The notes: generated by a model not told the origin, from the sequence alone. A DNA stretch of 64,000 nucleotides from Blasia pusilla (GCA_050084515.1 CM114271.1:45198001-45262000), one strand, 5' to 3'. Numbered from the stretch's first letter, positions 1 through 64,000 are shown. Program-made: numbers and translations.

Positions 1-966
1 TCCAATCTCCATCGACGGCTTTCTAGCCATGGGTTACGGGGGAAGCTGTGGCTTCGGTCCTGCCAAGCCTGGACCCAGGGAGGCAGGGCCCTGGAGTTAG
101 TACGTCGGGGAGGCCCTCCCCCCCTCATTCGAACAGTTTTCCTCTCCTCTCACTCGACGTTGGCAAAGCGCTGCCAGATTCCCGCCCGGTCTCGACTCCC
201 GCATTCAAACTCTTTTCTTCACTACACAGTGTCGAAGCTGCCAAAGTTGCCCAACTCCGCACTCGAGTTTGCAAATTCCTTGAGATTCTCCCGTGTCCGA
301 ACTCTTTTCTTCACTACACAGTGAAGAAGCAGCCGAACTCTGATTTCACAGATTTTCTCTCTCTGCAGTGCAGCTCCGCTCTACGTCTACTCTTGCGCAG
401 AAACTCCGCTCAACGTTGGCTCATGCTCAACTTCGCGATAGCCTTGGCGGTCTGAGTTTCAACCTTGCAGCCTTGCCCCAATATCTCCCGTCAACGTCTG
501 CTCATGCACGGCGGCTCGCTTTCGGCGTCCGCTTTTGCAAGACGACCTTGCGGTCTGAGTTTTGACTTGCCCAAAGACATTCTTGTCGACGTCCGCTCTA
601 GCGCTACTGATCCGAATGTTTGATGTTTTTCCGCTCTCTGATTTGCTGCTGCTCGTTTTTGCTACTTTGCTCCTCTACGCTTTTTCTCTGCAGATCCGTA
701 CTTCAGTTTAGCGTTAGTGTATTTTCTGTTTTGTTTTTCAGTAACATGATTTGGCTGTTGATTCACAGTGAGCCCCGTTGAAGTCTTGAAGTTGCAAATC
801 GGCTTTCGTTATAGCCGTTTTGCAACTGGTCTCCCGACTGTTATACTTGGGGGTTGGTTCAATCCGACTGTCATATTTGGGTATTGGATTCAATTTCCAG
901 CTTGCAGAGATTAGTACCTTTTTTCACAAATACTCAGATGTTTAGATTAAGTTTACTAAAGTAAAG

Positions 967-985
967 TTTAGGGTTTAGGGTTTAG
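967..985 (+). repeat. Interstitial plant-type telomeric repeat / telobox, (TTTAGGG)2TTTAG
   Basis: Read directly. Shorter copies also at ~24958-24970 and 36659-36672. Confidence 0.8.
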
Positions 986-1147
986 TTAGTGCTTTGGAAG
1001 TTCGCGTTCTTGACTTGAAGCTTTGTAGCTCTACATCCGCCCGAACTCTTCCATTCGATTTGAAAGAACAGGCCATTTGCTTGACCCTTGGCCACCTGTT
1101 GGTTTGTATGCTTGTTTCCCGCATTCGAGTCTTTTTATTGTGGTTAA

Positions 1148-3361
1148 ATGGCCAAGAGGCAAAAGACCATCAGTGCTTTCTTAGACAAGGGACGCCGGAA
1201 CGATGTTCCAGATATCATTGGATTGTCTCGCTCATCTGATGATAAAGATGAACAACCTACATCAAGCAGTAGTGCAGCTTTACATGAGAAATTTGCATAG
1301 CTTGGAAGGACGTATTCAATGTACAACTGGATTGACTATGATTCAGCCCTTGGTAGAATTTTTTGTAAAGTATGTAGGAAGGGTAAGGTGAAGAGTGCTT
1401 TTGCTAGAGATGGAGCAATCAATTGCAAAGTCTCTGCATTCACTGACCACGCCAAATCCAATGAGCATATCAAACTATCATGGGCTGCAAATGGAGGTAA
1501 GCAATCGATCGCCAAGGCCATTGCAACAACAAACCAAAGTTGTGAAGTAGCCCTCCTAACATTGTTTAGGTGTGCATACTTCCTTGCGAAAGAGGCAATT
1601 CCATTTCTGAAATTCCCCAATCTTTGTAAGTTAATGCTTTCTGTAAATGCACCTATAACCAGAGATCTTTACCACGATGAAAAGAGTTGTAGTGAAATAT
1701 CTTATTATATCAGCCAAGTTCTGCAGAGAATAACTCTTTCCAGAATGCAGGCCTCTCCCTTTTTTGGTATCATGATTGATGAATCCACGGATATATCTGT
1801 TACAGGTCATTTAGTTGTGTTTGCCACTTTCATTGAAGAGGGTCAAGCAGAATGTTGTTTTCTAGGATTACTTCAATCCGAATCCAAATCTTCTAATGCC
1901 ATTACTGAAACCTTGCTGTAACTAATCAAGGATGGAGGGGTGGAGTTTACCAAGATGGTAGCATTTGGATCTGATGGGGCCTCAACAATGGTAGGTAGCC
2001 AGACAGGGGTAGCTTCACAAATGAAGCAAAAGGTGAACCCCTACATTCTATCTGTTCATTGTGTTGCTCATAGGACAAATCTTGTCGCTTTGTCTCCGCC
2101 ACAAAAGCAAGTGATTGCAAGTCGATCTCTACTAAAGTAGATTCCATTCTCAATGCTGTTGTTGGTCACTTCCGGAGGTTCTCCAAGAGGAAAACAATCC
2201 TAGCATCTTTGCAAAGAAGTTCAATGACTCCCAACGAGTCATGAAAAGATATCATAAAATACGATGGTTATCTCGATGGCAAGTTGTTTCCACATTGTGT
2301 GATTCTCTAGAATTGGTGTTGAGTTATTTCAGGGATATCTCTCCTTCAGAGGATGATGGGAATACTGGTAATTTATTTAACAAGCTAAGATCATTCCAAA
2401 TGATCTACTAGTTGTATTTTCTCGCTGATATTCTTTTCATGCTTGCAAATCTGAGCAAGATTTTTCAGTACAAGTTTGTGGATGTTAGCACTGTAGGGAG
2501 GATTGTAAATTCCGAGATAGCTTCCATCACTATGAATTTTTTGATGGAAACACATCACTTAAATGCATCGACCTTCTCTGAAGAAAACGGTTATCACATT
2601 TTATCTGATTTTGGGCCTCCATGTGGCTATCTTCGACGCTTACAATCCGAGGTAAGGGGTAAAAGGTTCCATAGTATAGAGATGTCCGAGATCGCATGGG
2701 GTAGGGACTTGAGGTGCCTTGTTTTTCAAAAGGTTTCTTTGAGAGTGTTTGTTCAGCCTTACAGGAACGATTTTGAGATAACCATCTCATTGGTGCAATG
2801 AAAATTCTAAACCCCTTGCACATGCCTTCTAGACAGGTGGGATTGAATAATTGGGGTTGTAAGGATCTTAATGAGTTTTGTGGTCATTTTGGAGGTGAAT
2901 TACCTCTTAAGGGTCAGTTGCAACCTGCTCTAATTAATTCTCCTATTGTGAAACAAGAGTTTCAGTCTTTCAAACTGATGGCTATCACGGAGTGGAAGGA
3001 TCGCAACTTCAGAGATATGTGGGCTATGGTAAGTTTGAGTCCCTCTTTGTAATGTAAATTTTCAAACTTGTTGGTTTTAGCAAATATTTCTAGAGTCCAA
3101 TGTGTGAGTACTACCATTTATGAGAGAGCATTCTCCATTCAGAATATGATCAAAAGCAAATCTCGCAATAGATTGTCGACTAAATACTTAGATGTTGTTT
3201 TGAGAATTGCCTTAGAAGGATCTTTCTTTGATAATGAGGAGTTGTTATCTGAGACTATGGTGTTATGGAAAAATTCTGCCCATTTTAGGTATATATGTGC
3301 TAGTCCAGAAAAATATTTGTCTTCAGATGTGGGAGAAGACAACAATGAAATACCTGTTTAA
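1148..3361 (+). pseudogene. hAT-superfamily (ZNF862-like) transposase, broken by stops and frameshifts
   Basis: Motifs in order across ORFs 1319-1921, 1940-2140, 2412-2801, 2798-3052, 3068-3361: FCKVC..FTDHAKSNEH zinc finger, FGIMIDESTDISV, FGSDGASTMVG, HCVAHRTNL, IRWLSRW, and C-terminal dimerisation motif ERAFSIQNMIKSKSRNRL. Likely ATG at 1148 (MAKRQKTI). TIRs not identified. Confidence 0.9.
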
Positions 3362-3442
3362 TAGGATGTTTATAAATTTGTTTGGTAGGGCCCTTCTAGA
3401 ATACTTGGAGCCCTAAAGCTCCAAGTATTCTAGAGGGGGAGG

Positions 3443-3497
3443 ATCCTTGGCTCCCAACCGGTGGGAGTATTATCAGGTTCAACTCCTGCCAAGGATA
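3443..3497 (+). other. tRNA-like structure lacking the anticodon arm (candidate)
   Basis: ATCCTTGG (3443-50) pairs with CCAAGGAT (3489-96). CTCCCA/TGGGAG stem has a GG-containing loop. CAGG-TTCAACT-CCTG T-arm has a canonical 7-nt TTCRANY loop. Confidence 0.45.
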
Positions 3498-3929
3498 TCA
3501 TAGAATGTGGAATGGGGAACTTCAATAGATGTACTTGAAAGTGAATAGAGTGTTTAGTCTTTAGAATTTAAGTCTTCAGATTGTAGATTGTGGGAGTGAA
3601 TGAATAAGAAAAGGTGGAATTCCACATGAAATTTATTTTTTCCGGGAAATATACCAACGGCCAGATAATTGTTGACGACTTGCAAAAAAAAACGGAAATA
3701 AGCTGGAGAGCAGAAATTTGGACAGAAATTTAACGTGGGAACAAAAATAATTTTCGGATATCCACAGATTAAAATTTAAAATATCAAAAAAAAACTTGTA
3801 CACATGATAACACCCTCCTGGAGCCGGTAACCTGTAAAAGAAACCAGGTAATAGAAAATATTACCAATAATACTCTTGTAGTTCAAAAAAATCTTCCCGA
3901 ACCTTGGGCCCAACTGCGGGATGAGAGGG

Positions 3930-4852
3930 AAAACGGGGGGGTGGGGGGCGCGCAACCTTATGCGCGCCTCCCAACTGCGGGGAAGGGAGGGGAGGGAAGT
4001 CCGCCTCCGCGCTCGACTGCCTCCGCCTCCCCACCCTATCTGCCTCCTCTGCGCCCTAACCCTAGCTCTAGACCCCTAATTGGCCGCTTTTACTGGACAG
4101 CCCCCCGGCGGCTGCAAGACTCAAACTTGCTTTTTTTTTCTCACTCTTGACACTCGACGCCCCACCACACACTACACTCGGCTGTTGTCCCCCATCAATC
4201 CGCACCAGAAAAATCTGAGAAAAATGGACAGCGCTTCCGCCCACGGCCTTCCGAACAAAAAAATGACAAACACTCGCAACACACGCGTCTCTAGTGGCTC
4301 CCGACCAAGGCAACTTGCTTGCCTACCTGCACACAAAGAATTCCCATCAGCCCCCTGACACCTTTCTCATGTAAAAATAAAGAGTAGTAAAAATGGCACA
4401 CCCGGCCTAAAACTCCACTCCTCAATCTATGTCGGCATATCGGGCCTCATCCACCTTGTTCTATCAAGGAATCCGGACGCTAGCATCCTAGTCCTATCTC
4501 ACACACATACAAGAGAGGTGCCCCAACGGCCCAACATGAGAAAGATGGCTTAAGAAAACCATCTTCCTCTCTTATATAGGGTTGGGAAGAGCCAAAAGGC
4601 TCCTCCCCTAAAAATAGCCCTCCCCTTAGTAACCTACGCGCACAAGTTACCAGGGGCGGGTGACTTGGTCAACAAGTCACCCGATTGTGAAAGACCTCAA
4701 CATGAAAGTTGTCAAAAACGACGTTCTTGACACAATGGTCCTATCCTCGACCTCATCTGACAACGTGGGACAAAGTTACACTCAAGATAGTCCGCTGGCT
4801 CCTACGCCCTATCCACGATAGATCTCGGCCTATCGGCTACTCAGATGTGACA
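3930..4852 (-). mobile_element. Truncated second copy of the gypsy family: full 483-bp LTR (4370-4852) plus PBS (4359-4369) and part of the 5' leader
   Basis: TGT...ACA bounded and the same length as LTR 37073-37555. Similarity to 36905-37072 continues beyond the LTR (4205-4369) and weakens towards ~3930. Confidence 0.85.
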
Positions 4853-4853
4853 A

Positions 4854-6080
4854 TGTTCTCAATATGCAAGTTAGTAGACTCAAAGTCATTGAACGGAGGA
4901 GGCTAAGTTTGGAAGCATTTGGAAAATCACTCATACAAATTACACAAGATGTATCTGCTTCACTTCCTGTGCGGAAATTACATCCACGATCAATCATTTT
5001 AAGGTTACTTTACTAAAATTTGCGCACATTGTACATCACGAACTCTCCAAGACTCACTCTCAAGCCTTAAGCACTACGTACAAAATAACCTAAAAACCCT
5101 AACATGGCTTCAATTAAATAGCCATGAAACTAGTGTGTGTGCCATTTCCACAAATGCTCCGCCCCCCTATTTGTGGAAAAGGGCCTTGAAAGATGAGATT
5201 TCTCTTCGTTTATGACCATCCCAATCTCATCTTTCAAGGCCCTTCATGTTGTGACTTTTGTAACTTATAGAACTACATACATAAAGGTAATAATCTCCAT
5301 TTTATCTTATATTCTATCCAATCCAGTAATGCTAAGCCTTAGAGTATTCTTAGCATCATGCTTAGGATTGTAGAACATTGAACAACTCATAACATTGTCT
5401 TAATTTCTCCACCAAAATCGGCTTGTTAACATGTCTATTGCATCCTCCTCTATACCAATCTTTATAAGGTTGATAACACACTTAGTTATGCCTCTCAAAT
5501 GAAATGATATCGAACATTGATGTGCTTTGTCCTAGCATAATACACTTGGTTTTTAGCTAAGTGTATGGCCCTCTGGCTATCACAATATAGTGTAACTCCA
5601 TCTTGCAACAAACCAAGCTTAACTACAAGTCTACGTAGCTCGATACCATCCTTAGCTTCCTCTTATACAGCCATATACTCAACCTTTGTGGTGGATTGTG
5701 CTAGAGAGGCTTGTACTATGGACTTCCAACTAATAGGTGGATCCATCTATGGTAGACCTTCTTTTGTGCAAATCTCTTGCGAAACCATAAACCACATAAC
5801 CAAATAGAGATCCAACTCTATCAACTCTACCAACTCTACCATCAAAGACAATTCCCATATCCACTATCCCTTTCGAGTAACAAAGAATCCAATTCATTGC
5901 TTTACTAGATGTGACATAAACGTGATAACCACACTTACAACATATGAGATATGTGGTCGAGTGCAAGTCATTGCATACATCAAACTTCCAACTGCATTGT
6001 CATAAGAAATCTCCAACATTTCTCTCCTTTCACCGTCACTAACAAGACAATCAATTGAAGAAATTCTAAAATGACCATAA
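4854..6080 (-). mobile_element. Ty1/copia remnant: RT C-terminus/RNase H (~5410-6080), PPT and probable 3' LTR (~4854-5401)
   Basis: Minus-strand YDNAVGSLMYAMTCTRPHISYVVS, STTKVEYMAV, LYCDSQRAIHLAKNQVYYARTKHINVRYHF. PPT-like GGTGGAGAAA at 5404-5413. Putative LTR ends in CA at 4854. LTR limits are approximate. Confidence 0.8.
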
Positions 6081-6249
6081 CATATCCATATCCATAACAA
6101 TATGTTTTAAATCAATGAAACATAAAACTCTAAAAAATGCATATAAATACAAATTTTCATACATATCGATATTCTTTTAATCTTAATTTAGCACTCCATA
6201 ATATACAAGATTCCTAGTGTTAACACTTATTTTGTTGATAGCATTTTCA

Positions 6250-8720
6250 CTGTCAATCATCATATGAATAGAATTCCCCGAGACTACTTTTAACAAGGCA
6301 ACATGTAATTGCCCATGAGAAAATACTGGATTTGGCAAGTAGATACCAACTCTCTCTAATGTTGGACCTGATACTTATTAATCTTCATTGCAAAAGCACG
6401 ATATTTAGGAAATTAAAATCGTCATAAATCACAATGTAAGCCGAAATCGGATGCAATCAATGGAATGTGTGGAATGAACACTCGAGCTCCAACTTTTTGT
6501 TTTCTTGTGAGAATTGTTGCATCTACAAGATGTCGACTAAAACCAACTATCACCAAGCAAATCCTGTTTGCTTGTCCCTTTGCTCCATTCATATTTCATA
6601 ATAGCATTATCAGAGCTCCAATCTTCAAAGTAAAAACATTAGGTGGAAATCTAGATGGTAACATGTGTTCAAAAAAATTATATTTGATCAACAAGCCTTA
6701 TCTCATTGTCAAAAATAGAATCGGCACTTAAGAAAGTATGCTCCTACAAAAAAAAATTCCAATCATAAACAATAAGAGAGATGATGGAAAAATATAGCAA
6801 TACACTTTTGAAAAATATAGTCATGATACTCAAAAACACAAATATTACCTCTCATGGAATTTGAGATATGCATGATTTCCGCATTTATACTATCCACACT
6901 AGTATTCTTGGTCGAAAACATCGATGTACCTCTCAAGAAATCAATGTCACTCTACTTATTAACATCGCGTCCATAAACAATGTCAATGAGATCATCGATC
7001 CTTGTGGTTTTAACAATTCTCGCATCCAAAACTTGTGTAAGATTCTCTACAAGGTCCAAATGTAATGGTATACAAACCCCTCCGACCTCTTATAACCACA
7101 TTGCAATAAATTATTGCTCTTCTTGTGCATATCCTACAAAAACATAAGATGAAGGAATAAGTACATATTAAAAAGAAACAAAAAGGCAAAATATTAGCTT
7201 TATTCTTTTATACATTGTAAAGTATTAACTCTCAAGTTGGAAGTGAGTTTCAATAATCTCACATTAGACCAAATAAGAGATCTCCTAAGTATTGCAGGCA
7301 CAAATGTGGAACGATATCCATGATGAACGACCAGAAGAAGTTGTCGAAAGTCAACACGAAATAAAATTATCTTTCTCCCAAAGGGCAAGTCTCGTAATCG
7401 ATGATCAATTAAACCCATGATACATTGGAAAGTACGATTAATGCCCTCAAATCCATGATGATGGGTCATAAGAGCTTCATTCCACACGATCAACTTTGAC
7501 TTTTGTATAAGGCATGCCACATGATCGTTGATCGATAAGCTAGAAAATAGATAACAACAAAACATATGAGGAACATTTATGAAGGATAAATCTAAGAAAA
7601 TAAGAATAACATGCATGCCATAATTATAAAGTAAAAGGAAAAAAATCTTAAATCTAAACTTACTCTTGCAAGTGGAACTTTCATGTACTTGGATAGGGAT
7701 CTTGTATCGAGAATGAGCGATACGACCTCCATCTAATAATAAGGCATCAATCCCCAAAGATCCAATTGCAAGAGCTATATTACCCTCGCTCCGTACCATA
7801 GCAAGAAGAAGGTTGTACAAAAAGGTTTTTCCCATTCCGCCAAAACCATCCATAAGAAAAGTTTTTCCTGAAAAATTATTATTCTTAGTTACAAAAAAGC
7901 ATTTTAAAATGAATAAGACTTAATTGATAATATATAATACATAATATTCACTTACAAAAGGTGGCGCATCTTGTAAGATATCGTCAAAAGAATTATAGAT
8001 AACATCCCAAATAGCTCATTATCCATCATTTAAAGAAATATCTCATGCTCTCAAACGTTCACGAAGCATATCATGATTGTAGGAAATTAAGCTTTTCGTC
8101 TTCTAGACACAAAATAGATAAATCACGAGTTTGGAAATTTGGTTGAGGTATGTCGGAGAAGTCCGCCTTACTTTTACCATGATATCGAAGATGGTAATAC
8201 ATCTCCAATAATGCAAGATTAATAATCTGAATATCAAATTGAAGATTTAGAATTCCAATTCTTTGTTATGAAGAGCAAATATAAAAGTTAAAACATAAAT
8301 AAAGAACATAACAAAAAAATCCTAAAATAAATAAGGAAAAATTGACTCAACAAAAGGCATGCATATTACCTTACATTTGATGTAGAAGATCTTATGTTAA
8401 TGGAACTAAAAAAGATTCCCATGCCATAACCGTAAAATAAGGTATGTTATATGGAATAGTGATTGCAAAGAGTAGACGTAATGAATAACCAGGACAAATG
8501 ACAACTGCCTCTTCAAAGCAAGAAAATATCCCTCTATCATCCTCCAAAAGTCCCATCTGAATAGCAGTCTCTTTGAAGGCTGGGGTTTTCAGTTCCACAA
8601 ATATGCCCCATCTCGTTCGACAAAGTAAAGGGTTTTTTAATTGCGTCTCTCGGAAGACTTATTGTGGAAGAACAATAGCGTTCAATTTATTCCATGGCGC
8701 TCTTAAAAGAACAATAGGGT
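6250..8720 (-). pseudogene. Helitron RepHel, Pif1-like helicase part, degenerate and intron-containing
   Basis: DGFGGMGKTFLYNLL (Walker A), LLLDGGRIAHSRYKIPI, LIVWNEALM, PFGRKIILFRVDFRQLL, and C-terminal ERVGIYLPNPVFSHGQLHVAL. AT-rich GT..AG spacers, e.g. ~7540-7663. Confidence 0.85.
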
Positions 8721-10789
8721 CTTTATATTACTTGCCCTTCCATGGAAGACTTTCACATAAGATAGGGTTAATACTCACAATATATATATAATACATATTT
8801 TTTGCATGAAATTTATTTTATTTATTTCAAATTTAATTTTATATGATAATTTTCGTTCCTAGGTAGTAAATTATTTGATTTTTTGCAGGGAAATTTAGAG
8901 GGAAAAAGATATATATTTTCCTAATGGTTCCCTCCCTTAACCATTTTTCCATTTTTTCTCCGAGTATACTTGAACCGGGTCTGGGTTTAGGGGAAAACCA
9001 TCATAGGAAAGACGAACAACCGCCACTCAAAAGAGAATCTTGCAAGCAACTTGCAGGCAGATTGTAGAAAGGTTCGATGATCGAGCAAGCTTCGATCAAT
9101 ACTTTGTTGAGTTCTTGCCGAATAGCGGACAGGTTGAAAATCTTTCTTCAATTGTGGTGACTAACATCTACGTGTGAAGCATCTACTTGCGATATTGGAA
9201 CCTCGGACGGACAGACTGTGCTTATCTGGAATCGTTTGTGTATGTCTATTGTTTCAGCTTATTGTTGAAGTTGGTTTGCCATTGTTCGGCATTGGTCGAC
9301 TTATTATTATCCACCCTTTTGTTTTCAGATAAGTTTTGAGGTAAGCATGTGACCTCTCTCTCTTTTGATTCAGATTTGGTTGTGGGGGGAATCAAATTTG
9401 GTCTTGAAAGAGAGATATTTGCAACCTAATGCGTCCCAAAAAAAACCTTGCTCTCCTTGCCAACTCTCCGCTACAGTCGTCTTCTTCTTGACAGTTCCAC
9501 CATGCGTCTGCCTCTTGTAATTCCACCATGCGCCAACCTCGGACAAGCACTCAATTGCAATATTCAGCTGAGCCTGCAGTTTTCGACACGAAATGTGTGG
9601 TTGAAAGTTGAAACCAATGTCATATCTTTGTGGAAAATTGTGTATAGAGTGATCAGCGAATCAAAATTTTATGCTTGTTGCCAATCATATTTTAATCTTT
9701 GAGCTCTCTTGATACACTTGAAAACTTGCAACTCTCTGTGAGCGTGGTTGTCAAGCAAAATTGACTACTGTGGCGATTCCCCGTGGAATAGTGCCTAGTG
9801 TAACTTATGAGGGCAAGAATATCTATGAATATATCCTTATAAATCAATTTTCTTGCAATCCTTTCATGTCCAAGGACATACAAACTCGAATAACCCAAAA
9901 GACGTATTACACTATTGGCAAGGGAAAGGAGCAAGATCCTAATCATCCAACTTGTTTGGTTGATGTTGGTAGTAATATCACAATTTTTTTTGAATCTATA
10001 GTAGATGTTTGCCCTTCCACAAGATCAACAAAGTCAAAGAAAAGGAAAGGAAAAGAGACACAACTTGCATTGGAGGCAAGAGTTGCAAAAATTGAGGATT
10101 GGTTGGGGCGTATTGTGTTTATGTTTCAAAAGAATGGTTCACATTGGTCAAGAATTCGTGGGGCCTTGGACTTGTTGGACATGCTTGTACCTCCTCCTAG
10201 ACAGAAGGAAAGCATTTGTCGTGTCATATGTAATTAGTACAAGTCTTCCGGCCATAGTAATAACAAAACCTTGTTCACTTATGATGCAATAGATGTGCAA
10301 TGGATTGATATTGAAATGGTGATTTCTAAAGTGAAGTTGACAATGAAATGAGGGATACAAAATAGAGAATATATATATATTCATTTAACTTACATGCTTT
10401 GACTATACACATTCAGAGTGTGAGTTGATATTGGTGAGTTTTTTTAATGTTTGAAAGATGTTGGATTCAATATTTTTGTGGATTGTGCTTAGAGTGTACT
10501 TAACACTGGTGAATTGTGAGAATATAAGTGGGAGGAATGGCCTAGGGATAGAATTTTAGGGGTACTAAAAATGAACAATGATTCCTTTAAAATACATAAG
10601 GGTGAGAAATAAGTAAAAACAAATCCAACAATTATTGAAGGCATGGTTTGACTTATTAATCAATTTGCCATTATCACACATGCATAATCACATATAGAAA
10701 TGTGTTAGTAGTTGGAAAAATATATATAACACATTAATATAAGAGCATTAACTAAAGAAATAAACAACAAAACCAATAAATTACCTCTT

Positions 10790-12860
10790 ATAAATAAGAT
10801 ATCCATCCTCGTTCTCCATTGTCATTGATACAAAAGGCATTGGGTAGCCTTTTGAACATATTTTTTTGTTTTGTCCGTGTAAGGTGTATTTGGATGTGCT
10901 ACTCCACATGGATCACGAATCAAACAATTTCTCACAATAGAATGTAGCCTAGGGATGAGAAATGGGATTTGGAATCTTAGCAGATATAATATTGTCAAAA
11001 TCAAAAGGTTATCTTTGGCTTATTCTGAGATGCAACAATTATAATGATATGCACATATCATAGATCTCTTTTTTGGAACTCAACTACATGAATATATCCT
11101 ACCACTCGGCCCAAAATATGTTTGTCCAATATGAGTCTCAAAAACTCTTTGTGGTTTTCTTGGAAAACATGCACAACCAGGTGAGGTACATTAGATGTTG
11201 TTTGCCCATGAAGTAGAGTAGAAGTAATCTATGGGTATTGAGGGTTGCAAGTCAAAGTCAAAAAGCAGTCAGGTTTCCCAAAATGTCTTACAATAGCTAG
11301 AACATCATGATATAATTAATGCATGTGACGGGGTCCTCCAATAAAAGATAAAGGTAAGATAATTCATCTCCATATCCCTTGATCATTAACATCATGTCGA
11401 GTCGCAGCATCTCTGACATCTTGGTATAAATCAACTCTCAACTCTTTTTGATGCAATTCTATCCAACTAAGCCATTGGATTTCAATAGTCATATACATAT
11501 CCACCATATATTCTTGAGGAAGACGACCAAAATCTCAACAACCAATTATTATCCATAGCATTAGGTTGTATTTGAAATCTGAATAAAGCAAATTATAAAG
11601 TTGTAATGGTCTTTGAACTTGCCTCGTGAGTGGTAACTCCACCTAGAATTAGGTCTCGTGAATTCTCCCTCATAAAGTATCATCTCCATTCTCATCTCCA
11701 TCCTCATCCATCATTACATGCCCTAGCTCTTAATGGCTGATCACCACTATGATCATGTAACACTTGCAAATGTATCTTATGATTCCAATGTTAACACCTC
11801 CTTCACCATAAACAAAAGGCAAAAAAAAATACAATGGGATATAGGGTTCATTTAAGTCAGACAGGAAATGAATTCCTCCTCCATGTAAACGAACAATAAT
11901 ATCACGTCCTTCTATTGGCTCACTCCCATCTCCAAGCAAGATAGCTGCAATCTTTGAAGCAACAAGCAAGGTGTATTGTTTTGCATAAAGACCTTGCTTA
12001 CTACCCTTAAGAACAATATGGAAGTCAAGATTACATGGATCAATAGCGACATTTTGAAATAGAGCCACATAGGGATTACAAACATGTAGCATGTCTTGTA
12101 ATCCTCTTAAGACCTCTGACCTCAATTGATCACGATAACCTCCCTTCATAATCATTTTTCTATGTTCCATTTGATGCTCATCATCACGAATATAGATTTG
12201 CATAAATTTTGGAGGAGCACCGCTCTCAACTTGAAGAGGTCCAATAGAATGATACACACCACGTTGAATCTTGAAGTTTCCTATACCACCTTGTTGCTCT
12301 ATCACATGTGCCCCCGTAGATGGAAATATAAGAGCACTATTATAGGCACATGCATTACTTAAAAAATGAAGACTATTTGAACTCATCCCATAAAGTAATA
12401 TCTGATAGTATAGGAGGTGAAACTGCCAAGTATGGTAGTTGAATCTTGCCATGCTCACAACAAATACCAAATGGGGAGCTTGTAAACCTAGTATACTTCA
12501 CTCTCTGGCACTCCCAATATATAGCATTGCAAGTCATAAAAATGTCATTCATAAGTCCAGGAGTAAAACGTCCAGTTATACTATCAACAGGATCTCCCAA
12601 CCTAAGGATTCGAATGTGCTTCTCTTCAAAGTTAGGAATGCTTGCAATATTGAGTAACTTTTTCAAGTTCATAACCCTTCTAGATCCCACATTTGGAATT
12701 GAGGCATGTACACACTTCTCATTCACTTCCATGTGGCCTTTAAGATTGGCTCCATTTGCAACACTCCTTATCAAAGGATGGCCAACATATGTGATGTCAT
12801 GTAATTCATCCAAATGAGCATGTCTCCTTCTTTGGCCTTCTGCTCGAGTAACTTGGAGCA
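10790..12860 (-). pseudogene. Helitron RepHel, N-terminal/Rep part, degenerate
   Basis: ICCEHGKIQLP, AYNSALIF..STGAHV, PPKFMQIYIRD, LQDMLHVCNPYVALF, YIPLYFFLPFVYGE, GKPDCF and DPCG..HPNTP match the Helitron N-terminal and Rep motifs. Same strand as, and upstream of, the helicase. Confidence 0.8.
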
Positions 12861-15800
12861 TGTGAAATAATAGAGGGTTGGTAGAAACTGAAAGACGGTA
12901 TATATGATTATAATAAGAATATATATATATATATATATGTGTGTGAAAAGGTAAAATATGAAATATGAGTATATATTTTAGAAATGTACATTGGAGATGA
13001 TAAGACCACAATCATAGAGTTTGGAATAGCTTCAGCTTCATGATGTTCTATAGTTGGCTTGCCAAAAATGTTGTTTCTAGAAATGATTCATAAGAGATTT
13101 AAGACGAGGTAGAAAGCATCAATAATAAAAATATATGAAGCATACCTTAATAGCTTGAGCATGAAAATCATCAGTAGCCAGAGCCTTGACTTCCTCTGCA
13201 GGAAGTAGATTCGTTGACACTTGATGAATATTCAATTGGGCCAAATTATTATGCCTTCTTCTCTAGCCTTATGCTCGTGCAACTTGAAGCATAACATGTA
13301 ATCCTTGAGGGTTGGACAGAAGTGGAAGACTGAGAAAAAAAGATTTAAAAAAATGAAGTCACAATAATCAAATTAACAACTTAAATTAAAGAAACCAATT
13401 TTTTAAATTATTTTGTGATGAAGCATACATAGGAGACGATGCAGTGTCTATTGAAGCATGAAGATTCCCATCGATAAGTGTTACGATCAACCTGCACAAA
13501 AAATCTTCAAAAAATCACCGTAGGAAAATTTTTTCCAACTATTATAATATAAAGTAGAAAAGTTATATAGAAATAAATATCTCATATTATTTGCACTAGG
13601 TGAGTCATCAATGATGGGTGGTTGTAATTCTTCCATCAATGGAACATTCATAATAGTTTGAATATGACTTAATTGAATTAAATTAGCATGTCTTCGCTTT
13701 TGTCCTTGAGCTCTTGCAATTTGATATACATCACGTAACCGTTAAGCGCTCAATGGATCTGGAAGTCTAGAGCACAAATATGAAAAATATTAAAGTCAAA
13801 AAAACGTAGAGTATTCACATATGGTTACGGTACCATTGTGTAATCATAATGCTAAGCATCCTTACATTAAAGATGAAAAAGTCGTGGAATGAGTTACTAA
13901 TCGCATATCTTGAACCTCCCTCCTGTTTCTTTGAGATGATGCCTTTCTTGCCTCCTTATGTGCAAGCTTCTTTGTTGCCACATAAACACGTGTAGAAGAC
14001 AATGGACTATATGAAATATAGTTGTCATGGTCCACATTAGGTAAAGTGACTACGTGGGTAATGTCTATGAATGGACTTTCTTCATTTTGCTCCGATGGTT
14101 CTTGAGTTTCATGCATATTGTGACAATATCAATTATCATACAATAAGATCTATGGTCAATATTTTGGAAATAAATGAAGAAAAAAAGTTGAGATGACCAT
14201 TTCTATAAAAACTTATACATTAACTTCTATCCACAAATATTCATTCTAAATACAAAGTACAATTATATGTAAATTAAAATATTTATAAAAATAGAAGATG
14301 GTAAATTCATTCTAGTGGATAATAAGACTCAGCCGTACTTATCTCACTTGAGTTTTTAGAGCAAATTGTATGACCATCACTTAATTCCCATGACCTAAAA
14401 CGGTAAGGATCGCGGAAAAACGGAAGGTTAGACGTTAGAGGCTATGCGGAAGGGATGCAATCATCTATAGAACCTGTATCTCCTTCTCCATCATCATCTC
14501 CACCAAATTGTAGTGAAATAGAATGATGATTTTAAATTCTAGATGCACTCTCATTATAGTTACATCTATCATCATTTATCGATGGGTTTATAATATCATT
14601 TGGAGTATTTTAAAATTCGACGATAGAACAACGTTAGGACTTGAAGCATTATTCCCACTTAAAAAACCGACAATGGAACATAGCTTGGACTTGATATTTG
14701 TATCACGTCTACAATACTAGGGTTTAGGGACGTACAATCCCTTATGTGTTCATCAAGAGGGACATAAAACTCACAATCACTATATTGTATCTAATTTGCA
14801 CTCATTTCTAAAGTCATCTTTGGTAAGATCTGAAATATCCATGTTATACTTTAAATAACAATAAATATATAGATCACAAAAATAGACTAAATAGAAAAAT
14901 ATATTAAATGTATATGTTACTAAAAAAACTTACTTTAACATACATTTCTCAGTGACGAAAGATGCCAACGGTGGTTGTTCGCCACAGTGCAAGCCGATTG
15001 TTGCTTGTGTAGGTGGACGTAGCGACCTCGAGCCATGGATGAACCTAGAATTTTATCATCTTGACTTCCCTAGTTTCCTCGAAGCAAGAAAATTGATACA
15101 TGCGCGTTCTTGAGGGCCCTACAAAGTTGGGCAAGCATGGGGAGCTGCTCGCCCTTTCAAGCAAATGTAGTGATGAACCTTCACAAAAAACACCAATGGC
15201 TTTTGGATGTTGATGTGATCCACAAACGTAACCAGAGGGGTGTTGAAATGGTGTCACCACATCAAACACCGTGCGAGTTTTGGGATTTGCAACGCATCAA
15301 TTATCATCATATGTGCGCCTAAATGGAGTGAGGATCGTCTAGAGGAGGCAATGCATAATATAGAGTCTAGAGTCATCACACTGGAGAGGGTATCATGTCA
15401 AACATGATTTATAGCTCAAACAAGTGATTCTTATTGCACGAATGCAATACTTACGCCGAGCACAAATGTGTTGCAATCGTACTTTGTCAAGCATTGTTAG
15501 GCATTAGGGATTAGCGGCTCGAGGAAGTAGGAACTAACCATAGGAGATTTAAAAACTTGTTTCTCGCACTTCCATGTCTAAAATTTTGCTCTTTATTGAT
15601 GCGGGGCTCCTACTTCCAAACGGAGGTATTATGTAGTTAGAACTACATAGGGCTCTTAAGTTTGTGAAACACGATTATGCTTAAATCAGGGAAGAGATGA
15701 GATCATTGAGTTGGGATTTTCAAGGCCTAAATTTTTGCATGAAAGCATGTACCGAGAGTGTCATGATATAGGACTCACAAAAAATGAGTGACAAGAGAAA

Positions 15801-16249
15801 AAAAAAGTGCAAATCTCGGGACCTCGACTTAATTTCTATACAGAGCCTATCTTGTAATTTCTGTCCACAATCCATTTCCATCAATTGAGATATTGAAGCT
15901 ATATGAAGGAAGCCCTCATATCTTGGGTAAAACCACTCTCTCAAGATAACAAGAGTCCCTCACATGGAAATAGAAAATGAAAAAAAAATCTAAGATCCCC
16001 TGTGCGAATTTGATTCAAGATTGCGATCGCCTCTTCAAAGTTGCTTATGCCTAGTAATCGTGGTGACATTGAGCCATGAGTAGAATTTCCATAGTGGAGA
16101 GAGATGGTTTGGGACAGAGATGGTGGATAGAGATTTTCAATTTATCTTGAAATTCCCTCCATCTTGACTACGAGCTTCAGAGTTTGTGATAAATTCTAGA
16201 AGGAATCTTTGGCTGATAATGCTTTCACCACCTTCAATCTGACAATGCC

Positions 16250-16590
16250 TCCACTTGTGTCACCACCTTCTTCAGTTCGTTCGACAATAATGTTAATTTT
16301 GCTCCGACTTAGAGAGAGCGGCTCTTTGATTTGCACTTCTAAAGCTAATGAGCGAACAAGTGTCTTACCACAGCTAGTTAATTCAAAAAGTAGTATTACT
16401 GATCAAACAAGTATCTGATCAGATAAAATCTCCTTCAAATATAAGACCGTGGAAAAAAATCCCATCTCATTCAAATATAAGGCACTAGATTTTTTAACTT
16501 TTTCTCACAACTGTACATTTCAAATGACTACTTTTGTACGGGCTTCACTTCTTTGGGAGAAAGAGTTACCAAAAGAAGTAACCTCCTCCT
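16250..16590. repeat. Dispersed repeat, copy 1 (second copy ~43785-44175)
   Basis: Shared blocks CACCACCTTCTTCA, TCTCATTCAAATATAAGGCA and GGGCTTCA.TTCTTTGGGA..TTACCAAAAGA.GTAACC, in the same order. Confidence 0.7.
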
Positions 16591-16659
16591 CATATTATAG
16601 TATAGATGCCATCTACTATGACGTTCATGGATTGGTTAGTACAAGAAGATCAAATACAC

Positions 16660-17700
16660 AAGGTTGAGATACTAGGCATTCATTTTGAAATCAAGAGGGA
16701 GTTGTGCCTGAACAGATTTCCTTATTGGATTATGAGTACATACCGATACATTGATACATGTGCTGATTAAAGGGTTTGATCAGAAACTAGACCCAAATGA
16801 AGGGAAGTATGGCAAAGAGGTATATATAAGGTGAGGCTATGTTCAATACATCCTAGTTGTTGGGTCACCTTTACATTATCAAACTCATGGCACGTACATC
16901 TAGGATGATGGATGATGAGTACAGTGACGATAATAACGAGGAAAGAGGATATGGAGGCTATAAAAGGGTAGATTTGATTGAGGCATAGCACTCCTAAGCA
17001 CACACATATGTTCCTATGAATAGCTTATGAATGTTGGGACGGTTTGGAGAGGGATCCACACCCCATTACAACACCACAAGCGTAATTTCCTTGAGTAAGA
17101 ACCTACATGATTGCTATTCTTCAACAACATTGTGTCAAAGAAGACATGACGGATTACCCAAAATTATACCCTTATGTTGTGGAGAGAGATATCACCACTC
17201 CTAACTACGCTGAATCATTCACACATTAATGAAGGGGGTGGGGGGGTGGAAATTTTGAATTAGTGGATTGGATGATCGACGTACATAGTATGAAGATAAC
17301 CGAGTATGTTGCACTTATGAAAGAAAAGCCTGAATTCGTATCTGGTCCACTTTGGCGGATAAGGTACCGATTCAATGAAGAGTGTGGAGGCATGCAACTC
17401 CAAAGCTAACGTGATCATAAATAAAACAAAAGAGCAAGAGTCACAACCATACAAACATGAAAAAAACATTGTTCGAGGGGATATCGTATACTTTGGAGTG
17501 TTTGATGCGGTGTTAGAGTTGGACTTCCATGACTTCCAAGTGACGCCTTGCGATATGGATGTTATTAGATACCCCTTCTGGGCCCAACGCTCTTTATAGT
17601 CATGGATGATTGGGGTGTGTTTAGGGTTGACACCTAATTCAACAAACATGACAACAGAGAGAGCAATGAGCGTTTCATCTTTCCCTTACAAGTGGAGTAG
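16660..17700 (+). pseudogene. CACTA (En/Spm) transposase C-terminal fragment (DUF4218/DUF4216-like)
   Basis: From 16767, LKGLIRN*TQMKGSMAKRYI*GEAM resembles LKxYVRNxARPEGSIAEGY. ORF 17375-17599 has YFGVFDAVLELDF, resembling YYGxLxxIxELDY. Confidence 0.65.
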
Positions 17701-20700
17701 TGTTTCTATATTGATTCATCATCTATCCCTTCAGATGTGGAATTATGTTGTGAGACAAATCTCAAGGAATAGATAGAATTTGTAATAATGTAGAGTGATA
17801 GACGTTACACACTACGTGAACATTACACAATTTTATTACAATATAATGGATAATTCATGTCTTCAATGACTAAGTCCCTAATCTATAGCACATTCATAAG
17901 AAAAGTTTTTTTTCTTAATATTTACGAGTTTGCATAATCGTCTCCATGCTATTTGTATGGTTTCTCACAACTTGAGCTTATCATCAATTCACTCAAGCAG
18001 ATTGCACATTGTTCAACATAGTATTCCTAGCCCTTGAAGCTTTGAGGCTCTTCATTATCAAGCACATACTTCTTACATTTCAACTTTTTGTGTGCTCTTG
18101 GGTTTGAAGTCTTCCCACTGTGTGCTTGCTATCAAGCATAATGTTTCATTTGTAGCTTAAGATGTCCTTTGATGTTTTAGTAGACCTACGATTGGCATTT
18201 GGACTTCATTGTTGCATGCAAAGACAAGAGCATGCTTCTCTCCACAGAAACCAAAAAAACACAACCTCTTGCTTCTTATTACTCGCACTTAGCTGCCAGC
18301 CAAGTGTGGCTCCCTGTAATTACAATGGAAGAACAACTATTTATACTCACAAACTAGCCACAACTTGCGAACTTACAAGGACTCGCAAAGGAGTTGCACA
18401 AAGTGGACTTGGAATGGCGTTGAAAATTAGCCGCTTTTGGAAAAAAATGGCTTCCCAATCGATCTTGACACCTCTATCCCCAATAGTATACGAGCTTCAA
18501 ATGATTGGATAAGAATGCAACATATTAACATATGGCAAGGTGCAACAACACTCTACAACCTACATCCCTTAGACTAGCATAAGAAACAAACATATATCCA
18601 AGGTATCCCACACATGGGTCTATGCCTCCGCCCCATATGTCACAATACTCAATAGAGATATACCCATCCAGAGAACAACCCACGTATCCAAAACCATGGA
18701 AAACCTCTTACAAGTGCACATGAGATCGTAACTACGATGGTTGACCTAAGTCTGCTAGTCATCCCCAACTTGCTTTGAGTTAGGGTGGAGTCATCCCCAA
18801 CTCTACGAAGCAACGATGTTACTCCTCATAGATCCGAAGTTCATCCCCAACTTGCTATTGACACCATAGGTCCTTCTTGGATGGAAAGGCATGCATATTC
18901 CTATGGGACTCAACATGACGCATTATAGATAGAACAACGAGAGAGCACCAATTGCATTTGACGCCGATAGTCGGAAGGCGGGAGGGGCCGGGGGAACCAC
19001 ACAAAGCTGTTCCCAACCTTTTTGTCGAAACAAAAGAAATACTTACACGTCGGGGACCAAGAAGAAAAAGAGTTGGTGCATATCCATCCATATCATTACA
19101 TTTGATCCGAATATGTGCATTCAGACATGACACCTAGAATATACCCGAAGGAACTTGCGATAAGATTCGGATGCCGGAAGGGAGCAAACCTCTGCTCGTT
19201 TTCATTCATTCATGTGGCTAGAAGCGAACATGCGGTCGAGGCTGTCGGACCGTAGAAGGGACAAAACGCAAAGTTCTCGTCGTCGACATGGGGACGTGGG
19301 GGTTATGGTTCACATGATGCAGAGCAGGAAGAAGCTGACAACCAAAGAGCGCTCGAGAATCCCCGGAGTGAGGCGCTCCACTGCTTCCAAGCTCCACCAC
19401 TCGAGTCCGTCCGCCTGTGATCAGCGCCGACTGCTGCCGACACCGCGGAGCGAGAAGAAGCAGCCGAAGCTCCCAAGCGAGAGGATGCGTAGCCGAGACT
19501 GACAACAGCACTCGGCGGTCGAGCGAGCGAGGGAGCGCAAAGCTGAGGCGCTGAGGGTGAGGATTTGGCGGTGGAGGGCAGGGCAGGGCAGGGCAGGAGG
19601 TGGCGCACGACCCGAGTCGCCCGACCGGATGGAGGAAAAGGCGTCGGGGAAAGGAAAGGTGTTGATGAAGACACCCACGAAATTAGCCGATTCGACTACA
19701 GTGCATTATTATTGTGTGGGCTCCTGTTGTTCATGTCCTCTTCCGGCGTCCGGCGGGGAGCCGTCCGTGTTCACCCGCGGTAACCGCACGGGCCATAATG
19801 AGTCGGTCTCGCAGGGACAATGGCAGGGGGCCACCTAGCCCTGAGGCAAGGAGGCATGTTAGTCAACATCAGTGAATAAATAAATTAAATAAAAATTTAA
19901 TAAACTGGTTTATTTATTTATTCGTAAAGGCGACGTCGACAATTTTAGTGGCGGGGGACCGTGTACCGGCGCCACAGGAGGGCGTTGGTGACCAATGGTT
20001 GGTTGGTTGGTTGGTTGGTTTATTTATTTATTTATTATTTATTACCGATGGGAACAGGAAAGCCCATGAATCATGACGAGTCTTGGAGCACAATCCAAGT
20101 TCCCGGGAACCGCGGAGCTCCGGCGAAGAAAGGAGGTTGGTTGTTTCCTTATACCACGGGTTGAGCCGGGATGCGCAACTAAACCCATAAAGAGAAGCTG
20201 GACGTTCGCCACACCAGCTTGCACCGTCCCCTCCACTTCTCTCGACCTCTTCACTCGCCCCCGCCCTCCTCCTCCTCGTCGTCGTCCATTCTCTGCATTG
20301 GACGAGTGTCGCTCGTGGTGAACTCCCTGAGTCGGTGCTGGAAGCGATATCAGACAGGGAATTCCTCAGACTTTGATTGGAGCCGAGTTAGGTCCTACGC
20401 CTTCAGTCTGTTTGCCGACAGTTTGCCAGGCGGTTCGTTGTGGGATTCCGACGCAATCGTTACCGAGCGAGACTGGTTCTTTGGTGAATTGCTGATGACC
20501 GACCGGAGCCAGGGATTGCTGGCGTGCCTCCTTTTGCTACTCTAGATGAGAGTGATCCATTTCCTTCAACATTGATTCTGACAATTTGTCGTTGAAGGTC
20601 CGGGGCAAACGGCGTCGTCTGGCAGGGAAGGAAACGGACCGGGGCGGTGCAATTCATCCTACTTGGAGTGTTGGTCGTTGAGGAACTGGTGAGGCCAAAT

Positions 20701-20899
20701 CCTACCGGTGGCTGTTCTGCGTTGAACGCGCACCTTCATAGAGAATTCGGAGCTGGTCGAAAGGAGACGTCCGGAAGCTGACTGTTGCACGATTCCCTAC
20801 CTCTGTCGATTAAAAATCTACAGCCCTGGCCGAGTTTGAGGTACCGCTGATCTCTGTGGAGTGGTCCAGTAACCTCTCGGGTTTCAAAGTGGGGTCATC

Positions 20900-21687
20900 A
20901 CGGCTGCGGTAAATTACTCGCGTGCCCGTTTGAGTCAGAAGTTCAACACTATTGAAGGGCAAGGTTCTGTGAATTTCTTGGGTTCTCCTTCCTTGCACGG
21001 AGGTCGGGGGGCCACCCCGTCGGAGGGCGGGCAACCCTCAGATCTCACGTATTTGGCAGGCGGAGGTTCCCATCTCGCTTTCCGACACTTTCTTGAACCT
21101 CCAGCGAGTGAGCTAGAGGGTCCTTCTGCTTCCTTTGCGAAGGTTAATCAAGAGAGTGAAAGGAGCAGGCATCATGTTGACCATCCGGAGGGTGCCAACT
21201 ATGGTGTCTGTCAATCAGGGGTCTGGAGCTGCCGACTCCACCATGTCGGGTACTTCTTCTTACCAATTCTTCTCACGGTCAATTTTGTTGTTGTTGAAGA
21301 CGGTCTTCTGATTATTAGTTTCTTACATTTTATTGCGTGTCTGCCTTCAACAAGTAGCTGATGTCAAAAATTTGTGTTCGGGGCACGATACTTTGTCATT
21401 TTGTGATATCGAAATGATTGAAGAATTTGTGGCCAATGTCGGCATTCTATGATCGAATCCTCCTTACGTTTTTGTTTGTCGAAGTCTTTACCTTAAATAT
21501 CGAGGAATATCAGTTGGCTGCGTGTTCAAAGGGTAGATGGAGGTATGTTAGAGAATTCATTTCTCGCCTGGAGATGTGCGTGTCATAATTTAAGGAGAAT
21601 GAAGAAGGTAGGTACTAATTCTTAATATGCTATTTTTCGTTTGCGTCCAGAGTTGAAGCTTCCCCTTTACTGCTATGGCCAGCGTGA
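20900..21687 (+). promoter_or_regulatory. Conserved non-AUG (ACG) upstream ORF of GGP/VTC2 (ascorbate feedback uORF); spliced 20900-21249 + 21651-21687
   Basis: ACG in ATCACGGCT context at 20900, in frame with the conserved peptide HGGRGATPSEGGQPSDLTYLAGGG. No stop before the main ATG; after splicing the stop is TGA 21685-21687. Confidence 0.85.
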
Positions 21688-24179
21688 TACAACAAAAGTC
21701 GTCATCAATCAAGGTGATAATCGTTTAATCGCTGCCGATCGTGACCATGCGGAGGGTCAAGATAGTGACGATGGCTTCTCTCTCGATTCCTTGCTCCTCT
21801 CACAGGTTTTGCATCAAATTCCTCAAAACTTTCTTTCTTTGTTGACGGGACATGAGTTCGGTGGTTAATTCTACCCTGGAGTTCGTCTATGGCTTAACCA
21901 CATAGTGGATCTTTGTTTGTTATGAGGACTTTTGTTGCTCTAGCTCCGTCCTCTGTCGGAGGCTTTCAGTTTTGAGAGGGTTAGCTGTCGTCGGATATTT
22001 GGCAATATCCCGTTCGTTTCGACTTCCTTGCATTGGAGGGGAGTGGTTCATTAAACTAAGACCGATTTTCATGTGCTTTTGACAGTGGGAGGATCGCATG
22101 GTGAAGGGGCTTTTCCGATATGATGTTACTGCCTGCGAGACAAAGGTGACTGATCTACAAATCTCTTTGTATCCATACTTTGTGAAGTGTAAATGCTCAT
22201 TCGCTTCTGAAAGATCTGAGCAACCTAACCATCAGGATCACTTCTGAACTGGGACTGAAGGATGTTGCGAAATTCAGGAAGGTGGAGACTGCTGGTTGGT
22301 TGTTTTTTAACGCAATGGCTCTCCTCATAATGAAGTCTGCATTGCTTGGTTGTGTAGGTGTTGCCAGGTTCGTACGGATTTATTGCCCAGCTTAATGAGG
22401 GACGACACTCGAAGAAGCGCCCGACAGAATTTCGCGTAGATCAAGTCCTTCAGCCTTATGATCCCAAAAAGTTTAATTTTACAAAAGTCGATCAAGAAGA
22501 GCTGCTTTTCGCATTCGACGAGAACAACAACAGCGGCAGTGTCTACGTGGACGCAGAACTTGTCGGAGATAGTCCCAATGTGGTTGCAATCAATGTAAGT
22601 AGTGAACACCGAGGTTTCATATCTGTTCTGATCTCTATCTAGAAACTGTTGATGTGTAAAACTGCATCAGACATCTTCCACAGGTTTTGCTGCCATCCGT
22701 TCTAAATCCATTGTCCACCTCATCTACGCCAGATGATCTGACAGAGGTTTTCTTGAAATAACTCGCGTCCTGAGAATTTTCTTGGAGTTGGAAAACGTAT
22801 GTTATTCGGCATTGTGTGGCTTGTGCTCCTCATTCATAATAAGAAGCAGCAGTATACCTGATCCATCGATAATTCTATGCGAAATGCAGTTGGCATTGTG
22901 CCTGAAGTTTGTCAAAAAATTTTAGGTCTTAGATCTCGAACTCACCTTTCCACTTGTTCTAATCCAGCTTGTTCGTCTTGCAGGTGAGCCCCATTGAGTA
23001 TGGCCATGTTCTTCTAGTACCGCATGTCAGGTCTCAGTACCCACAGAGGATCTGTGCTGAAACGTTTTTATTGGCGCTCCACATGACTGTAGAAGTGAAT
23101 AATCCTTACTTCCGTCTTGGCTACAACAGTCTTGGCGCTTTTGCCACCATCAACCATCTTCACTATCAGGTATTGGAACTTGGATGAACTTGGAGAACTG
23201 CTCTGGTGGTGTTGCACATGAGTAGGTTTATTTTAGCTTCATCTTGTGGTTAGGTCTGCTTTCTGGTATTATCAATTATTTAGAACGTAGACACGAGTAT
23301 CCGTTAAGGATGCAAACTTACTAGTTGTCAAAATAATCTTTGTGCAGGCATATTACCTCAATGTTCCTTTTCCTATTGAGCGCGCTGAAACTAAAAAGAT
23401 AGCTCGCACCCGCCGGTCAGGAGGTTGTAAAATTTCCGAGCTAGTCAACTATCCAGTACGGACTGTGGTATACCAGGTTGGGGATAGCTTGAAAGAACTA
23501 GCAAATGTTGTGGCAAAGGCATGCATCGCCTTACAGGACGACAACATACCTTTTAATGTCCTCATTGCAGATTGTGGAGCACGTGTTTTCCTCATCCCTC
23601 AGGTGTGTGAACAGGTTCCTTCCAGCAACAGTTGATGATGTCAGCCTGTCATGGACGTTTGCAATAGTACTCGGCGAGTTGTTTCTTCTCGCTAGACAGT
23701 ATAATAGTTCTATGTCAGATTTGTCAGTTAGTGAGGACTTCAACCGTGTATTACTATGGCGTGAGAATTTCAGTAGTCTGCAGTTTCAATGGCAGGGGGC
23801 TAGACGTCTAATGACTGGCTCTTTGTATCTGCATCCGAAGTGTTATGCAGAGAAACAAGCCCGTGGAGAAGTGGATCAAACGATTCTTGACACGCAAGTC
23901 AATCCCGCAGTGTGGGAAATCAGTGGCCATATTGTCTTGAAACGTAGGGATGATTTTGACATTGCGTCTGAAGAGTATGCCAAAAGGCTTTTGGCGGAGG
24001 TGTCCCTGTCAGAGGAACGGTTCACGCAGGTGAAACAGATGTGCAAAGATGTTGGCGAATTTGACAGCTTGGATACACATGATGAGGGTCTAAAATCTGG
24101 GTACGCAGGGCGTGCAACAGTTAAAAATTTCAAGTTTGGTGCAGGTTGCCCAAACCTTTGTGACGATTGGGCTGTTTGA
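21174..24179 (+). CDS. VTC2: GDP-L-galactose phosphorylase (ascorbate biosynthesis), 7 coding exons: 21174-21249, 21651-21805, 22086-22145, 22358-22594, 22984-23169, 23348-23602, 23841-24179 (1308 nt, 435 aa)
   Basis: MLTIRRVPTMVS start, KLPLY, WEDRMVKGLFRYDVTACETK, GFIAQLNEGRHSKKRPTEFRVD, INVSPIEYGHVLL, HIT-type GYNSLGAFATINHLHYQ, QVNPAVWEISGH. All introns are GT..AG with compatible phases. VTC2 versus VTC5 orthology cannot be resolved. Confidence 0.95.
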
Positions 24180-25927
24180 ATCGAAAGTATCTCCCAGTTG
24201 TTAAACTGGAAGATTATTGTATCAAATGTAAAGAAAGTCAATATTTCTTACAAGCTGTGAATATCGCAGCAATTTCTATAATATACACTATTCCTTAATA
24301 CAGATCGTCTCGGAGCTGGTCTCTTATTCATTGCGATCGAGCATCGCCATGTATGCCGATGTGCGCACGCTCTAGTAACAATCGGTCATTAACGCAGCGC
24401 AGCAAACACTCTGAACATGCTTGTTGACAGGAAATTCTCACTCTCCACACTGAAGAAAAACTCGGATCGGTTGGATGTGTGGATAATACTCGTTTCACGA
24501 CCAATACTCTGTGAAAACGCGGAATGTAGACCATGGAGACCACCAGTCGTTACTAGTAGTTTTGCGGGCTAAGATACGATTGTGGAACAGGCAAAACTCT
24601 GACGAACTCTGCCTCGGAAGACATGCCCTCAGTTGTCGCCATCTTTGCAGGGGGTAAAATGCCGTCGGACTTCGTCTAAGCGGGAAGAGGCGAAAGAGTT
24701 TCGAACCGGAGTTCTCATCGTCGACGATAGCAACATGATCTACAGCGCGGCAGTCAACAGGACCTTGGAATGATAGTCAGAGTCGTGAAGTAAATACTAG
24801 TGAGGTCGGTTGAAGCTGCGAAAGTGGAAGAGTAGTCAAGGTCGGATCAGTGGAGCAAGGTGAATACTTGAAGGAATCTTCTGCATGTCATCCATCTATT
24901 CTCAAGAGAGGTATAGGAGTATGAATAGGAATGATTTAAAAGCAACCGTGGGTGCCCTTAGGGTTTAGGGTTCAGGTGCACTTCCATGGCTAAGGTGGAC
25001 GAGACGTTCACACTAGCGAAAAAAACTCCCTTCTACCTAAATGCTCTTCTTAGCTTCGTTGATGTTTGATCTTTGTACACCTCATGTGAACAAGCGCTCG
25101 CCAAAAGTCTTCTTCGATGTGGTTCAAGGCGACACTATGGGTTAATGTGCGGAATATTTTCTATCTTTAACTCAATACTTTGTGCATTGACCATATGATA
25201 AGGAATGAAAGGGTTTTCCATTATGCAATCCCATCTCCTTCATCTCGGATGTTCTTAAGTGGAAGGAATCACTTAAGAATAACCGAGTATAGATCTAATG
25301 GTGGTTGTTCACCTTTGCTACCTTAGTGTATTCTATTGATGAATATATTTCGTTCAAATATGGTAGCGCGGGCACATTTCAAATCTTTAGTTGTGGGAAA
25401 ACTCATAGACATTTTTTAATGTGAGTAGTTTTGCCAGCAATACCTTATGAGTAAAATGAAAGCATTCGTGTGCCATGTTTTATTGTTCTTTTTCCAAGTT
25501 GCCTATCCACGTATCTTCCAAATTTTTAAATCTGACTTGTTTTGGCAGCAATACCCGAGAAGTCGGAGGTATGTGGAAGAAAGTCAGTGAGCTTTTACTG
25601 AGACATAGGGAAATCATTAAGGCTCTTCCAAATACACCGTTCTTTTTCCTCTTTTCTCTCCATCTCACTATCCACACATGCTACAAATATTTTAGAATTC
25701 CTTTCTCCCCACCCCTCTCAAAGTGTTGCACGCTGTTTTACATATGTGTCAAACACTTGAAAAGTCTCATTTTAGGGAATGCATATGTAAGTTTAGCTCA
25801 CATGCATCATTAAAAATACATCTCCGCTCTGTATCAGGTCTCTATAAAGTCCTGGAACAAAACTATCGAGTTCCAAGGCACTCTACATGCGTCACCACTG
25901 AACAGGACCATGAACAATTGAGAAAAT

Positions 25928-26252
25928 CATGATCATTACTAATTGAACAAATGATAGGATGAAACTCAAAATACTCCATGGTTATGTGTTCATCCCACAA
26001 TAGTTACAACCATCCTGCATGGAGCGAGCCTCTATTTTACAATCATGTTAATTTCTTCCAAACACCTTGATTTTCACTTTAACTTGAACTCATGATCATT
26101 TCTACTTGAACAAACCATAGGACAAAGGTCAAAACACTTCATCATTATGTGTTCATCCCACAATGGTTACAACCATCTTGCATGGAGCGAGTCTCTATTT
26201 ACAATCATGTGAATATCTTCCAAACCCCTCAATTTTCACTTGAACTTGAACT
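25928..26252. repeat. Tandem duplication, ~163-bp unit x2
   Basis: Units start CATGATCATT at 25928 and 26091 and both end AACTTGAACT. Confidence 0.85.
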
Positions 26253-26604
26253 CTCATATGAATAAAAAACATTAAAAGCTCAACACGTGACCAACTAGCA
26301 TATGAAGCATGGCTATGTGTTGATCCAGTAGTGATCACGATGATCCCCTCTATAATTAATTTCCCTGTGTAGAATTTTAAATGATAATGAAAAACCCGCT
26401 AAATATCATCTCTGATTCATAAGACTCACAAGTATCCATCCATCATTGTATCACTAATGTTAACATTCGGAGGCCATAGGTGGATTGGTTAGCCAAAAAA
26501 TCTTTTTCTAGATAGTGATAGGCTACAACTTGATGGTATCAAATTGTGGGAGGAACTATGTGAGGCAAATCCAATAGTTCCATGTTTTAGACAGTTGAGA
26601 GCTT

Positions 26605-26740
26605 TGTTGTGCGCATACATATTGCTACACAACATACATCGCTGGTTACATCTACACCACACAACACCGATCTTCTCCATACACGGGTAGATCCACACAT
26701 GTACAGAAATCAACTCATTCATATATATGGAGATCACACA
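26605..26740 (-). repeat. Short TG..CA unit, distal copy (136 bp)
   Basis: Aligns with 27194-27312 (CCACACAACACCGATCTT, TAGATCCACACATGTA.AGAAATCAACTCAT, TGGAGATCA). Confidence 0.85.
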
Positions 26741-26742
26741 AC

Positions 26743-27191
26743 AAAAATAAAGAGTAGTAAAAACAACACACCCAGCCTAAAACTCCACTCCTCAATCTAC
26801 ATCGACATATCGAGCCTTGTCCACCCTGTGCTATCAAGGAATCCGGACGCTAGCACCCTAGTCCTATCTCACACACATACAAGAGAGGTGCTCCAATGGC
26901 CCAACATGAGAAAGATGGCTTGGGAAAACCATCTTCCTCCCTTATATAGGGTTGGGAAGAGCCAAAAGGCTCTTCCCCTAAAAATATCTATCCTCCTCGT
27001 AACCTGGTCAACAAGTCACCCAACTGTGAAAGACCTCAACAAGAAAATTGTCAAAAACGACCATCTTAACACAACGGACCTATCCTCAACATCATCCGAC
27101 ACCGTGGGATAAAGTTACACTCAAGACAGTCCGCTGGCTCCTAAGCCCTATCCACGATAGATCTCGGCCTATTGGCTACTCAGATGTGACA
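26743..27191 (-). repeat. 3' LTR copy (449 bp)
   Basis: Colinear with 37073-37555. Lacks the terminal 3 nt and has a 31-bp deletion between two GTAACCT microhomologies (483-3-31=449). Confidence 0.9.
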
Positions 27192-27193
27192 AC

Positions 27194-27312
27194 TGTCGTA
27201 CGCAAATATATCGCTACATAACATATTTCCACACAACACCGATCTTTCCCATACACGGATAGATCCACACATGTATAGAAATCAACTCATACATATACAT
27301 GGAGATCAAACA
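27194..27312 (-). repeat. Short TG..CA unit, proximal copy (119 bp), adjacent to the PPT
   Basis: Begins TGT and ends ACA; homologous to 26605-26740. Confidence 0.85.
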
Positions 27313-27314
27313 AC

Positions 27315-27323
27315 CGCCCCCCT
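27315..27323 (-). promoter_or_regulatory. Polypurine tract of the gypsy element
   Basis: Minus strand reads AGGGGGGCG, then GT, then TG; lies right after the end of pol. Confidence 0.7.
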
Positions 27324-27396
27324 AGCTGGCAGTTGGATCCCCCCAACTTCAGATAGAAAATGTCACATCTCTCTGACATGACCTACTATCCTATAC

Positions 27397-27540
27397 ACAT
27401 CTCGGACATATCCATCGTGTTGTGGGAACTACATTAAGAGGGGGGGGGGAGGGGTCAGATATGACATATGCCACCCTCGAGAACAACCATCACATACCAA
27501 CATGGTGGTTGCACCCCTCGCAGATCCGCACAACATATAC
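27397..27540 (-). pseudogene. PHD finger at the C-terminus of Pol
   Basis: YMLC..MLVCDGCSRGWHMSYLTPP, a frameshift in the poly-C run, then LNVVPTTRWICPRC. This is the C4HC3 pattern with two Cys mutated to Tyr. Confidence 0.85.
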
Positions 27541-27733
27541 CTCAAGCTTGCAGGTACCACTGCCAAGCTCGGATCCACTGTCCCGTCCACGTTTGGAAGA
27601 TGACATCGTGCACATGATCCTTCCAAACCACACCATCCCGTCCTTCCAACATGAGGACTCTGGTTGGTAATACCTCGCGCACACGTAGGATTGTATGCCC
27701 TGCAGTGACATCTAGCGTCGTGGTTGCCGCTTG

Positions 27734-28654
27734 CTATAAATACACGTATTCTCGAGGATGAAACCTCTTAATCCTTGGACGATAACCTCCTCCACGAATG
27801 GTCGCGTACCTCAATGTATCTCTATGTTGAGCAATAGCTAAGCTCTCAAAGACCATAGGCATAACTCTACGAAAAATCTCGGCCCTCTGTGAACACGCTT
27901 GTACCCACACATTTGGATCATCAAGATCTAACACCTTTGCCATGTCACATTGAATAGCTGCATGTAAATCTGGCTCTCTCCCAAAGAGCGAAAAGTACGG
28001 AGAAAATGACGCCAAGGATGCCTGCCGACTAAAGCGATAACCCATGAGGTCCCACTCCCTCAACTGTCCTCGCTTCAAGCCATACTTGTGCAATCCTCTC
28101 TTCAGCGTCTGTACTACTCTCTCCGCCAACCCATCCGCGTGAGGATGATCTTTGGACGTGGTGCGGTGATCTATCCGTGCGTGATCACACAAGGCCTGAA
28201 ACTCTCCCCTGAACTCGGTACCCTGGTCAGTCAACACCTCCGCCGGTGCACCAAAGTGACTAAGCACATGATCTAGAAAGGCATAAGTTGTTCCCTCGCT
28301 CGCCTTGTGTGGAAGTGCCACCAACTCTACCCACGGGGAGAAATGCTCCACCATGACCAACACGTACCTATGATGACGCCCCGTCAAAAGCAAAGGTCCC
28401 GCAAAGTCTAAACTCCACCAAAAACCTAAACCCATAATCGGAAAAGGATGTTACTGCGGAGTGGGAGCATTGAAGGATGCTCGTACTCTGTCACATACCA
28501 TACATCTGTCCACAAATTGTTGTACCCGAGTATGCATGCCGTGCCACCAATACTGAACATAGAGAAAGCTGTAAGTACGCTTTACTCCAAAATGCCCCAA
28601 CTCCTCATGGGTATGTCGCACTACACGTGCTTGCTGGGAAGGATGAGGTACCAC
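27734..28654 (-). pseudogene. Retroviral-type integrase (HHCC zinc finger plus DDE core)
   Basis: HEELGHFG..CMVC, WSLDFAGP, VLTDQGTEF, HPHADGLAERVVQTLK. Confidence 0.95.
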
Positions 28655-28989
28655 TCGTATCCAAACATCTCCCTATACCCACAAAATATGCGTCCCCTCC
28701 CACCTGAACCTCATGGCTCTCTATAGGATCCAATCCCGCTGCATAGCACTCACTGTGCTCGCTATGATGCTAGTGCGCAAGAACTCCACAACCTCCACAT
28801 CGTCATGGATATCACGACCACATGTCGCCTCCTCACTAACCTCTAGATCCAAAGACTCATCATCCAACCCCACCACTAGAGTCATCACCTGCGACTGACC
28901 TACCATAGTCAACCAACAAAGATAGGCAGATGCATGCCAACCGGGCACTATCTTCTCATCACTCTCTCTATGCCATCGAGCTCCTCTGT

Positions 28990-30400
28990 CATTTCTCTGA
29001 CTCGGACATGGGTTATGACTCAACCCATCCGCATCCTGGTTCAGCCGACCTGGCCTATGAACCACCACAAACTCATACTCATGTAGTAATATAGCCCACT
29101 TGGCAAGCTTTCCCGTAAGCTTTTCGGACTCCATCAACCACCTCAACGGCTGATGATCAGTTATAAGTGTGAAAGGGTTGCCGAATAAATAGCACCTAAA
29201 ATGTGCCACAACCCACACTGTAGCCAAGCACTCTCCCTTATACGAGTTGTACTTCGGCTCTCCATGTTGTTCGATTGGCTCGCATAAGCCACAACAAACT
29301 CCCTCTCCTCGTCATTCCTCTAAGTAAGCACAGCTCCTAGAACCAACATGCTCCAATCCGTATGTAACTAGAATGGGCGACCCCTAACCGGTCTTTGTAA
29401 AATGGGTGAGGATGTCAACCTGTCCTTGAGCTCTTGAAATACTCGCTCTTGATTATCTCCCCTGATCAAGTCCCGTCAACAAGTTCAAAGACTTTGCAAT
29501 CGCACTTAAAGCTGTGACATATCATCAATAGAAGTTTTCCGTCCAAGAAATGCTCGGACTCGACTTACATCTCTGTAGGGCATGGAATCTGCATAATAGC
29601 CTCCACCTTCATCCGTTGAACGCCTAACCCACTCGTGTATATGGTGAGTCCCAAATACTCAATCTGCTCCTGAAAACATCTACACTTGCCTGGATGTAAC
29701 TTCAGTCCATGTAACTCCAATCGCCAAAACACCTCCTCCAGGTGTCGCTCATTCTCCTCAACCGTGGAACTGAAGATAAGAATATAATCTATGTAACATC
29801 GTACAAAATCCAAGCCAGCCAGAATCATTCCATCACTCTCTAAAACTCCGCAGGCGCGTTCTTCAACCCAAATGGTAAGAACTGCCACTTATACAAGCAA
29901 TCTCTCCCAAACCGGTCTATCCCCTAGAATGTTGTCTTCCCTGTGTCCTCCAACTTGATAGGAAGCTGATGATAGCGAGCACTGAGATTTAAAGTACTGA
30001 AGATCTTTCCAGGCCCTACCGCATGAAAGATCTCCTCAAGAGTAGGCATGGCGTACCGATCTGACCTCGTCTGTTGGTTGATAGGAGAGTAATCTCCACA
30101 CATCCGCCTATCTGTCCAATTGCCATACATATCCTTCTTCACCGGCATGACAGTGGCAGATGCATACTCCCCATGTGATAACTCCACAAGTCCTGCCTCC
30201 AACAAGTCCAGACTCTTGCTCTGAATCAAGGCTCGCTCCATATCACAATACCTGTAGGGTCGACGAAAGATTGGCGTATCACATGCCAACTCAATCCGTA
30301 TCCCGAGACCCTTTAGCATATCCAAGTCTCTCATACTGAAGGCAAAACAACTGACATGCCCTCTCACAAACCTATGAACTCGCTGTTGCTGTCTTCCTAT
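28990..30400 (-). pseudogene. Reverse transcriptase and RNase H (gypsy type)
   Basis: RMCGDYSPIN..DRYAMP, YIDY (YIDD mutated), KLHPGKC, LHTDWS, FTLITDHQPL, NQDADGLS. Confidence 0.95.
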
Positions 30401-30739
30401 CAACTTGAGACCTATCATAGGCCTCCAAGTCTCCATCGTGACCTCACTCGGAGAGGACGCAACCTTCGGCTTTGGTTGCTATGCAGCAATCCTAGTCACC
30501 TCCGCAACAACCACTCCACTCTGACCTCCTTCCCCATGCTCCACATCCAAAAAATGAACATGTGCCGCTCTGGCCTCCTTCGCACTCTCCGCTCGAACGA
30601 CATCCCGGGAAGTCTATGGGTGCCTATCTCTCCTCGTCTCGCCCCAAGCCAATGCCTGTATAGATCCTGTAGGCAATGGTACAACGCATGGACGTAACGT
30701 CATGCATGACACTCGCATCCGTATCTACTCAACCATACC

Positions 30740-31685
30740 TAGGCTGACTATCCATGTGAGACAGTTGAGTTCCATCGCTTGCCCCAAAACCTCTCTTCGG
30801 AATGCCTCAGTTATACCTGGCATCGCCGTAATACCCGTAGCAAAACCCATGGCGCGCTCATCTGATGTAGGCTCCTCGGATGCTCAGGTCACATCATCCT
30901 AAATCATACCTGGTCCTCCTTGACGAAAGGCATGGGATGCTAGGAAGGTCACCAACATAGGTAAGGCTGCCCTCAACTCCCCTACCCTATTGGCCATCGC
31001 CAACGGTGGTCTATCATCCCGCGTCACCACCTGAGATCGACGACCTGAGCCCAAAATAGCATCTAGTGTGAGATGTGGTGCTCTCTGGACTCCATCGTAT
31101 GCTGGACTCAGTACCTCTGATGGTATCAGGTTCATCCACCATAGTTGTAGACGATGGGCCCGTGATCCAACTCTCCCTGTATCTAACAACACAGTAGGTC
31201 CCAACCAAGATCTCACTTTATGCACACTCGTCATCACACGTGCATGAGTGTCTCCCAACAACGGCACGTTCTCCAAAATATACGCCGGAGAACAAGTCTG
31301 ACTCTCCTGCAAGTGTCATACTACTTGCAGCATCTCCCAAAACATCCCTGACCTCGGATTGTGCAATCCAAACCCTCAGCCAACTAATGAATGACCCTGA
31401 CATGGCCATCCAACAATCACCAAATGAATGGTGCCAACTCTATCTAGATCTTGCGCCCCCACCAAAGACATGTCGGTGGATAGTGTATGTTGATATCCCC
31501 ATACAACAGATACCGGCAACAACTCAGGATACCTCTGGACCAATCTCGCTACGTGATGTAATGATACTCTCTGCACGGTCTTATCTCTCTCCACATAAAG
31601 GTACTCATGCATCTGTACGCCCGCATGCAATACCGCTGCCAATCCTGTGCTAATCCCTCCGAAGAGATCTAACACCCTAACACCC
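30740..31685 (-). pseudogene. C5-cytosine DNA methyltransferase domain inside Pol
   Basis: One frame with in-frame stops only: motif I VLDLFGGI (~31654-84), YLYVE, IV GWPCQG (PCQ 31397-405), V GLHNPRSGMFWE, VI YILENV (ENV 31265-73), VIII SRAHRLQLWW, IX ERAMGF, X LGQAMELN. Confidence 0.92.
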
Positions 31686-32023
31686 TCCTTTGGACACTGC
31701 CATACAACGGGTGTGGTATCTACTGGGGTCAACGTTTCCACTTGAGGGGCCTGACCACCACATGACTCTCGCTGCTCCGGGATAAAGGCATGACTCCACG
31801 CCTGCCTCACAAGGTCGTCGGCGCTCCTCTGTAGCTTTCGAGTCGTACCCCACAATGGAGAAGAGGTCTCACCATTTCCCTCCCACAACTCTCCTCGCCA
31901 GCTAACACTACTTGTGAAAGCTGCCAACGTGGTCATAGACTCGTCTTGTGATCGACCTCTTCATCCCGCAAACTGCATGGGTAGTTGACTCATCCGGCCG
32001 TGTCGATAAGCAAAGGTCTCTTC

Positions 32024-32400
32024 CTAGAAGTCAAGGATGAATCCTAGGGGATATAACAGTGTACTCCCCACCAACACATCGTACGACTCAGCTAGTGTCG
32101 TAATCGCACGTGTGCGCACCATAGCACTATCCGTCGCATGCTCTCGCTGGACTCTATCAACAATTTCCTGTCGAGTCATATACTGCGTGGGTGACACACC
32201 CCCAATCGAGTACTGTATTTGGAAGGGACAAGGCTCAATGTCGGCCTTCCGTAACCCCAACGCTAAACACGCCGCCTTCCCTAACATCAAGGGCTGCGCT
32301 CCCAAATCAAGTAGGACGCGCTGGGGGTGGTATATTGTCCCCGTCGGACTAACCAAGCGAAATACTCCAGCTTGATTATCCAATTTCACTACTCTAGGTG
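32024..32400 (-). pseudogene. Retropepsin-like aspartic protease
   Basis: RVLLDLGAQPLM (D[ST]G altered to DLG) and YDVLVG; same frame as the DNMT. Confidence 0.8.
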
Positions 32401-32999
32401 TCACCACTTCTCGCTCTATGACCAGATGAGTTGGCATATCTACCAACTTTGCCGCCGCCGCATGCCATGACTATATGGGGGACGTCCCGAGCACCGGCTC
32501 TGAGGGCAAGTCCACCATCTCCTCAACTTCCTCTGAACAAGAAGCACTCATCTCTCCATGCTCACACGACATGGCGGCCAACCGGAATACCTCAGTTGGT
32601 CCAACTCCCAACTTTGCCAACTCTATGGCGGAAAATAGCGGAGTCTGGCTCACTCTGGTGCCCTACTCCAACACTATGGTCGACATTGACTCCACTCGAG
32701 CCAACATAGGAGTTGTCACTCCGAATTATCGTGATGTCGATGTACCTGCATGACCTGTAGGCACCGCGGGCCGTCGAGGCACCATCGATGGTGTATGTAG
32801 TGCCTCCGACAATAAGAATGACTCTGGAACCCTGGTCTACCACCCATCGGTCCCCTCTGATGGCTCAATCTCAACTCCACCTCTGGATGGCTCAGTGCGT
32901 CTCGCAACACCCCGAGTCACCATTGCAGCCGCCTCAACCTGAGATGCACTGCACATAAACCCCATACTCGTAAGATCCTCACCCGGATGAGGATATGAG

Positions 33000-34510
33000 G
33001 TAGAAGGTGGAGCCACACTAGCTGCTTGCTACTCCGTGCCTTCCTTGAGCTGTATCATTGTCATGGCAGAAATCTTCTGCTCCAAGTGATCGATGCGTGA
33101 GAGAAGTTCCGGCTCTGGTGCTCTTGCTCCATCTCCTTTGGCTCGTGGTGGTCCTCTACCACCATGTCCAAGAAGAACTCCCCGACCTCCTCCAAGACGA
33201 CCGCCCCCAGGCCCTCGGCCTACCTCTGGACATGCCTCTCGACGAAGGTCAAAACATCTATCCCTAGTGTGACCATATCTGAGGCAATAGTCACACTGGT
33301 ACTATGGTGGGGCCATCCTCTATGGCTCCTGAGAAATCTGAGGCGCTCGTGGTCCTCTCCCATGTTGTGTGTAGTCTCTCTGCCTATAGGTCCCTCCACA
33401 CGTCCAACACGACAACATCGATCCCTGTTGGGCAATATATGTTGGTACGCGTCGTTGCCTCATAGGCTCACGATACCCGCCCTGCTCTCTGGGCACACTT
33501 GCCCGCTCCCATGGTACGGGTGCTCGCTGTGGCACATGTGGGGTCATCGTCGCTCGTGGGCCCGTCGACCCTCAAGAAAATCCAACGGTCACTACCTACT
33601 CCTCACTCATGTTGAGCTTAATACGCTCAGACAACTCAAACACCACCTTCAATGCGGGCTTCGCTGTGTGAATCAGCACCGTATCTTGGACTCTCCTCCG
33701 TAGTTCTCGATCCAGAACCCTATACCAAAACAGGACTGACTGCGCTTCAGTCACTCCAAACGTAGCAATGATCAGCCTTCTCATATGCATGAATGCCTCT
33801 CTCAGACTCTCACCCAATCGTCGCTAAAAATCGTGTAGACTCTTCAGCTTGTCGGTGCGTATACCTTGGTAGCTCTTCCCCAACAGTCGGAAGAACTCCA
33901 CTGTGGGACTAAAGTTGGGTGGCCCTCTACCACCGGAGGTCTCTGCCACATCGCCTGTCTCACTGCCCTCCTCTCCACCTAGTCTCCGGGCTGATGATGT
34001 GGGTCTCTCTCCTCTCAAAATCCCATCATATGCCTCGCCTGCACTAGTGGATACATACCCTAGAGCCCAATACATCCTCCAAGCATCGATCTTTAGTGAA
34101 TATAGTGATTGAAACTCTATGTAGTCATCCATCGGAGGACCCTCCACGTGCTAGAACAACCCCTTCCATGCCATGAAAGGGTTGAACGTGTCGGGGTCAG
34201 TATCTCTTGGAAGTTGCACCATGTGTCAAACTCATGGATAAAATCATCTAAGTCCATGGTGCCCACTACACCCAAGAAATGATGCATGCCCCGATAGCCC
34301 ATGTCATCCATCTCCTACCAAGTGATATTGCCTTCTTGTACGATCTCATCACCAAACCCGGTGTCTAGAGATGACGATCCAACCACGGATGTATGTCTTG
34401 GTAGCTCCTCACTCGTAACCCTCGATATCTCACTCCACTCCGTTGTCGTGTTCAGAGCTTTTCTTCGAGTAAGGGCAGACCTTCTAACTGCGGCAGACGT
34501 GGTCGATGCA
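33000..34510 (-). pseudogene. Gag (capsid plus degenerate CCHC knuckle), frameshifted
   Basis: DLDDFIHEFDTWC, GESLREAF, and CWTCGGTYRQRDY (degenerate Cx2Cx4Hx4C); lies between the leader and the protease. Confidence 0.7.
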
Positions 34511-34701
34511 AGGTGAACCCTCTAAGAAGTTCTCCTTTTTCAATACAAAATTATTATGTATACTCTTCATTCTCTCACGACAAGTATCACAAATGGAAGT
34601 GCCGAGGCGATCACTTCTTTGTAACATCGGACCCAAAAATTTCTAACTATAAAATCCCTATAAACTACTTAACTTATACACGAGGAAGATATCATAACTG
34701 G

Positions 34702-35699
34702 TGTTAAACCCTACTTGAGCAGGCCTATTGACGTCCATGAATTGCTATATAAGGACATACAAAGTACAATCCAATGTCCTTCCATATATGACAATTGGAA
34801 AGATGACCAGAGTTGGAGATTGAATGACCTGGTTCATGAACGTCTCCCCAAAGTGATAAACTAAATAGCGAGTGAACTAGTGCCTATTTACAAAGAGTAT
34901 CTTGACATGGTATGGATAGAGGAAAGGAAAGTCGGGCACAACTCGTGCTCCACCCTATCCATGCTTGATGGAAATTCTCTACTCTCCTCAAGAATGGTTT
35001 TGGTCTCTTATTTCTTCCAAGAGGGGTAATCCACTCTCATTGGGAAATTAACATGTGAAAAAATTCACTATTTTAGTATGACTAAACTCCTCTAAGGTGA
35101 CAAACCTCTCATCTCCACACACACACACCACACTATAGAAACCTCTCGAAGAATGGACCATGATGAAGTTACTCTCCCAAGAGGGGTGATCCACTCTCAT
35201 TGGAAGAGCAAGCAATCCCAAAGCCATACACTTCAGAGTGACACGAGAAACTCAAGATGTGGAATAGAAGGTGATGAACCCTTGAAGATCCCTCCTCTTT
35301 CTATACTCACAAGAGATCCACAAAAGTACAAAATAGAGCTAATCTTATCTTGTGCCACATGGCTTCCTCTCAAGGCTTAGCCAATCACATTTTGACACAA
35401 GCAGATTTCCTTTTATTTCTTCCAAAATATCCTCTTTTCCCCACTTGATATTTTCCAAATTACCCCAACTAACCTAGCCACCAACCAAGCCTACTTTTTC
35501 TTTTCATTAAAGCACCAACCTTACTACTTTACTTTTATAAAGTCATCTTTTATTTATTACCTCGTTTCCTAAAGTTGGGTCCGCATAAAAGAGGCACCAC
35601 ATATTCCTAAGGTTTAAATATGGGAATTTCCTTTTCCTAAGCTAATTTTCCTAATACTTATAAAATTCTATTTAACACTTAACGAGGAAAGAGTTTACA
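34702..35699. mobile_element. Probable nested solo-LTR-like insertion (~1 kb) upstream of gag
   Basis: Starts TGTTAAAC and ends GTTTACA. ACTGG occurs on both sides (34697-34701 and 35701-35705, with one extra C). AT-richer than the host element. 34513-34700 may be a related fragment. Confidence 0.5.
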
Positions 35700-37061
35700 C
35701 ACTGGCTGATTTTACTATACGACACCGTGTCACACCACTACTACTGCTCACACTACACCGTTCTTGCGAACCCTGGAAGAACGCCGTGATGACAACCCTG
35801 TCTTATCGGCTCAAGCACTCAGACTCACCGAGAGTCTCCCACAGTCCTCACTAGCTCACCTATGCTAACGTCAATCACGTGATGACACACCCAACCTCAC
35901 GCACACTCAACACTCATGCTCACCATGAGCCTTCCACTAACTCACCTAACCTACAGACACCCTCGGGTCATACATGCGACCCCAACTCGGCAACCATCGT
36001 AGATCCACCAACATGCTACACATGAAAAGAGTCTACACTTGTCACCATCAGTGCACCCACCTAGCACTAGCTAGTACTCGATACCCATCACTCTCAATCA
36101 CATAAGATAAGTGCGGGAAAAAGGGACTCGAATGGGTAACCTGATCACGCCCTCCAACCTACTGCAACGTCAATACTCACTCCTCCATATGGTATGGCAA
36201 TCCCTGCAACACAACACTCTCCTCAACCAACACGTTGAACCTCCCGTCAGCATCGGTCTGTATGCCTCAATCAGAATCCCCGCAAACCCCAACCATGCTT
36301 GAAAAAGATCTTGTCCTAAAAAATCTCTCCGCCCACTCCCAGACGCGCTTCGCAACCTCAACTCAACCCCGTCCAAACGCAACCCTGCCCATCTATGACG
36401 ACACCCGCACCTCTACTAAGTCCGCCCTGCCTCCTACGTGAGCCTTGACTTCGACCACATCCGTGCCTACCACATCCACTCTATCAACCACGTTCTGCTT
36501 TCTACTACTGAGTCTACTACATTGGGACGTCGCCAACCATGGCGCTCCCAACCACATCATGGAGGGGGGCCAAAATGGCCCGTGTCCCTATGGGGATTAA
36601 ATGCGGGGGTGGGGGGTGCTGCGACCCTGGCTTCCTTCGTCTGCCGTAGCTCGCGCCGCCCTAAACCCTAAAACGCGTCTGTTCCGACTCCGGCTTGCAG
36701 CCACCTATGACCTAGCTGCGCCTAGCCCTAGCCGCGCCTAGCCCTAGCAGCCCTTGCAAACCTAGCCCCCTGGCGCCTACAAGACCTGAAAGGCTAAACT
36801 TCTCTCTCTTTCCCGACATGCGCCACTCACCCGCCAACATTACACTCCGTGCTACACCCGAGTGCCCTTGCCGGTACACCGCTACTGCCATACACCAGTC
36901 GGCTACCCAAAAAAATCAGGGAAAAATGAGCAGCGCTTCCGTGCACGACCTCCCAAACTTGAAAGACGAAAATACAACCGCCAATAAGCGTCTCCAAGGG
37001 CTTCTGACCGAGGCAACCCGCTTGCCTACCTGCAAAGAATGAATTCCCACCACGCCCTTGA

Positions 37062-37072
37062 CATCTTTCTCA
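37062..37072 (-). promoter_or_regulatory. Primer-binding site, self-priming type (TGAGAAAGATG)
   Basis: Immediately follows the LTR-terminal CA. Does not start with TGG. Exact complement of LTR positions 37250-37240. Confidence 0.8.
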
Positions 37073-37555
37073 TGTAAAAATAAAGAACAGTAAAAATGGC
37101 ACTCCCGGCCTAAAACTCCACTCCTCAATCTACATCGGCATATCAAGCCTCGTCCACCGTGCGCTATCAAGGAATCCGGACGCTAGCACCCTAGTCCTAT
37201 CTCAAACACATACAAGAGAGGTGCTCCAACGGCCCAACATGAGAAAGATGGCTTGGGAAAGCCATCTTCCTCCCTTATATAGGGTTGGGAAGAGCCAAAA
37301 GGCTCTTCCCCTTAAAATAGCTATCCTCCTAGTAACCTACGTGCACATGTTACCAGGGACGGGTAACCTGGTCAACAAGTCATCCGGCTGTGAAAGACCT
37401 CAACAAGAAAATTGTCAGAAATGACGTTCCTAACACAACGGATCTATCCTCAACCTCATTTGACATGGTGGGACAAAGTTACACTCTAGATAATCCACTG
37501 GCTGCTAAGCCCTATCCACGATAGATCTCGGCCTATCGACTACTCAGATGTCACA
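37073..37555 (-). repeat. 5' LTR (483 bp)
   Basis: TGT...ACA bounded; matches 4370-4852 and 26743-27191. Confidence 0.9.
37275..37281 (-). promoter_or_regulatory. LTR TATA box (TATATAA)
   Basis: Conserved in all three LTR copies; first T lies 31 nt upstream of the PBS-complementary sequence. Confidence 0.7.
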
Positions 37556-38993
37556 ACTTTCATAATAAAAGAAACTATGTTGATCTAGGACTAAACTCTG
37601 TGAATAAGTGTTACAATGTCAAGCTCTTGCGAAGTTGTTGAAATCATGTCACATTTTGGACCCCTCATAATCACGTCTACTCAACTCGCTTGGAATGAAG
37701 GAAAGGGAAACTGATGAAGAGCCCTGCTTCTTCCCCACTTCATATACACAATTTCTCATAAATAATTTTTGAGAATGTTAGGCGAACCATCCCAAAAATA
37801 TTAGTACTGTGAGGTTCATTACTTAATTTTAAGGGATGTTGGTGGTAATTGATGACATGGTGGATGTTGGTCAAATCTTCAACTTTGTGGAGTCCATGCC
37901 GCCTAAGTTGAAAAAGAAATTGAGGGAGAAGAGTATATTGATCGTAACAAGTTTTGGGAAGCTCGAGGCAACCATTGATATGGCGACTCAACTAGTGGCA
38001 AGTGAGCCTAGTCTTGACAATAGAGGCAACATAGTCCTAATCTTGAAGGCAAGAGGATCATTTGGTGGGATGAACAAGAGGAACTTGGAAGAGACAAGGT
38101 GCCAACTTTCAAGAGGTTCAAAACTCAAGAAATGAGTATTCTATCTGTTGGCAACCAAAATTTATAACATCTGCCCCTTAAGATTTGGGACATGTGTGCT
38201 TGAAGTGACCCAAATCTCTACGTATCTAACACCTTTTGGCTCCACTCAATCGAGGTCATCCCTTCCTTGGAAATCAATGCTTGCTAAGGTTTGAATATTA
38301 CTTTTCTAAAGGGAGGGCGTAGGCCATGTAAGAATATCTTAAAACTAAGCGTTCAATGGGATAGATCATGAACCTTTGGGAAACTAGTTGAAAAAAGGTG
38401 AAAAACCTTCAGATGTTATACTTATGTATTCTAGTGAATGTAAATTTGTGATTGAGGTATTGATTACAAGAAAAATTGGCATGGCTTTCATTAAGAAAGG
38501 AGCGCTTTGCAACTTCCTAGATTCTAAGGTGGTGGTGAGGCTAGAAGCACATGTCATCAACATGCAACAACCCTAAGATGTAATCTATGCAAACGAACAC
38601 TCAAAATCCACCTCAACCTAGGCATTGAACATCAAGATGGTGATTCCAAAAAAGAAAATAAAGTTTAGTGCTAGGTTCCAAGATACCCATATACATCTTC
38701 TTCTTCACGAGCTCCATCAATAACTTAATAAACCTTGGGATCACATCTCATGGCATTAGTATGGGTTTCATCTCCCAAGACACATGTAGAACTGTGAAGA
38801 TAACTATTGATGCCACCACCCTCATAGATATTTACACAAGTTAACCCCCCTTCCTTCAAATTCAAGGCTTCTGGGGAAATCACCCAACTATGTTTATTTT
38901 AATGCAATAAAAAATAACGCATCACAAAAGATATTGAACATCTTTGTTAGAAAATAAAAGGTGTTTGTTTTATCCACATTCCCTTAATTATAA

Positions 38994-39192
38994 CTAGTGG
39001 GCAGCCCGTGCCATGGAGAGGAGTGAAGGGACTAATCATGTGGCATACAAAATCTTATTCTTGGTGCCCACAGAAGGGAAATTTTTTTCTTGTTGTTCCA
39101 AAATAGAAAATATTTTCTTGGTGCCCGATTGTCACATGTCAAGCAAAGAGGTGTTTACAAATCAAGAAGGCACTCTCCAATAATAATATAGA
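38994..39192 (-). mobile_element. 199-bp non-autonomous Helitron-like element
   Basis: Minus strand A|TCTATATTATTA ... GCACGGGCTGCCCACTAG|T: TC start, CTAG end, AT target, degenerate subterminal hairpin. Confidence 0.6.
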
Positions 39193-42100
39193 TTTTGACC
39201 ATTTTTTTCATACTAAAATGGGTCTTCATGTCAAAGGTTATTTTCATTGTATACATGTAAGAGCCACCATGAACATGAAAAATCAATTACTCTCATTCTT
39301 GTGTAGATCACATGCCTATGTCTAGAATACCCAAAAAGGGCTTGGAGGAAATTTAATTGCTATTCCCTTTCACCTTAAAAGTTTTCAGCTCTAATTACTT
39401 GGTAAATAATTATAGCCAAAAAATATTTTGAAAATAGAAAGGAATTTTTTTCCATGGAAGAATATACGTTTTTCTTTAACTTTTCTTTAACTATTTATTT
39501 CATCATCTTATGAGTTTTTATTACAATTTTAAGATACGTTTCACAAGGAATGGTAGGAAAATAATTAATGAGAATTAATTATTCGCATACCTGATATATT
39601 CTTTTCCAATAGTCTTGTCGACAATAAATAAGTGAGGGCATAGTAATGAAAATAAATGGTTTTAAAGTCTTCTATTTGTAAACTTCATTATGTAAGGAAA
39701 TAGGGGAAATGCAAAATTTCATCAACAATACACTTGGGGCCATTGTCTCCATCGCAAATTTGCGAAAAAACATAAATTCTCCAATGCTTATTAAGGCCCC
39801 TACATGTACTCCCATTTTTTTCCTCACACATATGGATTGCATCTACCCCAATGTAGATGCAGTTCACATGCGTAATCTATTGCAACTTGATCATCACTTG
39901 GATCTCATGATCTTGGGGCGCAAAATACTCCATCATTCTAGAGGTGAGCACCCTAATCGAGTTTGGTAGTATTATGGTGCTTATAAAATTCTTGATACCA
40001 TACGATTGCATATGCCTCTAACTTCAAGGAGACCTCGACTCCCCAACTAGCCTTAAGAACTTGGTAAGTCACAAAAAGGTGTTACACATAAGTCAATCAT
40101 TGATTGGGGTCTTTGATATTTATTTCAACCCAAAAAATGGGCATTTACTTCTTCACATTTCCCAATTGATACCTTGGTGATGAGACAAAAGTTTAGCTAC
40201 AAGCCATTGTGGTCTCCCCAACTTCATAGTCCATCTAGGCTTGTTGTTGCTCTTCCAACGCCTCATAGATGGGGAGTTAGATCTCATTGAATCTCAGGGG
40301 CGGTTAGACCTCCTACCACTTCTCTCCAAGTATTTGTGCTTGCCCTCTTCTTAATCAACGATGACTCCTTTGGGCTACCAACTTGGGTATCAAGCCCTTG
40401 AGATTGAGTTTCTCCAATGATTTGCCAAGAACTTCAAGAGAATATGTCTCACCAAACGACATTTCATCCCCAAATCCCTCATCCTGTTCATGTCTTTAAT
40501 TAAATATTTTAATTTTCTCAGAACCTCATGGGACATCTAGGCCTATTGGCTCATTCCCTCGATCCCCCAATTCCTCCCCATCTTGAGGTAGTTCCCATGA
40601 CCCTCTTCCTACTCTTTTTTGGCTTATCATTGTCTTAGCTATGGTTATTTCCTCCTCCAAAATCTCTTACTGATTTTGGCCTATTCAGTGGTGTGTTTTG
40701 AAATCATGTTGTAAATTTCAACTTCTATTACTCCTTACTAGCTCGTAAAGAGATCTTGACCTGGTCTTCCAAGTGGAAGTCTTGAGGTGAGCCTTAAAGA
40801 CTCAACCGATCATAAGTTTTTTAGGCAAGTCGGGGTATATGTAGTTGCAAAGCACTAAGCTCTTCTCATCCCCCTAAGGGAAATATTTTCTCCCTAGGAA
40901 TTCTCTTGCGCGAGCCTCGACCAATCTCTACAAATATCTCATCGAAGTGCGATGGTTAATTCCTCAAGAGGCATTACAAAGGGTTCTTTAGCTAAAATCT
41001 ATTTTTTAATCCCTTATTCCAAGACTTGAGTGAGTATGAAAAGAAAAGTCCCTCCCCATGATTACTGTCTAGGTTCTATAGGGAAATCCCACCTTTCTTA
41101 TCATCTATCCAAGCCCTTGGTCTTGGCCCACAACCCAAACATGGTTCGTATCCTATTAACCCCTAATATGACTTGGAAAAGGAATTCTCCAAGAAGATTC
41201 CACCCATCTTGACTTCTTCAAACTCACCTTGGGACCTAACTCTATATTTTGTGCATCTCATGGCTAGAGACTGTCTCAACTCTCGTCAATTGGCATCTAA
41301 TGGTTGTCTTGTCGCCCTTCGTATTTTGTGACTAGTCGTATGGCATCTCACCCTTCTTGAAAAATCCCATCTTCCTTACTACTCGTCCTTGACTCAAGAT
41401 TGGACTCGAAGATCTTATATCTTTCTTAGCTCGCTCTCACCTTCAAGAGTGGATACGCCTCTTTTCTTCGAAACTTAGTTTGTAGGCTCTCGTACATCTT
41501 GGCTAGTGTAATGGCACGAGAGGTTCTACTCCCCTTTCTAGTCTTGTGAGTAGCTAGTGTAGGTCTCAACTTCGGGTGGGTCACACTAAGGTCTCTCTTT
41601 CTTTGACTCACAAGCATGACTTGCTTCTCGAATCCCTGCTAGCGCGCATGGCCCCAAATTTTTAGCTCTTTGCAAAAAACTACCTCCACAATGGATTTAT
41701 ATGAGGGCCTACTTGTGGAGGCCATAAATAATCAACGAGTCTAAAATAAACAAGAGACCAATTTGAAGAGGTTGGGAAATTTCTCTCACAAAAATACCTC
41801 TTTATGTATCTAAATTTTCCGATTTTACTAAAATGTGGACCTTTCATATTTAATCATATACTTATTAGAGCTCCTCTACCAAGTTTCAATCAAGAGGCTC
41901 CGGCAAATCAACATGATATTATCTAGTAATAGTATAGTTTAAAAATTATCTAGTTTTGAATTAAATTTCCAATCACTTATTTTACAACTATGGCTTTGAA
42001 GCATCTCCTCGTCTCCAATAGTTCATCAAGTCCAATGTCATCCAAGAAAGCTTCGACAACAATTATAACCCGTCTGAATTTCTTTACGGCTTCTACATAC

Positions 42101-43784
42101 AACCGCTGTTCTTTTCTCTCACTATCTAACCTATCCACGTGTCTTTCATACGAGTATAATAACTAAGTCTCAAATTCCCCCTCTCAAGGCCGCACACTAG
42201 TTGATATTTTTAATCCCTTAACTCATCAAAAACGATTTCAAATATTTTCCCAAAGGCAACAATGAGCCTCATCCTACTTGTTCAAAAGTGTTGGAACTAA
42301 AACCAAATTGATTATGGGAAAATATCGAATGGAGTTGTTGGATTTGCCTTAAAATAGTACATGTTATTAAAACTTTCAAAACAAGACTTGTTTTACAAAC
42401 ACACATATGCGTGGCATGGCCGGCTAAAAATTCATAATCCTAGCCCGTTAACATCCCGTCTCATTTAAAACTGGTCACTACGTAATTCTTTCCTTTCTAT
42501 AAAGTATCTAAAAACCAGTTCGAACGCTGAGTTTACCGCTCCCGGTCGTAAAATACCGGCTCCCGTGGGGAAACTCCCCGGGCCCTGGTCTAACGGACGT
42601 CGTTTCTCAAAAGGTAAAAGCTTCCAATCGCTGTATTAAAGAAAACAGGAATATAAACTTTAATAGAAACGTTTGATGGACGGAGTGGAATCGACGACTA
42701 TAGATAGCGAAGCAAATACCTCCACCACCACCTTACGTCATGAGCGAAACGTGTGGTGGGGATAGGCCGGATCGATCTTGCACTTTCTCGCCGCACAAGA
42801 GGGAATCCGTTTGGCGATGGAACCCATACGCGTGGGGCAGGGGGCCGCGGGGCAGGGCAGTGCAGTGCAGTGGGGAGAGTGCAAGACAAAAAACGAAAGA
42901 AGGTTGGCCTACTGACACGTAGGCGATGACAGGCCGATTCCACCAATGATTGGGCTCCACGAGTACAAACTCCACATAAGTTCCGAGCGAACTACACCGT
43001 CAGCGGCATTCGCTGGAGTTGCTGGCGAACGTTCAAAGATCCCCCCCCCTCTGGGAGTTGCTGGCGGCGTTGAATCACCCGCGGCCAGGAGACCTAGAGG
43101 CGGCCGCCTCAGGGTTTTCAGAGAATCGCGGGCGGGCGGGCGGGCGGGCTGGCTCTGATCGGACCCACCCGGAAGCCGTTCCGTGATTCCATCTAACGTG
43201 TTGGATGCGGCGTGTCAGTCAACAGCAGGTTCTTTGCAGGTTAGGGCGTCTTACCATATCCATGCGCACGCTTCGAAGTGAAGTGGAAGCTTACCTATGA
43301 GGGTGACAATTAGCACCAAGTTTCCGCTCTACATGAATAGCGATGATGTTCGAGTTCATCTATAATGCATCGGCATCAAAATTTACCATATATAAATAAT
43401 CATAGCTATTAATTTCTAAAAAATAACATAACTGTTTATCTATTTTCATAAAGAATTCGTGACAAGTCACGAATTCTTGGAATTCTTTTGCATCCAGCTT
43501 GCTTGAAGATTTTGAGAGCGTTTGTGATAGAGTTTAAAAATTCTGCAGTGGGATGACCAAGTCGCTTTGAGGGCTCAAAATTGTCATTGATTCATCCGAA
43601 CTGATGTAAAACCACCGGGCTGCACACTTCCTGAAATCTCCTCTGTCAAATGGAGAAAACCCAAGCGGAAGCTAAGACGATAGTAAAATAGTCCAAACCA
43701 AATCCGACCTGGAGATAGAGATTTACCTTCTTTGGCCGATAAGCTTTCTCCAAATTTTCCAACACCTTGACGCTGCGTCCACTT

Positions 43785-44175
43785 TTCCACCACCTTCTTC
43801 ATTTTCTTAGACACCTATGTTGAGGCTACTCCAACTTAGAGATGCGGCTGATTTATTTGCAAAAAGATAGAGGTAGGGAGTTCACAGGTGTCTTAATACG
43901 ACTGGTTACTCCAAAAGTTTCCTCTTCTACTTCCAAACTGACAAGTGTCCCCTTAAAATCAGAAAAAATCTGGTCTCATTCAAATATAAGGCAGTGGAAA
44001 ATCTCACTTTTGGTTCAAATAGAAGCCCTCGGAAAGTTTCCCATAGATTTGAATTTTTTTTTTTGTTTTAACTTTTTTTTGCTAAGTAGTCATTTCTGCT
44101 AAGTAGCCATTTCACATGAATACTTCTGAAGGGCTTCATTTCTTTGGGAAAAATTTACCAAAAGAGGTAACCCCC
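43785..44175. repeat. Dispersed repeat, copy 2 (see 16250-16590)
   Basis: Same shared blocks in the same order. Confidence 0.7.
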
Positions 44176-46620
44176 GCGCGACCCCAAGGTTGCAAGTGGA
44201 GAAAGTCCGTGTTCGTGGACATGTCCATATCCGTGGACTAATGTCCTTCCTATGGAAGGACTTGTCTGTATGGGCTCCACCTTTCCCTTCTTTCTCATTC
44301 CCCTTACTTGCCTTCATGTTCCATACTCCCCCATTTCTTCCTCCCTCCACCTCCACTCCCTCCTCACTAATTGCTCATCTCATCCTTGCATTGCCTATAA
44401 GAAGTGAAGTTGAAAAAAATTGGTCTTACTTTATGATCTCCGAGGGATTATTTTTCCAAGACTATTTTTCCTTTTTCGATCTGATATAATCTAAATAGAG
44501 CATACTCGTGTTATGCCTTCATTTGTAGGGTCAAAGAGGGTGTACAAATATTAGTATTGCATTTGTTGTGTGGATTTTTAGTTACATGTGTCATTCGAAG
44601 GGCAAACACAATCGTTTTCACACATATATGTGTGATAGTTGTGATAATAACTTTTGTATAATTGTGGAGCCCGCTATATTTTCCAAAACCAAAGTTGGAT
44701 TCAAGGGAGTTGTAACCATAAGTGCAAGGCAATTTGGAGATACTTGTTGAGGAAAAGTTGGAGCTATGGAAAAAGGGAAAGTTGGAGCTTTGGTAGAGGG
44801 CAAATTTTCAAATTTTATTTTGGATGCGTGTGACAATTTAGGATAGTTACTCTTGGGAATGCATATGACTTGATCTTGACGATCATCAGGATTCCATTTT
44901 TTTCTCACTAGGAATTTTAGGGACATCACATATTCCCTGCACTTTACATCTCCCTTGAATTGCTTCCTCCCCTACATCATATTCCTCAAAAAACATTCAT
45001 CATCTTCTTCTACCCGTAATGGCAAACTGCTTCCTAAATCCTATTGCTACAAAGAACGATTTCATGACTGTCTCGTTATAAAGAACAATTTCACGGTTGT
45101 CTCGTTGGGCTCAGATGATCACATGATCCAAAAATCCACTGTGCGAATTGGAATCTTCAACGCATTGCCCTACATGCAAAGACGATATACAATTGCAATG
45201 TAATCCCTTAAATTCTTCGACAAGTCCGCGTGATGTCATGGTAGATGAGGTATACGGCGAATTTTATTGAGGCATTAGAAGGGTCTTGTACTTCCCTATT
45301 TTGAGAGGTCATATATGACCTGTGCAAGTGCACAAAACGAGGGCCATGGAGAGTTGGCATGTAGCAGTAGGTAGAGTGATGGAGTTGTCTTATTTTCCAA
45401 TTGCATATCTTGAATGAACCGTAGAGCTCCTGATTTTTGTAGCGCATTGAACCATTGACTATAATAAGGCCCCATATGGATATTTTAGAGCCATCTATCC
45501 GAGAAGGAAGCAGATGGGCACAAGTTTGAGGCAAACAAACATCCCATAGAGGCACGAGTGCACACAAAGTATTAGACAGTGGCTGGAAAGGTGAAACCAA
45601 TTGCTACTCAACTACCAAAGGGCTATGGGAAACAAGTAGAATGTGCATCAATAGAGCCAAATCTATAGGAACAGAAGGAAGATAGGACAAAAGTTCATAG
45701 AAGAGACGCTAGATCGTCTGCAAATTGGAGGGAATGAGTTTCTTACTGAAATTGAAAGAAAAAGCTTTCAAGAGATGTGAAGAAGACATGGTGAGGCCTT
45801 CTCTTTTACTATACAAAAAAATTCGTTGTGTAGACACAAGTGTGGTGGTACCAATGGTACTTTTCACATTTCCACATGTATGGGTTTCAAATCCACGAGC
45901 TATGATTCCCAAGCTGATCGTGGTAGAGATATGGACTTCAAATCCCAAGGCACATGTGACATTGTGAAAAATTACTATTGGTGCCACCACACTCGAGAGG
46001 GTGTACCTTGGGATTTGAAACCCATATCTATACCACGAGCTATGATTCCCAAGTTGATTGAGGTATAAATATGGCACTAGAAGGAAACATGTCCATCGCC
46101 ACTAAAATATATAACTAGTTTTAGTGCATATGTATAATATACAACTGATGCAACTAGTTTTGTACCCAGTTGCAAGGGACTAGTCATATAGAACTTTAGT
46201 CTCAAGCACTCCACAGTGTCTTGATGATGTGTCTATTGACTAGAATGGTTTTTTCTAGTCGTTTTGGACATGAGAAGTGTCTTGTCACTCTTAACATATA
46301 TGATATATCATAATTAATAGAATGATGTGGCTAACGTCTACATGTTACTAAATGTAGTAATTTTGAATATGAAGAGGTGATATGGTGATGACACAAGGAC
46401 CAATTTATTTTTTTGATTATCTAATTCGAGAATGTGCACTAGCTATAGTGCTCGAAGATAAACTTTATCCCATAATATGTTGACATGTGTCACGTACGAT
46501 ATCCTCATGGTAGCATAGTTGTCCTTCTTTGACTAACAATAGTACATTATAACTAAAAATAGTTGCATCCATAGCACTACATGGTATTTTGAAGTACCTC
46601 TTAATATTGAGTAGTATGCA

Positions 46621-46770
46621 TAGTGCTAGTAAATACTATTGGTAGTATTGAGTACAAGGAGTAGTGCTAGTAAATACTCTTGGTAATATTGATTACTAGA
46701 AGTAGTGCTTGTAAATACTATTGGTAGTAATGAGTACTAGATTTAGTGCTAGTAAATGCTATTGGTAGTA
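46621..46770. repeat. 41-bp tandem repeat, ~3.7 copies
   Basis: TAGTGCT starts at 46621, 46662, 46703, 46744. Confidence 0.85.
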
Positions 46771-48918
46771 TAGTGCTCAACCATGTACTATTACCAATGC
46801 TATACCTATTGATGGAGAATTTTTAGCACTATTTTGCGACTTTTACTTTTTTTGGGTGTGAAATGTCATATTACAATATGCTTTAAATTCAGGTTGTGAT
46901 ACATTGGAAGTTGTAGTTCAGACTTTAAAATATTAGAAATGAATTCTGCCAAGCATTCCTAACAACCTCTATATGCATCAAATAGAAGAAGACAAAATCT
47001 GGAAAATGCACCAAGTTTTCTGGACTTGAGATTGTATAAAGTATAACAGGATAGACAATATGTTCAAGAAACCAGGGATGATTAAGAAACATGTAATGGG
47101 AAATTTGTTCCTTTCAATAGTGGCAATATTGTTGTTGAATTGCAATATTGTTTAAGAATCCAAAGAGGTGGTAAGGTCTTAACTTTGATTGTGAAAAAAA
47201 AGCCAATTACAAATCATACGCATGATCTTTGAATCTGAAAAGAGATCAAGAATCCAAGTGATGGTGGCATTAAAGTGCCATTGTGTTATCACCAAATATG
47301 CCAAAACCAAGTATCTAACACCTTCACATTGTCATCCAAAAAACATATGTTCCAACTTCTCTTAACAGTACTTCATAACCTACTCCAATGGGCACTCTTT
47401 TTGGAGCAATCTCTGAGGCCATAAGATCTGAGACCCAACAGATTCCTTCAAGGGAAATTATGGAGGATCATCTTCATGATTCGGATATGGTAGCTATCCT
47501 TCACCGTTGAGAATAATCTTCACATCAATTCTCACACATCCAAATGGAATTTCTTTCCCAAAGATCTTATCCAAACCTGCAAGACCTGATACATATCCTT
47601 CTCCCACACGTTGGCGAGTGTTCTTGTTTTGCTTCATCAAGACATAATAACCTACCACAAGCTGATGGGAGCATTAAGACAAACACTTTAGAAAAATCAA
47701 TACATATTAGGTTGCCTTCAGTGTATAGAATTCATAGACATACAAGAAAGTCAAGTAGATCACTATCTGAACCATGGAATTTACCTTTAAAATGTTCCAA
47801 CCATTCTTAGGAAGGTTGGAAGAACATAAAAATGGCCAAGAAATAAAGTATCACTGATCTTTTGTGAATGTGATATGAACATGAAAGAAAGTGGAAGCTA
47901 GAAGACAATTAAAGAACAACATCCCAAGAAATTACTACTTACAACTATCTTCTCTTTCTTCTATGTGCGAGATTCCTTTATCTTCTTTAAAAGGACTTGC
48001 TTTGGTTGGATACCTCTTGTTATATCATGTTCCATCTGAAATTGTGCCTTGGAACCCAAGATTGGCTCATGTACCTTGTCTATTTGTTGCAAGGAATCAT
48101 ATTTCTCCCCAACCCCAATCTGATGTTCTACACTGGAAGTCACAAAGGAGATATGGATGGAAATGTTTGAGGTTCCCAAATTTCCATCAATGACCTCTAC
48201 ATCCCAACCTCTGTAGGCACACTCTCTTTAACTTGTACATTCAATTGAGGAGTAGAAGAAGGCAGAGGGTCTATAGATGCGTCCTTGGTGATCTTGGAAA
48301 GCATTTCTTGAATTAAATTCAAGGTCTCCCTTATAGCTTTCAACTCACTCTTAGTAGACTCTCCCTCCTTCTCTATATTGTCCAACCGATGTGTCAAAGT
48401 AGAACCAGATCCCTACACAAGAAGAGTTTCATCAAAACACATCTTAGTGACTATGTGATCCTATTAAAAATCATACACTTATGCTCCTAATGAGAGAACA
48501 AAAATAGTAGAACCAGAAAATTCAAGCTTAGAAACTTGATTGAAAGTTTGAAAACTATTTACTTTACTGCTTATAGTATTATGACTAGGTCCAACTCCAC
48601 TGGTCCCTAGCGATTCTACCAACTCATTTGACGAAGGGCTTTCACCTCTTTCCTTCTTCTACAAGTTTAAACCCAAATACCACAAAAAGTATAATCAATA
48701 TCAAAATGATCTTAACACTAGTCAATCACTAAAGTTGAATTACCCATATACTAAAGAATACAAACTTTTCATCAACTTTATCACTCAAATTTCATATGCA
48801 TGGAATTTCTTTGAATATGGTGGAAAATGGAGTGAGGATTTGAATGGATTACATACGAAGGAATGTTTCACTCCTTTGTGACCAGTTCGACCGGTCCTCT
48901 TAGGGCGCTCAACCTTTC

Positions 48919-49112
48919 CTCCATTCATGTTCATCCTTGCTGATTTTTCCTTTCCCTTAGGTGAGAGCTAATATGTTTTGAGGGGTTCCCAAGTTTTAGG
49001 AAGTACATGTGGAGGCTCCATTCATCTTCATCCTTTCTGATTTTTCCTTTATCTCTGGTGAGAGCTAATATATTTTGAGCGGTTCCCAAGTTTTAGGAAG
49101 TACATGTGGAGG
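48919..49112. repeat. 97-bp tandem duplication
   Basis: Units 48919-49015 and 49016-49112, both CTCCATTCAT...TACATGTGGAGG. Confidence 0.9.
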
Positions 49113-49162
49113 AGTTGGGAATTCCATGCTAAGACCTGAAGTATAGAAGAGTCTTTTCAAAT

Positions 49163-49301
<139 letters not shown>

Positions 49302-52300
49302 ATGATATTTTCCAATGTTGACTTTAAAAAGCGATCACTTAGCTCATTCCCTACATACTCCCAACCCTCATCCATCTCCCTTCTTATAGTTCTGATGTCA
49401 AACTCAAATTTCTTAGCCACATCACGTGTACTAAGGTCCAAACATGGAAGGGCACAAACCTTCAATTTATCATGCCATGCAGTCTTTCTGACATAACCGG
49501 ATATGATTTCACCTAAAGATGTAACTTCAACTCTTGGTTTTAAACCTCTCTTGATAAGAGACTTTGTAGTTTTCTTCCATTGTCTAAGGCTTTCCCAACG
49601 AAGATGTCGAGCTTTAGAGCTTGGTGTAACATCATTACCAATTTGAAGTGAAACATTCACGAAGCGTTCTAAAATAAGGAGAGGGACCAATTGCATCAAA
49701 CGATAGAGTTGCATATGTACTCGTTTAAAGTCTGATTGAATATAAGACATACTTACCACTTGGAGGATTAAGACCTCTAGGATGGTGTCTGGGAGACTTC
49801 TTGTTGTTTACTGTTGTGGGCAGCTCCTGTGATAGATTTGAGATGCCATGAGTGGCCCCATTCCATAGTATGGATTTGGTGGATAATAGGAACCAAGATC
49901 TCTTATGAATGACATACAATAAAAAAGCATACAGTGATAATAATCATTAGATCACTAGAAGCTTATAATATTAAAATAACTATAAATAGTGATCTTCCAC
50001 ATACCTGGCGGGACAGACCATTGTGGAAATCTTGGATATGGAGGTATGGACCATTTTTTGGCTTGTGGCATGATGTAGGAAACATCTCCAACCATAGGTG
50101 GCACCTCCTAGTAAGGCGACCGGATATTCAACATCAACGAAGGTGGTTTAAAATAAAAATGACATGTTCAACTCCTAGTAATATACTACATGGAAGTGAT
50201 GTTATCTAATAAATAAATAATCACAAAAGAATATTTTCAAACATTTTCACTCAAAGATGTTAGTACCAGATTGTAAGTTCATCTTTTGTCGATTCAATTT
50301 GGCTCGCTTCTTTACAGGATGTGGTGATGGCACTTTGGATGGTGATTTGCCTACACGAGGTAGTTTTTATGATGGCGACTTAGAGGATTCCTTATCAATT
50401 GTCACATCAAACTCACCATTTGATTCGAATAGGTCATATGAATACTCCTCTGATTGATCAATTGATTCATCCATGGTCTCCTCTAGACTACGTTGTCGAG
50501 TGTGATATTTCTTTGAAGGGATTGAAGATCCTACTCGCTCACTACTCAAATTTCTTGGAAGTTGAACTTTAGGATCTAGACTTGGGATTGCTTCCATGTA
50601 AACAATGTGAAATATTCATGTCAATAACAAGTTCAGCCCACATTGCAATATCAGAAAAAATAAATTTTGACGATACATACAGATAAAATATGAGAAAAAA
50701 CATACATGGTTCCAATAAGCACTTCAACACATGCAAGGGTTACCAAAGGTGTGGAAGCATACCATTCAAAAGTATATGCTAGTAGAACAAACATTGATTC
50801 TTCTCCATAACTTTATCAAGAAAAAAAACTAGACCACTAATCGGAACTTCTTGCCGAGTTCTAATGTTCACTCCCTCACAAGTTTGCATTGCTCCTCCCT
50901 AGCACGATAGTATTCAAGGTCCTCACATGTAGGACCATCTTCTTTGATAGTACCACATTCCAGATTGTTAGACATGCTATTTCCCCAAGTGTTGCTCCAC
51001 TATACGGTGTGCTATAGTGGAGTTGAAGGTTCTCTTCCAACGAAAGATCTTCATCGAGACGGATGGAGAATCCATGATAACTAAGGAATAGTGATAATGG
51101 GAAATCACATAACCAGATGGGTAAGAGACTACATGTGAGCATATTAGTTAAGGTGCTAACATTGAATATTTGAAACTCGCTCAATCTTACAATATTTAGT
51201 TACACTACATTAGCTCTTTCAACATGTTTTCAAGCTTTAGAGCCTATGAAAGCAATATGGTCCGCCATTTCCTTTCAATAAATTTTAATTAAAATAGAAT
51301 CTATTTCTATCTTCTCATATAACAAGAAGATAGAAATACAATCAAAGTTGCAATATGAAGTTTGATCACTTTCTGGTTTAGTCGTTAGACTCATCGTCTG
51401 ACATTACATTAGAAGAAATCCCTTGTTTGATGACTAGGTTATATAACTCATATGAGTCGTATATTACATACCACAACTAATATTTACTAAAGACTACTCT
51501 AGACACAAAAGTCGAGTCATATTTGTCCGGAAATTGGGGTAACTAAGATAGCCGGCTTAGCTGGACATCGGTTCGTGACTAGAGGGTGTAGTCATAAGTC
51601 CATGACTGACACGTCACCTTGACGACATGGAATAATGACACATCAACATATGATGTGGAATAATTGGTGTGGCATGGACTATGGAATACAACTCGTGTAG
51701 TCATATACTGGGTATCAAACTAGTTATCACCAATGACTATTCGAGTCATGTTTAGTCATAAAAATATACACAATACTCAATGATAATGTGAGAGGTGTAT
51801 CTCGTGAACATGGAATACACTTGGCGGTAATAGTCATGTCTCCACGAGTCATTAAATTTTTGGATTATGTCGTCCTTAGCAACTCATGTTATCCTTTCTA
51901 TTTTTTCGCATCCCGCGGAGACTCATGTAGACACGTTTAGTCACTCGCCGAGAAGTTGCGCATGACTAGAGTAGAAGGCCCTACAATTTGTGTAGACACA
52001 ATGATACGACTATGGAAGTTGTAGGCAAGAGCAAATGGGTCATATAATCATTGCAATATGACTGAATGAGTCATTCTTAGTGACTAGGTAGGAATGGAAG
52101 CTCACTGTGCCAGTAATATTAATATGATTGGTAGTGAATGTAGATTTCAATTTCGGAGTTTTTGATGAGTTTATAAATGTCTTCTAGAAGATCTTCCAAT
52201 TATGATTGGATCTTAATTACTTAAATCCAGGTTTCCATTGTTGTTGGAATGCAATACAAAAGTTCTGAAGTTTCTTAAGCTCTACTTTTTTGTGTTCTGA

Positions 52301-54299
52301 ATTGGATTACTCAAATCATTGGAAGACATTCACATTTGCGAACACATAAGCGACTTACAATTTTTAAATCAAATGCATAATAACAAGTTGATATCAATAG
52401 GATCTTGGCACTTCAACTACAACCATATTGTGCATGGACACTAATAGTGGCGTTACGAAATGTTGTTGAGCCAAGACATGCATTTTTCAGAATTCAGATG
52501 AGATAGAATAGAACATCCTATTATAAATAGATCATTGCAGTAAACCAAACATGCAACAGACATAAGGAAACTTATGAGATTAGAATGCAAAGTATGGTCC
52601 CTCAACAAGGAGAAAGGAGTCGTCTGCAAAAAAACACAAAATAGGAAAGGTTTGAAGAAAAAACAACAACACATGGATTGCTTTACTTTAAGATAAAAAA
52701 TCAGATCCACTAGTTTTACTGATACTCATTATCAGCGTGCTAGATAGATGTCTCCTACCCACAGAAGTCACCCACAAGAAAAGAAAACCAGAGTGCACCT
52801 CTTAAGGAGTCGGGTGGCAAGAGGAGTGATAACTCTAATGTATCACCTTCCTCATATGCATCTCTGCCCAGAGCATGCTTGAGCCTAGAGCATCACAAAA
52901 CATTTCTTATGCAAGTTCGTGTGCCATATTGGGCATCCATAGTGCATCTTCTGGATCGAACATTTCAATGAGATCGACCCTAACCATGGCTAGGGGAATA
53001 TCTTTAGCATGAAACTTGTCCCTGCCATCAAAACCTGAAATGATCCCCAAACCTACTACCATTCCACTCAACTTTGGCTTGATGAGTAGTACGTGATCTC
53101 CAATTCACAACTTCAAGAATATAAAGGAAGGGAAAATAGTTAGTACATATTCAAAGCATGCCTACATGTACCTGCGCTAGCAGCCTGAAAAAACTACTTT
53201 GAATTACCTGTTTGAAAGACCATCTCCATTTCGGAAGAACATGCGAAAAGTTTATAAGTCTAGCTTACACGTTCATTTACCTATCCACAACAAGAAGTAT
53301 CAGTATGGTCGTAAGAAATGCAATAGAAGAGGCCGTTGAGGTAAGAATAATTACCTTGGTATGTCTCTTGGATGAGCCACATCTGATTTCACTTTCTTGC
53401 TCATTTGGTCCATCAGATTGAAGCATAGACTTCCATCGTTTAGCTGGTGATGATTTTCCCTGGTTGTCCATACTCAGGTTTTATGCGGGCAATCCAAATT
53501 GTTTAGTCAAATGAATTGAAACGGGAAAGATGACCCACAAGATCAGATTGATTGGAAACCATGCAAATGATCCATTTTCAAGTTAATTATCCCATTCTTA
53601 CGAGTAGTCCGAGTTGTATCACCATTTGCGCTTTCAGTTGTGCTTATCCTCTTCCCTGTCCGATCTGGATCTCCAATGAAAAACCCAAGTTTAGTATGGT
53701 GAGCTATGGTTTTCATAGCCTTAGACAGAGTGTATGAAGTTCTGGTTGTCATAACCACAGAAAGAATTTTAATCGTTTGACAAGTTTAAATATTTGATAA
53801 AGCTAAAGACAGTCCTTACCACTAGAGTGCGTAGTTGGCAATTCCTCTGTTTGTGATGATATCTTCCTCTTCCCATATTGATCTATTCGTGTTTCAAAAG
53901 TTGGATTAGGTGCATGATTGTAAGTTACCCAAAAAAAAGAGGTATACTTCCAAAAATACTCATGTAGGAAAGACCATCCACTTATTTGTAATTGAAAATA
54001 TGGCAGAAAACTAGGACATAGTAGGTGGAAATGTTTACTATAAATATACTACAATGTAAAGTTACCTGACGGTATATTATCATTCCCTGTTGCAGATGGT
54101 AGTGACTTTGGGGGCGGGGTACTTAAAGTATCTTGTGGTGTTGAAGGCATGTCTCGAGAGGTGAGCTTTGACACCATCTCCATAAGCACACCCAGTGCTT
54201 TGTTCTGCCGCTCCATCTGTAACTTGACATCATCCAGATCTACACTCCACTTCTTTTCACTTCTTCCAATTGAATAGTGACCCTGGATTCCACACTCTA

Positions 54300-54658
54300 C
54301 ATGAAGAAACCAAACTTCAAATTGGGACAAAAAATATTGTACATCTTAACAATACAACCAGATTGCAACCACAATACAAACGAAATGTATGTGTCAACCA
54401 CTTGATGTGGAAGAGATGTAAGCATAAACTCCTATATCCAAGGAAGCATGAAGAAACCAAACTTCAGATTGGGACAAAAGAGAGTGAACTTCTATATAAT
54501 ACAACCAGATTAATACCATAATAAAAACTCCATGTAAGTGTCAACCAATTGAGGGGGAAGATATGTAAGCATAAACGCTGGAGCCAATTATGCATGAAGA
54601 AACCAAAATTTAGATTGGGATAGAAAAGATTGAACTTGTATATAAACAACCACATTGG
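54300..54658. repeat. ~147-bp tandem repeat, ~2.4 copies
   Basis: CATGAAGAAACCAAA starts at 54300, 54447, 54593. Confidence 0.85.
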
Positions 54659-55018
54659 AACTTTAATAGAGAGTCTTTCATCGTGGTGTTGCCAACTTTT
54701 ATTGATGAACTCAATTGTGTGAAACCCGTTTGTTTGGACAACTCTTCTCTTTCCATAGATTCCATCTCTATGCCCAATGATCCCTTTGACGTTTGTTGTA
54801 GCACCTGCACACATTCCAAAATAACATCAGACCTTAAACGTGACCATTGTTGGATGTGGAATGCGAAGCAAAATTAATTCATATTTTGATTAATCTACCG
54901 TTCAAAGAGTTTAGTAGAAAAAGTAGGGAATGTCAGTATGACTTACATCAAGTCTATCTAGACATGCACGTCCGGTGTAATTTAAAGTCTAAACCTTGGC
55001 CCTTGCTTGAGCCATCTT

Positions 55019-55480
55019 TTATGCCTTCATGTTTCCCTCCTCACAGAGCCAATCATCTACTAAGCGTGCCCATGACTCCTCATCGATATCAGTGTGGCAC
55101 ACGACTGCACGATGAGCCCCATTTAGGGTCCAATAATTCTTGATATTGGACCGTTCAGTTTTCATGAGTAGTGATTTTTTTCTCTTCATGAAATCAAGTG
55201 AAAGATACAAGGCTCCCACATACGTGGATGCCTCAAGTATGTGATTATGGACAGTAGCCATGCTGATAGCATTCTTTTTACTAATCTCAATGCATGACAA
55301 GTCCAAATATCTCATCGCCCATACCTTCAATTCATTTAGCCAAGGCTCATGACTTGGAACTTTAGGTGATGGAACGCCGTTAGGCATGAGCTCGAATCTA
55401 GGCTTTGAGTTTGTATCCTTCCTAATGGATACATTACGTGCCCACAAGTCACGCTTTGTTTGACTCCTTTGTTCTCCTGT
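55019..55480 (-). pseudogene. Second TnpA/Transposase_24-like ORF remnant
   Basis: KPRFE..W..ELKVWA..LDLS..YVG..LS..F.K..MKTER..WARLVDDW; aligns by eye with 48900-49620. Confidence 0.5.
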
Positions 55481-57121
55481 AAAAACATACATCACAATCT
55501 TAAAAGTCATACATCTACCTTGAAAACTCACCGCATCCTAGATCAGTAGAACTCTATAAACAATGATGCCATCCTCCTCTCTTGTTACACATACATTCAG
55601 ATTTTAAGAATCATGTGTAGAACTCTTCAATGACGAGATCGAATATCCACATTCCATAACCATCATCCTAATCCTCCAAAATTAGAATTCTATACTCAAC
55701 ATGCCTTGAAGTCATGCTTTGATCCATCAAGGCTCTCATATAGTTTAACAGAAGCCACAAGATCTGAAATGGTTCAAAGTGTATAATAAAAACTATACAT
55801 CATAACGAGAATGCAAACACCATGCATGTGGTAGAAACAAACAGAAGCAATCTGCTCTCCCACCCTAAAAGAATACAAATTATGTCTCACACATGCATAA
55901 GAAAAAACTTTGTGTACCATTGAGTACAACCAAAGAAATGTGGACTCATACATCCACCATGCCAATTCCCCAGATGCATAAATCTTCACACAACATTATA
56001 GGATTATGTTTGAGCATAAATATTGAGATCTCTATCATTAAATTTATATAACCAATCTATTTTCTTATCCTAAGCCAATCAAATCTGGTATCAAGCAACT
56101 AGAATGCAGCAAACAGAAAAAAAAAATAGAGACCTGAGTTTGAAAAATACAATGAACATGCACACTAAAGATAGTTGTACATTGTTACTTGTAGATGCAG
56201 CTGCTTGTAGGGTTATATCTTCAAATGGGCTTGGAGTTGCACCCAATTAGGACGTAGTATGGTATATTTGGTCATCCACATTCTCGCTTGCCAACGGAGG
56301 CGCTGAAGGTGTTGGGGGCGCTAAATGGGATGGTATGTGCCCCTTCAATCAACATAATACCATTCATGGTTAGGGTTGCCGTGCCAGATTTCAGAAAGCT
56401 AGAATTATAAAATGAAGAAGATGAATGTCCAATTTACTTACCTAGGGTGTAGGGATGGTCATAGAGGATTGAGCTTCGTTAGACCAAGGCGTTGAAACAA
56501 GCTACCGTAACCCATGGGAGACTACATCATCATGGGTACCCACCATGGCATGTGACTTTGCGCCCAAGGGGGGAGAAGGGGGGGAGGGGGGGCGGGTGGG
56601 TGGGTATGGTTGCGTGGGCATCGTGGTTTGCAATACTCTTCACCACACCATCTTCTTTACCTGATTGGGATCCCCAATAGACATTACTTACCAGTGCATT
56701 AGCTTTGGGCAATGAATCAAAGCTACTGAATATGTTGAACAATTCTGGAAGTTCCGCAACAACACGTTGTTTGGTCAGAACTCACACTATATGAGAGTGT
56801 CTCCCCCCTCTCATATGGTACCTTATTCACTTGTTCCTCTCTCTACACCCATCCCAATCTCAAGCACCATCCAACCAAGGCGTAGGGTCTATGGTCGCAA
56901 GGCTAGGACAAGCACTACTTAATGAGTATAGTCCATCTGTGGCTGAACCCTCCTCCCACTCCTTGTTCTCATGAGGTGAATTCACAATATACACAACAAT
57001 AGCATATGCTCATACAAGATGCACCTAATCACACCATAATGTTCATCACATTCAGTAGGCTAAATTCAATACCCAAAGCATGTGCATTGGTAAGTAGAGC
57101 CTATTGAAGAGAGCAGTCTGG

Positions 57122-57328
<207 letters not shown>

Positions 57329-58959
57329 AAACATCTCTCATATCTCTCTTTCTCACAAAATGCTTCAAACATAGAGCCTTAATTCATTTCCCAATCATCT
57401 GTTCTCTCCTTGCAAAGTAGAGCGTGAAACTCATCTCCCTAACCCTGGCAAAAAAAATACCATCCCACTCATATCTAGTCTCCTATTGTGAAATCATAAC
57501 ACACAAAACAAAAGCATATGCTAATATTGATAAGTTGGTCACGCCAGAATGCTTCAACACATTCAGTAGCCTTAATTCATTGCCCAACCCTGCTGCATTC
57601 GTGAGTAGAGCCTATTGAAGATGGTTATAAGGTAGAATCTCCCTCTCTCTTTGGCTGAACCATCATCCCATTCATATCTAGTGACAACACAACACATGGA
57701 GCTAGAGCATTTGTCATAAAAAATACACAAAAATACATAATCCCATGCTAACTTATAGCCTCCAAAGATCAAAATAATTAGTACCAAAATATCTCCAATC
57801 GCCCCCTTAGTTGGTGGTTAGGTCCCTCTAACTCTAGATAGGCATCTATCCCTACCTACCATGACATACATCTTTAGGATGCTAAGAGCAAAAAGGTCGG
57901 GTGCTCATGTGGCCCCATTGATAGTCTCCTTTTTGTCATCCATGTCATAGACATACGTTGAAATCTATAAATACCTATTCTATGTACATCTAGGGCACAT
58001 CCATCGTCCCCGAGAGGTGAGAAGTGGCGTCAGACATGCCATATGCGGCCCTCTCAAACATCCATCATATACTAGCATAGTGGCTGCACCACGAGCGGAA
58101 CCACATAACATACATCGCAAGCCTATAGGAACTATTACTTCACAATCATCTCGTTCTCTCCTTGCAAATCACGTGGAACTCACTCACAACAAGGTACAAA
58201 AAATGGTTACTTACTTGAAATAGTAAGTTCCTCAATATGGATCCAAGTAAGCTGAAACAAAGGGGAAACCTGCTCTCTCTCATTATCCATGCCCTCAGAA
58301 GGTCATCCTTGACCTCCCGAGGATCTCCTCCAATATCTCCAAAGGCGCTCTACTAGATCTTGTCGATCTATATTGTGTTGACATGAGCAAAAATGTGGAT
58401 TGTGGAGCAATGTGTATGCACAAGATATTCATCTTTGAACATCCATGATTATGTATTTTACCTAATACCACAATAATAAGATTTCTTCGTACTTCTTTTA
58501 TTGAACGAGGAACATTTAACCTTGATGCTAAGATATTCCAATTCTTAAAATGATTTGAAAATTCAAACCTCTTCTTCAATATACTTAAGAGGTTACCATA
58601 CTTTTTAAAGTAGGACATATGTCAATAGATTTAGAGTGATGTTCATGATTCTTGCATACAAATGCACAATTTATTTGGATTTTAAATTAGAAGTCTTGAT
58701 GTCCTAAGTTTTCAAATTAAGTTTGTCCAAAGTGTTGATGTTGGCTAGATTTAGAGACAAAAAAAATTTTTGAATGGGATACCTCCTTGGGTACAAAAGT
58801 AGGCAATATTTGTAGATGTAACTCAAAGTTTTGTTCAAATCCCATATTGTCCAAAGGGAGTTAAATTTTGACTGTCTTTGTAGCTTAGTCTTACTAGTAA
58901 TCTTTGGTAATGACATACTTCAATGAAAAAACTCAATAAGCATAATTGATGCAAATGAA

Positions 58960-58999
58960 AAACAAACAAACAAACAAACAAACAAACAAACAAACAAAC
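58960..58999. repeat. (AAAC)10 microsatellite
   Basis: Read directly. Confidence 0.95.
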
Positions 59000-61900
59000 A
59001 AAATATATAATAAAGACAAGTTCACGAGAAAAGCATTTACCTCCTTAAGAAAAATGGGGAAGATAGGCTATATAGATAATAGTAGAGGATGTTCTTATCA
59101 TGGACTTTTTTTTTGGTCTTTACAAATTTTCATTTTTGAATGGGATACCTCCTTGGGTACAAAAAAGATGAGTTTTTTTCCAAAAGAGTTAAATTTTGGT
59201 TGTCTTTGTAGCTTAGTCTTTTTCCTTATTAATTTAGAGTTGAGACAAATAAGACAGATTTTCTTTTCCTTATTATTTTCAGTTATTTCTATTTTTCCAA
59301 CCCCTGTCCCTTTCCCAGTTAGAAGCAAAATCACTAATTTTGATCCTATGTTTCTCTCAAAATATTTTTAAGAAGTCCCTTAGAATTAAATCTTGAAAAT
59401 AAAAAAAGGAATTAAAATCATTTCCATCTTTTTCAAGAATAATGATATTTCCACTTTTCTTTTATTATAATTTTTTTCATTTTTATGAAGAAAGATTTTA
59501 TTTCCCTTCTAATATGAACTTTAAATTAAACTTTTGAGTTAATTCATAAATATTGAAATAGTAAATATATATTTTCAAATAAAAATTAAATTTATTATGA
59601 AAAATACTCACAATTTTTCATAAAGATCATATTTCTTAATTTTTAATTGATTGAAAATAAAAACGTAATTATTAAAACCACTTTTCTATTCAAGTTTTGG
59701 CTTAGTATAGGCAAAATTAAACAAAAATTGAAAGCTTCATACATGGCCTTCATTGGGAGCATCTTATCCATAAACCCTAATGCCCTTAATAGTATGATTG
59801 AAGTTTTAGTTGGAGCCTTCAAGTCATTAAAATCACAAATATAGTCAAATTTGGATCTTAAACAAGTGGGATAGTTTTAGGATACATATTCCCAACGACT
59901 CGTTTGTGAACTTTCTTTTAATCAGTATTGAATTTTCTAAAACCATTAAAAAAATTTATTTATCCAAATTATTTGGAATAAGAAATAATAATTTTACCAA
60001 TTTATTACTTTTTGATGATCCGTGGCTTGACTTTAAGGATTCCATGACATGTATACTAAGAGTGTCTTGTATGAAGACAATTTTCACTTTCCATTACGCT
60101 AACAAAAAAATGTTCATGAACATGAGAAAACTTTTGAATCTATATCATGAAGAGAGTGTGTCTTGTTGATTTCCAATTCCTTATAGAAGTTGATATTTTT
60201 TTCCGTGTATAAGACGAATCTTCCCGCAGCCAAATTTACTAGAGAAACAAATATTTTTGAATATGGATTCAAAATTTATTAACCCATGTAGAAATATTAA
60301 AGGTACTTTAAGAACTCTTGCAACATCCATACAAAATTACCTTTCCTCTATGTTGAAAAGCTTAACTTCATATCATCCTAAGGAAAAGGTAGTTATAAAC
60401 CCTGGACTTGGTCATGCAACAACATGCAAGTCTAAATTATTAAAAAAAACACTTGTACATGATCCGTGCCATGCACAAGGGATATATTTCCCATAAAGTA
60501 CATTTCAAGCGTTATGCATGATTTGAAACATATTTTATTATAGTTCAAAGTGCGATACATGAAATGTTGAGAAAGCTAGACAAAAATAAATAAATTTGTT
60601 TCATAATAATATAGAGTATTTTAAATTTATAATACCTAACAAGATTAACAAGTTTAATTGTGAATAACAAACAATATCTATAATTTTAAACCATATCTTG
60701 TTGAATATTTGTCTCATAAAAGAAAATAAATATTAATGGATTTCAAATCTCCAAACAAATTAAAATTTATTTATATTAGATGGTGGCTTCTTGGTTTATA
60801 ATCATCTCTATACTTGATATTTATTAAAAGGCTATAAGTAACTATTTTTCATAAGATGAATTAACCATTAATTATTCTTTTGAACTCAGAGGCAACATGT
60901 TTATTAGTCATCTAGAGGGCATGGATTGTATGCTCTAATCTATAGAATTAATCAAGGAAAGGCCTAAAAAATACCCTCCTACTACTAACACATATCCCTT
61001 AATGATTCATGTGTGATTAACACTTGTAATTTTATGGGAGGGATTTTAGTTAGGGAAGAAAAAGGAGAGAGTTAAGTTGAGGGCGGAGGACAGTACACAT
61101 CAGAGCAGGGGAGAGAAAGAGGGAAGGAAGGGTAGGAGTGGAGTTTTCATATCATATCTCCCACATCTCATTTATTATCACTTTATCTAACATTGGGCCC
61201 ATACAAATGAGGCACCATAAAGACGTTTTAACAAAAAAATATTATTTTTCTAAACTAATTTACTTATTCTTATAAAACTCTCAATGACATTAGTAGGAGA
61301 GGAGTTTATATAATGGATGATTTTACTACACGATAACGCGAGAAATCACAATAGGTTGGCGGCTCCTAACACTCGCAACATTCAAGATTTTCAAACCATT
61401 AAATCTTTTTTGGACGAGACACTACACCTAGGCTTGTGACTTCAGATTGATTTTGAGGAGTCATCAAATACATGAATATACCTTAATTCAAAGTTGTAAA
61501 GGGTGAAATTTTATCTCCAAGGGCAAGATTTTGTCTCCAAATTGCCACAATGTGGAATGGATCTTGAGTAGGACGGAGTGAAGACTTCTTCCTTAACAAC
61601 TTGCATGGCTTGAATGCCCACATGATATAAAGCATGCATAAAAATCGCCTTCTTAGACCATCAATTGGGATATGGAATTGAAGACGAAGGACCTCAATTG
61701 ATTGATGTGGTATGTATACCAATGTATACTAAAATTATGAATGTATTCCACCGTTTGGATCTATTGTCTTAATAGCACCATTTTTTTGTAATTATTGAAC
61801 AAGTGTAAGTACGCATGAAATTACCAATCTCATGTACGTTATAGAAACTCGACTCATCAATATGTACAGTCATTTTTTTCTAACACCATTATATTTCTGA

Positions 61901-64000
61901 AACTAGTATGATTTGATCCAAGTTTCTAGTTTTTATTTTTGCTAATCAGAGTAATGTTTGCTTTGCAACATATACATCTCATTAATTCATGCCAACATTC
62001 CTATCAACTTGGTTCTACATTATTTTCAGACTATATTTTGGTTTCTTAAAAGATAATGATAAACAATAATTTCTAATTTTCTCCTATAGTTATTATTCTT
62101 TCATCTGTGTCGAATCGATTGTTTTATTCATGATTGTATGAGAATTGTTATTAAAAAAACATCAATAGTAGTCTATCCCTCTTTGTTGCCTTATCCATAG
62201 TTTTCTTTGTGATGTTTGTTTGTTTACTAGTTAGTTCAATTCTTGTAAATTTTTGCATAATCTTCAAATAAATTTATTTGTGCAACCTTATATGTTTCTA
62301 ACTTTGTCCATGTCCCATACTTCTTGGATTTATGATTTTATGTATATTTTGAAATTTTCATCTGTAATTAAATCATTTATTTTATACAAGGTGGATTTAT
62401 CTATATAATAATTGGTGACCACATATGCATAATACGACAAGATAGCGGGATAATAAGACAAAATAGGTAACATCCTTGAAATTTGTTTCCGTAGGCATAT
62501 TAGATGGGTAGAGATAGAACTAAGGAAACCAATAAGGATTTGAGTGGAAAATATTTTTATCAAATAATAATTAATTTAACATTATAATTGATCATTATAA
62601 ATATTAATAGAATGTAATAATCATGATAAATAACCAGAATTCTAGAATTTTTACCTCAATTCATATTTGATAGAAAAAACAAATAAATATTGATTGAATG
62701 AGTAGATTTTGTATAAATTTTATGGAAAGATAAAATTACTAAGAGTATTAGGATAACATTTAAATTTGAATGAAGGATTATAATTACTAAAAAGAGTGAA
62801 ATTCTATTACTCTTCTAAGATTTTAGAAAATATAAATTATCTTTAAAATTTGAAATAAATAGCATGATAATTTTTTTTAATAATCGTATGAATTCACATA
62901 TAATATTTTGTGAAAGGAAAATGAATTTGAATGGAGAAGGAAAATGATTTTGTTAATTAAAATTAGCTTAGATTTTGGTTTGTGAACGTTATTTTGGTGG
63001 GAAGAGTGGAAGGGAAAGAATAGTTATTATTTGAGCTTTTATTGAGGATTGAATTTATTTAGGGGGATGGGAGTTATTTAAAGCTGAAATTTTCTTACTC
63101 TTTCACGATTGAAAAAAGTGGAAATTACACTTAAATTGTAATACTAAATAAAAATTGAAAATTTAAACATAATTTTAGAAAAACGATTAGTGAAACATTT
63201 TTTTCTTGTCCAATTACTACATGTCAATAGTAATTGGTCAAGAAAAAAATGTTTCGCATGTTATGGGCGAGAAGGAAAAAGTTTGAATTTGTGTGAAGCA
63301 TCATTAATCCCCTCACTAACAAAAGCTCTCCAAATTTTATTTTTTTCATGCATCGCACAGGTATCTTACTAGTTTGTTTGCAACTTCTTTCTCTTTGTAG
63401 ACATGAATAAAACACTAAAATTGTAAGACTCTAGATTATCCGAAGTTTCTTTTGAAGCAATTAGTAAGTCACACGTGGATCCGTTGCAATTCTTCTCTCT
63501 TCTCAAATATGTTTTGTGACTAACATCCACGTTATGAATAGAAATTTGAGAAATTTTGTTACTAGGACCCTCCTCTTTGTAATCAAATTTTTTTGTTACA
63601 ACTAATTAATACATGGACAAAATATTTTCACATTCAATCTTTTTGCATGCTAGTGACCTATTTTGATTTGTTCTACTCATTTGTTAGGAAAGAGTATAAA
63701 GGAACATAAGAGAATATAAATAACAATCATATGAAATGGCAATACCAACTCAGAAGCCACTAGAATAATATAATTGACGAGTCATGTAAGCTGAAATTTG
63801 GAAGATCTTACCCACTTTGGACATAAATTATTCCTAAAGAGGGAGGAGAAGCAAAGATTTGGTTTCAAATTTCATGGAGAAATTCAACACTTTCCATTAG
63901 GAATTGGTTTCTCATATAAGAGAATACTAGGCTACTAGCATAATGCCCTTGCTAAGCACAGGTGAAAATCAGCGTGAGGGAAAAGCCATTTGTTAAGTCT

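Follow-up and report, generated by a model that had tools for sequence, protein, structure and literature searches.

A 64,000-nt window of Blasia pusilla DNA (GCA_050084515.1 CM114271.1:45198001-45262000) was analyzed, and all coordinates given here are positions in this window. Its minus strand carries a whole Ty3/gypsy element of 10,951 bp (26605-37555), whose ends, read from the sequence, are 5'-TGTGAC...ACAACA-3'. When raw DNA reads of the host species were mapped at 85% likeness, the depth rose at the element limits from about 0.4x in the single-copy flanks to about 700-1250x inside, and many reads had loose ends at 26604/26605. All features described below lie on the minus strand, where the domain order is gag, protease (PR) and DNA methyltransferase (DNMT), then an in-frame TAG, and then reverse transcriptase (RT), RNase H (RH), integrase (INT) and a PHD finger.

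The coding region is preceded by a 2.7-kb leader, located between the 5' terminal repeat (A1) and gag. Part of the family does not have a 1.3-kb segment of this leader (34440-35725), as revealed by reads joining 34439-34441 to 35725-35728 (about 340 DNA reads) and 34421 to 35725 (52 reads). The segment has an RNA depth of 27-135, with loose ends at 35599 and 35724. The translated gag (33029-34314) contains a CCHC knuckle, is decayed by stops and by one frameshift near its start, and is colinear with gag-PR-DNMT proteins of Marchantia such as P0003. It is followed by the aspartic protease region (32024-32470), which has no Pfam match and was recognized by blastp colinearity with the relatives P0008, P0006 and P0003; its motif reads LLDLGAQ here and LLDSGAQ in the relatives. 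The DNMT region (30479-32023) includes a DNMT3-type C5 cytosine methyltransferase domain (30689-31738; 350 codons with five stops, PF00145) and finishes with the TAG at 30479-30481 (TAG CAA CCA), which was placed by junction alignment and marks the end of ORF1 (gag-PR-DNMT).

Downstream of this stop lie the reverse transcriptase (29565-30478), broken by two frameshifts and by stops (PF00078, E 3.9e-10 on 29565-29888), the RNase H (28721-29311; PF17917, E 3.5e-18) and the integrase (27734-28672), which comprises a DDE core (PF00665, E 7.2e-14 on 27734-28450) and a zinc-binding part, with an HHCC-like stretch in the ORF at 28451-28672. Protease, DNMT, the first RT piece, RNase H and integrase all share one frame, which runs through the protease ORF, the DNMT pieces at 31376-31960 and 30899-31315, and the RT ORF at 29924-30478. 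The PHD finger (27394-27530), located 3' of the integrase, is complete and split by a frameshift, its second half (WICPRC) being in another frame. Its PF00628 match (E 7e-4) reaches 20 bits, under the cut-off of 24, and by eye it corresponds to the PHD finger at the integrase C-terminus of P0019; P0019 and P0106 themselves pass PF00628.

The Pfam matches to PF00078, PF17917 and PF00665, in PR-RT-RH-INT order and with a DDE integrase, assign the element to Ty3/gypsy. No chromodomain was found at the integrase C-terminus, where the PHD finger stands instead, so the element is not a chromovirus. Like chromoviruses, it carries a chromatin reader at the C-terminus of a gypsy integrase; in chromoviruses this is a chromodomain, whereas here it is a PHD finger, accompanied by an added writer of DNA methylation. 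The tyrosine recombinase of the DIRS order is also absent and the rve integrase core is present, which separates the element from DIRS.

The terminal repeats, in contrast to the domains, are of a DIRS-like kind. The LTR-like repeat A1 (37070-37555, 486 bp), which has a TATA-like box and contains TATATAAG, stands alone at the 5' end. At the 3' end, downstream of the coding region, the short repeat B1 (27193-27314, 122 nt, aligned with B2) is followed by an internal copy of the terminal repeat, A2 (26745-27191, 447 nt, aligned with A1), and by the terminal short repeat B2 (26605-26744, 140 nt), which has a 17-nt insertion and ends in ...ACAACA. Thus, A1 and A2 are direct repeats with TG...CA outer ends, and B1 and B2 flank A2; both B repeats end in ...ACA, and B1 abuts the start of A2, TGTCAC. 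The 86-nt core of B1 and B2 is 92% identical. A1 and A2 are 90.8% identical over 447 aligned bases (K2P 0.099), which indicates that the insertion is old. The flanks, AAAGT and AAGCT, match at three of five positions, with no clean target-site duplication.

This split-repeat pattern is also complete in locus L041, and B-type pairs lie 360-498 nt apart in four of the five loci examined (none in L021). The A1-B1-A2-B2 layout, with internal repeats past the coding region, resembles that of PAT/Ngaro elements, which differ in using a tyrosine recombinase, whereas the element here has a DDE integrase and TG...CA ends (PMC4157794). It also matches the KnitGypsy-Dnmt3 element, for which the legend of Fig. 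4 in PMC5890265 gives the repeats of a DIRS retrotransposon and the domains of a gypsy element. Joints running backwards from 37555 to 26605 (about 130 DNA reads) were considered as a sign of tandem or circular forms and rejected as evidence, because reads over the B1-A2 junction of other copies look alike when placed on B2.

The window copy itself is dead. The pol frame contains 25 in-frame stops (13 TAG, 10 TGA and 2 TAA), which together with the frameshifts in gag, RT and the PHD finger leave no protein possible. Reading through 30479-32023 meets eight stops, four TGA and four TAG and no TAA; four of them lie within 30740-31685 and five within the domain. One tblastn segment spans all of 30689-31738, so the domain has no frameshift. 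Where the domain is interrupted, the relatives have H/R/T/E, R/A/K, W/I/Y, H/Q/G and Q/H, and the stops fit CGA>TGA, TGG>TAG and CAG>TAG transitions. Comparing family DNA reads with the window, we found C in the reads and T in the window at 298 places and G in the reads and A in the window at 223, against 98 and 78 places for the opposite changes. These totals (521 versus 176) indicate that the copy has decayed mainly by C-to-T and G-to-A transitions. A preliminary description of this DNA had explained the stops as transition decay; the explanation stands for the domain stops, by the relatives' residues and the excess of transitions, but not for the TAG at 30479-30481, which is conserved in the family and is not decay.

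Next, we consider the identity of the DNMT domain. The translation of 30479-32023 with X at stops scores 26.8 bits against PF00145 (E 4e-6; gathering cut-off 22 bits) over motifs IV-VI only; the separate ORF pieces have no Pfam match, and the X read-through alone gave one. Its best sequence matches in the PDB are DNMT3A catalytic domains (E 8.5e-6), with which it aligns in order through motif I (LFGGISTGL), IV (GWPCQG), VI (ENV), VIII (SRAHRLQLWWMNL) and X. The codons of the catalytic Cys and Glu are intact in the window copy, and the clade to which it belongs keeps PCQ, ENV and the RxR of motif VIII. A five-sequence family profile searched against the PDB ranked DNMT3A (2.4e-18), DNMT3C (1.3e-15) and DNMT3B (2.3e-15) ahead of DRM (2.4e-8), M.HaeIII (1.9e-6), DNMT2 (1.7e-5) and M.HhaI (2e-4), and returned no DNMT1 at E<=0.01. 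The DRM match is confined to profile positions 15-145, and a circular permutation of the DRM type is absent, the motifs running from I to X as in DNMT3A. A search of the ESM Atlas returned 'Streptophyta' and phage DNA methylase clusters only.

The fold points the same way. An AlphaFold model of the intact DNMT domain of the relative L002, built from 21 sequences, reached a pLDDT of 92.6; an earlier model from five sequences (pLDDT 55.3) was set aside as poor. The best 50 Foldseek matches listed for the L002 model are all DNMT3A/B/C chains (top E 5e-21), with a target-normalised TM of 0.79-0.84 against isolated DNMT3 catalytic-domain chains, and the alignment of the model with DNA-bound DNMT3A/B spans 326-336 columns and extends past motif VIII. 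The L002 DNMT ORF scores 49 bits against PF00145. No Pfam match to the PWWP or ADD domains of cellular DNMT3 was obtained in the window pieces or in L002 ORF1. The domain is thus, as judged by sequence and modelled fold, a DNMT3-like catalytic domain only, closest to DNMT3A/B/C. It shares with these mammalian proteins its best sequence and fold match and the motif order I-X, and differs from them in its low identity (about 20-21%), in being without PWWP/ADD and in its location inside a retroelement polyprotein.

The preliminary description had proposed, from the sequence of this copy, a cytosine methyltransferase embedded in a gypsy Pol, in one frame with the protease before it and the RT after it. 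The shared frame, the PF00145 match of the stop-repaired frame above the cut-off, the DNMT3A matches and the fold all bear this out, as the alignment with DNMT3A does for the reported order of motifs I, IV (PCQ), VI (ENV), VIII and X, and as the read-through translation and the alignment with relatives do for its intact catalytic Cys and Glu.

Relatives of the domain are numerous. A protein search (869-2765 aa) gave 18 matches, namely 14 from Marchantia polymorpha, one from Sphagnum fallax, one from Closterium and two others; the M. polymorpha matches are annotated as 'hypothetical proteins' and are 52-68% identical to the window DNMT. A profile search of longer proteins gave 104 matches and added Calypogeia fissa, Haematococcus lacustris and Monoraphidium neglectum, the sole cellular DNMT3 among them being a fish DNMT3B (E 3e-10). 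The same profile, searched against 1.84 billion representatives, yielded 476 clusters at E<=1e-30, and Closterium sp. NIES-68 was the named source for one of ten clusters looked up. No Klebsormidium nitens protein was among the matches of the protein, profile and cluster searches. Metagenome contigs supplied 77 related loci. One of these, L002, is of the same type as the window's element and almost intact, its single frame of 2163 codons being interrupted by only two TAG. Intact relatives thus exist outside the host, whereas no intact host copy came to light.

In the host, DNA depth was 790-1020x in the DNMT bins and 990-1240x in the RT-INT bins, and the depth over DNMT matches that over gag and PR. 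The DNMT is therefore a regular part of the family's coding region and not private to the window copy. The family has roughly a thousand or more host copies, most of them 85-95% like the window copy, a rough number because the flank depth rests on few reads. RNA reads on the sense strand of the element reached 1.7-9.7x in the DNMT bins and 17-31x in the RT-INT bins, the depth over gag-PR-DNMT being 3-10 times lower than over RT-INT; mapped at 85% likeness, these reads are a family signal and not assignable to single copies. Nei-Gojobori dN/dS for the DNMT domain was 0.12-0.22 in comparisons among the window, L002 and the L001 group. These values, rough because dS between lineages is saturated (1.5-3.0), show that purifying selection has maintained the domain between lineages. 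Within the group of close, decayed copies L001-L009, the ratio was 0.41-1.03. Had the domain occurred only in this copy, the preliminary description would have fallen; the relatives, the 476 clusters, the approximately 1000-fold DNA depth and the between-lineage dN/dS all speak for its regular presence.

Two placements of the DNMT were observed among 244 retrieved proteins: (gag-)PR-DNMT-RT, as in the window, in 62, and RT-RH-DNMT-INT(-PHD) in 132, the other 50 having the DNMT only. The relatives of the second type, for example P0019 and the Haematococcus protein P0076, are related to the window's element in DNMT (33-42% identity) and integrase (36-43%) and carry the same C-terminal PHD; they differ from it in that a single long ORF places the DNMT after RNase H and ahead of the integrase. 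Their motif IV is ECQ, versus PCQ in the window's clade. A FastTree tree, rooted on a single fish DNMT3B, was built from those 206 of 245 domains that cover 280 or more of the 352 profile positions (39 were omitted); it splits exactly by placement, with no mixing. Clade 1 (55 tips, support 0.90) contains 48 domains of the first type and seven unassigned, and includes the window, the liverworts and Closterium; clade 2 (151 tips, support 0.78) contains 123 of the second type and 28 unassigned, and includes Haematococcus. The window is sister to the Marchantia/Calypogeia group. With one outgroup, the DNMT tree does not separate one capture followed by a move from two captures.

The stop between DNMT and RT is conserved. 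In all 17 extracted junctions (the window and 16 loci), a stop stands at the aligned codon, TAG in 12 and TAA in five, in the pattern GCR TAG/TAA CAA CCN, and one of the two TAGs of L002 is the same codon as that of the window. At this aligned column the stop is absent in the divergent loci L057, L058, L059 and L062 (26-28% identity), and in L011 a TAG TAG pair is offset from the column. No change of frame separates ORF1 from ORF2 in the window or in 17 other loci with a single tblastn segment across the junction (20 rows in this search, where L020 and L004 are also single segments). Gag-PR-DNMT proteins, both those of Marchantia and those of many unlinked contigs, end 50-177 residues past the DNMT domain, and the gene models that run on into RT skip the stop, with predicted introns over it in P0006, P0008 and P0012.

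The leaky-stop consensus of plant viruses is UAG CAR YYA (PMC2754532), which the window context, TAG CAA CCA, fits. The conserved in-frame TAG suggests stop-codon readthrough, and the shared frame together with this match makes programmed readthrough the simplest reading. Downstream of the stop the RNA fold is weak (-13.0 kcal/mol, covariation term -1.35, six of 27 pairs with compensatory change), and the consensus fold does not support a pseudoknot-type signal there. Alternatively, RT-RH-INT may be made not by readthrough but by splicing, reinitiation or from a separate transcript. Splicing is the route to the downstream product in Ogre elements. The RNA depth, 3-10 times higher over RT-INT than over gag-PR-DNMT, would fit such a route, as would the introns predicted over the stop in P0006, P0008 and P0012 and the 12 of 17 junctions that read CAA CCC and are not exact CAR YYA. 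However, the window and the 17 other single-segment loci have the two ORFs in frame, the stop is conserved along with the CAA CC after it, and among the RNA joints listed none crosses 30479-30481, so we consider this alternative unlikely, if not strongly so. No mention of a conserved stop after the DNMT was found in the searched parts of PMC5890265 or of the other literature.

With programmed readthrough as the preferred reading, we hypothesize that Gag-PR-DNMT would be the main translation product, and that RT-RH-INT-PHD would be made only by ribosomal readthrough of the conserved UAG, in small amounts. The DNMT, being in ORF1, would then be produced in Gag-like amounts, enter the particle as a Gag fusion and be freed by the protease. 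Our model suggests that Gag-PR-DNMT would assemble into particles, that the released DNMT could methylate new cDNA or the fresh insertion, and that the PHD finger of the integrase could read histone tails, guiding insertion sites. This last step, in which the DNMT would methylate the element's own cDNA or fresh insertion and the PHD finger would choose sites by reading histone tails, is speculative, and we give it a fair way short of an even chance. The conserved stop after the DNMT also suggests a dosage logic, with much DNMT and little RT/IN.

One could also propose that the domain has been kept for something other than DNA methylation, either as a non-catalytic, DNMT3L-like partner by which host DNMTs are recruited or blocked, or as an m5C enzyme whose substrate is the RNA of the element. 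The negative yeast result of KnitGypsy-Dnmt3 (PMC5890265) and, in the other architecture, a motif IV that reads ECQ and not PCQ would both suit such a role; yet human DNMT3B failed in the same yeast assay (PMC5890265), the window's clade keeps PCQ, ENV and the RxR of motif VIII, and the fold matches DNA-bound DNMT3A/B over 326-336 columns, also past motif VIII, and a role of this kind seems to us distinctly unlikely. A chance chimera, with a host DNMT3 fragment captured by one copy or the element lying in a host DNMT gene and no role for the domain in the element, can be dismissed as extremely improbable: the decay of the window copy and the separate ORF pieces without Pfam match would suit it, but 62 of 244 retrieved proteins and 16 metagenome loci have the domain at this very position, its read depth equals that of gag and PR, the between-lineage dN/dS is 0.12-0.22, and no PWWP/ADD of a host DNMT3 lies nearby.

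DNMTs in retrotransposons have been described before. De Mendoza et al. 2018 reported that a gypsy element of the charophyte Klebsormidium nitens carries a DNMT3 within its Pol, and proposed that such elements methylate their own cDNA (PMC5890265). In yeast, no methylation by the K. nitens domain was detected, which the authors regarded as inconclusive, human DNMT3B being likewise inactive in that assay (PMC5890265). Such elements were later named 'streptophytes (Gypsy-DNMT3)' (bioRxiv 10.64898/2026.05.21.726589), and DNMT3s within retrotransposons have been noted 'in streptophytes and dinoflagellates' (PMC12344493). Like KnitGypsy-Dnmt3, the element here has a non-rearranged DNMT3-type domain in the gypsy Pol frame with the key residues conserved, and its between-lineage dN/dS (0.12-0.22) agrees with the Ka/Ks <0.2 of the K. 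nitens element (PMC5890265). They differ in host, which is a charophyte there and a liverwort-like land plant here, and in copy number, which is few in K. nitens and on the order of a thousand or more here (PMC5890265). A PHD finger is present here and has no mention in the main text on KnitGypsy-Dnmt3 (PMC5890265). SymbioDIRS-Dnmt3 and SymbioLINE-Dnmt of Symbiodinium are also retrotransposon DNMTs under purifying selection, and the SymbioDIRS DNMT3 gave de novo CG methylation in yeast; these elements were acquired independently on DIRS (tyrosine recombinase) or LINE backbones, in contrast to the DDE integrase (PF00665) here (PMC5890265).

Taken together, the element is very probably a bryophyte member of the Gypsy-DNMT3 kind, represented in the window by an old dead gypsy copy and likened to the K. 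nitens element by description. This match makes it a new member and not a new lineage. The preliminary description had suggested an undescribed lineage, a suggestion which gives way to the published kind, DIRS-like repeats included (PMC5890265); nor does the combination of DNMT and PHD mark a lineage, since it is common (RT-RH-DNMT-INT-PHD in 59 of 244 proteins). The observations we add are the land-plant host, the high copy number, the DNMT in ORF1 before a conserved stop, the PHD finger and the clade-specific DNMT placements. In the literature searched, we found no paper describing gypsy elements with a DNMT from Marchantia or another land plant. Bryophyte copies might already be included in the supplementary DNMT3 trees of PMC5890265 and PMC12344493, and the main text of the REXdb survey contains none of 'methyltransferase', 'Marchantia' and 'PHD'. 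The sequences of the land-plant relatives are already public, as hypothetical proteins.

Cytosine methylation is the main means by which plants silence transposons, and a family that encodes a de novo-type methyltransferase would thus reverse the usual roles. Our overall reading is of an amplified and transcribed bryophyte gypsy lineage that both writes and reads chromatin, with Gag-PR-DNMT before a leaky UAG, the DNMT packed into the particle and a PHD finger on the integrase; it could mark its own insertions with 5mC and add de novo activity to land-plant methylomes. Taken as a whole, this reading is tentative and more doubtful than probable. Mapped methylomes and DNMT3 genetics are available in liverworts that serve as laboratory models, such as Marchantia, so the cDNA self-methylation proposed in 2018 becomes testable in a tractable plant. 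In addition, dozens of bryophyte 'hypothetical proteins' with PF00145 are transposon genes and should not be counted as host DNMTs.

Finally, a host gene lies near the element. Its last exon (23841-24176) is closest to the GDP-L-galactose phosphorylase (GGP) of Marchantia polymorpha (65% identity, full length, E 8e-36), with Riccia sorocarpa second-closest. This closeness to Marchantia, together with the position of the window on the DNMT tree, indicates a land-plant host, probably a liverwort and distinct from M. polymorpha, which upholds the earlier impression. Three GT..AG introns of the GGP gene were confirmed by RNA joints, and the gene has an RNA depth of 60-170x, on the strand opposite to the element's sense.

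The terminal repeats of the decayed gypsy-DNMT element are arranged as split direct repeats, in the order A1...B1-A2-B2 (window 26605-27314 and 37070-37555), where A1 and A2 are the long copies and B1 and B2 the short ones. The related metagenomic locus L041 carries its repeats in the same order (L041 1328-1627 and 11785-12353). This layout is shared with the PAT/Ngaro elements, even though the window's element is bounded by TG...CA and encodes a DDE integrase.

A third copy of repeat A, together with approximately 170 nt of the adjoining leader, lies at 4205-4864 and is 85.6% identical to window 36907-37567. The remainder of the element is absent from this copy, which is a piece of another member of the gypsy-DNMT family. 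Strand asymmetry is strong both across the element (26000-38000) and around this fragment (4000-6000), with a GC skew of -0.18 to -0.26 on the + strand. Consequently, the sense strand is G- and T-rich.

Within the leader, a 1.3-kb segment (34440-35725) is bypassed by approximately 390 DNA reads of the family, and it is also where the RNA depth of the element peaks (27-135x). At 35599 and 35724, reads pass from this segment into unrelated sequence. Possible identities for the segment are a nested repeat and a piece of transcribed sequence that was captured.

At motif IV of the DNMT domain, GWPCQ is replaced by GWECQ in the relatives with the order RT-RH-DNMT-INT-PHD and in Closterium (proteins P0019 and P0020; alignment A4), placing Glu where the catalytic Pro-Cys pair has Pro.

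Elsewhere in the window, the + strand at 22500-24180 carries the 3' part of a GDP-L-galactose phosphorylase (GGP/VTC2-like) gene. The gene is expressed, RNA joints confirm three introns (22594/22984, 23166/23345 and 23600/23839), and its nearest match is the Marchantia polymorpha protein. A decayed PIF1-like helicase ORF on the - strand (7200-7919, perhaps extending to ~13000; PF05970, E 2e-44) probably belongs to a Helitron-like element, and an ORF with a zf-C17orf113 zinc finger (1301-1921, + strand; PF25431, E 4e-14) is probably a transposase-derived (hAT-like) gene. Finally, a long (GA/CT)n microsatellite at 49140-49500 reads as poly-(LS) or poly-(ER) when translated in open frames.
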